From contig JAIESZ010000110.1 in assembly GCA_019745615.1 (NCBI GenBank), positions 1-46,017 of the forward strand: a DNA stretch of 46,017 bases. The letters run 5' to 3'. Each line of letters begins with the position of its first letter. Position 1 is the first letter of the stretch. Shown piece after piece: positions 1 through 46,017 of the stretch. The notes beneath the pieces are model-generated. The model was not told where the DNA came from, did not search any database, and saw only the letters and a program-made list of their open reading frames with translations. This stretch comes from Burkholderiaceae bacterium (lineage in GTDB: Bacteria; Pseudomonadota; Gammaproteobacteria; Burkholderiales; Burkholderiaceae_C). The position numbers and the translations under genes are program-made.

Positions 1-326
1 AGCTTGATCTCTTTGACGTTAAAGCCCGTGGCCGCCATGTGCGAAGCGTACTGCTCCGACAGCGTACGCCCCAGCGGGGCCGAGCGGCTCAAATCATTGA
101 CGTTGACCACGGTAGCCACCAACACCGGCCCTTGACCAAGGCTACCGAGGTCAAAACCAGCCGTTAGTTTGGTCACGGCATCACGGTTGCTGTCCAAAAA
201 CTGGCTGGCAGCAGCCTCTTCGTAGGTTGGGCCTACGCGCACCGGCACCGTGCTGTTCCAACACCCGGTTAGCAGCACCGACGCCCCAGCCAGCGCCACC
301 ACAGAAGAAAAGCGAGACAGCTTCAT
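1..326 (-). CDS. FlgO-family outer-membrane lipoprotein (3' end runs off the window)
   Basis: Manual translation MKLSRFSSVALAGASVLLTGCWNS...VLVATVVNVNDLSRSAPLGRTLSEQYASHMAATGFNVKEIKL; lipobox LTGC; V-A-T-x-V-N-x-N-D-L..S..GR..SE pattern resembles FlgO; ATGA overlap with upstream gene. Confidence 0.7.
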   Translation of the reverse strand, partial: MKLSRFSSVVALAGASVLLTGCWNSTVPVRVGPTYEEAAASQFLDSNRDAVTKLTAGFDLGSLGQGPVLVATVVNVNDLSRSAPLGRTLSEQYASHMAATGFNVKEIK

Positions 327-1009
327 TGCGACACCACCTTCATGTTGATGTTACGGTAAGACGGACGCATAAACAGCGGGGTATCGACGTTTTCGAGGTA
401 ATAGACATCGGTTTTGCGCACCAGAAACTGTCCGCCTTTGGCGACGGTGGTGGTCAAAATCATCTCGGTATGGGTCGGGCCGCCTGAGTTGATACTGGCC
501 GCATAATCAGCCGCGCCTGTCAAGCCCAAGCCTGCCAGCAGTTGGGCATCAATGTGCTCATAGCGTAGGCCATAGGCAGCCATCAAGCCTCCAGCCAGCA
601 TCGTAAACTGGCCCGGAATAAAGTGGGGCCGATCACTGTTGTGGCGTACCACTTGGGTGTGGTAACTCACCTCCAAGGCAGGCCCCGGCGATTGCATCAC
701 GGCAGCACCGCTTTGCACCAGCTCAGTAATCAGAAAGTCGCGAAACGCCAAATCAAAGGCGCTGGCTTGGGCCGGGGCCGAAACATACAACGGCGTGGCC
801 GGTGGCATGCCCAAGCGCTCTAACGAGCCCAAGGTTTGCGCGACCACATCACGCGACAACAAATCCCAATGCCCAGCAGAGCGCACCTTGGGCTGCACTG
901 TGAGTTCAAAATTTTCTGCCAGAGGGATAGGCGATTTCGCGGCGCACCCCACCAAAGCAGCCACGGCACCTGCTACCAAGGCCGCGCCGATTGCTCTTGC
1001 AAATACCAT
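323..1009 (-). CDS. Hypothetical lipoprotein, co-transcribed with the FlgO-like gene
   Basis: MVFARAIGAALVAGAVAALVGC lipobox; RBS AGGAGG before ATG at 1009. Confidence 0.7.
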   Translation of the reverse strand: MVFARAIGAALVAGAVAALVGCAAKSPIPLAENFELTVQPKVRSAGHWDLLSRDVVAQTLGSLERLGMPPATPLYVSAPAQASAFDLAFRDFLITELVQSGAAVMQSPGPALEVSYHTQVVRHNSDRPHFIPGQFTMLAGGLMAAYGLRYEHIDAQLLAGLGLTGAADYAASINSGGPTHTEMILTTTVAKGGQFLVRKTDVYYLENVDTPLFMRPSYRNINMKVVSQ

Positions 1010-1147
1010 GATTCCCTCCTGCTGATAGGTGGGGGCAAGACTTACAACGCCCGGCACCCATCTGATGAAAAAACGATTCTGGGTGTGTAGGCCGGGAAAA
1101 ACAAGAAAAATGTTGTTTTTGCCACCACCGCGCCACACCCGGATGGA

Positions 1148-2344
1148 TCAAGCCTGCGCTGCGCGCTGCTGCAAGATGTCAAAAGCGGGCAGCAATTTGC
1201 CTTCCAGCACCTCTAAAAAGGCACCGCCGCCGGTAGAGATATAGCCCACTTGCTGCTCAATGCCGTACTTGGCAATGGCCGCCAAGGTGTCACCACCACC
1301 GGCAATGCTAAAGGCAGGCGATTCGGCAATGGCTTGGGCAATGGTTTGGGTGCCGTTGGCAAAAGCGTCAAACTCAAACACGCCCACCGGGCCATTCCAA
1401 ACGATGGTGCCTGCTGCCTTGAGCTGCGCCGCCAACTTGGCCGCTGTTTCGGGGCCAATGTCCAAAATCAGGTCATCCTCGGCCACATCCGTGGCCGCCT
1501 TGACAGTGGCGGGCGCATCGGCGGCAAAGGTCTTGGCCACCACCACATCGGTAGGCACCGGCACCTCGGCACCACGGGCCTTCATGGCCTCCATCACGGT
1601 ACGGGCCTGCTCAACCAAATCTGGCTCGGCCAGGCTTTTGCCAATCGGCAGGCCAGCGGCCAGCATAAAGGTGTTGGCAATGCCGCCACCGACGATCAAC
1701 TGATCAACCTTGTCGGCCAAGCTTTGCAAGATGGTGAGTTTGGTACTGACCTTGCTACCGGCCACAATGGCGGCCAGTGGGCGCTGGGGTTGCGCCAAGG
1801 CTTTGGTCAGGGCATCAATTTCTGCCGACAGCAGCGGGCCAGCACAGGCGATGGGGGCAAACTGGGCAATGCCGTAGGTGGTGCCTTCGGCGCGGTGGGC
1901 AGTGCCAAAGGCGTCATTCACAAAGATGTCGCACAGGGCGGCCATCTTGCGCGCCAGTTCTTCTTTGTTTTTCTTTTCGCCCACATTGAGACGGCAGTTT
2001 TCGAGCAACACCACTTGGCCGGGCTGCACCTGCACGCCATCGACCCAATTGGACACCAGCGGCACTTCGCGGCCCAACAATTCAGACAGACGTGCGGCCA
2101 CCGGGGCCAGTGAGTCTTCAGGCTTAAAGGCCCCTTCGGTGGGGCGGCCCAGATGGCTAGTGACCATCACCGCAGCACCGGCGTCTAGCGCTTGCTGGAT
2201 GCAAGGCACCGAGGCACGGATGCGGGTGTCTTCGGTGATGCGGCCCGTGTCGTCTTGGGGCACGTTCAGATCGGCACGGATAAACACACGTTGACCACGG
2301 ACTTTGCCTTGGGCACACAGGTCGGAAAAGCGAAGAATGTTCAT
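1148..2344 (-). CDS. pgk: Phosphoglycerate kinase
   Basis: [37 protein letters not shown] and STGGGAFLE motifs. Confidence 0.98.
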
Positions 2345-2416
2345 AACGGGACGGTAAGCGAGAAGAATCTGTTGCAAGCGGGCCACATTGTAGGGGTGGC
2401 CCTACCGATTCTGACG

Positions 2417-2752
2417 TTACCAGCCTTGCAGAATATGCAACGGCAAGTACACCACCATGCCCACGCTGATGGTGCCCAGAATGCCGCGCCGCCAAAAATA
2501 GTAGCCGGTGGCACACAAGATGGCGGGTAGGCGTGCATCTTGCCACGTGGCAATCAGGCTGCCTTGACTCATCACAATCTCAGGGGCCAGCACGGCGCTC
2601 AAGGCGGCCAGCGGCGCATATTTCAGCCCGCGCCGCAGCCAGTGCGGCAGCGGCAGCTCTTGTTGCGGGATCATGAAAAAAGAGCGCGACAGCATCGTAA
2701 TCAGCCCAAGACCCACAATGGCCAACGCCCAATCGAGCCAAGTCCAGCCCAT
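2417..2752 (-). CDS. azlD: AzlD-family branched-chain amino acid export small subunit
   Basis: Small hydrophobic protein with LRRGLKYAPLAALSAVLAP; TGATG overlap with azlC. Confidence 0.8.
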   Translation of the reverse strand: MGWTWLDWALAIVGLGLITMLSRSFFMIPQQELPLPHWLRRGLKYAPLAALSAVLAPEIVMSQGSLIATWQDARLPAILCATGYYFWRRGILGTISVGMVVYLPLHILQGW

Positions 2753-3465
2753 CAATCAGGCTCCTTGGGCTGCAACCAAGCCTCTGCCGCCAAGCCTGCG
2801 GCCACCGCCGCCACAATCGCCACCAAAATATTGAGCTTGAGCGGCAAGGCAAAAGCGGCCACCGCCGCCGTGGCCGCTACGCCAGTAGCAATCCAAGTGG
2901 CCCGATCATTGAGCATCGACAGCAACACGCCCAACAGCGCCAACACGCCAGCAAAGCCCAAGCCCCAAGACAACGGCACCTCATTGGCCAGCAAAATACC
3001 GGCGATAGACGGCAATTGCCACGCCAGCCAGTTGGTAGTGGCAGCCCCCCAGAAGTAGGGCTGTTGCTCTGGCTGCGGTTGTTGCGTTGGGTAGCGCTTC
3101 ATGAAAGCGACAAAAATCACATCGCCACTAAAGTAGCCAATCGTTAGACGCTGGCGCAGCGGCAAATGGGCAAAGTAGCTGCGCCACAGGTTGCTAAAAA
3201 TCACAAAACGCAAATTGACGCAGATGGCCGTGAGCCAAATCACCCACAGCGGCGCGCCCACCGCCAGCAAAGGCAGCACGGCCAATTGAGCGCTACCAGC
3301 ATAGACCAGCAAAGACACCGCCAACGCCAGCGGCACCGACAGCCCGCCTTTGACCATCGCCACCCCCGTGACCAAGCCCCAAGCGGCCATGCCCACGGCA
3401 GGGCTGATCATGTCGCGCACCGCGAGGCGATACGCCGGGTGGCGCAAGGTGTCAGTGAGGGCCAT
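2752..3465 (-). CDS. azlC: AzlC-family permease
   Basis: [12 protein letters not shown] and VNLRF motifs; multiple TM segments; start could be 3474. Confidence 0.85.
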
Positions 3466-4438
3466 CCGGGCCATCGGTGGCACCCAGCACCATGCTGGGT
3501 TGCAAGGCAAAGCCACGCAAAAAATCAGCAGCAGGCAGACGCTTGCCACCCGCACGCTGCAACACCGTCAGGCGCAAAGCGCCCTCACCACAGGCCACTA
3601 CCACGCCTTGCGCATCTGCCTGCACAATCTGCCCCGCTGACACACCAGCAGGCACGGCACCATCGGCCAGCGTAGCGGCCCAGAGTTTGATGGTCTCGCC
3701 CTGCACCACGGTGCTGGCCCCCGGAAAGGGGTCAAAAGCCCGGATGCGCTGGCCGATCACGATGGCTGGCAATTGCCAGTCAATGCTGCTTTCGGCTTTT
3801 TCGATTTTGTGCGCATAGGTCACGCCCGCCTCTGGCTGGGGCGTAGGCTGCAAGCGCGCTGCGCTGGCTTGTTGCAGGGCTTGCACAATCAAATGCCCAC
3901 CCAGCGTAGCCAGCTTATCGTGCAGGCTGGCGGTGGTGTCATGGGCGGCAATGGGCAACGGCTCCATGAGCAACATATCGCCGGTGTCTAAGCCCGCATC
4001 CATCTGCATGATGGTGACGCCGGTTTGTGCATCTCCGGCCTCAATAGCACGGTGGATGGGCGCGGCACCACGCCAGCGCGGCAGCAGGCTGGCATGGATG
4101 TTCAGGCAACCCAGACGTGGCAAATCCAACGTCCACTGCGGCAAAATCAAACCATAAGCGGCCACCACCATGACATCGGCTTGGGCTGCCTCTAGCGCAG
4201 CGCGGGCCTCAGCAGCCTCTTGTGGAAACTTGCCATCCAAACGCAGACTGTGCGGTTGCGCCACCGCAATGCCATGCTCTAGCGCACATTGCTTGACCGG
4301 CGAGGCTTGCAACTTCATGCCACGCCCAGCGGGGCGGTCGGGCTGGCTCAGTACCAAGGGCACGGTGTAGCCTGCTTGCAGCAATTGCTCTAGGGCCACA
4401 CGGGCAAACTCTGGCGTGCCAGCAAAAACCACCCTCAT
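3452..4438 (-). CDS. fmt: Methionyl-tRNA formyltransferase
   Basis: [39 protein letters not shown]. Confidence 0.98.
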
Positions 4439-4944
4439 TCGCGGGCCTCGCGCTGGCGCTTAACCATCTTGGATTTAATGCGGTTGCGCTTAAGCGGCGA
4501 CAGGTACTCGACAAACACCTTGCCCAGCAAATGGTCCATTTCGTGTTGGATACACACCGCCAGCAAGCCTTCGGCCTCAATCTCCCGCGAGACGCCATTG
4601 GCGTCCAAGGCACGCACGCGCACGGCCACCGAGCGTGCCACACCATCGTAAATGCCGGGCACTGACAGGCAGCCCTCGTCACCCACCACGGTATCGGGGC
4701 TGGCCCAGACCAGCTCTGGGTTGATAAGCACTTGGGGCTGGTTGCGCTCTTCGGAGGTGTCTATCACCAACACGCGCTCATGGACGTTGATTTGCGTGGC
4801 TGCCAGCCCAATGCCGTGGGCGTCGTACATAGTGTCTAGCATGTCAGCCACCAGCTGGCGCACGCGCTCATCCACCACCGCCACCGGCTTGGCTACCGTG
4901 TGCAGTTGGGGATCGGGATAGCAAAGAATCGGGAGAATGGCCAT
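4435..4944 (-). CDS. def: Peptide deformylase
   Basis: [13 protein letters not shown] and QHEMDH motifs; upstream of fmt. Confidence 0.98.
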
Positions 4945-5099
4945 GGTGTCGGAAGGAAATAGTGCCGTATTTTCGCTACTTTTGCTGCACCGCAGCGCCG
5001 AGCTCGCCAATAATCATTGCCCCATGCAGGGTTTGCCTACAGAATTCTTGGCCATTCATCAACCCCGATCCACCACAGCAGCGACGGAGCCTCTCGCCC

Positions 5100-6341
5100 A
5101 TGCAGCACCCCAAACAAGACATGCCCCTCTCTACCCACACACCTTCAGGGCTACCTTGGCACATGGTCTTGGCACTGGGCGCAGCGCTTACCGGGCTGTC
5201 GGCCACTGCGCAACAGCTCCCCACCGCCGTCACGGCCAGCCAGCCTGCCACCGCACAGGCCGTAGAGCAACGCGGGGTAGCAGTGGCCGAACTGGCCCCC
5301 AACGCCCCCGAACGTTATGTAGTCAAGCGCGGGGACACCCTCTGGGGCATCTCAGGCATCTACCTGCAAAAGCCTTGGCGCTGGCCACAGCTGTGGGGCA
5401 TGAACCGGCAAGAGATTGCCAACCCGCACCTGATTTTTCCGGGCCAAACGCTGTATCTGGACACCGAGGGGGGCTACGCCCGGCTGCGCACCCGTGCCGC
5501 ACAGGGCCGTGGGGAGCCTGAAACGCTACGCATCTCGCCGCGCACCCGCAGCGAGAGTTTGGCCGACTCTGCCTTGCCGACACTGCAACCACACCTGATT
5601 GAGCCTTTTTTGGTCGAGCCCTTGGTGATGGATGAGCAAGAGCTGCTGCAAGCGCCGCGCCTGATTGCCACCACCGAAAGCCGCGTGCTCATGAGCACCG
5701 GCAACCGTGTGTACGCGCGCAGTAGCACCGGAGCAGCCTTGCGCACCGACAACGGTGAATCGCGCCAATACCGGATTTTTCGCAATGCACACCCCCTCAA
5801 ACACCCCGTTACTGGCGAAGTGCTCGGTTACGAGGCCCAGTACTTAGGCAAGGCTGAACTGTTGCGCAGTGAGGGCAGCGAAACGGGCATCAACGAGCGT
5901 GGGGCACGCATTGAGGAGTACATTCCGGCCACTCTGAGCATCACCGCCATCCGTGAAGAAATCCACGCTGGCGACCGTCTGCTGCCGATGCCCGAACGCT
6001 CTTTTGTCAACTACACCCCCCACGCACCACAACACGAGATTGACGCCCATGTCGTCTCCATCTACAACAGCTCGGCGCTGGCCAATGCGGCGCAAAACCA
6101 AGTTATTACTATCAGCGCAGGTGAGCACGACGGCCTACAAACCGGCCATGTGCTCTACCTGATGACCCAAGGCGGGCACATCCAAGACAAAACAGATGAA
6201 GCTCGCACCACCGTCAAACTGCCCAGCGAGAACAACGGCATGGTGATGGTGTTTCGTACCTTTGAGCGGGTGTCCTATGCCCTCATCCTGAACGTGCAAA
6301 ACACCGTGCGCATTGGCGACAGGCTGGTCAATCCGCAGTAA
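5100..6341 (+). CDS. LysM peptidoglycan-binding protein (type usually found between def and dprA)
   Basis: YVVKRGDTLWGIS...WRWPQLW..N...IANPHLIFPGQTL; signal peptide; start uncertain (5100/5121/5164). Confidence 0.85.
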   Translation: MQHPKQDMPLSTHTPSGLPWHMVLALGAALTGLSATAQQLPTAVTASQPATAQAVEQRGVAVAELAPNAPERYVVKRGDTLWGISGIYLQKPWRWPQLWGMNRQEIANPHLIFPGQTLYLDTEGGYARLRTRAAQGRGEPETLRISPRTRSESLADSALPTLQPHLIEPFLVEPLVMDEQELLQAPRLIATTESRVLMSTGNRVYARSSTGAALRTDNGESRQYRIFRNAHPLKHPVTGEVLGYEAQYLGKAELLRSEGSETGINERGARIEEYIPATLSITAIREEIHAGDRLLPMPERSFVNYTPHAPQHEIDAHVVSIYNSSALANAAQNQVITISAGEHDGLQTGHVLYLMTQGGHIQDKTDEARTTVKLPSENNGMVMVFRTFERVSYALILNVQNTVRIGDRLVNPQ

Positions 6342-6360
6342 TTGCTGCGCTGGTATTGGC

Positions 6361-7533
6361 ATGGAACACGACGAACTGGCCGCTTGGCTGCGCCTGACGC
6401 TCACCCCCGGTGTGGGCAACGCCACGGCGCGCAAGTTGCTGCACCATTTTGGCCTGCCCCAGCAGGTGTTTGCCCAGTCGGCAGCGGCGTTGCGCGTCTG
6501 TACCAGTGCGGCCCAAAGCCAAGCGCTGCAAACGCTGCCCCCGGCATTACAACCACTGCTAGAAAAAACCTGGCAATGGCTGCAATCGTCCAACGCTGAT
6601 CTGCACAAAGAGATAGCGCCACTGGGGCATCCGCTGTACCCGGCAGCGCTGCTCAATAGCGATGACCCTCCCTTGCTGCTCTACCTGATGGGGGCCACTC
6701 GCTTTTTAGATGCACAGGCCCCCACTTTGACGATGCGCCACTGTCTGGCCGTGGTGGGCAGCCGCAACCCCACCGCGCAGGGCCAAGACAATGCCCGCGC
6801 CTTTGCACAAACCCTGCGTGCCAGCGGTTTGACCATTGTGTCGGGCTTGGCCTTAGGCATTGATGCTGCCGCCCACGAAGGGGCTTTGCAAGCAGCCACC
6901 CCCCAGGACACCACCCCCGCTACCATTGCCGTAGTGGGCACCGGACTAGACCGCGTCTACCCCAGCCGCCACCGCGCGCTGGCACACCGCATCGCCGCCC
7001 AAGGTTTACTGCTGAGTGAATACCCACTGGGCACAGCCCCTCTGGCCGCACACTTTCCCAAGCGCAACCGCATCATTGCGGGCCTGTGCCAAGGGTTGCT
7101 GGTGGTAGAGGCGGCACCGGCTTCGGGCTCGCTCATCACCGCCCGCTTGGCGGCAGACCAGGGGCGCGAAGTATTTGCCATTCCGGGCTCCATCCATGCC
7201 CCCCAGTCGCGTGGCTGCCATGCCCTGATACGCCAAGGAGCCACACTGGTGGAATCGGCCCAAGACGTGCTGGAAGAGCTGCATTGGCCCCTGCCTTGCA
7301 CCCCTACTGCTGCCACCGCCCACGCCACCCCGGCCCCAGAAACCGCAGTTGCAAATACCCCCGAATCGCCCTTGCTGCAAGCGCTGGCTTTTGACCCCGT
7401 GGGCCTTGATACTTTGGTGGCCCGCACCGGGCTAGACACCTCCAGCCTGTTGGTGCAACTGCTAGAGCTAGAACTGAGCGGCCAAGTGGCCCGCCTGCCC
7501 GGCGGCCTGTTTCAGCGCATGGCCTTGGCCTGA
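6361..7533 (+). CDS. dprA: DNA-processing protein DprA
   Basis: AVVGSRNPT, IVSGLALGIDAAAH, FPKRNRIIAG, SGSLITA, GREVFAIPG. Confidence 0.96.
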   Translation: MEHDELAAWLRLTLTPGVGNATARKLLHHFGLPQQVFAQSAAALRVCTSAAQSQALQTLPPALQPLLEKTWQWLQSSNADLHKEIAPLGHPLYPAALLNSDDPPLLLYLMGATRFLDAQAPTLTMRHCLAVVGSRNPTAQGQDNARAFAQTLRASGLTIVSGLALGIDAAAHEGALQAATPQDTTPATIAVVGTGLDRVYPSRHRALAHRIAAQGLLLSEYPLGTAPLAAHFPKRNRIIAGLCQGLLVVEAAPASGSLITARLAADQGREVFAIPGSIHAPQSRGCHALIRQGATLVESAQDVLEELHWPLPCTPTAATAHATPAPETAVANTPESPLLQALAFDPVGLDTLVARTGLDTSSLLVQLLELELSGQVARLPGGLFQRMALA

Positions 7534-7554
7534 ACCCGCCAGCGCCGTGCCGCG

Positions 7555-10002
7555 TTATTGCAGCAAACGCTCAGGGTTGGCATCGAGCTTGGCGAGCGCG
7601 TCGCGGGCGGCGCGCACCGTCAGGCCTTCTTCGTCTTGTACCGTGAGCAGGCCCGTTTGCAGATAGGCCGCCAAGCGGCGCAACTGCAACAGATAGCTGC
7701 GTCCATCGGGGGCGGCAAACAGGTGCAACTGCTGGCGCTGGCTGTGCCAGACATACTGCACCTGCGCCGCGCTGCCATTGTGGTCAATGGTGAACCAAGC
7801 GCCCACCTGCAACTGGCGCGCCCACTCCACCACGGCATCCTCCACCGGGGCATCATTGTCGGCAATCACAGACAGGTTCGACATATCAATGCCCAGCATC
7901 ATCTCGATGGCCTCGGCATCCAGTGGCATATCCCCCAGCACGGCCTCGGTGATGCAGTCTTCCAGATTTTCTAGCCCCCGGGCCAAGGTTTCGATTTGCT
8001 CTTGGGCAATCGGCTCGGTTTTGGAGACAAAAGCCTGAGCCAGCACATCGGTGAGTACCTTGATCTGCGTTTCTTGGGCGTCGCCCGACATATTGACCAA
8101 TGCCAACCCTTGGCGCAAACGATCAAGCAAGCCCGGCAAGCTCTGGATCACCTTGCTGCGGTCGCTGCGGTGTGGCTTGGCGCTGGCCGCCCACACCAAA
8201 TCAGCCGCCGTGCGCTTTAAGGCCAAGGTATCAGGGTGTTGGGCACCCGCACGCACTGCCGACAGCGCCAGCACCTCAGCCCAAGTTTTGAACAGAAAAT
8301 CGCGGATTTCATCGCGCACCGGCATATCTTTGAGCAAGGTGCGCAGCTCAATCGTGTACTGGATGGTGAGGGTTTCGCGCTGCTCTACCTGCTGCGCCAC
8401 CGTCACGACCCGTGCCGTAGATTTCTTTTGCGTCAGGAACTTGGCCAAAAAGGCTTCAAACTCTTCGCGCACCAGTTGAAACACCTTGCGGCCTGTTTCG
8501 GGGTACTGCTCAATCACCTGCACCACGCGGCGGATCTCGGCTTCTAGGGCGCTGCCGTCAATGGCCGTGGCGTCAAAGCCCATCACGCAGGCCCCCATGC
8601 GGTCAATCAATAGCCGCGCTGGGTGGTTTAAGTCGCTAAAAAAGTCGGGCTCGGCTAGTGCGACGCGCAACACCGGCACCTGCAAACGCGCAAACAACAC
8701 GCGCACCGCTGGCGGAATGCGGTCTTCGGACAAAATGCTTTGGAACATCAGGGCCACCACCTCAATGATGGCTTTTTCGCTGTCGGTGCCCGCCTGCTTT
8801 TTGAGCTCTGCCGCACGCTCGCGCACCGCTCCCACCAACTGCACCACGGCCACCGGCCCAGCTTGCGGGGCCATGCCTGCCATGCTGCTGTAGTAGGTTT
8901 GGGCTTGGATTTGCTGCTGCGCCAACGCCTGCGCCAGCGCTGCGGAGGCTGGCGGTGCCTGCTGCATCGCGGTGGCGTCGGCCATCACGCTCCCCGGAGC
9001 ATCCATGATGGACTGCACACCGCTCAGAGGTGCCCCCATCATCATGGACTGGGCCGCTGGGGGCATCATGGGCACCCCTTGGGCCATACCGCCGGGCCAC
9101 ATTAACCGGCGCAGCTGCCCCATCACGCCATAAGCGCGCTCACGCGCACGGGCCAATGGTGTGGCACCCACCAAAGATGCTGCCCCAGCCATGACCGAGC
9201 GCAACGCAGCGCCAGGGCCGCTGTCGATTACGCCACTACTGGGCAAACCCGCCCTCTGGGAGGCTAAAGCAGCCGCAGCAGGCACCGCCCCTGATGACCC
9301 CAACTCGCCCATGCGCGAGCCTGCTCCGGCATTGCTTCCCCCCCCTCCGGGCGGACGGCTCACGCGCAGCTGGGTCTCCGGTTGGGCTATCCCTTGGCTG
9401 CCGAGAAAATCGTTACACCGTTGGTAGGCTACTTGGGCGCGGGCCGCCAGCTCGCGCTGCAAAGGATCGAGCACCGCCTGCAAATCCGTACGGGACAACC
9501 CAGCAACGACCCATTGCTCTACCAGCAACAAACAGAAGGTTTCGGGGCGCAACAAATCGCTACCCACCAGCTCTTGTCCCTCTAGCATCTGCACACGCCG
9601 ACGCAAAGCATCAAAGCTACCACTGACAGCCTCTAACACCGTCAAGGCGATGCGTGAGGCCACAATTTTGTTCTCCACCACATCGTCGCTAATCAGCTCT
9701 AGGCTGAAGTCTAGCGGGGCCGCAGTAGCAGCGCGGATGGGCGTGGTGGGCGGGTTTTGCGCCTGTTCCCAGACGCGCCGCGTGGCCTGCACCCAATCGG
9801 CACGGCGTTGGCCATACAGTTGCCACGCATCGCGGCGGCTTTGCATTTCGCGCTGGGTGCCTGTTTGGTCTATCAGACTGGTAAGGAACGTAAAAACCGC
9901 CTGATCGACCTCCACCAGCCCTGCGGCCAAGGTCTTGACAAACTGTTGGCGCACTTGGCGGGCCAGATCGCGTTGTGAAGAAAGAGGCGCAGGCGCAAAC
10001 AT
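7555..10002 (-). CDS. DUF1631-family protein
   Basis: 815 aa helical protein with IEVVALMFQSIL..RLQVPVLRVAL..FF...HPARLLIDR motif. Confidence 0.8.
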   Translation of the reverse strand: MFAPAPLSSQRDLARQVRQQFVKTLAAGLVEVDQAVFTFLTSLIDQTGTQREMQSRRDAWQLYGQRRADWVQATRRVWEQAQNPPTTPIRAATAAPLDFSLELISDDVVENKIVASRIALTVLEAVSGSFDALRRRVQMLEGQELVGSDLLRPETFCLLLVEQWVVAGLSRTDLQAVLDPLQRELAARAQVAYQRCNDFLGSQGIAQPETQLRVSRPPGGGGSNAGAGSRMGELGSSGAVPAAAALASQRAGLPSSGVIDSGPGAALRSVMAGAASLVGATPLARARERAYGVMGQLRRLMWPGGMAQGVPMMPPAAQSMMMGAPLSGVQSIMDAPGSVMADATAMQQAPPASAALAQALAQQQIQAQTYYSSMAGMAPQAGPVAVVQLVGAVRERAAELKKQAGTDSEKAIIEVVALMFQSILSEDRIPPAVRVLFARLQVPVLRVALAEPDFFSDLNHPARLLIDRMGACVMGFDATAIDGSALEAEIRRVVQVIEQYPETGRKVFQLVREEFEAFLAKFLTQKKSTARVVTVAQQVEQRETLTIQYTIELRTLLKDMPVRDEIRDFLFKTWAEVLALSAVRAGAQHPDTLALKRTAADLVWAASAKPHRSDRSKVIQSLPGLLDRLRQGLALVNMSGDAQETQIKVLTDVLAQAFVSKTEPIAQEQIETLARGLENLEDCITEAVLGDMPLDAEAIEMMLGIDMSNLSVIADNDAPVEDAVVEWARQLQVGAWFTIDHNGSAAQVQYVWHSQRQQLHLFAAPDGRSYLLQLRRLAAYLQTGLLTVQDEEGLTVRAARDALAKLDANPERLLQ

Positions 10003-10035
10003 AGCGCTATCGTAATCGGGAAAACAGCACCGTGC

Positions 10036-10989
10036 TTAGACGGTAGCACCAGCGTTGGGATCGTTGGGGTCTGTGTCTTGCTTGTTGGTAGTCTTGACCA
10101 AATCTTCGCGTTTGACACCCAGCCACATGGCAATGGCAGCAGCCACAAACACCGACGAGTAAATACCAAACAGAATGCCGATGGTCAGGGCCAGCGCAAA
10201 ATAATGCAGGCTAGGGCCACCAAAGAAGAACATCGACAGCACCATCGCCTCGGTAGAGGCGTGGGTGATGATGGTGCGGCTCATGGTGCTGGTGATGGCG
10301 TGGTCAATCACCTCATGCGTCGTCATCTTGCGGTACTTGCGAAAGGCTTCGCGGATCCGGTCAAAAATCACCACCGACTCATTGACTGAGTACCCCAGCA
10401 CCGCCAACACCCCGGCCAACACCGACAGCGAGAACTCCCACTGGAAAAAGGCAAAAAAGCCCAAGATGATGACCACATCGTGCAGATTGGCAATGATGGC
10501 AGCCACGCCAAACTTCCACTCAAAGCGGAAGGCCAGATAAATGACGATGCCCAGCACCACCATGCCCAGCGCCATCAGGCCACCGTGTACCAGCTCTTCG
10601 CCCACCTGCGGGCCAACAAACTCGGTGCGGCGCAGCGTGACCCCGGCATCAGCTACTTTCAGGGCTGCCAACACTTGCTCACTTTGCTGCGCCGAAGTCA
10701 CGCCCTTTTGCACTGGCAGGCGGATCATGACGTCGCGCGAGGTGCCAAAGTTTTGTATCGTAACTTCGGTATAACCCAACTGGGCCACCGTGTCGCGCAC
10801 TTTGCCAATGTCTGCCGTTTGCTGGTAAGCCACCTCCATCACCGTGCCGCCGGTAAACTCCACCGACAGGTGCAGCCCACGCGAGAACAGGAAGAACACG
10901 GCCAGCGCAAAGGTAAGGAAGGAGATCGCGTTGAACACCAACGCGTGCTTCATGAACGGGATATCTTTTCTGATGCGGAAAAATTCCAT
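10036..10989 (-). CDS. secF: Protein translocase subunit SecF
   Basis: EFTGGT, FVGPQVG, YLAFRFE, GYSVNESVVIFDRIRE. Confidence 0.97.
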   Translation of the reverse strand: MEFFRIRKDIPFMKHALVFNAISFLTFALAVFFLFSRGLHLSVEFTGGTVMEVAYQQTADIGKVRDTVAQLGYTEVTIQNFGTSRDVMIRLPVQKGVTSAQQSEQVLAALKVADAGVTLRRTEFVGPQVGEELVHGGLMALGMVVLGIVIYLAFRFEWKFGVAAIIANLHDVVIILGFFAFFQWEFSLSVLAGVLAVLGYSVNESVVIFDRIREAFRKYRKMTTHEVIDHAITSTMSRTIITHASTEAMVLSMFFFGGPSLHYFALALTIGILFGIYSSVFVAAAIAMWLGVKREDLVKTTNKQDTDPNDPNAGATV

Positions 10990-11002
10990 GACCGGCAGTC
11001 CT

Positions 11003-12889
11003 TTAGTTGGTGGGGGCCACAGTGGTGCCGCTGGCTTCGGGCTTCCATATCTGCCCAATCGACACACTCTTGAGCTTTTTCTGGTTGCCGTACCAAAGGT
11101 TGACCAGCCCACGCGAGAAGAACACCGCCGAGAACATGCTGGTCAAAATACCAATGCAATGCACCACAGCAAAGCCGCGCACCGGGCCAGAGCCAAAAGC
11201 CAGCAGCGCCAAGCCCGCAATCAAGGTGGTGACGTTGGAATCCAAAATGGTGGCCCAAGCACGTTCATAACCGGCATGAATCGCCATTTGTGGTGATACA
11301 CCCTCGCGCAGCTCCTCGCGGATGCGCTCGTTAATCAGCACATTGGAATCAATGGCCACACCCAGCGCCAGCGCCATAGCAGCAATGCCGGGCAGGGTTA
11401 GGGTGGCTTGCAGCATGGACAAAATAGCCACCAGCATCAGCACATTGACGGCCAGCGCCACCGTAGAAAACACGCCAAACAGCAGGTAGTACACGCACAT
11501 AAAGGCGGCAATGGCTACCATGCCCCAAACCACCGAGTTGATACCGCGCTCAATGTTGTCAGCGCCCAAGCTGGGGCCAATGGTGTATTCCTCAATGATT
11601 TCCATGGGTGCAGCCAACGAGCCTGCGCGCAGCAGCAATGCGGTGTCGGTGGCCTCTACCGTGCTCATGCTGCCAGAGATTTGCACCCGACCGCCGCCAA
11701 TTTCAGCACGGATCACAGGGGCAGTGACCACTTCGCCCTTGCCCTTTTCAAACAGCACAATGGCCATGCGCTTGCCCACGTTCTCGCGGGTGATGTCCTT
11801 GAAGATGCGTGCGCCCTTGGCGTCCAGCGTCAGGTTTACTGTGGGGTCTTGGTTCTGACCATCAAAGCCGGGCTGGGCATCGGTCAGGTTCTCGCCAGTG
11901 AGCACCACCTGCTTTTTGACGATAACGGGGCGGGCATTGCGGTCAAGGTAGCGCTCAGAACCAAAAGGTACTGGGCCGCTGCCCAACTCGGCAGAACGGG
12001 CCTCAGCGCTTTCATCGACCATGCGCACTTCGAGCGTGGCAGTGCGGCCCAAAATATCTTTGGCCTTGGCGGTGTCTTGCACGCCCGGCAATTGCACCAC
12101 GATGCGGTCTAAGCCTTGCTGCTGAATGACCGGCTCGGCCACACCCAGCTCGTTGATACGGTTGTGCAGCGTAATGATGTTTTGCTTGAGCGCCTGCTCT
12201 TGCACGCGGCGCAGGGCCTCAGGCTTGATGCTGGCCTGCAAGTTGAACTCGCCATTCTGGCGGCTCGGATTGACTTGCAGATCCGTAAACTGGTCGGCAA
12301 TCAGGTTGCGGGCCGCCGTTTGTGTGGCCTCATCGCGCAGCTTGATGCTAATGCTTTGGCCGTCGCGGCTGATACCACTGTGGCGGATGCTCTTGTCACG
12401 CAGGGCAGTGCGAATATCACCCGCGTAAGACTCAGCCTTTTTCAGCAAGGCGGCCTGCATATCTACTTGCAGCATGAAATGCACACCACCGCGCAAGTCC
12501 AGCCCCAAATACATGGGGGCAGCGTGTAAAGAGGTGAGCCAAGCCGGGGAACGTGACACCAAATTCAGCGCCACGATGTACATCGGGTCGGCAGGGTCAG
12601 GCACCAGTGCCTTTTGGATGGCATCTTTGGCCTTAAGCTGAGTGTCAGGGGTGTCAAAGCGCGCCCGCACCGAGGTGCCCTCTAGGCGCAGCAGATCGGG
12701 TTTGACCTCAGCAGCATCCAAGGCGGCCTGCACCCGTGCCAGCACGGCGGCATCGACCTTGACCGTGGCCTTGGCCGATGAGACCTGCACCGCTGGGGCT
12801 TCACCAAAGAAATTGGGCAGGGTATAGAGCATCCCTACCAACAGGGCGACCACTAGGATCGCGTACTTCCAGACCGGGTAACGGTTCAT
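11003..12889 (-). CDS. secD: Protein translocase subunit SecD
   Basis: LGLDLRGGVH, RINELGVAEP, IGPSLG, DSNVLINERIREE. Confidence 0.98.
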   Translation of the reverse strand: MNRYPVWKYAILVVALLVGMLYTLPNFFGEAPAVQVSSAKATVKVDAAVLARVQAALDAAEVKPDLLRLEGTSVRARFDTPDTQLKAKDAIQKALVPDPADPMYIVALNLVSRSPAWLTSLHAAPMYLGLDLRGGVHFMLQVDMQAALLKKAESYAGDIRTALRDKSIRHSGISRDGQSISIKLRDEATQTAARNLIADQFTDLQVNPSRQNGEFNLQASIKPEALRRVQEQALKQNIITLHNRINELGVAEPVIQQQGLDRIVVQLPGVQDTAKAKDILGRTATLEVRMVDESAEARSAELGSGPVPFGSERYLDRNARPVIVKKQVVLTGENLTDAQPGFDGQNQDPTVNLTLDAKGARIFKDITRENVGKRMAIVLFEKGKGEVVTAPVIRAEIGGGRVQISGSMSTVEATDTALLLRAGSLAAPMEIIEEYTIGPSLGADNIERGINSVVWGMVAIAAFMCVYYLLFGVFSTVALAVNVLMLVAILSMLQATLTLPGIAAMALALGVAIDSNVLINERIREELREGVSPQMAIHAGYERAWATILDSNVTTLIAGLALLAFGSGPVRGFAVVHCIGILTSMFSAVFFSRGLVNLWYGNQKKLKSVSIGQIWKPEASGTTVAPTN

Positions 12890-12967
12890 CGCGCTTGCAC
12901 CTCTAGGACAATAGACTCAGCCCGCGCATCCATGCCCAGACTGACAGCAGCCACAGCCAGCCGGGTT

Positions 12968-13303
12968 TTATTTCAGGGTACCCTTGGGCAGCACCTGTGC
13001 CACGGCTACGCGCTGCACTTGGATTTCGACGCCGTTGGCCACTTCAATGTGCAAAATTTGCTCAGACAGGCGCGTGACCTTGCCCAGCAAGCCACCGCCG
13101 ACCACCACCTCGTCGCCCTTGGCCAAGGCATCGACCATTGCGCGGTGCTCTTTTTGGCGCTTCATTTGGGGGCGAATCATGACAAAGTAGAGCACCACAA
13201 ACATCAGCACCAGAGGCAACATGCTTTGCAGCGTGGACATGATGTCGCCACCACCAGCAGCAGCGGCAGGAGCGGTTTGGGCAAAAGCAGAAGAGATGAA
13301 CAC
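12968..13303 (-). CDS. yajC: Preprotein translocase subunit YajC
   Basis: YFVMIRPQMKRQKEH..M...LAKGDEV..GGLLGKV; GTG start; precedes secDF. Confidence 0.95.
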   Translation of the reverse strand: MFISSAFAQTAPAAAAGGGDIMSTLQSMLPLVLMFVVLYFVMIRPQMKRQKEHRAMVDALAKGDEVVVGGGLLGKVTRLSEQILHIEVANGVEIQVQRVAVAQVLPKGTLK

Positions 13304-13426
13304 GGAAACTCCCAGAGAAACCAGAAAATACAGAACTGCCCAGCCCAAGCGCAACCAGACGCCTATCGCGGGGACAAAGGCGCGATTGTATGCGGCAGGC
13401 CATCAGCCCCTACGCCCTGTAGGCTG

Positions 13427-15220
13427 TCAACCTGAACCAAACAGCCAGCCAAAAAAGCGCCGCACCCAGAACCAATAAAACAGGCAGGTCATCAACACCC
13501 AGTAAAACATCCAAACCCAGCGGCTGGGCACCAGCCGCGTGCCATTGCCAGACCAGACCTCCCAGCCACCACCACGCAATAAGGGCTTGCCTGCGGCATC
13601 GAGCACATTGAATTTTTTGACTGAAGGCAGTGAGCGGGCATAAAGCTGATCGACATCACCATCCATCTTGACGATAAGCACCAAGCTCAGGCAATAGCCC
13701 GCCACGCCAATGATGAGAAACTCCCAAAAACCAGTGCTGCCAATGGCAAGCCACAGGCCCATCATGGTGCAAAAAATAGCCACACAAACCCAAGCCAAGT
13801 ACAACCGGGCATAGTTGAACTTCATCTCTTGGGCACATTTGACAATCAAGGTGCGCGACTCTTGGCCGTGGGGCGATTCGTAGGCTTCACTGCCCACGGT
13901 TTGCAAAATATCGCGATTGTTGGCGATACTCACAAAGCGCTGCACCACTTTTTGTGGGGTTTTGTAGTCGATCAGAAATAGCTGGCGGGCATCAATTTGA
14001 TTGCCCACTTTGCGCAGTTCTTCAAAGTCGGACTCGACCAAGTTTTCGACAATGCCACCTTGGGTGAGCCATTTTCGCTCTTTGCCGTAGGCAATGGCTT
14101 TGTATTTTTTACCATTGCAGGCCAGCTCAATCGATTCAATATCAATATGCCCACCATAGACGATTTGCAGCATACGATGGTTGTCTAAGCCACGCCAGCC
14201 CACATACTCTTGCTGCACTACTGAGGTGGCGAGGTTGGCAATTTGGATCGGGTCTTTTTCTAGCTCAAAAATCTTTCTGGCATGCTCAGAAGACTGGGCT
14301 CGCAACTTGGTCTGGTGGTGGATTTTGAGGTCAATGCACGCCTCATACATCAGCCCAGTTTCGTGCGACCCGGCACATTGGGGGCAACTGAGCTTGCCAG
14401 TTTTTTTGCATTTTTCGCAGGGGCAAGCCCCTTTGCCCGCACAACGTTTGCAGGTGACAAAGGCATTGCCCCGACAGGCCAAGCAGGGCACGGTGCCCTT
14501 AACGCACTCGGCATTGGGGCAAGGAATCATCTCCTTGACGGTCTGGTATTTGACCGTTTGCGGCCCGCCCTCTTTGCCGCCACCGCTAAATTCGTAGGGC
14601 ACATCTTTTTCTTGCACTACCTCGCCATTGCCTAGGCAGGTCATGCACATGGTGCGACCTTGGTCACAGCCAGAGGCGCGGCAGGGCAGTTTTTGGTTGC
14701 CGTGGCAATCGGGGCAGACATATTCGCGATTGCCTGAGCACATGTCGCACACCACCTCGCCTTCCTTGTTGCACGTTTGGCATTTTTGCAAACTCCAAAA
14801 GCGCGCGGCGGTGCCAAGGTATGTGCCCTCTTCCAAGTCCAAGGGCAATCCGGGATGGTTTTTGACCTTGTCGTCTAGTCTTTTTTCGGCGTCGGCCTCT
14901 AACTTTTCGATCAACGCCACCATGCCGGTCTGGGCTAGGTCATCAGAAGGGGCTCGGTGGTCTTTAGACTGGGCTTTGAAGTAGCCATTGATCGGCGTCA
15001 CCTTGATGTTCTTGTATAGAACAAAGGAGGCGCTCAGGGTAAAGTCTTGGTGAAATACATTTTGCTGCACTGCCACGACATCGGTGGCCTTGAAGCTGGT
15101 CTTTTCTGCCACCATGCGCTGGATTTCTTGCAGCAAAGGCCCCGCTTGCCCCACAGTGGCAGATGGCGTTGGGGCAGTGGCAAGTTCAGGAGAGGCAGAA
15201 TTTGCAGCAGGCTTGTTCAT
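13427..15220 (-). CDS. Cysteine-rich protein with about 10 DnaJ-type zinc-finger-like repeats and C-terminal TM helices; no J domain
   Basis: CQTCNKEG, CDMCSGNR, CPDCHGNQ, CMTCLGNG, CLACRGNA, CKRCAGKG, CEKCKKTG, CPQCAGSH and two variants; about 3 hydrophobic segments at C-terminus; start uncertain. Confidence 0.7.
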   Translation of the reverse strand: MNKPAANSASPELATAPTPSATVGQAGPLLQEIQRMVAEKTSFKATDVVAVQQNVFHQDFTLSASFVLYKNIKVTPINGYFKAQSKDHRAPSDDLAQTGMVALIEKLEADAEKRLDDKVKNHPGLPLDLEEGTYLGTAARFWSLQKCQTCNKEGEVVCDMCSGNREYVCPDCHGNQKLPCRASGCDQGRTMCMTCLGNGEVVQEKDVPYEFSGGGKEGGPQTVKYQTVKEMIPCPNAECVKGTVPCLACRGNAFVTCKRCAGKGACPCEKCKKTGKLSCPQCAGSHETGLMYEACIDLKIHHQTKLRAQSSEHARKIFELEKDPIQIANLATSVVQQEYVGWRGLDNHRMLQIVYGGHIDIESIELACNGKKYKAIAYGKERKWLTQGGIVENLVESDFEELRKVGNQIDARQLFLIDYKTPQKVVQRFVSIANNRDILQTVGSEAYESPHGQESRTLIVKCAQEMKFNYARLYLAWVCVAIFCTMMGLWLAIGSTGFWEFLIIGVAGYCLSLVLIVKMDGDVDQLYARSLPSVKKFNVLDAAGKPLLRGGGWEVWSGNGTRLVPSRWVWMFYWVLMTCLFYWFWVRRFFGWLFGSG

Positions 15221-15224
15221 GGGG

Positions 15225-15254
15225 GGCGGATTAAAAATGGAAGGTTTCGAACCA
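15225..15254. other. Left att junction (host arm / phage 1 arm)
   Basis: aaatGGAaggtttcgaacca matches the middle junction aaacGGAtgatttcgaccca at 16/20; both are followed by a GCCGGG..CCCGGC-T8 terminator. Confidence 0.7.
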
Positions 15255-15272
15255 AGATGACTAGACCAAAGT

Positions 15273-15296
15273 GCCGGGTTCACCCGGCTTTTTTTT
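15273..15296 (+). terminator. Intrinsic terminator on the phage 1 att arm (would follow the repressor in the circular form)
   Basis: GCCGGG-TTCA-CCCGGC-TTTTTTTT. Confidence 0.8.
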
Positions 15297-15313
15297 GCCT
15301 GTGAGTCGCTCCT

Positions 15314-15625
15314 TCAATGGGCTAACTCGAACGGATGCACCTGAATGTCTGCATCAGGAAACGAGGCAACCAGCTTCAACTCGCCCCCAAGGGCTTTGAC
15401 GTACTCCCTCAGTGTGCTGACATACATGTCGTCCCGGTGCTCCAACTTGGAAACCGTGGCCTGTTCCACACTCATGGCCTTGGCTACTTCCACCTGTGTC
15501 ACCTTGCGGGCTTTGCGCAGCTCTTGGAGTTGCATTTCCACCAGCATGGCCTCAGCGCGTGCAGCAGCACGAGCTTGGGCCTCCGGTGACATTTTGGTGC
15601 GCAATTCGCTGAACTTCTTAGCCAT
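15314..15625 (-). CDS. XRE-family HTH antitoxin (HigA-like)
   Basis: LQELRKARKVTQVEVAKAMSVEQATVSKLE..DMYVSTLREYVKALGGEL; overlaps toxin stop. Confidence 0.9.
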   Translation of the reverse strand: MAKKFSELRTKMSPEAQARAAARAEAMLVEMQLQELRKARKVTQVEVAKAMSVEQATVSKLEHRDDMYVSTLREYVKALGGELKLVASFPDADIQVHPFELAH

Positions 15626-15989
15626 TGATCTGCCCTTCCTTTCTCAAAATTTCGATGTGCGTGTCATACAGCTTGTCAGCTATCGGAACATGAACTTCAT
15701 ACCAGCGGTCATTGCCAGTTTTGTCACCACCTAGCAAGAGGATGGCACTACGGCGCGGGTCAAACGCATAGAGAACCCGATAGGGCCGGCCTTCATGCTG
15801 TACCCGCAATTCACGCATATGAGAGTGCCTTGACCTCTCAATTCCAGACGTATGGGGGAACCCAAGATTCGGCCCCTTCTCTTCCAAGAGCCGAACCGAT
15901 GCATCAATGGATTCCTGTTCAGCTTCGGTCAGGTCAGCCCACCACTCACCAAGCTCATCGGTGTATTCCACTTCCCACTTACCGGACAT
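15618..15989 (-). CDS. RelE/ParE-superfamily toxin (HigB/Gp49-like), toxin-first TA
   Basis: GPNLGFPH..I..SRH.HMRELRV...GRPYRVLYAFDPRR.AILLLGGDK. Confidence 0.9.
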   Translation of the reverse strand: MSGKWEVEYTDELGEWWADLTEAEQESIDASVRLLEEKGPNLGFPHTSGIERSRHSHMRELRVQHEGRPYRVLYAFDPRRSAILLLGGDKTGNDRWYEVHVPIADKLYDTHIEILRKEGQING

Positions 15990-16023
15990 TATTCCCCCTA
16001 ATGAGTATTCCTTCAAGTGCATA
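15990..16023 (-). promoter_or_regulatory. Two tandem imperfect palindromes upstream of the toxin, probable antitoxin operators
   Basis: TATTCC-N6-TGAGTA (15990-16007) and TATTCC-N6-TGCATA (16006-16023), overlapping the RBS. Confidence 0.45.
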
Positions 16024-16039
16024 TTTTGACACCATTAGA

Positions 16040-16618
16040 TCATTTCAAACTGCTAGAGCAGGACTTGGTGACGCGATACACCGACCGCTTGACTACAGAA
16101 ATCGACACCCCATAGCGGGTAGCAAGCCCCTTGAACGTGTGAGCGCCAGACTGGTAGAGCGCTACCAGTTCGGCCTCTTGCATCACAGTCAGAGCGCGAG
16201 GACGACCCGGCATGTGACCCCTATCGCGTGCAGCTTGCTGGCCTGCAATGCTTCGTTCACGAATAATGCCCCGCTCAAATTCAGCGAACGCGCCCAACAT
16301 TTGCATCATCATGCGGCCTGCCGGACTGGACGTGTCTATCGCTTCGGTCAGGCTGCGGAACGTGGCCCCGGCGGCTTCGATCTTGTCAACTATCTTGAGC
16401 AGGTCTATCAAGCTGCGAGCAAAGCGATCCAGTTTGTAAACGAGCACACAATCGCCGCGCTGGAGCCGGGACAGCAAGCGATTGAGTTCACGCCGCGCCC
16501 CGACTGAAGAGGTTTTTTCTTCGACGATGACTGTGGCCCCAGCACGAGTCAGGGCGTCAATTTGCAAGTGGGTATCCTGATGAACTGTAGAAACCCGCGC
16601 ATAACCAAAGATGGCCAT
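16040..16618 (-). CDS. Small serine recombinase (resolvase/invertase family), prophage 1 integrase
   Basis: GYARVST catalytic Ser, YKLDRFARS, GAFAEFER..IRER, GRPR plus C-terminal HTH. Confidence 0.93.
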   Translation of the reverse strand: MAIFGYARVSTVHQDTHLQIDALTRAGATVIVEEKTSSVGARRELNRLLSRLQRGDCVLVYKLDRFARSLIDLLKIVDKIEAAGATFRSLTEAIDTSSPAGRMMMQMLGAFAEFERGIIRERSIAGQQAARDRGHMPGRPRALTVMQEAELVALYQSGAHTFKGLATRYGVSISVVKRSVYRVTKSCSSSLK

Positions 16619-16859
16619 TTTTCTGCTTTCATAGCAGAGCAGCGGGCAAGGCTATGCCGGGGCCATGCCCGATAGATGGAGCCAGCCCCCGCGCCCGTGG
16701 CGGGCAGCAGAGTAGGTTCGAAGGCCAGCAGGGGGCAGGTTTTTCAAAGCGGCGAGGTGATGCCAGCGCTAGAGCAGCACCAGCGCACCGCGCACGGGCA
16801 CCACGGCAAAGCGACGGGCAGGAAAAAGCGGGGTGGTTCAAGAGGGCACAGCGCAACAG

Positions 16860-16954
16860 CATGGTGCAGACGCGGCTTTGACAGTGTGAGCACATCGACG
16901 GGCCAGCACGCGACGACGCCCCAACATCAGGGGCGGTGCCCCCGATACCCCCAA
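16860..16954. repeat. Conserved 95-bp non-coding element, copy 1
   Basis: 91/95 ungapped identity to 25144-25238. Confidence 0.85.
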
Positions 16955-16998
16955 CAGCGCATAAACGTAACGAGTGACGCAAAAAAAGCAGCGCAAAG

Positions 16999-18204
16999 TT
17001 ACGTGGTTTTGCGAGCCATGCCGGGGGTGATTCCGGGGGGCAGCGTGGGATGGGCAGGGGAACTGGGGGGCAATATCTGCGGGGGCCGAGACTCAGCCAG
17101 AGGATTGATGACGCCGGAATTGAGCGGGGGAGATTGCAGCGCTGGAGCAGTGGCAGTAGCCGGGGCCGGTGCCGGAGCTGGTGCAGCAGCTACGGTGTAA
17201 GGGTCAAACGGGGGCGATACGATCCAAGTGCGGCATTGATCGTCTGTCAAACCAGCGGAAGTACCTTGCTGGGTGACACAAACGCAACGGGTAGAGGTGC
17301 ATGCACCACCGGCAATACGGGGCAGATTGATAACCTTGCGAACCTCGTCATAAGCCGGGGCGGTTTCGGGCTGGCCTGAAATGCGGGGGGTGAAATCGGG
17401 CAGCGCTGGTGCAGGAGGGGCTACAGAAGGCACGGCGGGGGGTGGCAAAGGGCTGTCTTTGGGCAAGCTACCAGCAGGGCTAGAAGGGGCCGTTTTTGGG
17501 GCCTGTGTCTGGTCGGGCTTAACTGCCTTGGACATGGATGAAAACAAGGTAGGGGCCAAAGCAATGCCGCCAACGATGGCCAGAATGGGCACAACCACAA
17601 AAACAGGAATCTTCTGTTTTTGCTTGATGTGCATCTCACTGGACTTGTAGAGACTAAACGCCGACTTGGGATAGCTCCACAGGCTTTTCGTGGCCCCTTG
17701 CACGCGGGTGGTGTCAGCCTGACAGCCATCCCAGTCATAGAGCAGGGAACGACCCCCGCCAAACACGCGCCGCACATGAATGTGACGCCCAACAAGCCGC
17801 CGGACGTTCTGATCCAGAAGCATGGGGTTTTGGGTGATGAGGACAAAATCCACGCCCTTGTGGCGGTGGGTTTCGAGGTTTGCAACATAGTCGGGCACCT
17901 TGGCACCCATGCTACGGGGCCGCCAGTAGCGTTGCACCTCGTCAACGACAAGCAAATCGCCGGGTTTGCACCAGTCGTGCCATGTGTTGAGGCCCTGACC
18001 ATCTTCACAGGTCAACAAGCCTTTGTCATCAGGCTTGCACGGGGCCATCAGATGCTTGTCGTATGCGAGCTCGGGGATACCATCGACCACGAGCCGCCGA
18101 GCATCCAGTTCAGCCGGTTTTTCTTTGAGCAGGTCAGGTATGAGCTTGGCAACGGTGTAGAGAGTTTTGCCGCTACCGGGGTTGCCCGTGATGAGATAGA
18201 TCAT
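16999..18204 (-). CDS. Zot-like assembly ATPase (pI)
   Basis: LITGNPGSGKT Walker A, VVDEVQR Walker B, THRHKG.D..LITQ; single TM; Cys-containing periplasmic domain. Confidence 0.95.
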   Translation of the reverse strand: MIYLITGNPGSGKTLYTVAKLIPDLLKEKPAELDARRLVVDGIPELAYDKHLMAPCKPDDKGLLTCEDGQGLNTWHDWCKPGDLLVVDEVQRYWRPRSMGAKVPDYVANLETHRHKGVDFVLITQNPMLLDQNVRRLVGRHIHVRRVFGGGRSLLYDWDGCQADTTRVQGATKSLWSYPKSAFSLYKSSEMHIKQKQKIPVFVVVPILAIVGGIALAPTLFSSMSKAVKPDQTQAPKTAPSSPAGSLPKDSPLPPPAVPSVAPPAPALPDFTPRISGQPETAPAYDEVRKVINLPRIAGGACTSTRCVCVTQQGTSAGLTDDQCRTWIVSPPFDPYTVAAAPAPAPAPATATAPALQSPPLNSGVINPLAESRPPQILPPSSPAHPTLPPGITPGMARKTT

Positions 18205-18485
18205 TTGCCTGTTACCCAGCGTGTAGCAGATGCAGCCGTCCAGACCGCGACACGGGCCGACATGGCCCCCAAAATAAGGCCGATGGCTTGGGGGACACCG
18301 GCAAGGCCAGCAAGGCCCAGCAGATCAGAGGGCAGGCCCGCATAGTTGGTTTTAACGCCTTGGATGAGGAAATCCAAAGATTCGGTAACGCCGGTAAACG
18401 TCAAGATGGAGATGCCGACCATCGTTAAAACACGGATAGCCAACGGGCCGATCATCGACATCAAAAAAGCAGCCAAGGTGGTCAT
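18201..18485 (-). CDS. pVI-like minor coat protein (DUF2523-like)
   Basis: 94 aa hydrophobic protein between pIII and Zot with ATGA overlaps. Confidence 0.8.
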   Translation of the reverse strand: MTTLAAFLMSMIGPLAIRVLTMVGISILTFTGVTESLDFLIQGVKTNYAGLPSDLLGLAGLAGVPQAIGLILGAMSARVAVWTAASATRWVTGK

Positions 18486-19951
18486 GCTTTTAATCCACCG
18501 ACAAACACATAACCAGCAATGACCGAGGCGATGAGCAGCACAACGGTTTTAGCGTAGGTGGCTACATCACAGGCAGGCTGATAGCTCAAGGCATAAGACC
18601 GACCGAAAACGGAGAAGGGAATGGGTGGAGGGCAAAGACCAGCACCGCCCAGATCGACAGGTGTGATAGTGATGCTCTGGTCTTTTTTAGGGAGTTCACC
18701 GGGTTCCGGGGGAGTGCCATATTTAGAACAGCCGATGCGTTCAGGATCGATTTCACAAGGGTCTTTAGGGTCTTCTTTGGGAGGCGGCTCGTTTTCTATA
18801 GTTTGGGTTTTTGTGTCGTTGTTATTGATGGTGATGTTCGTGGTGTTGTTGGTGATGCTACTTTCTGTCTTGTTCGTAGTGTTGTAGATGATCTTGTCAC
18901 CCTGATAAGTGATGTTTGTAGTGCTGGTCGTAGTAGTGGTTTTGGTGCCAGGGTCAGTCGGAGAGGTGGCGGGAGCTGCTGGCGTGTTTGTACCAGGGAC
19001 AAGGGGAACGGGCTCAGTAGCGGTAGTTTTTGGGCCAGATACGCTAGAGGGGCCGCTAGTGGCCGTGGAAGCTGGGTCGGTGGGCACTTCAACGCCGGGG
19101 GATTGCAGCATCTTGCGAATAAGTGGAGCAGCAGAAGAAGGCCAGGCAGAGGAAGAGGCTATTTTGTCGGCTATTTCTTGCTCAGTTACTGTTCGATTAG
19201 TAGCGCCTTGACCTTCACAACTGCCATCTGATTGTCTAACCCAGCCGGAAGGACAAGGAACATCACGGGAAGAAATGGAAATTTGCCAACGATTAACAAT
19301 CGTAACGACAGTACCGTTATAACCGATACCAGTCCAAGTCGCTTGGCAAACATAGCCAACCACGATTCTAGCGGTAACTTCACCATCACCCGGCCAAGCA
19401 GTTTTACAAGCCTCGTCAGGGGATTTATTCCAACCGTTCCCAACAGAAAACTCTTTACCAGAAATGTTATCAATAGTTTTAGTGACAATATCAGCTTCTA
19501 ATTGACCGTTATTATTTTTAAGAGATAAAGACTCAGAGCCAAAGGTATCTTTCAAAAAATCAACGAGTTCGGCAGCGGCAATCACATTACCAACAACAGG
19601 CAAGAGCTTGCCAAATTTAATAACAGACGAAGAAAGTTGAGCGCCGCCCTTTACTTTGGCCTGCACATCAATAACAACATCTTTGTTATTGATAGGCAAA
19701 GGCAGGGATTGTTTGACAATAGGGACGTTAGAAGGGCCAGCAGTTACAACAGGGAGCCATCCAACATTAGGGGTAATGGTTCCATTTGTTGGAGTATTCG
19801 GGGCAGTAGAGGGAAACCAGTTAATTGAATGGCCACCAGTAAGGGTAGCATTTTTAAAAGTACCAGCAGCATGAGAAGCTAGCGAAACGCCAGCCAGAGC
19901 AGAAAAAAGCAGCCCACAACGGAGGAGAGCAAAACAGGGTCTAGCATTCAA
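18482..19951 (-). CDS. pIII-like adsorption protein (TspB-like C-terminus)
   Basis: Probable TTG start at 19951; signal peptide ending SHA; Thr/Pro-rich linker; C-x6-C, CP.P, YQPAC and C-terminal TM anchor. Confidence 0.8.
   Translation of the reverse strand: MNARPCFALLRCGLLFSALAGVSLASHAAGTFKNATLTGGHSINWFPSTAPNTPTNGTITPNVGWLPVVTAGPSNVPIVKQSLPLPINNKDVVIDVQAKVKGGAQLSSSVIKFGKLLPVVGNVIAAAELVDFLKDTFGSESLSLKNNNGQLEADIVTKTIDNISGKEFSVGNGWNKSPDEACKTAWPGDGEVTARIVVGYVCQATWTGIGYNGTVVTIVNRWQISISSRDVPCPSGWVRQSDGSCEGQGATNRTVTEQEIADKIASSSAWPSSAAPLIRKMLQSPGVEVPTDPASTATSGPSSVSGPKTTATEPVPLVPGTNTPAAPATSPTDPGTKTTTTTSTTNITYQGDKIIYNTTNKTESSITNNTTNITINNNDTKTQTIENEPPPKEDPKDPCEIDPERIGCSKYGTPPEPGELPKKDQSITITPVDLGGAGLCPPPIPFSVFGRSYALSYQPACDVATYAKTVVLLIASVIAGYVFVGGLKA
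19879..19947 (-). CDS. 22-aa hydrophobic microprotein (pIX-like) overprinted on the pIII signal region
   Basis: MLDPVLLSSVVGCFFLLWLAFR*; positional and motif counterpart at 28163-28234. Confidence 0.55.
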   Translation of the reverse strand: MLDPVLLSSVVGCFFLLWLAFR

Positions 19952-19952
19952 T

Positions 19953-20240
19953 TCAAGCCTCACTAGGTTTTTGAAAAATATAGATAATGCGCTTAACTGC
20001 CCAAATGGCCGATGCAGCAACCAAAATAGCACTAAAAACAGCACCAACAGCGGCGTAATGTTCAGGACTGGACTGAAAAACAGATAGAGACTTGATTTCT
20101 CCAGCAGTCATCAAAACAAGCTCAGTATCTGCACAAGCAGTGCCCCCGGAAGAAGACACGACGAGAACAGAGGAAACAACAGGGTTAGAGCCGTAAATGG
20201 CAACTGGTGAACCCACAGGCAACACTTGAGCGCAGATCAT
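19953..20240 (-). CDS. Minor virion membrane protein (pVII/pIX-like)
   Basis: 95 aa, two Cys, C-terminal TM then basic residues; upstream of pIII. Confidence 0.65.
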   Translation of the reverse strand: MICAQVLPVGSPVAIYGSNPVVSSVLVVSSSGGTACADTELVLMTAGEIKSLSVFQSSPEHYAAVGAVFSAILVAASAIWAVKRIIYIFQKPSEA

Positions 20241-20244
20241 AGGT

Positions 20245-20275
20245 AAAAAACCCGCCAGAATTAACTAGCGGGTTT
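20245..20275 (-). terminator. Central terminator after the coat genes
   Basis: AAACCCGCTAG-TTAATT-CTGGCGGGTTTTTT on the minus strand. Confidence 0.75.
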
Positions 20276-20278
20276 AGG

Positions 20279-20575
20279 TCAAAATTTAAAGTTCCGCCCT
20301 AAAGTAGTGTCGCCATTATCAAACCAGTCATCGTCATCAAAACCGGAAGGCTTTGAGAATTCTTTATATTCAGCATCCATAATGCTAGAAGCTGAATTCC
20401 TAGAAGATGATTTCTTAGAGGATGGTTTAAAAAGGCCAATTACTTTACGTAAGCTCCAAACCAATGCCCCCATGACAAGCATGGCGGACAAAAGGGCAAG
20501 AAGAGCCATTTTGGCGGCTTCGATCAAGGCGGGAACAACAGCCGCAACGACCGCTGTTACGATACCCCCGCCCAT
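20279..20575 (-). CDS. Major-coat paralog with basic/acidic C-terminal tail
   Basis: LVWSLRKVIGLF versus GVWGLRKVIGMF in the adjacent coat protein. Confidence 0.65.
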   Translation of the reverse strand: MGGGIVTAVVAAVVPALIEAAKMALLALLSAMLVMGALVWSLRKVIGLFKPSSKKSSSRNSASSIMDAEYKEFSKPSGFDDDDWFDNGDTTLGRNFKF

Positions 20576-20580
20576 GACAA

Positions 20581-20853
20581 TTAGCGGCCAAACATACCGA
20601 TGACCTTGCGCAAGCCCCAGACGCCTACGGTAAGGGTAAGGATAGCCGCCAGAACGGCCAACATAGCGGTTTGAGCATCAGAAACCGCCGTGGTGGCAGC
20701 AGTGACGTCCAGAGCGGCATGGGCCGAACTGGCCGACAGAGCCGCAACAATGGCAGCCGAAGAAATGCCAACGCTGGCGGCTTTGGCTTTGATCTCGTCG
20801 CAAACAGATTGCAGGTTGATGGCTTCGAGACGGGCTTTCACAAACTTGGTCAT
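20581..20853 (-). CDS. Major coat protein (pVIII-like), prophage 1
   Basis: Leader ending SAHA, 44-aa mature amphipathic/TM helix, basic C-terminus; GGAG RBS. Confidence 0.85.
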   Translation of the reverse strand: MTKFVKARLEAINLQSVCDEIKAKAASVGISSAAIVAALSASSAHAALDVTAATTAVSDAQTAMLAVLAAILTLTVGVWGLRKVIGMFGR

Positions 20854-20891
20854 TTTGACACTCCAAAAGAGGTTAAAAAATGGTGCAAGGA

Positions 20892-20948
20892 AATTGCACC
20901 CGGAAGCCCTCGACGTTTCCCAACGCTGGAAGGCTACCGGTTGCAATC
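20892..20948 (-). ncRNA. Conserved 57-nt hairpin upstream of the coat gene, copy 1 (candidate cis-regulatory RNA or ssDNA signal)
   Basis: 47/57 identical to 28847-28903; compensatory and G-U-compatible changes; GNRA loop. Confidence 0.6.
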
Positions 20949-21014
20949 TCTTTGGGAATCACCCCACGCACGCGGGCCGAGCCCGCTTGCTGCGTGGGGT
21001 TCATCCCAAAGAGA
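20947..21014. repeat. Long imperfect inverted repeat (11+10+6 bp stems)
   Basis: TCTCTTTGGGA/TCCCAAAGAGA, ACCCCACGCA/TGCGTGGGGT, GCGGGC/GCCCGC. Confidence 0.75.
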
Positions 21015-21019
21015 AACCA

Positions 21020-21100
21020 CTAAACCGACAGATAAGCCAGCGCTGAAAGAACACCGAAACCAGCGAAGGTGCCAAGAAAAAGAAGGGAGATGTTTTTCAT
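21020..21100 (-). CDS. 26-aa hydrophobic microprotein (gene VII position)
   Basis: MKNISLLFLGTFAGFGVLSALAYLSV*; ATGA-coupled to the SSB stop. Confidence 0.45.
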   Translation of the reverse strand: MKNISLLFLGTFAGFGVLSALAYLSV

Positions 21101-21417
21101 TGCTCAACAGCATCGAAAGTATTTTGAATGGGAACTACGGTTGTAGATTCGCCGGTTTTTTTATCGACGACTTCATAAGCCTTACGCTTATATCCGCCGA
21201 TCTTGCAAAGAACCTGAACATCATCACCACGCTGGCCCAAAACAGCATTGCTACGAATCTCAACAATACCGGGGCGGCTGTAAGGGTCAGGGGCAGGAAT
21301 GGCAACCAGGGAAAGCCGAACATCTTCAAAACGGCGGAAAGACTCAAGACGACCAGCAATCAAGCACTGATTGGGGCCAATTTTCTGAGGGGTGATTTGT
21401 GGGGTAGGTACAGACAT
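21097..21417 (-). CDS. ssDNA-binding protein (pV-like), prophage 1
   Basis: 106 aa directly after Rep; PAPDPYSRP..VEIRS..LG..G motif recalled from betaproteobacterial inoviruses. Confidence 0.7.
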   Translation of the reverse strand: MSVPTPQITPQKIGPNQCLIAGRLESFRRFEDVRLSLVAIPAPDPYSRPGIVEIRSNAVLGQRGDDVQVLCKIGGYKRKAYEVVDKKTGESTTVVPIQNTFDAVEQ

Positions 21418-21425
21418 AATTTCCT

Positions 21426-22667
21426 TTAAGCAGCAAGAGAAATGAACGAAGGAGAAGGTATACGGTAAAAGTCAGGAGGGGCCACAGGGCCAAGGGTGAT
21501 AATTTTCATAGGTTGAGCCAAGCCGGTAATGTTTGATTTGATCGAAATATCCACGCCGTAGGGCAGCAAAGCAGCACGGTGACGAAAAAAAGTTGGCCGA
21601 GACAAATGCTTAGAAATATCATCACCAGCTTGCCACATGCGATATGTAGCAAGGTACTGTTTAGGTAACTCCGAAAGCTGGTCAGCCTCGCAAGTGGTAC
21701 GGGTAAAAACCTCTTGCCGTTTTTGAAAATCAGCGTGGATAACATTCATGTTAAAGCCCCCAAGATAGTTAAGGCCAGAATCTATTAAAAATGTGGATTT
21801 ATATGTCGTTTCAAACCGGACTAGGCCAATGTCCGAGCACCATTGTGCTAAATCAATAATATAAGGGTCGTGAATCTTGGAAAATTGCGTGATTTCTGTT
21901 TTGAATTTCTTAGGGTTGCCGATGTGTTTAAAAAGCTCCGGGCCTTTCAGGTAGGCTTTGGAGTAAACGCGCCGAGAGCCGCGCCCAAAGTCCACGGTTT
22001 CACCCTCACCGTGGGTGCCCGTCTTGAGGCGGGAGGCTTGTTGACTGGCGAGATGGCGCATGAACGCATAGGCGTTTTCACGCGAACCAGCGGCAAAATT
22101 TTGGGTGATGTCGATGCGGGTGATACGGGCACCCGTCCACGAGGGTTTCCAATCGCCATCAGTGCCTATACGGTGATCTGCCGAGCGCTGGCCACAAGTG
22201 AAAGCAGGCAGGCCCAAGGTGTGCAAAAACGCATTGATACGCTGGATGCACTGCGCCAAGGTGAACCCAAAAACGTTATCTGGGCGAGCGAACTTTGAAA
22301 CGTTGCCCTCAAACCAGACGGTTTCACCATCACAGCGGACAAAAAGAGCAGTTCCATGGCTGCCCTCGATGCGGAGCTTCTTGAGCGTAGTGGACTCATG
22401 GACACCATGCGCGTCATAGCGCACAAAAGCCCCATCGTTGACCAGCGGCAGACCGGGGCCATGATGCTGATACAGGCTCAACCAGTCGCAAAAGGTGCCC
22501 TCTTGATGCCACTGTTCAGGCCGGGGGGGAATCATCAAAAATGATAGCGTTTCTGTTTCACTATGTGATAAAAAATGGCGATTTGTCTCACCGGTGAGAC
22601 TAAAGTGACGTGTTACATGCACGTCACTTTTTTGGAGCGCCGGAAAAGTTGCCGAAACCGCAGCCAT
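21426..22667 (-). CDS. Replication initiator, phage/plasmid II/X family
   Basis: DWLS, EGSHGT, GNVSKF.RPDNVFG, RIDIT, TVDFG..SRR..KAYLKG, VRFE; start at 22667 (TGATG-coupled) or 22535. Confidence 0.85.
   Translation of the reverse strand: MAAVSATFPALQKSDVHVTRHFSLTGETNRHFLSHSETETLSFLMIPPRPEQWHQEGTFCDWLSLYQHHGPGLPLVNDGAFVRYDAHGVHESTTLKKLRIEGSHGTALFVRCDGETVWFEGNVSKFARPDNVFGFTLAQCIQRINAFLHTLGLPAFTCGQRSADHRIGTDGDWKPSWTGARITRIDITQNFAAGSRENAYAFMRHLASQQASRLKTGTHGEGETVDFGRGSRRVYSKAYLKGPELFKHIGNPKKFKTEITQFSKIHDPYIIDLAQWCSDIGLVRFETTYKSTFLIDSGLNYLGGFNMNVIHADFQKRQEVFTRTTCEADQLSELPKQYLATYRMWQAGDDISKHLSRPTFFRHRAALLPYGVDISIKSNITGLAQPMKIITLGPVAPPDFYRIPSPSFISLAA
22585..22630. other. Probable double-strand (rolling-circle) origin of prophage 1
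   Basis: Perfect 16-bp palindrome GTCTCACCGGTGAGAC next to an 11-bp hairpin AAAGTGACGTG-TTACATG-CACGTCACTTT at the 5' end of rep. Confidence 0.6.
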
Positions 22668-22873
22668 CAAACAGCCCCCCGGCATTCAGCCAGCCCGGCA
22701 GGCGTGACGCTACGCTTGACGCCTGCCGGGCTGTCCGAATGCTTAGAAGGCCGACCGGGGCCGCGTGGCGGCACCAGATCAACGCCGGGTAGAGCTTGCT
22801 GCAAGCGGAAGGCATCCAAGGCACTAAAACGGCGCACAGGGCGTCCGAGGTGGCGAGCGAAGGGGGAGGTCAT
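22667..22873 (-). CDS. Small hypothetical phage protein
   Basis: 68 aa; translationally coupled on both sides; PRGPGRPSK motif. Confidence 0.45.
   Translation of the reverse strand: MTSPFARHLGRPVRRFSALDAFRLQQALPGVDLVPPRGPGRPSKHSDSPAGVKRSVTPAGLAECRGAV
22691..22733 (-). other. Possible single-strand origin hairpin
   Basis: 15-bp perfect stem CAGCCCGGCAGGCGT; loop carries TAGCGT on the coding strand (ssoA CS-6-like). Confidence 0.45.
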
Positions 22874-23298
22874 TGTTCAGCCCCCCGAACTGGAGGCAGC
22901 ACAGAGGCCACAGAAGGGCCAGAGAGGATGACGTGGTAGCCGTGGGCACGCAGGGCAGCTAGATAGCCCTGAAATGCCTTTGCTGACCAAAAAGGGGCGA
23001 CGTTCCCAAGGTGCAACATACCAGGAGGGCAATGCACCGTAAAAAGGGGCTGGCCATGTTTGCGGATGACAGCGGCATGGGTAAGGAGCTGGGGAGCGAG
23101 AACACCGCGCGTAGCGCTGGCGCAAAACGCAGCCCAGCACTGGCGCGGAGTAGCAGAGTCGGGCAGACCGAACATCTCGACAGCGCGGTCAAGCCAAAAA
23201 CGGGCAGTGTCCTCAGTCTGGCTGTCGAACCAGTTGACGATGGGGTCGTCAGAGAAAAGAAAATCCCCCTGTGCCAACGCAGGCGACTCGACGGCCAT
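22870..23298 (-). CDS. Hypothetical phage protein (distal part of an interrupted or duplicated early gene)
   Basis: Open frame 22870-23409; internal ATG at 23298; shares AQGDFLFS with the ORF starting at 23860. Confidence 0.5.
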   Translation of the reverse strand: MAVESPALAQGDFLFSDDPIVNWFDSQTEDTARFWLDRAVEMFGLPDSATPRQCWAAFCASATRGVLAPQLLTHAAVIRKHGQPLFTVHCPPGMLHLGNVAPFWSAKAFQGYLAALRAHGYHVILSGPSVASVLPPVRGAEQ

Positions 23299-23774
23299 CG
23301 AGACGACGGCATCTTTTAGCGAAAGAGGATCAGTAATGAACAAAGTCATAAAAGTCGAGCTCCTATGTCTGCTGTTCTTGGCAGGCACCACAGCACTGAG
23401 CCAGCCCATCTACCGCTGCGAGTACCAAGGAAAAATTGGGTATTCGGATGAGCCTTGCATGAACGCCAAAGTTGTAGATGTACTGCCCACCGAAGGGGCG
23501 CACAGCCTTAGCGGAAAGAAAACCTCGAATGCACGCTCTCGACAGGAAGAAACCCGAAAAATGATCGATAACATCCTGATGCCCGTCACAGGGTTGACAC
23601 ACGAGCAAATGAAGGTCGAACGACGAAGAATGAAGCTGCCTGCGCAAGACAAATTCGAGTGCACTTGGCTGGACACAAAAATCAATGCCAAGAACGTGGA
23701 TGAGGCCACCCTGTACCAAGCGCGAAAACGGTACTTTGATCTCAGATGCTGAAAAAAGAAAATCCCCCTGCGCC
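23255..23774. repeat. 21-bp direct repeats (23255-23275, 23754-23774) flanking the DUF4124-like gene
   Basis: AAAAGAAAATCCCCCTG[T/C]GCC, 20/21 identical. Confidence 0.85.
23336..23752 (+). CDS. Secreted DUF4124-like protein, antisense cargo
   Basis: Signal peptide, IYRC....IGYSDEPC, C-terminal LRC; GAGG RBS. Confidence 0.75.
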   Translation: MNKVIKVELLCLLFLAGTTALSQPIYRCEYQGKIGYSDEPCMNAKVVDVLPTEGAHSLSGKKTSNARSRQEETRKMIDNILMPVTGLTHEQMKVERRRMKLPAQDKFECTWLDTKINAKNVDEATLYQARKRYFDLRC

Positions 23775-23899
23775 GGTAGGCCCGGAGCGTCCAAACTGAG
23801 GGCGCTACTGGTTACAGCAGGGGGAGTTTCAGGGAACAGTGTAGTGGTATTCGGGTGCATGGACGCTCCTAGGTGTAGAGTTCTGATTCAAGATCAGAG

Positions 23900-23944
23900 C
23901 GTCATCAAATTGATGACGCATCCAACGTTATCAGAAAGCTGACG
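23900..23944. promoter_or_regulatory. Two 19-bp operators in the divergent control region of prophage 1
   Basis: Palindrome CGTCATCAA-A-TTGATGACG (23900-18) and degenerate CGTTATCAGAAAGCTGACG (23926-44) abutting the repressor ATG. Confidence 0.65.
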
Positions 23945-23946
23945 TC

Positions 23947-24270
23947 ATGAGCAACCAAATAACCGAGTTAATCAGTAAGGCATCTGCGATTACTGGCAGC
24001 GATTACGCACTGGCCGCACAGCTAGGCGTACCGAGACAAATGGTGTCGATGTGGAAGAAAGAAGCACGGCCATGCCCACCCGAAGAGCAAGCAAGAATTG
24101 CCGACATTGCAGGTTTTGACCCAGTAGAAGCACTGGTAAATGCAGTGCTGGAGCGCCATGCAGGAACGCCGAAGGGAGAGGCGTTGTGCCGCGTACTCAA
24201 ACGGCAGCGGGGGCAAAACAAAAAGCCCCCTGAATTGCTTCAGGGGGCCAGTGTTGGCGGAAACGGATGA
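23947..24270 (+). CDS. Prophage 1 repressor (HTH, phiRSM ORF15-like); 3' end crosses the att junction
   Basis: SDYALAAQLGVPRQMVSMWKK HTH, PCPPEEQARIA; divergent from phage genes. Confidence 0.85.
   Translation: MSNQITELISKASAITGSDYALAAQLGVPRQMVSMWKKEARPCPPEEQARIADIAGFDPVEALVNAVLERHAGTPKGEALCRVLKRQRGQNKKPPELLQGASVGGNG
24215..24248 (-). terminator. Phage-supplied terminator downstream of the tRNA-like att arm
   Basis: GCCCCCTGAA-GCAA-TTCAGGGGGC-TTTTTGTTTT on the minus strand. Confidence 0.75.
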
Positions 24271-24280
24271 TTTCGACCCA
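24254..24280. other. Middle att junction (phage 1 arm / phage 2 arm)
   Basis: TTGGCGGAAACGGA identical to 30791-30804; reverse complement resembles a tRNA-Ser 3' end (CCGTTTCCGCCA). Confidence 0.8.
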
Positions 24281-24284
24281 GCAG

Positions 24285-24311
24285 GCCGGGCTAATTGCCC
24301 GGCTTTTTTTT
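24285..24311 (+). terminator. Intrinsic terminator on the phage 2 att arm
   Basis: GCCGGGC-TAATT-GCCCGGC-TTTTTTTT. Confidence 0.8.
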
Positions 24312-24888
24312 AACCCAACGAAGTTGAGTTTGGCCGGGTGACACGGTACACCGCACGCTTGATGGCAGAGGATGACACGCCAAAGCGCACAGACAGGCCA
24401 TGCAGGGTATGCACGCCCGACAAGTAGAGCCGAACAGCTTCGGCCTCCTGTTCAGCAGTGAGGCTGCGAGGACGCCCCGGCAGATGGCCCCGATCTCTGG
24501 CCGCTTTTTGGCCTGCAATAGAGCGCTCCCGGATGATGTTGCGTTCAAATTCGGCAAAGGCCCCGAACATTTGCAGCATCATGCGGCCCGCAGGGCTAGA
24601 GGTGTCTACCGATTCGGTCAGGCTTCGGAAGTTAGCCCCCACGGCCTCAATTTTGGCAATGATGCTGAGTAAATCCAGCAGGCTACGGGCGAACCTGTCC
24701 AGCTTATAGACGAGGATGCAATCACCCCGGCGGAGCTTTGCAAGCAGGGCCGAGAGTTCACGCCGAGAGCGGACGCCGGAGGCTTTTTCCTCAATGATGA
24801 TGGTGGCACCGGCACGGGTCAGGGCATCAATTTGGAGATGGTTTTCTTGGTGCGTTGTAGAAACGCGGGCGTAACCGTAGACGGTCAT
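24310..24888 (-). CDS. Small serine recombinase, prophage 2 integrase
   Basis: GYARVST, YKLDRFARS; about 73% identical (manual, gapless 192 aa) to 16040-16618. Confidence 0.93.
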   Translation of the reverse strand: MTVYGYARVSTTHQENHLQIDALTRAGATIIIEEKASGVRSRRELSALLAKLRRGDCILVYKLDRFARSLLDLLSIIAKIEAVGANFRSLTESVDTSSPAGRMMLQMFGAFAEFERNIIRERSIAGQKAARDRGHLPGRPRSLTAEQEAEAVRLYLSGVHTLHGLSVRFGVSSSAIKRAVYRVTRPNSTSLG

Positions 24889-25143
24889 TTGCTGCACTCA
24901 TAGACGAGGGCAGCGGGCACCAACGGCGGATGCCCCAAAGGAGGCAGGGCCACCCCGCCCGCCCCTGCGCTGCGCTTGCATGGCCGGGCATGGTTTCCCT
25001 GCTTTATCAAGCGGGGCAAAAATACCGTTTAACAAGGCGCGAGGGTGCCCCCGTAGAGGTGCAAAGGTAGGAGGACGCGAAAAGGCGGCAGGGACTGGCA
25101 GCAAACAGGATGCAGCAGGGAAGATCGACTGACAACGCGGCAA

Positions 25144-25238
25144 CATGGTGCAGACGCGGCTTCGACAGTGTGAGCACATCGACGGGCCAGCACGCGACAA
25201 CGCCAGAACATCAGGGGCGGTGCCCCCGATACCCCCAA
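25144..25238. repeat. Conserved 95-bp non-coding element, copy 2
   Basis: 91/95 identity to 16860-16954, same position between zot and recombinase. Confidence 0.85.
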
Positions 25239-25273
25239 AGAGGTAGAGTTCTGCCAAGCAAAAAAAGGGGGTG

Positions 25274-26494
25274 CTATGTTCGACGGTGGGGGTTTAGCAA
25301 GTTGGGCGGTGGCAATGTTCCAGCGGTACCCGTGGGGTATGTCGGGTGTGCTGGTGATGACGGTGGGAGCACTTGGGGCGGTCTTGATTCGGCTAGTGGG
25401 TTTAGGGCACCGCCGACATTCAAAGGTGCGGTTCCGGTTACGGTCTGCACAGGAGCAGGCGCGGTTTCGGCCTGTTTCGACGGTGTACCAACCGAAGGTG
25501 TTCCGGGGGCAGAGGCGACCGCCTGAACCTTGACGGTGTAGGGGTCAAACGGGGGATTGTCGAGCCATGCGCGGCACTCATCAGAGGTCAGACCCGAATC
25601 GGTGCCCTGTTGCGTGACACACTTACAGCGGCCCTTGAAACAGACAGCGCCAGAGACGAGCGGCATATTGACGACTTGCCGAAGCTGGTCGTATGCGGGG
25701 GCAGTCTCTGGCCGGTTCGAGATGCGTGGGACAAAGGCGATGCGCTCATCCAGTAGGCCGGAGGGCATAGCATCAGCGGGCAGGGTGCCCGTCTTGGGGT
25801 CATAGCCAATCACAGGGCCAGAGGCTGGAGCAGGGGCAGTCGTGGGCTTTGACTGGGCTACAGCAGGTGGGGTGGGCTGTATCTTGGCAGAGATGGAACC
25901 ATAGGCGCGCCAGCCAAGGAACCCGATAGCCAATAGAGCAGCCAATAAGACAAACAGCACACGAGGCACAGAACGCACCGGCTTGACGTGCAGAGATGCA
26001 CTTTTGTACTGACCGAAGATGTGCTTTGGCAGTTTGTAACGCTTTTTGACTGGAGCAGCTTTCCAGCCCGTGCGGCAGTTGTCGGCAGTCTCAGGCCATT
26101 CATACCACCAGCGCCCCAGAATACCAATATCACGCAAATGAACATGACGCCCAACCAGTGCCCGCACGTTGCTGTGTACGAGGTTTGGGCCTTGGGTGAT
26201 GATGTAGAAATCTAGGCCACGGTGGCGGTGGGTTTCGAGCTTCTGAATGCTATCCAGCAGTTTCTGACCGGGGCCAGAGGGACGCCAAACGGTTTGCACC
26301 TCATCAATGATGACGACTGCGCCATCAGGCACGGTATCGGGCCACTGTGCCGGGTCATCAAGGACGATATGAGGGATTTTCAGTTCAGGGATGCCGTGGG
26401 CATAAATGGGCCTGTCCTTGCCCAGTTCCTCCAGCATGGAGACCAACGCAGCCGTTTTGCCCGCACCGGGGGCACCTGTAATGAGGGTAATCAT
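25274..26494 (-). CDS. Zot-like assembly ATPase (pI)
   Basis: LITGAPGAGKT, IIDEVQ, THRHRGLD..IITQ; TM; PETAPAYD domain. Confidence 0.95.
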   Translation of the reverse strand: MITLITGAPGAGKTAALVSMLEELGKDRPIYAHGIPELKIPHIVLDDPAQWPDTVPDGAVVIIDEVQTVWRPSGPGQKLLDSIQKLETHRHRGLDFYIITQGPNLVHSNVRALVGRHVHLRDIGILGRWWYEWPETADNCRTGWKAAPVKKRYKLPKHIFGQYKSASLHVKPVRSVPRVLFVLLAALLAIGFLGWRAYGSISAKIQPTPPAVAQSKPTTAPAPASGPVIGYDPKTGTLPADAMPSGLLDERIAFVPRISNRPETAPAYDQLRQVVNMPLVSGAVCFKGRCKCVTQQGTDSGLTSDECRAWLDNPPFDPYTVKVQAVASAPGTPSVGTPSKQAETAPAPVQTVTGTAPLNVGGALNPLAESRPPQVLPPSSPAHPTYPTGTAGTLPPPNLLNPHRRT

Positions 26495-26772
26495 GTGCCA
26501 GACTTCAAACCAATGCGCTTCAACGCCACGAGGGAAACGGAGGCCACCAGCCCCCCGGAAATGATGCTCAGGGCCGTGATGCACCCGGATATGCTCAGGA
26601 TGGCGGCCACCTCAGGGGCAAGTCCAGACATGGCACCTTGAGCAGATGCAATCGCGGCATCCAATGCAGCCTTCAAGCCGACGTACGAGATGACACCAAG
26701 GCCCATAGCGGCCAGCACGCGGGAAACGATGGGCCACGCAATAGCGGCGAGGAAAGAGCCGAAACCGCCCAT
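26491..26772 (-). CDS. pVI-like minor coat protein (DUF2523-like)
   Basis: RVLAAMGLGVISYVG; position between pIII and Zot. Confidence 0.8.
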   Translation of the reverse strand: MGGFGSFLAAIAWPIVSRVLAAMGLGVISYVGLKAALDAAIASAQGAMSGLAPEVAAILSISGCITALSIISGGLVASVSLVALKRIGLKSGT

Positions 26773-26774
26773 GC

Positions 26775-28184
26775 TCACGTCCTCCTAGCCACAACGATGA
26801 CCATGGACACCGCAGAGAGCCACGCCATCGCAATCACAAGGGGGCGCAGGCCGGTAGCAAAGTCGCACACGGGCTGCCATGAGATCGAAACCTCTTTACC
26901 GGCCAACATAACGGAGCGAGGAGTGGGACAAGCCGCAGTGTCAGAACCCCAACCGGCCACCGGAGAAATGCTGATACTGATGTCTTCTTTGGCGAGTTCC
27001 TTAGCGTCTGGTGTATCCAGTTTCTGGCAAGCCAAAATCTCAGGATGCTTCTCACACAGTGACTGCTGTTCTTCAGGCTTTGCCTTGTCGTCTTTGCCGG
27101 GGTCAGTGGCGGGAGCGGGATTTGTTGCCGGGTCAGGCTGGGGGTTTAGCTCATCGGTTGATTTAGGCGTGGGGGACGTTGTGGGGCGGTTGACTGGCTG
27201 GACATCGACGCGCCAAGGCTCATCCAGTGTGGGACTGGGAACAATGCGCACACCAGGCTGAAAGTAGGGCTGGTTTTGCGGACTGGGGGCGGCGTTGGGG
27301 TCGTAGTTGGGGTTAGGTACAGGGTTGCCAGTAGGCACAAAGTAGGGCTGTGGCTTGGGGTTATCGCCGGGGGTGGGGTTGATGATTGGCTGTTCAACGG
27401 GTAGAGGGGTGCCGGGGGGCAGTTCATTAGGCACAGTAGAAGGCATGGGCCAATCGGCAGGAACATTCGGCCAAGGCTTAGGCTTCATTATTTCAGGTTC
27501 AAGTTGCTCAGGAGTAGTTAAAGGCGAATCAGAACCGGATTTAAGACGACACCCCGCAGGAGTAGTTTCCCAACCAGAAGGACATGGGGCAGGACGCGAA
27601 ACAATTGAAACTTGCCAACGATTAACAACCGTGACGACCGTACCATAAGCACCCATGCCAGTCCAATCAGCATAACAAACAGAACCCTGAACATGCCTAG
27701 AAACAGATTCACCGGGCCAACCAGACTGACAAGCTTTATCGGGAGACGAAAAATAACCATAACCAACAGAATACTGTTTCCCATCAGTTTCTTGTATGGT
27801 TTCGTTAGTCTTAACCCACATTTGTTTAGATTCATCCCACATAACTTTAGCAGCCGCCAAAAGAGAGGCGATGCCGATAGCAGCACGCAAACCGGGATGA
27901 GCAAAAATAGCCGCAGCAGCAAAACGCGGAGCATTGGCAGCTAGGCGCATAGCTGCGGGAACCTTAATAGCTTGCCCGCCAACATTCAAACCGGCATTCA
28001 CCCGAACTGTTTGATTTACCCATGCTGCCTCATTTGCCGCAGCATAACCATAGCGCGCAATCGGAGCGGCAGCAGGCATGGGTGCAAAACCGGCAGGCGG
28101 GGCAAGCTGGGCATAGCCAGCATGGGCCGAAACCCCAGCAACGGCTAAAAGGCACGCTGCGGCTAACTGCGAAAAACGAGCCAT
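26775..28184 (-). CDS. pIII-like adsorption protein (TspB-like)
   Basis: Signal peptide SAHA, Pro-rich linker, LCEKHPEILAC, CPTP, WQPVCD, C-terminal TM. Confidence 0.85.
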   Translation of the reverse strand: MARFSQLAAACLLAVAGVSAHAGYAQLAPPAGFAPMPAAAPIARYGYAAANEAAWVNQTVRVNAGLNVGGQAIKVPAAMRLAANAPRFAAAAIFAHPGLRAAIGIASLLAAAKVMWDESKQMWVKTNETIQETDGKQYSVGYGYFSSPDKACQSGWPGESVSRHVQGSVCYADWTGMGAYGTVVTVVNRWQVSIVSRPAPCPSGWETTPAGCRLKSGSDSPLTTPEQLEPEIMKPKPWPNVPADWPMPSTVPNELPPGTPLPVEQPIINPTPGDNPKPQPYFVPTGNPVPNPNYDPNAAPSPQNQPYFQPGVRIVPSPTLDEPWRVDVQPVNRPTTSPTPKSTDELNPQPDPATNPAPATDPGKDDKAKPEEQQSLCEKHPEILACQKLDTPDAKELAKEDISISISPVAGWGSDTAACPTPRSVMLAGKEVSISWQPVCDFATGLRPLVIAMAWLSAVSMVIVVARRT

Positions 28185-28234
28185 GTAGCCCCCAAAATCG
28201 CGGCTACGACCGCGTAAAACTCAGGTGTTGCCAT
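28163..28234 (-). CDS. 23-aa hydrophobic microprotein (pIX-like)
   Basis: MATPEFYAVVAAILGATWLVFRS*; bridges the upstream gene and the pIII start. Confidence 0.6.
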   Translation of the reverse strand: MATPEFYAVVAAILGATWLVFRS

Positions 28235-28571
28235 AATCGGAATGGGTTTCAGATTCGACGCGAACATGGCGCGCAAGCGCAGAAAGACCCCAAGCGGCCA
28301 GCCAAACAGCAACGATGGCCCAAGCGATAGACAGGCCATCAGACGCCGTTAAAAGGCCGCAGGGCTGCGGCTGGAGAGATACAGTGGAAACCAGAGGAAC
28401 GCCCCCAGCAAGAGGCGTGAGCGTGTAGATGATAGTGTTATCGGTGACGGACTGGACACCAACGACACGGGCCGTTCCACCGTCAACGATGACCGCACCC
28501 ACTTGGGACGAGGCCAGCGCAGACAAGGCGGAAGCCGGGGAGCTATAGCAAGCGGCACCAGCTTGGAACAT
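28221..28571 (-). CDS. Minor virion membrane protein
   Basis: MFQAGAACY...PQPC..DGLSIAWAIVAVW; C-terminal TM; follows the coat gene. Confidence 0.7.
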   Translation of the reverse strand: MFQAGAACYSSPASALSALASSQVGAVIVDGGTARVVGVQSVTDNTIIYTLTPLAGGVPLVSTVSLQPQPCGLLTASDGLSIAWAIVAVWLAAWGLSALARHVRVESETHSDYGNT

Positions 28572-28580
28572 CAGACAGCA

Positions 28581-28817
28581 TCAGGTACCGCGACGCAAGA
28601 GCTTGAAACCAGCAATGGCAATGACGATAACCAACACCAAACCGCCCAATGTAGTAACGTCGGTTTTAACATCACCCAAAGCGGTTTCAACGCCAGCAGG
28701 CAGGGCAGCATGAGCCTGACCGGCGAGCATCAAAACACCGGCACCAGCGGTTGCAACAGCGTTGCGGGCAGATTTCAGGTTCATTACTTCGAGACGGGCT
28801 TTCACAAACTTGGTCAT
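28581..28817 (-). CDS. Major coat protein (pVIII-like), prophage 2
   Basis: Leader ending QAHA; mature ALPAGVETALGDVKTD..TM..FKLLRRGT. Confidence 0.88.
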   Translation of the reverse strand: MTKFVKARLEVMNLKSARNAVATAGAGVLMLAGQAHAALPAGVETALGDVKTDVTTLGGLVLVIVIAIAGFKLLRRGT

Positions 28818-28846
28818 TTTATTTTCTTTCACGTAGAACAGTGCAG

Positions 28847-28903
28847 GATTGCACCCGAAAGCCCTCGACGTTTCACAACGCTGGAGAACTTTCGGCTGAA
28901 ATC
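28847..28903 (-). ncRNA. Conserved 57-nt hairpin upstream of the coat gene, copy 2
   Basis: Same length and fold as 20892-20948; GUGA loop. Confidence 0.6.
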
Positions 28904-28904
28904 A

Positions 28905-28920
28905 TGTTTCACATGAAACA
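28905..28920. other. parS-like palindrome
   Basis: TGTTTCACATGAAACA, 15/16 to TGTTTCACGTGAAACA. Confidence 0.4.
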
Positions 28921-28926
28921 TTATGT

Positions 28927-29861
28927 TCAGTGAATAGTGGGAGTTGAAAGCCAACTGAAAGGCCCGGAGGGGTTGATTTTCTTGGGGGTTTCCCGGATTC
29001 TGATAAAAGTAGTGAAGCAACTTCCGAGGGGCACCCATTCGGAAAATAAAACTTCTCCCGTGTCAGCATTGAAATAGCCGCCTCCCGGCGCAGGCTTGAA
29101 GCGCTCTCCGACTTGAGCATTACCCTGCACATACGCAGGCCACATAATCCAACGACGAATGTCGCGGCTAGACTCATCCAGACCACCGCAACCGTGAATT
29201 CTTGCGCCATGAGGAAAGGTTCCAACGTTTTTGGATTCGATCTTGCTTGCATATTTCATGAGATAAGCGACCGGGGCAGTTGAACGGAGCCGGTTACTCA
29301 TGCCATGAGGCCACATAGGTGGTTCGACATAGACATTGCCATGCCGGTCTTTGCGCCGCCATGCTGTATCAGCCTTGGGAGGGGTCAAACCAGCGGCCAG
29401 CCAGACAATGACGTGATAGTGAATAACGCCCCGTTGCTGGAGTTCAGCAACCCACGCATAACGGACAGTTTTGGAGCGCGTGCGGCTGTAGTGCCAGCGG
29501 CGGAGGCCGTCAAGGTAGCGGCTAATGTGTTCGGGTGCCCAGTCGCCGTTATCGCCCGCATAGGTCAAGGTTTGCATCCAAACCTGTTGGTTAAGGGGGC
29601 CTTGGTTGTGGAGCTGCTTTGCAGCCACGCTGCAGCCACGCCGAGACCCTTGCGAAGACGGGTCACACGGGCTTTTGCTTTATCAATCGTTAGCTTGCAA
29701 GTTGTTGATACTGAGACAAGCCCAGCCGCTGCGCGGCTCTCAGCCAGCGCTATGCCATCCATGCGCGTGTGCATAGGCTTGAATGCCAGCACAGAGGCAG
29801 GAACGAGCCCAGAAGCGACCTTGAAGGCCGAGACGTGGCTAGAGTGGACAGCGGCAGCCAT
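28927..29861 (-). pseudogene. HUH rolling-circle Rep (phiLf/Cf-like) frameshifted by an 11-bp tandem duplication
   Basis: TLTY, YAWVAELQQRG.IHYH, WPHG, YLMKYASK; removing one TGCAGCCACGC copy restores a 307-aa ORF. Confidence 0.85.
29620..29641. repeat. Perfect 11-bp tandem duplication
   Basis: TGCAGCCACGC x2. Confidence 0.95.
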
Positions 29862-29862
29862 G

Positions 29863-30057
29863 TTAGAAGCCTTCCCCGGCCACAGGTAGACCGTGGTGGG
29901 TATAGGTCAAATCAATGGAATAAATACCGTGCTCAAGGGTGGACAGGGTAAGGGTGATACCGTCCACATGCTTGTGGGCTTCTGCCTGTTCCGCCAGAAG
30001 CGAGAGCAGGGCAGATTGCAGGGCGACCAGCCGGGCGGCGTGGTGAGCGTCTTGCAT
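29863..30057 (-). CDS. Small hypothetical phage protein
   Basis: 64 aa, tightly packed between SSB and Rep. Confidence 0.6.
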   Translation of the reverse strand: MQDAHHAARLVALQSALLSLLAEQAEAHKHVDGITLTLSTLEHGIYSIDLTYTHHGLPVAGEGF

Positions 30058-30062
30058 GATGC

Positions 30063-30389
30063 TCAGACCGAAGCAGGAGTAAGGGACTTGAAGAAGTCTT
30101 GAGCAGCCTTGGCCGCTTCGGAATAGGTCAACAGCCGAATCTTGGAGATGGCAAGACGGGGGAAGCGTTCACGAGTCAGGTAGAGACCATCACCGGCCAT
30201 AACGTAATCGTTGACAGGGTAGGGCTTCTGGTCATCAGAAAGGAAAAAATCAAAGGCTTGAGGGTACTTGTCAGGGTTGCCTTTGGCATCTTTGAAGAAG
30301 CCCCAAGCCCGCTGTTTGCGGTAAATTTCGCCCTCTTTGGATTTGACAGTTTCGACGTCAGCAGAGTCCACTTGTACGCGAATGAACAT
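30063..30389 (-). CDS. ssDNA-binding protein (G5P/helix-destabilising-like), prophage 2
   Basis: Y.KQRA..YPQAFDF.L..DQKPYP..DY pattern; first phage gene. Confidence 0.7.
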   Translation of the reverse strand: MFIRVQVDSADVETVKSKEGEIYRKQRAWGFFKDAKGNPDKYPQAFDFFLSDDQKPYPVNDYVMAGDGLYLTRERFPRLAISKIRLLTYSEAAKAAQDFFKSLTPASV

Positions 30390-30430
30390 AGAAAGCCCGT
30401 TGGGTGTAGAGTTAAAGAAAGAGAAAAATC

Positions 30431-30479
30431 CGTATCCTTTTTGGATACGTCAGGGCGAAATGTACCCTAAAAGGAAACA
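30431..30479. promoter_or_regulatory. Two 19-bp operators in the control region of prophage 2
   Basis: CGTATCC-N5-GGATACG (30431-49) and degenerate TGTACCC-N5-GGAAACA (30461-79). Confidence 0.65.
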
Positions 30480-30482
30480 CAA

Positions 30483-30866
30483 ATGCAAGAGTTGACAGAA
30501 CTTTTAGAGAAAGCCGCAACGGTTTGCGGCAACTATTCACGTCTGGGCGAAGAACTGGGAGTGAGCCGCATGACAGTCAACCAGTGGAAGACAGGCGCGA
30601 AGCCATGCCCACCAGAAGATCAAGCGCGAATTGCTGATCTGGTGGGGCTTGACCCTGTAGAAATGCTGGTAAATGCGGTACTAGAGCGCCATGCAGGCAC
30701 TCCGAAGGGAGAGGCGCTTTCTCGCGTACTGGGAAAGTGGGCACCCACAAAGCAAAAAGCCCCTAGCGAGGTGCTAGGGGCTGATGCAAATTGGCGGAAA
30801 CGGACGGTTCAGGGGCACAGAGAATTCCATCCGTTGCCAGACGCCATTTTTAACCAGTTTCCATAG
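30483..30866 (+). CDS. Prophage 2 repressor; reads across attR into host DNA
   Basis: NYSRLGEELGVSRMTVNQWKTG HTH, PCPPEDQARIA; homolog of 23947-24270. Confidence 0.85.
   Translation: MQELTELLEKAATVCGNYSRLGEELGVSRMTVNQWKTGAKPCPPEDQARIADLVGLDPVEMLVNAVLERHAGTPKGEALSRVLGKWAPTKQKAPSEVLGADANWRKRTVQGHREFHPLPDAIFNQFP
30749..30782 (-). terminator. Phage-supplied terminator downstream of the tRNA-like att arm
   Basis: AGCCCCTAGC-ACCTC-GCTAGGGGCT-TTTTGCTTT on the minus strand. Confidence 0.75.
30791..30812. other. Right att junction (phage 2 arm / host arm)
   Basis: TTGGCGGAAACGGA, after which similarity to the middle junction ends. Confidence 0.8.
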
Positions 30867-31006
30867 AACAGCACTATCGGGCGTAGCATGAGTGCGCCAT
30901 TGTGGCTTAGTAGTAGCGGTTGGGCACTGCCAGCACAGCCATCGTCATACCTGAAAGTCGGGGGGGGTCTCTAGAATGGCGCGCCGCTCCTTGCTCTACA
31001 AACTCC

Positions 31007-31603
31007 ATGCGCACCATTTCTACCGAAGCCTCCGAGGTACCTGCACCACCAGCCAAAAGCCAGTTGACCCCTGCCGACTGGATTGCCGCCGCCACCCATG
31101 TGCTGCGCGATAAAAGTATTGATGCGGTGCGCGTCGATGTACTGGCCAAAGTGCTCAACGTCACGCGGGGCAGCTTTTACTGGCACTTTAAAGACCGCAA
31201 CGACTTGTTAGAGCGCGTACTGCAACGCTGGCGCGATACAGCTACCGAGCAAATCATTCAGCGCTTTGAAAAAAAGCCTCCTGAACAGCGCATCTGCGAG
31301 TTTTTAACGCTGCCCTTTCATGGCCAAACCGCACAAAACGCGGCCTCGATAGAGTTGGCCATCCGTGCTTGGGCGCGGCGCGGGGCGTTGGCCCGTCAGG
31401 CAGTAGAAACCATCGACAGCGACCGATTGGCCTACATAGCCCAATGCTTTAGCGAACTGGGTTTTAGCCCCGAAGAGGCCAAAATGCGTGCGTTCTTGGT
31501 CTATGGCTACATGGTGAATGAATCGCTGCTGCGCACCCAAGGCAGCGAGCAAGAGCGCTACGCACGCCGGGCGTTTGTCGAGCGCACCGTACTGGCGCGT
31601 TGA
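31007..31603 (+). CDS. TetR/AcrR-family regulator
   Basis: DWIAAA..L....IDAVRVDVLAKVLNVTRGSFYWHFKDR. Confidence 0.92.
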   Translation: MRTISTEASEVPAPPAKSQLTPADWIAAATHVLRDKSIDAVRVDVLAKVLNVTRGSFYWHFKDRNDLLERVLQRWRDTATEQIIQRFEKKPPEQRICEFLTLPFHGQTAQNAASIELAIRAWARRGALARQAVETIDSDRLAYIAQCFSELGFSPEEAKMRAFLVYGYMVNESLLRTQGSEQERYARRAFVERTVLAR

Positions 31604-31618
31604 GAGCCCCGACAGCCA

Positions 31619-33037
31619 CTAACAAGGCAATACTGGCGACTTGCGCCCCCACTTTTCTAAGCAACGCCAAAGCATCAGCGCAAACGCCACAGCACACAGT
31701 GCCAAGGCCAAGCCACTGCTGATCCAAAAAGTGGCTGGTGAAGGCTGCGCGGGCCACGAGCCAACACCGTGGTAAGCCAAGGCATAGCCACCGCCCAGCC
31801 CCGCGCACCACAACAGCACGCTATAAACCAGCAGCGGTGCCACCGTGATGCCATAGCAGCGCAGCGCAAACAGGCAAAAGCATTGCACAGCATCGAGCAG
31901 ATGGTAAAGCGCCACCCAGCCCAGCAACTGCGCCGCCAGTGCCACCACCGCCGGGTGTTCGGAATACAAACTAGCTATAGAGCCTTTAAAGCCCCACATT
32001 GCCGCCGTGAGCACACAGGCCATCAGCGCGACCAGCCCAAAGCCGGTCAGGGTGGCATGGCGGGCATGGGCCTCTTGGCCCGCGCCGCGCCAAAAGCTGA
32101 TGCGGGCGCTGGCGGCAATCGCCAGCGACAGCGGCACCATGTAGAGCACAGCGGCCAAGTTGGCCGCAATCTGGTGGGCACCGGCTGCCGTGGTGCCTTG
32201 GCGGGCAATAAACAATGCCATCAGCGTGAACGAAGTTACCTCCACCAGCACCGTCAGCCCGGCGGGCACGCCCAAGCGTAAAAACTGCCACAGTTGCCGC
32301 ACATCGGGGCGCTCTAAGCGCTGCCACAGGTGCAGGGGCAGGTAAATCTCTTGCGTACGCGACAGCCAAACAGCCCAACTGAGCATGGCTGCATACACCA
32401 CTAGCGTGGCCCAAGCACAGCCCACGGCCCCCAACGCTGGCACGCCCAAGCCGCCAAAAGTCCACCATACCGACAGCAGCACCTTGAGCGGCAACGCCAG
32501 CACCTGAATCGACGTAATCAGCCGAGGATGTCCAATGGCTTGATTCAGGGTACTAAACAGCCGAAACAGCAAGGTCAAAGGCAAGGCCAAAGCCAACACG
32601 CCCAAATACTGGCCCACCATAGGGTGCAACAACGCGGGCACTTGGGCTACTGCCAGCAAAGGCTCCGGGTGCTGGAGCACCACCGCCCCCAGCGCTGCGG
32701 CCAGCAGCCCCAAATACAGGGACTGGCGAAACGAGGCCCCCATATGCGTATTTTGCTGCGCCCCACGCAGCTGGGCCCAGACCGGCAACAAGGCTTGCAA
32801 CACCCCCACTAGCCCCACTGAGATACTGAGGAAAATGGCCGAAGCCACCGACAGCGCTGCCAGCGACGCCTCGGCATGGCGTCCGGCCACAATCGTGTCG
32901 GTGATGCCAAAGGCCATCACCGCCAGTTGCCCCACCAGCACCGTGCCCGCATGGCGTGCAATGGTGGCAAGGTCAGACCAGCGCTGGGGCGTTTGGGGTA
33001 TGGGGGGCTGGGGTACAGCAGGAGAGGTCGAATTCAT
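31619..33037 (-). CDS. MATE-family efflux transporter (NorM-like)
   Basis: DTIVAGR, LG.VGCAWAT, LGVP..L..LVEVTSF, AHQIA; about 12 TM. Confidence 0.92.
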   Translation of the reverse strand: MNSTSPAVPQPPIPQTPQRWSDLATIARHAGTVLVGQLAVMAFGITDTIVAGRHAEASLAALSVASAIFLSISVGLVGVLQALLPVWAQLRGAQQNTHMGASFRQSLYLGLLAAALGAVVLQHPEPLLAVAQVPALLHPMVGQYLGVLALALPLTLLFRLFSTLNQAIGHPRLITSIQVLALPLKVLLSVWWTFGGLGVPALGAVGCAWATLVVYAAMLSWAVWLSRTQEIYLPLHLWQRLERPDVRQLWQFLRLGVPAGLTVLVEVTSFTLMALFIARQGTTAAGAHQIAANLAAVLYMVPLSLAIAASARISFWRGAGQEAHARHATLTGFGLVALMACVLTAAMWGFKGSIASLYSEHPAVVALAAQLLGWVALYHLLDAVQCFCLFALRCYGITVAPLLVYSVLLWCAGLGGGYALAYHGVGSWPAQPSPATFWISSGLALALCAVAFALMLWRCLEKWGRKSPVLPC

Positions 33038-33055
33038 GCAGGCGGGGGTTTACTC

Positions 33056-33814
33056 TCAAGGATGCAGGCTGGCCACAGCAGCCAGCAGGGGTGCTGGCGA
33101 CACCGCTGTGGGCGACTGAAACGGGTTGCCCTGCACCAGCACAATGGCTGCCGTGGGCGCGGCTGCCAGCGCAAACAGCAACACCGCCACCAACGCAGCG
33201 CGTGGCTGCGTGACATGCACCACCGCAATCGACAACAACGTGACCAAGCCTAAAAAGCCCATTGCCAACCACTTAAGCGGGTTAACGTGCGTTTGGCTCA
33301 GGCCCGCACGCACATCGCGCTGATCACGCGTAGCCATCACTTGGTCGAGCATCAGCTTTTGTACCACGGCCCCAGCACTGGCTGCGGTAGTGGGGCTAGC
33401 CAGCAGCGTCAACAAGGCATCAGCGTATTGCGCAACGCCGCTACTGCTGCGCCGCTGGGCCAGCAAAGGCCACTCGCCTGCACTGGCTTGGGCGTAGGCC
33501 ACGGTGGCCGCTTGCACCTGTTGGCGCAAAGGTGGAGCCAGCGTACCAGACAGCACCGCCAAGCTGCGCAGCGCATCGGCCTCTTTGAACACCGCATTGA
33601 CAGCACGGTCGCGGGCACTCCAAGTGTCATTGGCTAAAAAAGCCAGCGTCAGGCCAAACAGCACGCTGATGACATTGATAAAGGGCGGTGCCACACCACT
33701 CAGTGTGCCCAGCCAAGGGCCGGTACGCGGGTGGTGCAAGCTGCGCTGCACCAATGCGGCAGCCAAGCAAGTGCCAGCTACCGCCAACACGGCGTAGCCA
33801 TAGTGGTCATACAT
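33056..33814 (-). CDS. DUF4239/bestrophin-like membrane protein
   Basis: LFGLTLAFLA..W, EA.AL, EWP, NPF motifs; start 33814 or 33865. Confidence 0.65.
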   Translation of the reverse strand: MYDHYGYAVLAVAGTCLAAALVQRSLHHPRTGPWLGTLSGVAPPFINVISVLFGLTLAFLANDTWSARDRAVNAVFKEADALRSLAVLSGTLAPPLRQQVQAATVAYAQASAGEWPLLAQRRSSSGVAQYADALLTLLASPTTAASAGAVVQKLMLDQVMATRDQRDVRAGLSQTHVNPLKWLAMGFLGLVTLLSIAVVHVTQPRAALVAVLLFALAAAPTAAIVLVQGNPFQSPTAVSPAPLLAAVASLHP

Positions 33815-33985
33815 TGACCAGTTGGCTATCAAATGCAACAAAATGTAAGGTTTTTGTTCATCCATGAAAAATTAAGTGAGCAAATGTAAGTGAATCCAAA
33901 GAAAATTATTGATAATTTCATTTGCCGTGATCTTGCGTACAAGCGTCTGCATGCTTCATGCCTGTGTCGGTTAGGGAGGAAAATA

Positions 33986-35773
33986 ATGAGATTTGATGAT
34001 ATGCGGGTATCGCACAAATTGTGGGGTGCGATTTTGGGCTTAGTGCTGGTGATGATGGCAGCCCTCTTTTTTATGCAGCAACGGGCTAACACCGCCATGG
34101 TGCAAGTGCTGCGCGATGTGGCCCTCCATGAAGAAATGATTACCTTGGCCACACGCTGGGAGGGCCTGACCGAAGTAGTGGTAGAGCGCATCGCTGCCAC
34201 CATCACAATTGAAAACCCCGAAGTGACCAACGCCCTAAGCCAGCGTTCGGCCGCTAACTCGGCCAAAGTCAATGAAACACAGGCCCGCATCCGTGAGTTG
34301 GCAACCTCCGAGCAAGACAAGCAGATGCTAGAGAAAATAGGCCATGCCCGCACCGCTACCTTGGCATTGTTCAAAAAAATTCCAGAGATCAAAGCCAACG
34401 GCAACATGGAGACGGTCGTCCGATTTTCCAACGAGCAGTTTTTGCCCGCCGCAGAGCGCTATGTGGGTACCCTGCGCGAGTTTGTACAACTGCAAAAAAC
34501 GCAACGCGATACACGGCTACAGCAGGCGGAAGAGGCTCGCCAGCACAGCACTTGGCTGGGGGTGGGTGTAGCGGCGCTGGTGTTGCTGGTAGCCGTGCTG
34601 CTGTCGTGGGCACTGGTGCGTTCTATCACCGCCCCTCTGCACCAGGTAGTGCAAGTGGCCCAGACCATTGGAGCTGGCGACTTGACACAAACAATACAAA
34701 CTCAACGCCAAGACGAGTTTGGTGATTTGATGCGCGCCTTTACCCAGATGTCTGAACGCCTGCGCAGCCTGGTGGCCGAAGTGCGCGCTGGTGTCAATTC
34801 GGTGTCTTCGGCGGCAGGGCAAATTGCCAATGGCAACCACGACCTTTCGGCGCGCACCGAGCAAACCGCCGCCAATTTGCAGCAAACAGCGGCCAGCATG
34901 GAACAGCTCACGGCCACCGTCACCCAATCAGTGGATACGGCGCGCCAAGCCAACCAGTTGGCCAGCATGGCAGCACAATCGGCCCAGCGCGGTGGTGAGG
35001 TGGTCAATCAAGTGGTCAGCAGCATGCAGCAGATCACCGACAGCTCGCGCAAAATTGCCGACATCATCGGCGTGATTGATGGCATTGCCTTTCAGACCAA
35101 CATTTTGGCACTCAATGCAGCGGTAGAAGCCGCACGCGCTGGCGAACAAGGCCGGGGCTTTGCCGTGGTAGCGTCTGAAGTGCGCAGTTTGGCCGGGCGC
35201 AGCGCCGAAGCGGCCAAAGAGATCAAAGCCCTGATTGACACCTCGGTGGCCAATGTTGAGGCAGGCTCGCAGCAAGTCGCCCAAGCGGGCCAAAGCATGG
35301 GCCAGATTGTCAGTGGTGTGCAACGCGTCAGTGACCTGATCGGCGAGATCACCGCCTCGTCCACTGAGCAGCGCGATGGCATTGCCCAAGTCAATGTGGC
35401 AGTGACCAACCTAGACCAAATGACGCAGCAAAACGCGGCGCTGGTCGAGGAGTCTGCTGCCGCCGCCAGCGCCATGCGCGATCAAGCGCAGCGCTTGTCA
35501 GACGTGGTGTCTGTGTTTAACGTCGGTGCATCCTTGGCTGCTAGCACGGCCAACACCAGCAGCGCGCCACGCCGACCGACGTCCCCACCACCACCCATAC
35601 GAGCCAAAGCCGTGCCCGCGCCAACAGCGCGTGCCACTGCGCAGCCAGCGGTGGCGACACCAGCACGCCCTAGCGCGCCGCCCAAAGCCGCACCTGCACG
35701 TATTGCCGCACCAGCCCCTGCACTAGCGCACCGCAGCACCACGGGGGCCGACGACGACTGGGAAAGCTTCTAA
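33986..35773 (+). CDS. Methyl-accepting chemotaxis protein (4HB sensor, C-terminal DWESF pentapeptide)
   Basis: Two [36 protein letters not shown]; AGGGAGG RBS. Confidence 0.96.
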
Positions 35774-35782
35774 GCACTAGGC

Positions 35783-36421
35783 TTAGGTGCCCCCAACGTA
35801 AGGGTTGCTTTGGCGCTCACGGCCAAAGGTGCTCTCAGGGCCGTGGCCGGGAATAAACACGGTTTGATTGCCCATCGGCCACAAGCGCTGGGTAATGCTG
35901 TCAATCAATTGTTCGTGGTTGCCTTGCGGAAAATCCGTGCGGCCAATGCTGCCAGCAAACAGCACATCGCCCACAAAAGCGCGGTCAATCTGCGGCGCAT
36001 GGAACACGACATGGCCCGGCGTGTGGCCGGGGCAGTGGCGCACTTGCAGGGTCTCGTTGCCCACGGTCACGGTATCGCCATCGGCCAGCCAGCGCGTGGG
36101 CGTAAAAGGCTGGGCGGGCGCAAAGCCAAAGCGCTGGCTTTGCATGGCCAAGCCATCAATCCAAAACTGATCGCCGGGGTGTGGCCCCACGATAGGCAGG
36201 TGCAGACGCTCGGCCAGCTCGCCGGTGCCACCAGCGTGGTCGATATGGGCGTGGGTGAGCCAAAGCTGGGTGAGCGTCAGGCCCAAGCGTTGAATTTCAG
36301 CCAGCAGGAGATCAATCTCGCCACCGGGGTCAATGATGGCCGCTTGGTGCGTGGCATCGCACCAAACGATAGAACAGTTTTGCTGAAACGGCGTAACAGG
36401 AACGGTCAAGTATTGAAGCAT
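35783..36421 (-). CDS. MBL-fold metallohydrolase (YcbL/GloC-like)
   Basis: THAHIDH, PGHTPGH, GDVLFAGSIGRTDFP, PGHGP. Confidence 0.92.
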   Translation of the reverse strand: MLQYLTVPVTPFQQNCSIVWCDATHQAAIIDPGGEIDLLLAEIQRLGLTLTQLWLTHAHIDHAGGTGELAERLHLPIVGPHPGDQFWIDGLAMQSQRFGFAPAQPFTPTRWLADGDTVTVGNETLQVRHCPGHTPGHVVFHAPQIDRAFVGDVLFAGSIGRTDFPQGNHEQLIDSITQRLWPMGNQTVFIPGHGPESTFGRERQSNPYVGGT

Positions 36422-36590
36422 AAAGGAAGTGCGGCCAAAGCGTGGCGCAGTGTGCAAGGAAGGCAGAACAATAGCGCAAGCTTGCCACAAGCTCCAAGGT
36501 GTGCGTTGGGCGCACGCACATTTCACGAGGCCCACTACTGCTCGTACCGAGGACAGAGTAAGAACAGGCAATTTATTAATTGCCAAGCAA

Positions 36591-36838
36591 CGTCACAAAA
36601 TATCGACGTGATGTATTCAACGCCCAAATCCTGAACGATCTACGCCCCATCTTTGCCAAGGTCTGCACCGACTTTGAAGCCGAACTGGTCGAGTTCGACG
36701 GGGAAGATAACCATGTGCATTTGCTGGTGAACTATCCACCCAAGGTTTCGGTCTCTGCCTTGGTCAACAGCCTCAAGGGCGTATCGAGCAGGATGATTCG
36801 ACAAAAAAACTATCCCAGCATCCAACAAAAACTCTGGG
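36591..36838 (+). pseudogene. tnpA: Internal fragment of IS200/IS605 TnpA (Y1 HUH transposase)
   Basis: VTKYRR.VF, GEDNHVHLLV.YPP, LVNSLKGVSSR; lacks N-terminus and the catalytic-Tyr C-terminus. Confidence 0.85.
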
Positions 36839-37217
36839 ATCAAACGAGGCCCAATAGTTCAGGGCTATCCACTGCACCACCCCACCCAAACGCTGCCCCA
36901 CACAGGCAGCATGGGCTAGTAACTGCGAGGATTATTGGAGCACGTTGGGCAAGGCCGGGCGGCCTTTAGCCCGGCGCACTTGTTGCCAAGCCTGTAGCGC
37001 GCCGGCAAATTGGGGCGGCCAATAGAAAACATTTCGGTCACGGCAGCCCTCGTAGACAAGCTGCTGATGGGCTTGTTGAAGCAATTTCCTGATATCGAGC
37101 AACGTCTGGAGAAATTTTGACCGAATCCATTGACCCTGCCTCCTGTGTTCGTCTATAACCGCCCCCCTAGTCGGGCACAATGAAACCAAAAAATCTATCA
37201 CTCTTGGAGGGTCTCCT

Positions 37218-39083
37218 ATGGTTAGCAGTTTGCGCACGCGCCTAACGCTTTTTAGCATTGCCATCACCACTATTTCTTTGTTGGTACTCACGGGTGTAAC
37301 GCTGTGGATGGTGCGCGATCATCTGCTTAAGGCGCAAGATCAACGCATGGGCGAACTGACAAACCTTCACGCCGCCGACTTGGCTGCAATGGTGAAAGAC
37401 AAGCGTAAAGCCACCAGCGCCATTAAAGCGGCCGTGAACACAGGGCAAGACCCTTCGGCACTGGCACCCGACCCGATTCCGATGCTCAAGGTTATCAAAG
37501 AGGCAGGCGGACTCGATGGTGCGTTTTTTGTCTATTCTGACAAGCGCTTTGCTTTCATCCGCAAGATGCCTGCAGACTTCGATGGTACCCAACGCCCTTG
37601 GTACAAGCAGGCAGTGGCCACGGGGGGCTCCATCCTGACCGCTCCCTACATCGACATGATTTACAAAAAGCTCACCTTCGCCTTTGCCGAGCCGGTAATG
37701 CACAACGGCCAAGTGATTGCGGTGGTGGGCTCGAACATGACCATCGATAGCATCAACCGTACCATCGCCAATATCCACCCCACCGATAAAAGCTTTGCCT
37801 TTTTAATCAATGACGATGGCAAAATTTTGGCCTACCCCAAGGCTGATCTGGTGCTCAAGCCGGTATCAGACATTGCACCCAGCCTCAATACCGAACTGAT
37901 CCAACAATTGACCCGCCAAGGCGGCTATACCAAGGTCGCTATTGATGGTGCCGACCACATGCTTTATGCCGCCAAGGTCGAAGGCACCCCTTGGCTGTTA
38001 GCCATTGGCGTGGACTACAACGAAGCCATGCAGCCACTGCACCAGCAGTTGCAGGTGGCTGCCCTCATTGCCGTGCTGTGCGTACTAGCGGCTATCGTGG
38101 TGGTGAAAACGGTGGTCGGCAGCCAGTTGCAGCGCCTGACCCGCGTGCGCGACGCCCTGCAAGACATCGCCAGTGGCGAAGGTGACCTGACCCGTCGTAT
38201 CTCGGAAAGTGGTAACGATGAACTGACACACATTGCCAAAGCGTTCAACCAGTTTGTGGACAAAATGGCCTTGGTGCTACAACAGATTCGCACCTCGTCT
38301 GACGCTGTGCGCATGGCTTCGCACGAAATTGCCAACGGCAACCAAGACCTGTCTATCCGCACCGAACAGCAAGCCAGCTCTCTACAACAAACCGCTACCG
38401 CGATGGAGGACTTGACCACCACCGTGCAGCAAAACGCCGAAAATGCCCGCCAAGCCAATCAACTGGCCAGTGATGCCTCTCAAATCGCTGCCCACGGCGG
38501 ACAAGTGGTTGGACAGGTAGTGCAGACCATGGGCGGCATTGACACAGCATCGCGCAAAATTGTGGACATCATTAGCGTGATTGACGGCATTGCTTTCCAG
38601 ACCAATATCTTGGCGCTCAATGCCGCAGTAGAGGCGGCCCGTGCTGGCGAGCAAGGCCGGGGCTTTGCCGTCGTGGCCGCCGAAGTGCGCACGCTGGCAC
38701 AGCGCAGTGCCAATGCTGCCAAGGAAATCAAGACCCTGATCGACGCTTCGGTGGCCCAAGTCAATGCCGGCAGTCAATTAGTGCATGATGCCGGGGAGAC
38801 GATGGAGAAGGTGGTCGAGAGCATCCGCCGTGTCAGTGCCATCGTTGCTGAAATCAGCGCCGCCAGTCAAACACAGAGCAATGGCATTGCTGGAGTGGGC
38901 CAGTCTGTGACGCTGATGGACCAAAGCACGCAGCAAAATGCGGCCTTGGTTGAACAGGCTGCTGCGGCAGCTCAGTCGCTGCAACAACAAGCCAGCCAGT
39001 TGGCTAACGTAGTAGCAGGCTTTAAATTGTCTGGCGAGCAGTCCTCTGCAACGCAGGTGCCACCAGCGCGGCGCTTACGCTGA
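37218..39083 (+). CDS. Methyl-accepting chemotaxis protein with dCache sensor
   Basis: RPWYKQA...TAPYID Cache motif, HAMP, MCP signalling domain; GGAGG RBS. Confidence 0.95.
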
Positions 39084-39154
39084 CAGGCCACTGGGGGTTG
39101 CCGCGATGCTGCTCCCAGTGTTTCAGGGATTTATTGCTTTTGAGGAAATAAGAT

Positions 39155-39994
39155 ATGCAACACACCGAAGCCCTCAAATCCATTCGCAATAAAATTATCC
39201 CCATTTTTCTGTTAGTGCCCGTAGCGTTCTTTGGCTTTCACAGCTTTACGCGCATCAAAACCGGCGAGGTGGGGGTGCGGGTAGACTTTTCAAAAGAAGT
39301 ACAGCCCGGAGAATTATTGCCCGGCAGTTGGAATCAAAACCTGATTGGCACTATTTTAACCTTTCCGGTGCGTGACATTACTATCTCGCTCGACAATAAA
39401 ACACCCCTCACCGCTGATAATAGTGCCTTGGCCGATTTTGACATTTCTGTGGTTTATGAAATAAACCCCGGATCGGTGGCCGAGTTGTATTCTAAAAAAG
39501 CCAAATCGTTTCACCAGATCAGTGATGGTGATTGGTTGCTCATGTACAACTATGTTGGCACGCTGGTTAATAATGCAGCATATAAGGCGATACGCCAATA
39601 CAAAGCATTGGAAGTGGCCGACAACCGTTCTAAGCTAGAGCAAGAAATCCGTCAGCACGTGACGGAACAATTGGCTTCTGAAAAACTAGAAAATGCTATT
39701 CATATCACGGTGGTGCAAATTCGCAATGTACAACCCAACGCTGAAATTTTGCGCTCGGCCACTGAGTATGTTCGGGCACAAAACGAATTACGCGTCAAAG
39801 AAACCGAAGTAGAAATCGCCAAAAAAGAATCTGAGCGCATGGCAGCATTGGCAGTCAATAGCGCACAAAGCATTGCTTATATGCAGGCACAAGCACAATT
39901 AAAAATTGCCGAAGGTATTGCGGCGGGCAAGGTCAATACCATTGTGGTGCCAATGGATTTTCGGGGAATGGTCAATATTGGGGCCAAGAATTAA
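39155..39994 (+). CDS. SPFH/prohibitin (Band 7) domain protein
   Basis: N-terminal TM, I.TGEVGV, IRNVQ and coiled-coil C-terminus. Confidence 0.82.
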   Translation: MQHTEALKSIRNKIIPIFLLVPVAFFGFHSFTRIKTGEVGVRVDFSKEVQPGELLPGSWNQNLIGTILTFPVRDITISLDNKTPLTADNSALADFDISVVYEINPGSVAELYSKKAKSFHQISDGDWLLMYNYVGTLVNNAAYKAIRQYKALEVADNRSKLEQEIRQHVTEQLASEKLENAIHITVVQIRNVQPNAEILRSATEYVRAQNELRVKETEVEIAKKESERMAALAVNSAQSIAYMQAQAQLKIAEGIAAGKVNTIVVPMDFRGMVNIGAKN

Positions 39995-40012
39995 GCAACG
40001 CGACACCACTGC

Positions 40013-40756
40013 TCAATCGGCCAGTGGATGAGGCAGCGGTTCTAGTGGTGGTGCGGCTTCGTCGTGAGCGCCGGGCAGCACCAAGCGGCCATCGCGCAGC
40101 GCTTGCAGCAGCAGGTGTGGCGTCGTGCAGATGTGCGCTTCCAGCGCCAGCGCAGCACGGGCTTCGTGTCCGGCCAAGGCCAGTTCGTAAATTTCGCGGT
40201 GCTCGGCATGAACATCGCGCAGCAAGCCCGGCAGGCCCATCGCGTAGCGCCGGTAGCGCTCGCTGTGGCGCGACAGCAGGCGCAATACTTTTTGTGTCCA
40301 CGCTGAGGGGCGGCCATTGAGCAGTGCTTCATGAAACCGCACGTTCAGCGCTTCCCATTGCGGGCGTTGCGCGGCGCGGATGGGGTAATCGACGGCATTC
40401 AGGGCGGCATAACTGGCGTGCAGGGCTTGCCGCCAAGCCTCGCCGCCATAGCGCATGGACTGGCGCAGACCCTCGGTTTCAATCAGTACGCGCAAGCGCG
40501 TGAGTTCTTCGAGGTCTTCGATGGCAATGGGCGTGACGCGAAAGCCACGCTGGCCCTCGGCAGTCACCAAGGCATCACTGACCAAGCGGGTGACGGCTTC
40601 GCGCAGCGTCCCAGCGCCCACGCCATACTGCTGGCGCAGGTGCTCAATGCGCAACTTGCTGCCCGGTGCCAGTTGGCCCTCAATGATGGCGTGGCGCAGC
40701 CGGTTGTAGGTTTGTTCGGTCAGGGTGCGCGAAGGGTCGCTGCCATCGTCGGGCAT
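40013..40756 (-). CDS. aphS: GntR/FCD-family regulator (AphS/PhcS-like repressor of phenol genes)
   Basis: LRHAIIEGQLAPGSKL...LREA..L...GQRGF; RFHEAL; downstream of the activator. Confidence 0.75.
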   Translation of the reverse strand: MPDDGSDPSRTLTEQTYNRLRHAIIEGQLAPGSKLRIEHLRQQYGVGAGTLREAVTRLVSDALVTAEGQRGFRVTPIAIEDLEELTRLRVLIETEGLRQSMRYGGEAWRQALHASYAALNAVDYPIRAAQRPQWEALNVRFHEALLNGRPSAWTQKVLRLLSRHSERYRRYAMGLPGLLRDVHAEHREIYELALAGHEARAALALEAHICTTPHLLLQALRDGRLVLPGAHDEAAPPLEPLPHPLAD

Positions 40757-40814
40757 GTCGCTGATCGTATCGGGAAGAAAAAACGCGCGTTTGACCATCA
40801 GCACCTCTGGAACA

Positions 40815-42512
40815 TCAGGACGGCGCGCGCTCGTTCAGGCGCGACAGCCGGTAGCTCAGTTGGGGCCGCGTCAGGCCTAAGGTACGCGCTGCGGCAGACA
40901 GGTTGCCACCGGCACGGGCCACGGCCTCGCGGATCAGGGTGTCTTCTAGCGCTTCCAAGGATAGACCGCTGTGCAACAGCGTATCGTATAGCTGTGCCGA
41001 TTGTGCCGCCGGGGCGGCCACGGTGCGCTCCAGCGCGCCACGGGCGTTCACAGTAGCACCGGCCTGCACCGTGATGTGCGGAAACAGCATATCGGCATCG
41101 ACGCTTTCATCCGAGGGCGTGAGGATGACGCCGCGTTCAATCAGGTTTTCTAGTTCGCGCACATTGCCCGGCCAGCGATGGGCGCGCATCGCCAGCAGCG
41201 CCCGATCCGTAAAGCCCGCCAGCCGTTTGCCGTGGCGCACGGCATACTTTTGCAGCAAGTACAGGGCGATGAGTTCGATATCGTCCACCCGTTCGCGCAG
41301 GGCCGGAATGCGGATCGGATAGACATTGAGCCGATACAACAAATCGCGCCGAAAGCGCCCTTCTTCCACGGCTTTCTCTAAATCGACATTGGTAGCGGCC
41401 ACCACGCGCACATCGACGCGCCGGGCTTCGTGCCCGCCCAAGCGTTCAATCTCACCCGTTTGCAGCACGCGCAGCAGTTTGGCCTGTACCGGCAACGGCA
41501 TTTCGCCGAGTTCGTCCAGCAGCAGGGTGCCACCGTGGGCGCGTTCAAAGCGGCCAATGCGCAGCGCCGCAGCACCGGTGTAAGCGCCCTTTTCGGCACC
41601 AAAGAGTTCGCTTTCGATCAGCTCGGCGGGCAAAGCGGCGCAGTTGACGGCCACAAAGGGCTTGTCGGCCCGTCCTCCCATCGCGTGCAGGGCGCGGGCA
41701 AAACGCTCTTTGCCGACGCCTGTCTCGCCGGTCAGCAGCACCGTGACATCGGTGGCGGCAGCCTTGCGCAGCAGCGCTGCCGTTTGCTCAAAAGCGCGTG
41801 AGCGGCCAATGATGCGGCCCAGATCGTCAGCGGGCTGCTCTAGTTGCGTGCGCAGGCTTTGCACTTGCGATTGCAGCTCATCGAGCTGCACCAACACCGA
41901 GTCGGGGTTGTAGTCGCGGGCCATCGCCTCGGCGTCAGGCCATTCTTCGGCAAAGCGGCCCTCAATGCGGCAATGGCCGTGGCCGCAGGCAGCGCATTGC
42001 ACCTCTTTGAACAGCACCGAGCGCTTAAAGAAGGCACTGGTGTAACCAGAGGCATAGCCCAACAACATCCAGCAGGTGGGTTCGTCTTGCGGGCCAAAGT
42101 CGCGCAACTGGGCTTCAACCTCCCAACTGTGATCCCAGCGGAATTTACCCAAAAAATGCCCGGCGGCTTCATCCACTTCAAAGGTTTCGGGCGTGACCTG
42201 CACCGCACCTTCCAGCATGTGCAACTGTAGGCCCACCGCAAACATGTCAAACACCGTAGCACCGGGGCGCACTTGGCAAGCCAGCAGGGCATCGCGCTCG
42301 CCAGAGGCATAACCGGCACGCAGCAACAGGCGGCGGGTTTGGGCCGGGCCTAGGGTGTTGATCAATTCACGCCGCAAGGCGTGCAGGGCGGCAGCATGTA
42401 CCAACAACATACGCTGGCCAGACAGCCAGATGCGGCCATCGCCCGCCGAAAAATGCACCAACCGACGCAGGTCGGCATCCGAGGGAAGAGCAAGGTTTTG
42501 GGGGGCAAGCAT
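40815..42512 (-). CDS. aphR: Sigma54-dependent aromatic-sensing activator (XylR/DmpR/AphR family)
   Basis: XylR_N/V4R sensor (GRIWL.GQRMLL), GETGVGKE, ELFG.EKGAYTGA, WPGNVRELEN, Fis HTH. Confidence 0.92.
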   Translation of the reverse strand: MLAPQNLALPSDADLRRLVHFSAGDGRIWLSGQRMLLVHAAALHALRRELINTLGPAQTRRLLLRAGYASGERDALLACQVRPGATVFDMFAVGLQLHMLEGAVQVTPETFEVDEAAGHFLGKFRWDHSWEVEAQLRDFGPQDEPTCWMLLGYASGYTSAFFKRSVLFKEVQCAACGHGHCRIEGRFAEEWPDAEAMARDYNPDSVLVQLDELQSQVQSLRTQLEQPADDLGRIIGRSRAFEQTAALLRKAAATDVTVLLTGETGVGKERFARALHAMGGRADKPFVAVNCAALPAELIESELFGAEKGAYTGAAALRIGRFERAHGGTLLLDELGEMPLPVQAKLLRVLQTGEIERLGGHEARRVDVRVVAATNVDLEKAVEEGRFRRDLLYRLNVYPIRIPALRERVDDIELIALYLLQKYAVRHGKRLAGFTDRALLAMRAHRWPGNVRELENLIERGVILTPSDESVDADMLFPHITVQAGATVNARGALERTVAAPAAQSAQLYDTLLHSGLSLEALEDTLIREAVARAGGNLSAAARTLGLTRPQLSYRLSRLNERAPS

Positions 42513-42574
42513 GGGCAAACTATCGATAAATTTGCGGGCAGCCCAAACAGGGTTAACCCTGAAGAAAAAGCAAA

Positions 42575-42621
42575 TTCATCAAATCAATCATTGGAATCAG
42601 CTTATTTTCACCAAATCATCA
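42575..42621. promoter_or_regulatory. Paired XylR/DmpR-type upstream activator sites
   Basis: TTCATCAAATC (42575) and TTCACCAAATC (42607), 32 bp apart, similar to TTGANCAAATC. Confidence 0.65.
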
Positions 42622-42751
42622 TATTGCGCCGCAACATTTTTTGGCAGATGAAATGAAAGCGGCACGGGGTTCAGGTACCACCCTGAAAAATAGCCGATTT
42701 TGTAGGGACAAACCCTGATTTTATCGACATTTTGGCTTTGTTGGCCCTCAG

Positions 42752-42767
42752 TGGCACAGCTCCTGCA
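42752..42767 (+). promoter_or_regulatory. Sigma54 -24/-12 promoter of the phenol hydroxylase operon
   Basis: TGGCAC-AGCTC-CTGCA. Confidence 0.85.
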
Positions 42768-42806
42768 ATGCTAGAGGCACCAGCCCAACCCGCAAGGAGC
42801 CCGCAC

Positions 42807-43040
42807 ATGACCCTACAGCCTGCCACTGCCGATGCCATCGCCTGCGATGTCTCGCGCCGGTTTGTTCGCGTGCTGCAAGTGCGCAGCAACGGCTTGGTGG
42901 AGTTTGAGTTTTCTATCGGCTGGCCTGAGTTGGCCGTCGAGCTGATGCTGCCCCGTCCAGCCTTTGATGCCTTTTGCCGGGCCAACAACGTACAGCGCTT
43001 AGACGATGGCACAGCCACCCCGGTTTCCACCCCTGTTTGA
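42807..43040 (+). CDS. dmpK: Phenol hydroxylase assembly subunit P0
   Basis: VEFEFSIG.PEL.VEL.LP..AF..FC..N.V; AAGGAG RBS. Confidence 0.9.
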   Translation: MTLQPATADAIACDVSRRFVRVLQVRSNGLVEFEFSIGWPELAVELMLPRPAFDAFCRANNVQRLDDGTATPVSTPV

Positions 43041-43060
43041 GTTTGAGGAGACAAAGCAAG

Positions 43061-44053
43061 ATGAACATCGACCTGCAAGCGCGTGAAATCAAACCGCTGC
43101 GCAACACCTTTGCCCGCGTAACGCCCTACAGCGGCGACAAGCCCGCCTCGCGCTACCAAGAGGCCACTTTGGGCGTGCAACCCACGGCCAACTTCCACTA
43201 CCGCCCGACGTGGGAGCCGGAGTTTGAGCTGTTTGACAAAGGCCGCACGGCGGTGAAGATGGCCGATTGGGACGCCCTGCGCGACCCGCGCCAGTACTAC
43301 TACGCCAACTGGACAATGGCCCGCGCCCGCCAGCAAGAGGCCATGGAGTCCAACTACCAGTTTGTGGAGTCGCGCAACCTGATCGCCAAGACCAGCGACG
43401 CCCTGCGCGCCAAAGCCGTAGAAGTGCTGATGCCCCTGCGCCATGTCGCTTGGGGTGCCAACATGAACAACTGCACCATTTGCTCACGCGGCTATGGCAC
43501 GGCGTTTACCGCCCCGGCCATGTTCCAAGCGATGGATCAGTTGGGTGTGGCCCAGTACCTGACGCGCTTGGGGCTGGCACTGGGTGAACCCGGTGCGTTA
43601 GAAGCGGGCAAAAACGCTTGGCTGCAAGACCCCCGCTGGCAGGTGCTGCGCCGCTTGGTAGAAGACACCTTGGTGGTCAACGACCCGTTTGAGCTGTTTG
43701 TGGCGCAAAACTTGGCGCTCGACGGCATGGTGTTCCCGCTGATCTACAACCACTTTATTGATGAGCAACTGGCCGTACAGGGCGGCACCGCCGTCGCCAT
43801 GCTCACCGCCTTTATGCCCGAATGGCACACCGAAGCCAACCGCTGGGTCGATGCCGTGATCAAGGTGGCCGCTGCCGACAACGCCGACAACCAATCGCTG
43901 ATCAGCAGCTGGTTCCAACGCTATGCCGACCAAGCCCAAGCGGCTTTGGCTCCGGTGGCCGAAATGGCCTTGGGTGCTGCCGGTGCCGAAGCCCTGCTGG
44001 CCGTGCGCGAAACCCTCAATGCCCGCGCCCGCAAGGCCGGTCTAACCCTCTGA
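43061..44053 (+). CDS. dmpL: Phenol hydroxylase beta subunit P1
   Basis: IKPLRNTF, ASRYQEAT, NFHYRPTW, DPRQYYY. Confidence 0.95.
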   Translation: MNIDLQAREIKPLRNTFARVTPYSGDKPASRYQEATLGVQPTANFHYRPTWEPEFELFDKGRTAVKMADWDALRDPRQYYYANWTMARARQQEAMESNYQFVESRNLIAKTSDALRAKAVEVLMPLRHVAWGANMNNCTICSRGYGTAFTAPAMFQAMDQLGVAQYLTRLGLALGEPGALEAGKNAWLQDPRWQVLRRLVEDTLVVNDPFELFVAQNLALDGMVFPLIYNHFIDEQLAVQGGTAVAMLTAFMPEWHTEANRWVDAVIKVAAADNADNQSLISSWFQRYADQAQAALAPVAEMALGAAGAEALLAVRETLNARARKAGLTL

Positions 44054-44064
44054 GAAAGTTTGTG

Positions 44065-44346
44065 ATGACCGAACCCGTTTCTAAAGTTTTCATTGCCTTC
44101 CAAGACAACGAAGAATCACGCCCGATCATCGACGCCATCTTGGCCGACAACCCCGAAGCCACCGCCGTGCACTCGCCCGGCTTGGTCAAGATCGACGCCC
44201 CTGGCCGCTTGGTGGTGCGCCGCGAGAGCATCGAAGAGCAAACCGGCCAGCGTTTTGACCTGCAACAGATTCACGTCAATCTGGTCACGCTGTCGGGCCA
44301 TATCGATGAAGACGACGACGAACTGTCGCTCAGCTGGCTGCGCTAA
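44065..44346 (+). CDS. dmpM: Phenol hydroxylase regulatory subunit P2 (MmoB/DmpM)
   Basis: VFIAFQDNEESRPI, PGLVKIDA, NLVTLSGHIDEDDD. Confidence 0.95.
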   Translation: MTEPVSKVFIAFQDNEESRPIIDAILADNPEATAVHSPGLVKIDAPGRLVVRRESIEEQTGQRFDLQQIHVNLVTLSGHIDEDDDELSLSWLR

Positions 44347-44394
44347 AGCAGCCGCCACCCTCCCCCTATTGCCGCACCCCAAGGAGACAACACC

Positions 44395-45963
44395 GTGGAC
44401 GCACCCGTTACCAAAAAGAAACTCGGCCTGAAAGAACGCTATATCGCCATGACGCGCGATTTGGCTTGGGACACCAGCTACCAGCCGATGGACAAAGTGT
44501 TCCCCTTCGACAAATACGAAGGCATCAAAATCCATGACTGGGACAAGTGGGAAGACCCCTTCCGCCTGACCATGGATGCCTACTGGAAGTACCAAGGCGA
44601 AAAAGAGAAAAAACTCTATGCCGTGATTGAGGCGTTTGCCCAAAACAACGGCCAGTTGAGCATCTCGGATGCACGCTATGTGAACGCGCTCAAGCTGTTC
44701 ATCCAAGGCGTGGTGCCGCTGGAGTATTACGCCCACCGTGGTTTTGCCCATGTGGGCCGCCACTTTACCGGTGCGGGTGCCCGCGTCGCCTCGCAAATGC
44801 AGGCCGTGGACGAGCTGCGCCACTTCCAAACCGAAACCCATGCCCTGTCGCACTACAACAAGTACTTCAACGGTATGCACAAGTCGAACCACTGGTTTGA
44901 CCGCGTGTGGTACCTGTCGGTGCCCAAGTCGTTCTTTGAAGATGCCTTGAGCAGCGGCCCGTTCGAGTTTCTCACTGCCGTGAGCTTCTCGTTTGAGTAT
45001 GTGCTGACCAATCTGCTGTTTGTGCCCTTCATGAGCGGTGCAGCGCACAACGGCGATATGTCTACCGTGACCTTTGGCTTCTCGGCCCAGTCCGACGAAT
45101 CGCGCCACATGACTTTGGGCATTGAGTGCATCAAGTTCATGCTGGAGCAAGACCCCGACAACGTGCCGATTGTGCAGCGCTGGATCGACAAATGGTTCTG
45201 GCGCGGCTACCGCGTGCTGACGCTGGTGGCCATGATGCAAGACTACATGCTGCCCAAGCGCGTGATGAGCTGGAAAGAAGCGTGGGAAATGTACGCCGAG
45301 CAAAACGGCGGCGCGCTGTTCCGCGACTTGGCCCGTTATGGCATCCGTGAGCCTAAGGGCTGGAAACAAGCCTGCGAAGGCAAAGACCATATCAGCCACC
45401 AAGCGTGGAACACCTTCTACAACTACTGCGCTGCTGCGCCCTTCCACACTTGGATTCCTAAGGAAGACGAAATGCAGTGGTTGTCTGAGAAGTACCCCGA
45501 CACCTTCGACAAGTACTACCGCCCCCGTCTGGAACACCTGCGCGAGCAGCAAGAGCAAGGCAACCGCTTCTATAACAAGACGCTGCCCATGCTGTGTACC
45601 ACTTGCCAAATCCCGATGGTGTTTACCGAGCCGGGCGACCCGACCAAAATCTGCTACCGCGAGACCGACTACCAAGGCGACAAGTACCACTTCTGTAGCG
45701 ACGGCTGCAAAGAGGTGTTCGAGCACGAGCCAGAAAAGTACATCCAGTCGTGGCTGCCAGTACACCAGATTTATCAGGGCAACTGCTTCCCAGAGGGCAC
45801 TGACCCCACGGCTGAAGGCTTTGACCCGCTGATGGCTGTGTTGCAGTGGTACCAGCTCAACGTGGGGCAAGACAACTTCGATTTTGAAGGATCGGAAGAC
45901 CAAAAGAACTTTGCAGCTTGGCGCGGTGAAGAACTGCCCAGCGCAGACCAAGGAGCCAAATAA
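44395..45963 (+). CDS. dmpN: Phenol hydroxylase alpha (di-iron) subunit P3 with YHS domain
   Basis: Two DExRH motifs (DELRH, DESRH), WEDPFRLT, YHFCSDGC. Confidence 0.97.
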   Translation: MDAPVTKKKLGLKERYIAMTRDLAWDTSYQPMDKVFPFDKYEGIKIHDWDKWEDPFRLTMDAYWKYQGEKEKKLYAVIEAFAQNNGQLSISDARYVNALKLFIQGVVPLEYYAHRGFAHVGRHFTGAGARVASQMQAVDELRHFQTETHALSHYNKYFNGMHKSNHWFDRVWYLSVPKSFFEDALSSGPFEFLTAVSFSFEYVLTNLLFVPFMSGAAHNGDMSTVTFGFSAQSDESRHMTLGIECIKFMLEQDPDNVPIVQRWIDKWFWRGYRVLTLVAMMQDYMLPKRVMSWKEAWEMYAEQNGGALFRDLARYGIREPKGWKQACEGKDHISHQAWNTFYNYCAAAPFHTWIPKEDEMQWLSEKYPDTFDKYYRPRLEHLREQQEQGNRFYNKTLPMLCTTCQIPMVFTEPGDPTKICYRETDYQGDKYHFCSDGCKEVFEHEPEKYIQSWLPVHQIYQGNCFPEGTDPTAEGFDPLMAVLQWYQLNVGQDNFDFEGSEDQKNFAAWRGEELPSADQGAK

Positions 45964-46017
45964 ATGAGCGTCGTTGCCCTCAAACCCTACGATTTCCCGG
46001 CCAAGGATGTGCGCGCC
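45964..46017 (+). CDS. dmpO: Phenol hydroxylase subunit P4 (5' fragment)
   Basis: MSVVALKPYDFPAKD directly after dmpN. Confidence 0.8.
   Translation, partial: MSVVALKPYDFPAKDVRA

Follow-up and report, generated by a model that had tools for sequence, protein, structure and literature searches.

The window, by which we mean the whole stretch of 46,017 nucleotides analysed here, holds two tandem serine-recombinase filamentous prophages, each with its att crossover placed within the terminal (3′) part of its own predicted repressor gene. The features are as follows.

15239..15241, + strand: attL crossover GGA of phage 1 at an off-target host site (empty-site comparison, run contigs and rebuilt junctions)
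15242..15304, + strand: P′ arm of phage 1, open in the frame of repressor 1 alone; read-through stop TGA at 15302-04
15273..15296, + strand: predicted intrinsic terminator 1, GC stem of 6 bp, U8 at 15289-96
15314..16022, - strand: HigBA/RelE-type toxin-antitoxin cargo (HTH_37 and Gp49-like)
16040..16618, - strand: small serine recombinase of phage 1 (Resolvase PF00239)
16999..22685, - strand: inovirus core of phage 1 (Zot/pI, TspB-like, coat, Phage_CRI Rep)
23882..23919, no strand: candidate operators, two palindromes 5′ of repressor 1
23947..24270, + strand: repressor-like HTH gene 1, 107 aa integrated and 127 aa on circle read-through
24224..24249, - strand: terminator-like hairpin for the tRNA, within the repressor 1 tail
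24255..24270, + strand: hybrid att joining phages 1 and 2 (core, GGA 24265-67, TGA 24268-70)
24285..24311, + strand: predicted intrinsic terminator 2 in the P′ arm of phage 2, U8 at 24304-11; read-through stop TGA at 24339-41
24310..24897, - strand: small serine recombinase of phage 2; in the circle it runs convergent to the repressor
25274..30389, - strand: inovirus core of phage 2 (Zot/pI, TspB-like, coat, REP_ORF2-G2P Rep, ssDNA-binding protein)
30431..30449, no strand: candidate operator, a palindrome 5′ of repressor 2
30483..30866, + strand: repressor-like HTH gene 2, 127 aa here (host TAG 30864-66) and 131 aa on circle read-through
30758..30782, - strand: terminator-like hairpin for the tRNA, within the repressor 2 tail
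30792..30804, + strand: attR core with crossover GGA 30802-04 (empty-site comparison and run contigs)

Repressor function is predicted for the two HTH proteins from weak family and fold matches. Their best Pfam match, YdaS, falls below the cut-off, and Foldseek gave no match at E 0.001, the folds it returned being HTH repressor/Cro folds only, 434 Cro and P22 c2 among them. The YdaS and 434 Cro matches would also suit a Cro-like or pro-replication protein whose circle form is active and which integration weakens or retargets. We regard this as very improbable: the integrated form retains the whole predicted fold and a clean early stop, and a remote homolog, phiRSS0 ORF13, has been proposed as an immunity factor (PMC3816273). 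The model of repressor 2 is folded over residues 1-86 and disordered after 90 (pLDDT <50 from residue 90), and the att junction falls in the predicted disordered tail.

Crossover, target site and rebuilt circles

Both HTH ORFs (23947-24270 and 30483-30866) span a 13-nt core that matches exactly the 3′ end of tRNA-Ser(GCT) read backwards. The preliminary description had both repressor ORFs crossing att at GGA (24265-67 and 30802-04), and empty sites prove this crossover, whose third copy is at 15239-41: in the sister genome G002 window position 15241 is joined to 30805, and contigs from 4 of 7 runs (X1, X3, X6 and X7; 2 studies) omit a stretch of 15563 bases, the break falling at 15238/30802 with an ambiguity of 3 letters. 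None of the contigs of the 7 runs showed an exact circle joint of either window phage; a repressor-end-to-integrase joint at 30804 in run X6 came from a relative of phage 2. Searches of the window for tRNA, tmRNA and Rfam families returned no match, so the array does not lie in a tRNA but at an off-target, non-tRNA host site. The natural site, tRNA-Ser(GCT) on contig C125, is occupied by a cut remnant of repressor 1; relatives are integrated at tRNA-Ser(GCT) itself, and sister clades use dif. The two integrated stops are those given in the preliminary description, with their origins revised: the TGA at the phage 1 junction comes from the arm of phage 2, not from the host, and the host TAG of phage 2 (30864-66) lies 59 nt from att as a result of the off-target site, leaving a 20-residue tail.

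Joining the arms into circles reproduced the tails that had been described. Repressor 1 lengthens from 107 aa integrated to 127 aa, with its stop (15302-04) beyond the U8 at 15289-96, and repressor 2 from 127 to 131 aa, with its stop (24339-41) beyond the U8 at 24304-11. The frame thus stays open through a hairpin and U8, a predicted terminator, before any stop in both phages, as had been claimed. Each P′ arm is closed in the other phage's repressor frame, and arm 1 is open in its cognate frame only, again as described. Both hairpins were also recovered as + strand terminator-like sites in a scan of the window, which by itself does not validate them (22 sites against 18.7 in shuffles). When the spacer was shuffled with the hairpin held fixed, the probability of an open frame was 0.49 for arm 1 and 0.81 for arm 2; the two window arms alone are therefore within chance, whereas the family pattern is beyond it. 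One relative (L015) has the phage 1 frame and arm together with a repressor that is 84% like repressor 2; its arm is still open.

Stop codons beyond att among relatives

We surveyed 55 non-redundant arms, 40 in a first set and 15 in a hold-out, at nine target classes, one of which, a tRNA-Ser class, has the anticodon loop TGA where seen (L295, L441). Left out before the first count were 24 repressor loci without a placeable second att (among them L288, a direct long-tail junction, and L339, which later entered the hold-out as a closed arm), 10 integrase loci that gave no repressor match, hybrid junctions, 3 near-duplicates, 5 rebuilt dif-type arms (2/5 with a stop ≤48 nt) and 2 dif-type loci without a clear core. 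For the hold-out, 79 loci were examined, 22 junctions built and 15 kept, all direct or with a hand-checked register, which L389/L420 confirmed for one type. Genus-level searches for further cases found few; tblastn of the repressors against phage and plasmid collections gave nothing useful, and a 14-nt core scan of viral contigs gave mostly noise.

In the first set, none of the 40 arms had a cognate-frame stop ≤48 nt past att, whereas the other two frames had one in 23 and 14 arms (P 2e-8 by frame permutation) and dinucleotide shuffles led us to expect 14.7. Across all 55 arms a stop ≤30 nt past att occurred in 2 in the cognate frame versus 25 and 16 in the others (P about 1e-6). The integrated stop was nearer than the circle stop in 39/39 junction pairs, lay ≤2 nt from the crossover in 21/39 and fell in the earliest-stopping frame in 36/39. 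Given these earlier stops and the cognate-frame depletion, we consider an integration-dependent switch of the repressor tail well supported by the arms and junctions compared. This part of the preliminary description, that integration changes the C-terminus of the repressor, stands.

Alternatively there may be no switch: selection might act for an early stop in the prophage form only, the open circle frame being a by-product of integrase-arm symmetry, hairpins rich in GC, antisense overlap with the integrase and common descent, with terminators that merely insulate the integrase. Several results lean this way. The 48-nt rule, fixed beforehand, failed in the hold-out (5/15 cognate arms closed versus 5 and 7, P 0.47), at 30 nt the same arms gave 2 of 15 versus 5 and 7 (P 0.08), and with one arm per target class P was only 0.06. 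The window arms are open within chance, as above, and the repressor 1 tail holds what appears to be a captured host tRNA terminator, its hairpin (24224..24249) being near-identical to one on the attL host side in a relative (L017). Yet the depletion persists at 15-48 nt (0 versus 17 and 11 of 40 arms past the first 15 nt) and where the integrase stop is >48 nt away (0 versus 11 and 4 of 17 arms), and among relatives the integrase is found in all three phases relative to the repressor. The pattern also holds at nine target classes with arms <70% alike, and a phage with no need of a switch could place its stop ahead of att, as in RSM and Rs551. This reading without a switch strikes us as improbable. 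In the repressor tree, built from untrimmed ORF ends and with long branches, target sites are interleaved. In one lineage, known from proteins rather than DNA, 3/13 extended proteins have tails ≤10 aa.

Terminators and the fate of the circle message

A terminator was called in 19/40 first-set arms, with the frame open in 16, and in 1/15 hold-out arms; the other 21 and 14 arms have no terminator call and a real stop ends the frame. A relaxed terminator rule gained 2 more of the 21 uncalled arms, both open. Non-stop mRNA as a family-wide rule was rejected. Of the 19 first-set terminator arms, 3 stop ahead of the terminator; among the 5 non-redundant arms whose terminator ends >60 nt out, 3 do so. 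Frame +2 is open at the terminator in 15/19 arms against 16/19 for the cognate frame (frame permutation P 0.03). The terminator arms hold 3 stops in 354 codons before release and 15 in 367 after it (Fisher P 0.007). In the dif-type relatives with a call the stop precedes the terminator (2/2).

We favour, as reasonably likely, a destabilising switch in which integration swaps the tail for one with an earlier stop and so turns a probably unstable circle repressor into a stable prophage form. The HTH protein would repress the divergent replication promoter. On the circle, the in-frame terminator 43-54 nt beyond att would cut its message short, tmRNA would rescue the ribosomes stalled there, and the repressor would be tagged and degraded; transcripts that read through would yield a 20-24 residue tail, likely a protease handle, which in relatives without a terminator would be the sole possible route. 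After integration, a stop before the message end would let the repressor accumulate and keep the prophage quiet. At the tRNA, phage-1-type phages have an integrated tail (14 aa) that falls little short of the circle tail (20 aa), so it is the presence of a stop or the tail sequence, not length, that must differ.

The non-stop/SsrA route is plausible for the two window phages and their near kin: the frame is open in each of the five tRNA-Ser(GCT) arms in which a terminator was called. That tmRNA tagging is the main route in the two window phages we put forward tentatively, inclining slightly against it. Genes for tmRNA and SmpB are present in 2/2 near-complete sister genomes and were not found in G000 (85% complete). 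In E. coli, ribosomes partly repress terminators that lie late in an ORF, and in one construct they cut termination to 40% (PMC4824070).

The switch could also be real and work without proteolysis, the tail altering oligomerisation, DNA specificity or partner binding, or the open frame acting at RNA level by overlapping the convergent integrase message. Yamada 2013 proposes distinct functions for the long and short forms of phiRSS0 ORF13 (PMC3816273), many arms overlap the 3′ end of the integrase, and the hold-out tails are short and basic, not hydrophobic. No clear degron motif was found in the circle tails, where the last residue is non-polar in 12/24 against a background of 24/66 (P 0.18), and an LAA-like end is absent from the two window tails. 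However, the tails share no common sequence across arms, a pattern more in keeping with a non-specific penalty than with a new function, and in 16/19 terminator arms the complete tail would be made only on read-through. We therefore think a non-proteolytic switch unlikely.

Known systems

Integration-dependent immunity has been proven in mycobacteriophage BPs, among phages of clusters G, I, N and P (PMC4557955, PMC9262239). The likeness lies in an attP inside the repressor ORF, a tRNA target, an integration stop beside the core and a longer viral form; here too attP lies in the repressor ORF and a new stop shortens the integrated form (39/39 pairs). BPs, however, is a tailed phage with a gene-encoded ssrA-like tag and a tyrosine integrase co-transcribed with the repressor (PMC4557955, PMC9262239). 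The window phages are inoviruses whose small serine recombinase is convergent with the repressor on the opposite strand, and in place of a conserved encoded tag they have an in-frame predicted terminator; targets other than tRNAs are used as well.

The preliminary description knew of no such switch in inoviruses. For attP inside a regulator this does not hold: phiRSS0 ORF13, which goes from 156 to 130 aa upon integration, and XacF1 ORF12 are published cases (PMC3816273, PMC4471427, PMC4076744). The regulator was compared for phiRSS0 only, and ORF13 is a remote homolog of the window proteins (hhalign 90%, E 1.5e-6; shared PHROG 638). Both phages are described as using dif and host XerCD (PMC3816273, PMC4471427, PMC4076744), whereas the window phages have their own recombinase and a tRNA-like core, and the circle form of phiRSS0 stops ahead of the downstream U-tract, unlike theirs. 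Our literature searches found no terminator/tmRNA version of an inovirus repressor switch, as the preliminary description had it.

The Ralstonia phages phiRSM1, RSM3 and Rs551 are likewise inoviruses with a resolvase-type integrase and a 13-nt core at a tRNA-Ser 3′ end (PMC5608472, PMC3816273), and the phiRSM-type integrase is 53% to Int2. The window phages share the resolvase-family integrase, the inovirus core and the tRNA-Ser-end core, though their array is off-target. In phiRSM and Rs551 repressor and integrase point the same way with attP between them; the repressor ends 36 nt short of attP and is reported to be unchanged by integration (PMC5608472, PMC3816273), an arrangement that we do not find here. 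A tblastn search of the phage collection with repressor 2 gave no match. In brfA/arfA an intrinsic terminator ahead of the stop codon routes the product to trans-translation (PMC8012679), and on the rebuilt circles a predicted terminator likewise precedes the stop codon. That system is a constitutive ribosome-rescue feedback, not switched by DNA recombination (PMC8012679).

What is new is the spread of an internal-attP tail switch across serine-recombinase inoviruses, together with a possible tmRNA route. We hold with more doubt than confidence that a widespread betaproteobacterial inovirus group uses integration as its lysogeny switch through a host stop codon, with one branch encoding a stop-less repressor message that exposes the repressor to tmRNA-directed destruction until the phage integrates; if true, recombination-gated ribosome rescue would be a developmental switch. 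A switch made of two genes and a single site, recurring at nine kinds of target, would be a minimal answer to how filamentous phages choose between episomal production and a quiet prophage. It would carry the BPs-type switch over to phages with single-stranded DNA and to small serine recombinases, and broaden the phiRSS0 idea to a family-wide pattern. Were tmRNA tagging true, host trans-translation and protease load would set the balance between integration and production.

As a warning for annotation, the annotated lengths of these repressors depend on, and vary with, the att state that was sequenced.

Two tandem prophages and their repressor frames

The window holds two inovirus prophages in tandem. 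In each, the minus strand encodes a Rep, a coat protein, Zot/pI and a recombinase of the resolvase family, and the plus strand a single HTH gene, located at the right end.

15239-30804: the tandem prophages, phage 1 left and phage 2 right
23947-24270 (+): HTH ORF of phage 1, repressor 1
30483-30866 (+): HTH ORF of phage 2, repressor 2
15239-41, 24265-67 and 30802-04: crossover GGA
13427-15219: host ORF, with the prophage array just upstream of it

We call the HTH proteins putative repressors from family, position and homology to ORF13 of the inovirus phiRSS0, because both match PHROG 638 ("transcriptional regulator"), their Pfam match, YdaS, scores under Pfam's cut-off, and structure comparison gives a weak fold resemblance to P22 c2/434 Cro. 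In the HTH protein model, residues 1-86 are folded and those beyond 90 disordered. The host ORF product, of about 600 aa, is rich in CxxC motifs and has membrane segments near its C terminus; a Pfam search with it gave no match.

The preliminary description had both repressor frames crossing att and, on the rebuilt circles, staying open through a terminator. These frames were borne out: the circles encode 127 aa and 131 aa, their stops lie past the hairpin and U8 (6 and 28 nt beyond the assumed release point of the transcript), and each arm, the phage DNA entered past att, is closed in the other phage's repressor frame. Phage 2's arm supplies the stop of integrated phage 1, and phage 2's own host stop is 59 nt distant; at the tRNA, this frame would end after 17 nt. 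Shuffling gave chance openness of the two arms at P 0.49 and 0.81, so the window taken alone proves little.

The repressor 1 tail (window 24220-24255) is near-identical to a hairpin that flanks attL, on its host side, in the relative L017 (2520-2575), from which it seems that phage 1 captured the host tRNA-Ser terminator and reads it through in frame. The prophage L015 has an N-terminal domain 84% like that of repressor 2 and the tail, frame and P' arm of phage 1, indicating that tail and arm are exchanged as one module.

Target site and crossover

Positions 24255 and 30792 carry a 13-nt core that equals the tRNA-Ser(GCT) 3' end, reversed. The tRNA-Ser(GCT) gene is on another contig of the same genome, C125, where it adjoins a truncated copy of repressor 1 (94%), and the window array occupies an off-target site. 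That site has no prophage in the sister genome, and contigs in 4/7 sequencing runs skip exactly 15563 bases, with 3 ambiguous letters, which together place the crossover within GGA. In a relative of phage 2, a contig of run X6 connects position 30804 to the integrase, as either a circle or a tandem repeat.

The natural site (C125, 3160-3430) bears a repressor-1 remnant with its 5' part replaced by what we take to be a fragment of an IS3-type transposase. Some run contigs also pass from one window phage to the other within common stretches of 34-35 nt (window 20822/28787 and 16879/25164), which may reflect hybrid phages formed by homologous recombination, or assembly paths. In run X3, contig depth is about 1300 for a phage-2 relative and 969 for the empty host site; the repressor end of this relative leads into two different sequences of equal depth, one of which seems to be the tRNA.

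Stop loss on the circle across relatives

Profile searches with repressor and integrase profiles gathered relatives with 43 junctions of the serine-recombinase type, and clustering at 70% left 40 arms. Both att copies were available for 39 of the junctions, 1 came from a terminally repeated contig and 3 were directly assembled. Named records among the closest relatives are Giesbergeria and Simplicispira. Target sites are tRNA-Ser (GCT, TGA, CGA) and two unlabelled sites, together with others that we take, from reading the sequence, to be tRNA-Gly and sites beside cyaY, nadK and rlmE.

A stop within 48 nt past att was found in 0/40 arms in the repressor's own (cognate) frame versus 23/40 and 14/40 in the other frames, the 48-nt window having been picked after these data were seen; 30 and 39 nt also give zero. 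The effect persists with the first 15 nt removed, and arms far from the integrase have stops in 0/17 (cognate), 11/17 and 4/17 cases. The stop is nearer on the prophage side in 39/39 pairs, in 21 of them within 2 nt of the crossover; at nadK- and cyaY-type sites, TAA in the prophage is TAC in the circle. Of 555 proteins in one lineage, the top 120 include 86 that terminate right at a four-residue core motif and 13 that extend past it.

The 48-nt rule was then fixed beforehand for a hold-out of 79 new loci, yielding 15 non-redundant junctions, 9 directly assembled. There it failed, with cognate stops in 5/15 (at -2, 11, 31, 31 and 43 nt) versus 5 and 7 in the other frames; within 30 nt the counts were 2/15 versus 5 and 7. 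The stop was lost and at least 11 codons gained in 13/15 junctions. The exceptions, which may be rearranged relics (a post hoc reading), are L375, whose chromosomal repressor and integrase are still adjoined but lie apart from the Rep gene, and L380, with no Rep or Zot match. Two directly assembled junctions (L389, L420) agree with the circle predicted from the L390 prophage ends, validating the circle rebuild for that type. Pooling both sets gave cognate stops within 30 nt in 2/55 versus 25 and 16 (P ~1e-6, with kin not independent), and a single arm per target class gave P 0.06. The repressor frame that crosses att and loses its stop on the circle is a real feature and appears to be selected.

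In L344, L441 and L449, about 50-70 nt of the repressor 3' end is repeated at attL, a second tail copy at the left junction.

Non-stop mRNA, tails and known systems

Terminators, called blind to reading frame, were present in 19/40 first-set arms, and the cognate frame was open to the release point in 16/19, compared with 6 and 15 for the other frames (P 0.002 by shuffling, P 0.03 by permuting frames). Stops number 3 in the 354 codons upstream of release and 15 in the 367 downstream. Terminator-less arms have the same stop-free zone, with 0 stops in 336 codons up to 48 nt and then 9 in 318. Where terminators end more than 60 nt out, the stop comes first in 3/5; 1/15 hold-out arms has a terminator call; and dif-type relatives have the stop ahead of the terminator. 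Family-wide selection therefore seems to be for stop loss and a tail, and non-stop mRNA would result when a terminator lies nearby, which is the case for the two window phages. The tails made on read-through are a little more hydrophobic than background (P 0.02-0.03), and a search of them found no motif. The tmRNA route is a possibility; tmRNA and SmpB are present in sister genomes. As described for one E. coli construct in the available text of PMC4824070, an in-ORF terminator retained 40% efficiency, and both tagged and read-through products are accordingly to be expected.

Most likely, the circle would produce repressor that is then destroyed by tmRNA tagging or via the tail, letting replication go ahead, and after integration the frame would end cleanly and the repressor be stable; we infer every step beyond the sequence.

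This layout appears to be a variant of integration-dependent immunity, although strictly defined it falls outside that class. According to the available text of PMC4557955 and PMC9262239, which cite Broussard 2013, mycobacteriophage BPs also has attP within its repressor and drops an encoded ssrA-like tag. Among inoviruses (PMC3816273, PMC4471427, PMC4076744, PMC5608472, in their available text), cases at dif are already described for XacF1 ORF12 and for phiRSS0 ORF13, which shortens from 156 to 130 aa. The integrase of RSM and Rs551 is of the same type as in the window phages, but their repressor stops ahead of attP. The terminator-to-tmRNA route is demonstrated for brfA in the available text of PMC8012679. 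Literature searches, with subscription journals largely outside coverage, found neither a serine-recombinase inovirus with such a layout nor a recombination-gated non-stop repressor.

Sister clades (many loci among L023-L031, L162-L169 and L391-L439) have the same repressor families without the integrase; their dif-like site is crossed in two or three frames, and the XerD arm often has a stop, like phiRSS0. In some inoviruses of RSM layout with a co-oriented integrase (L199, L204), the repressor ORF apparently reaches or crosses the att end.
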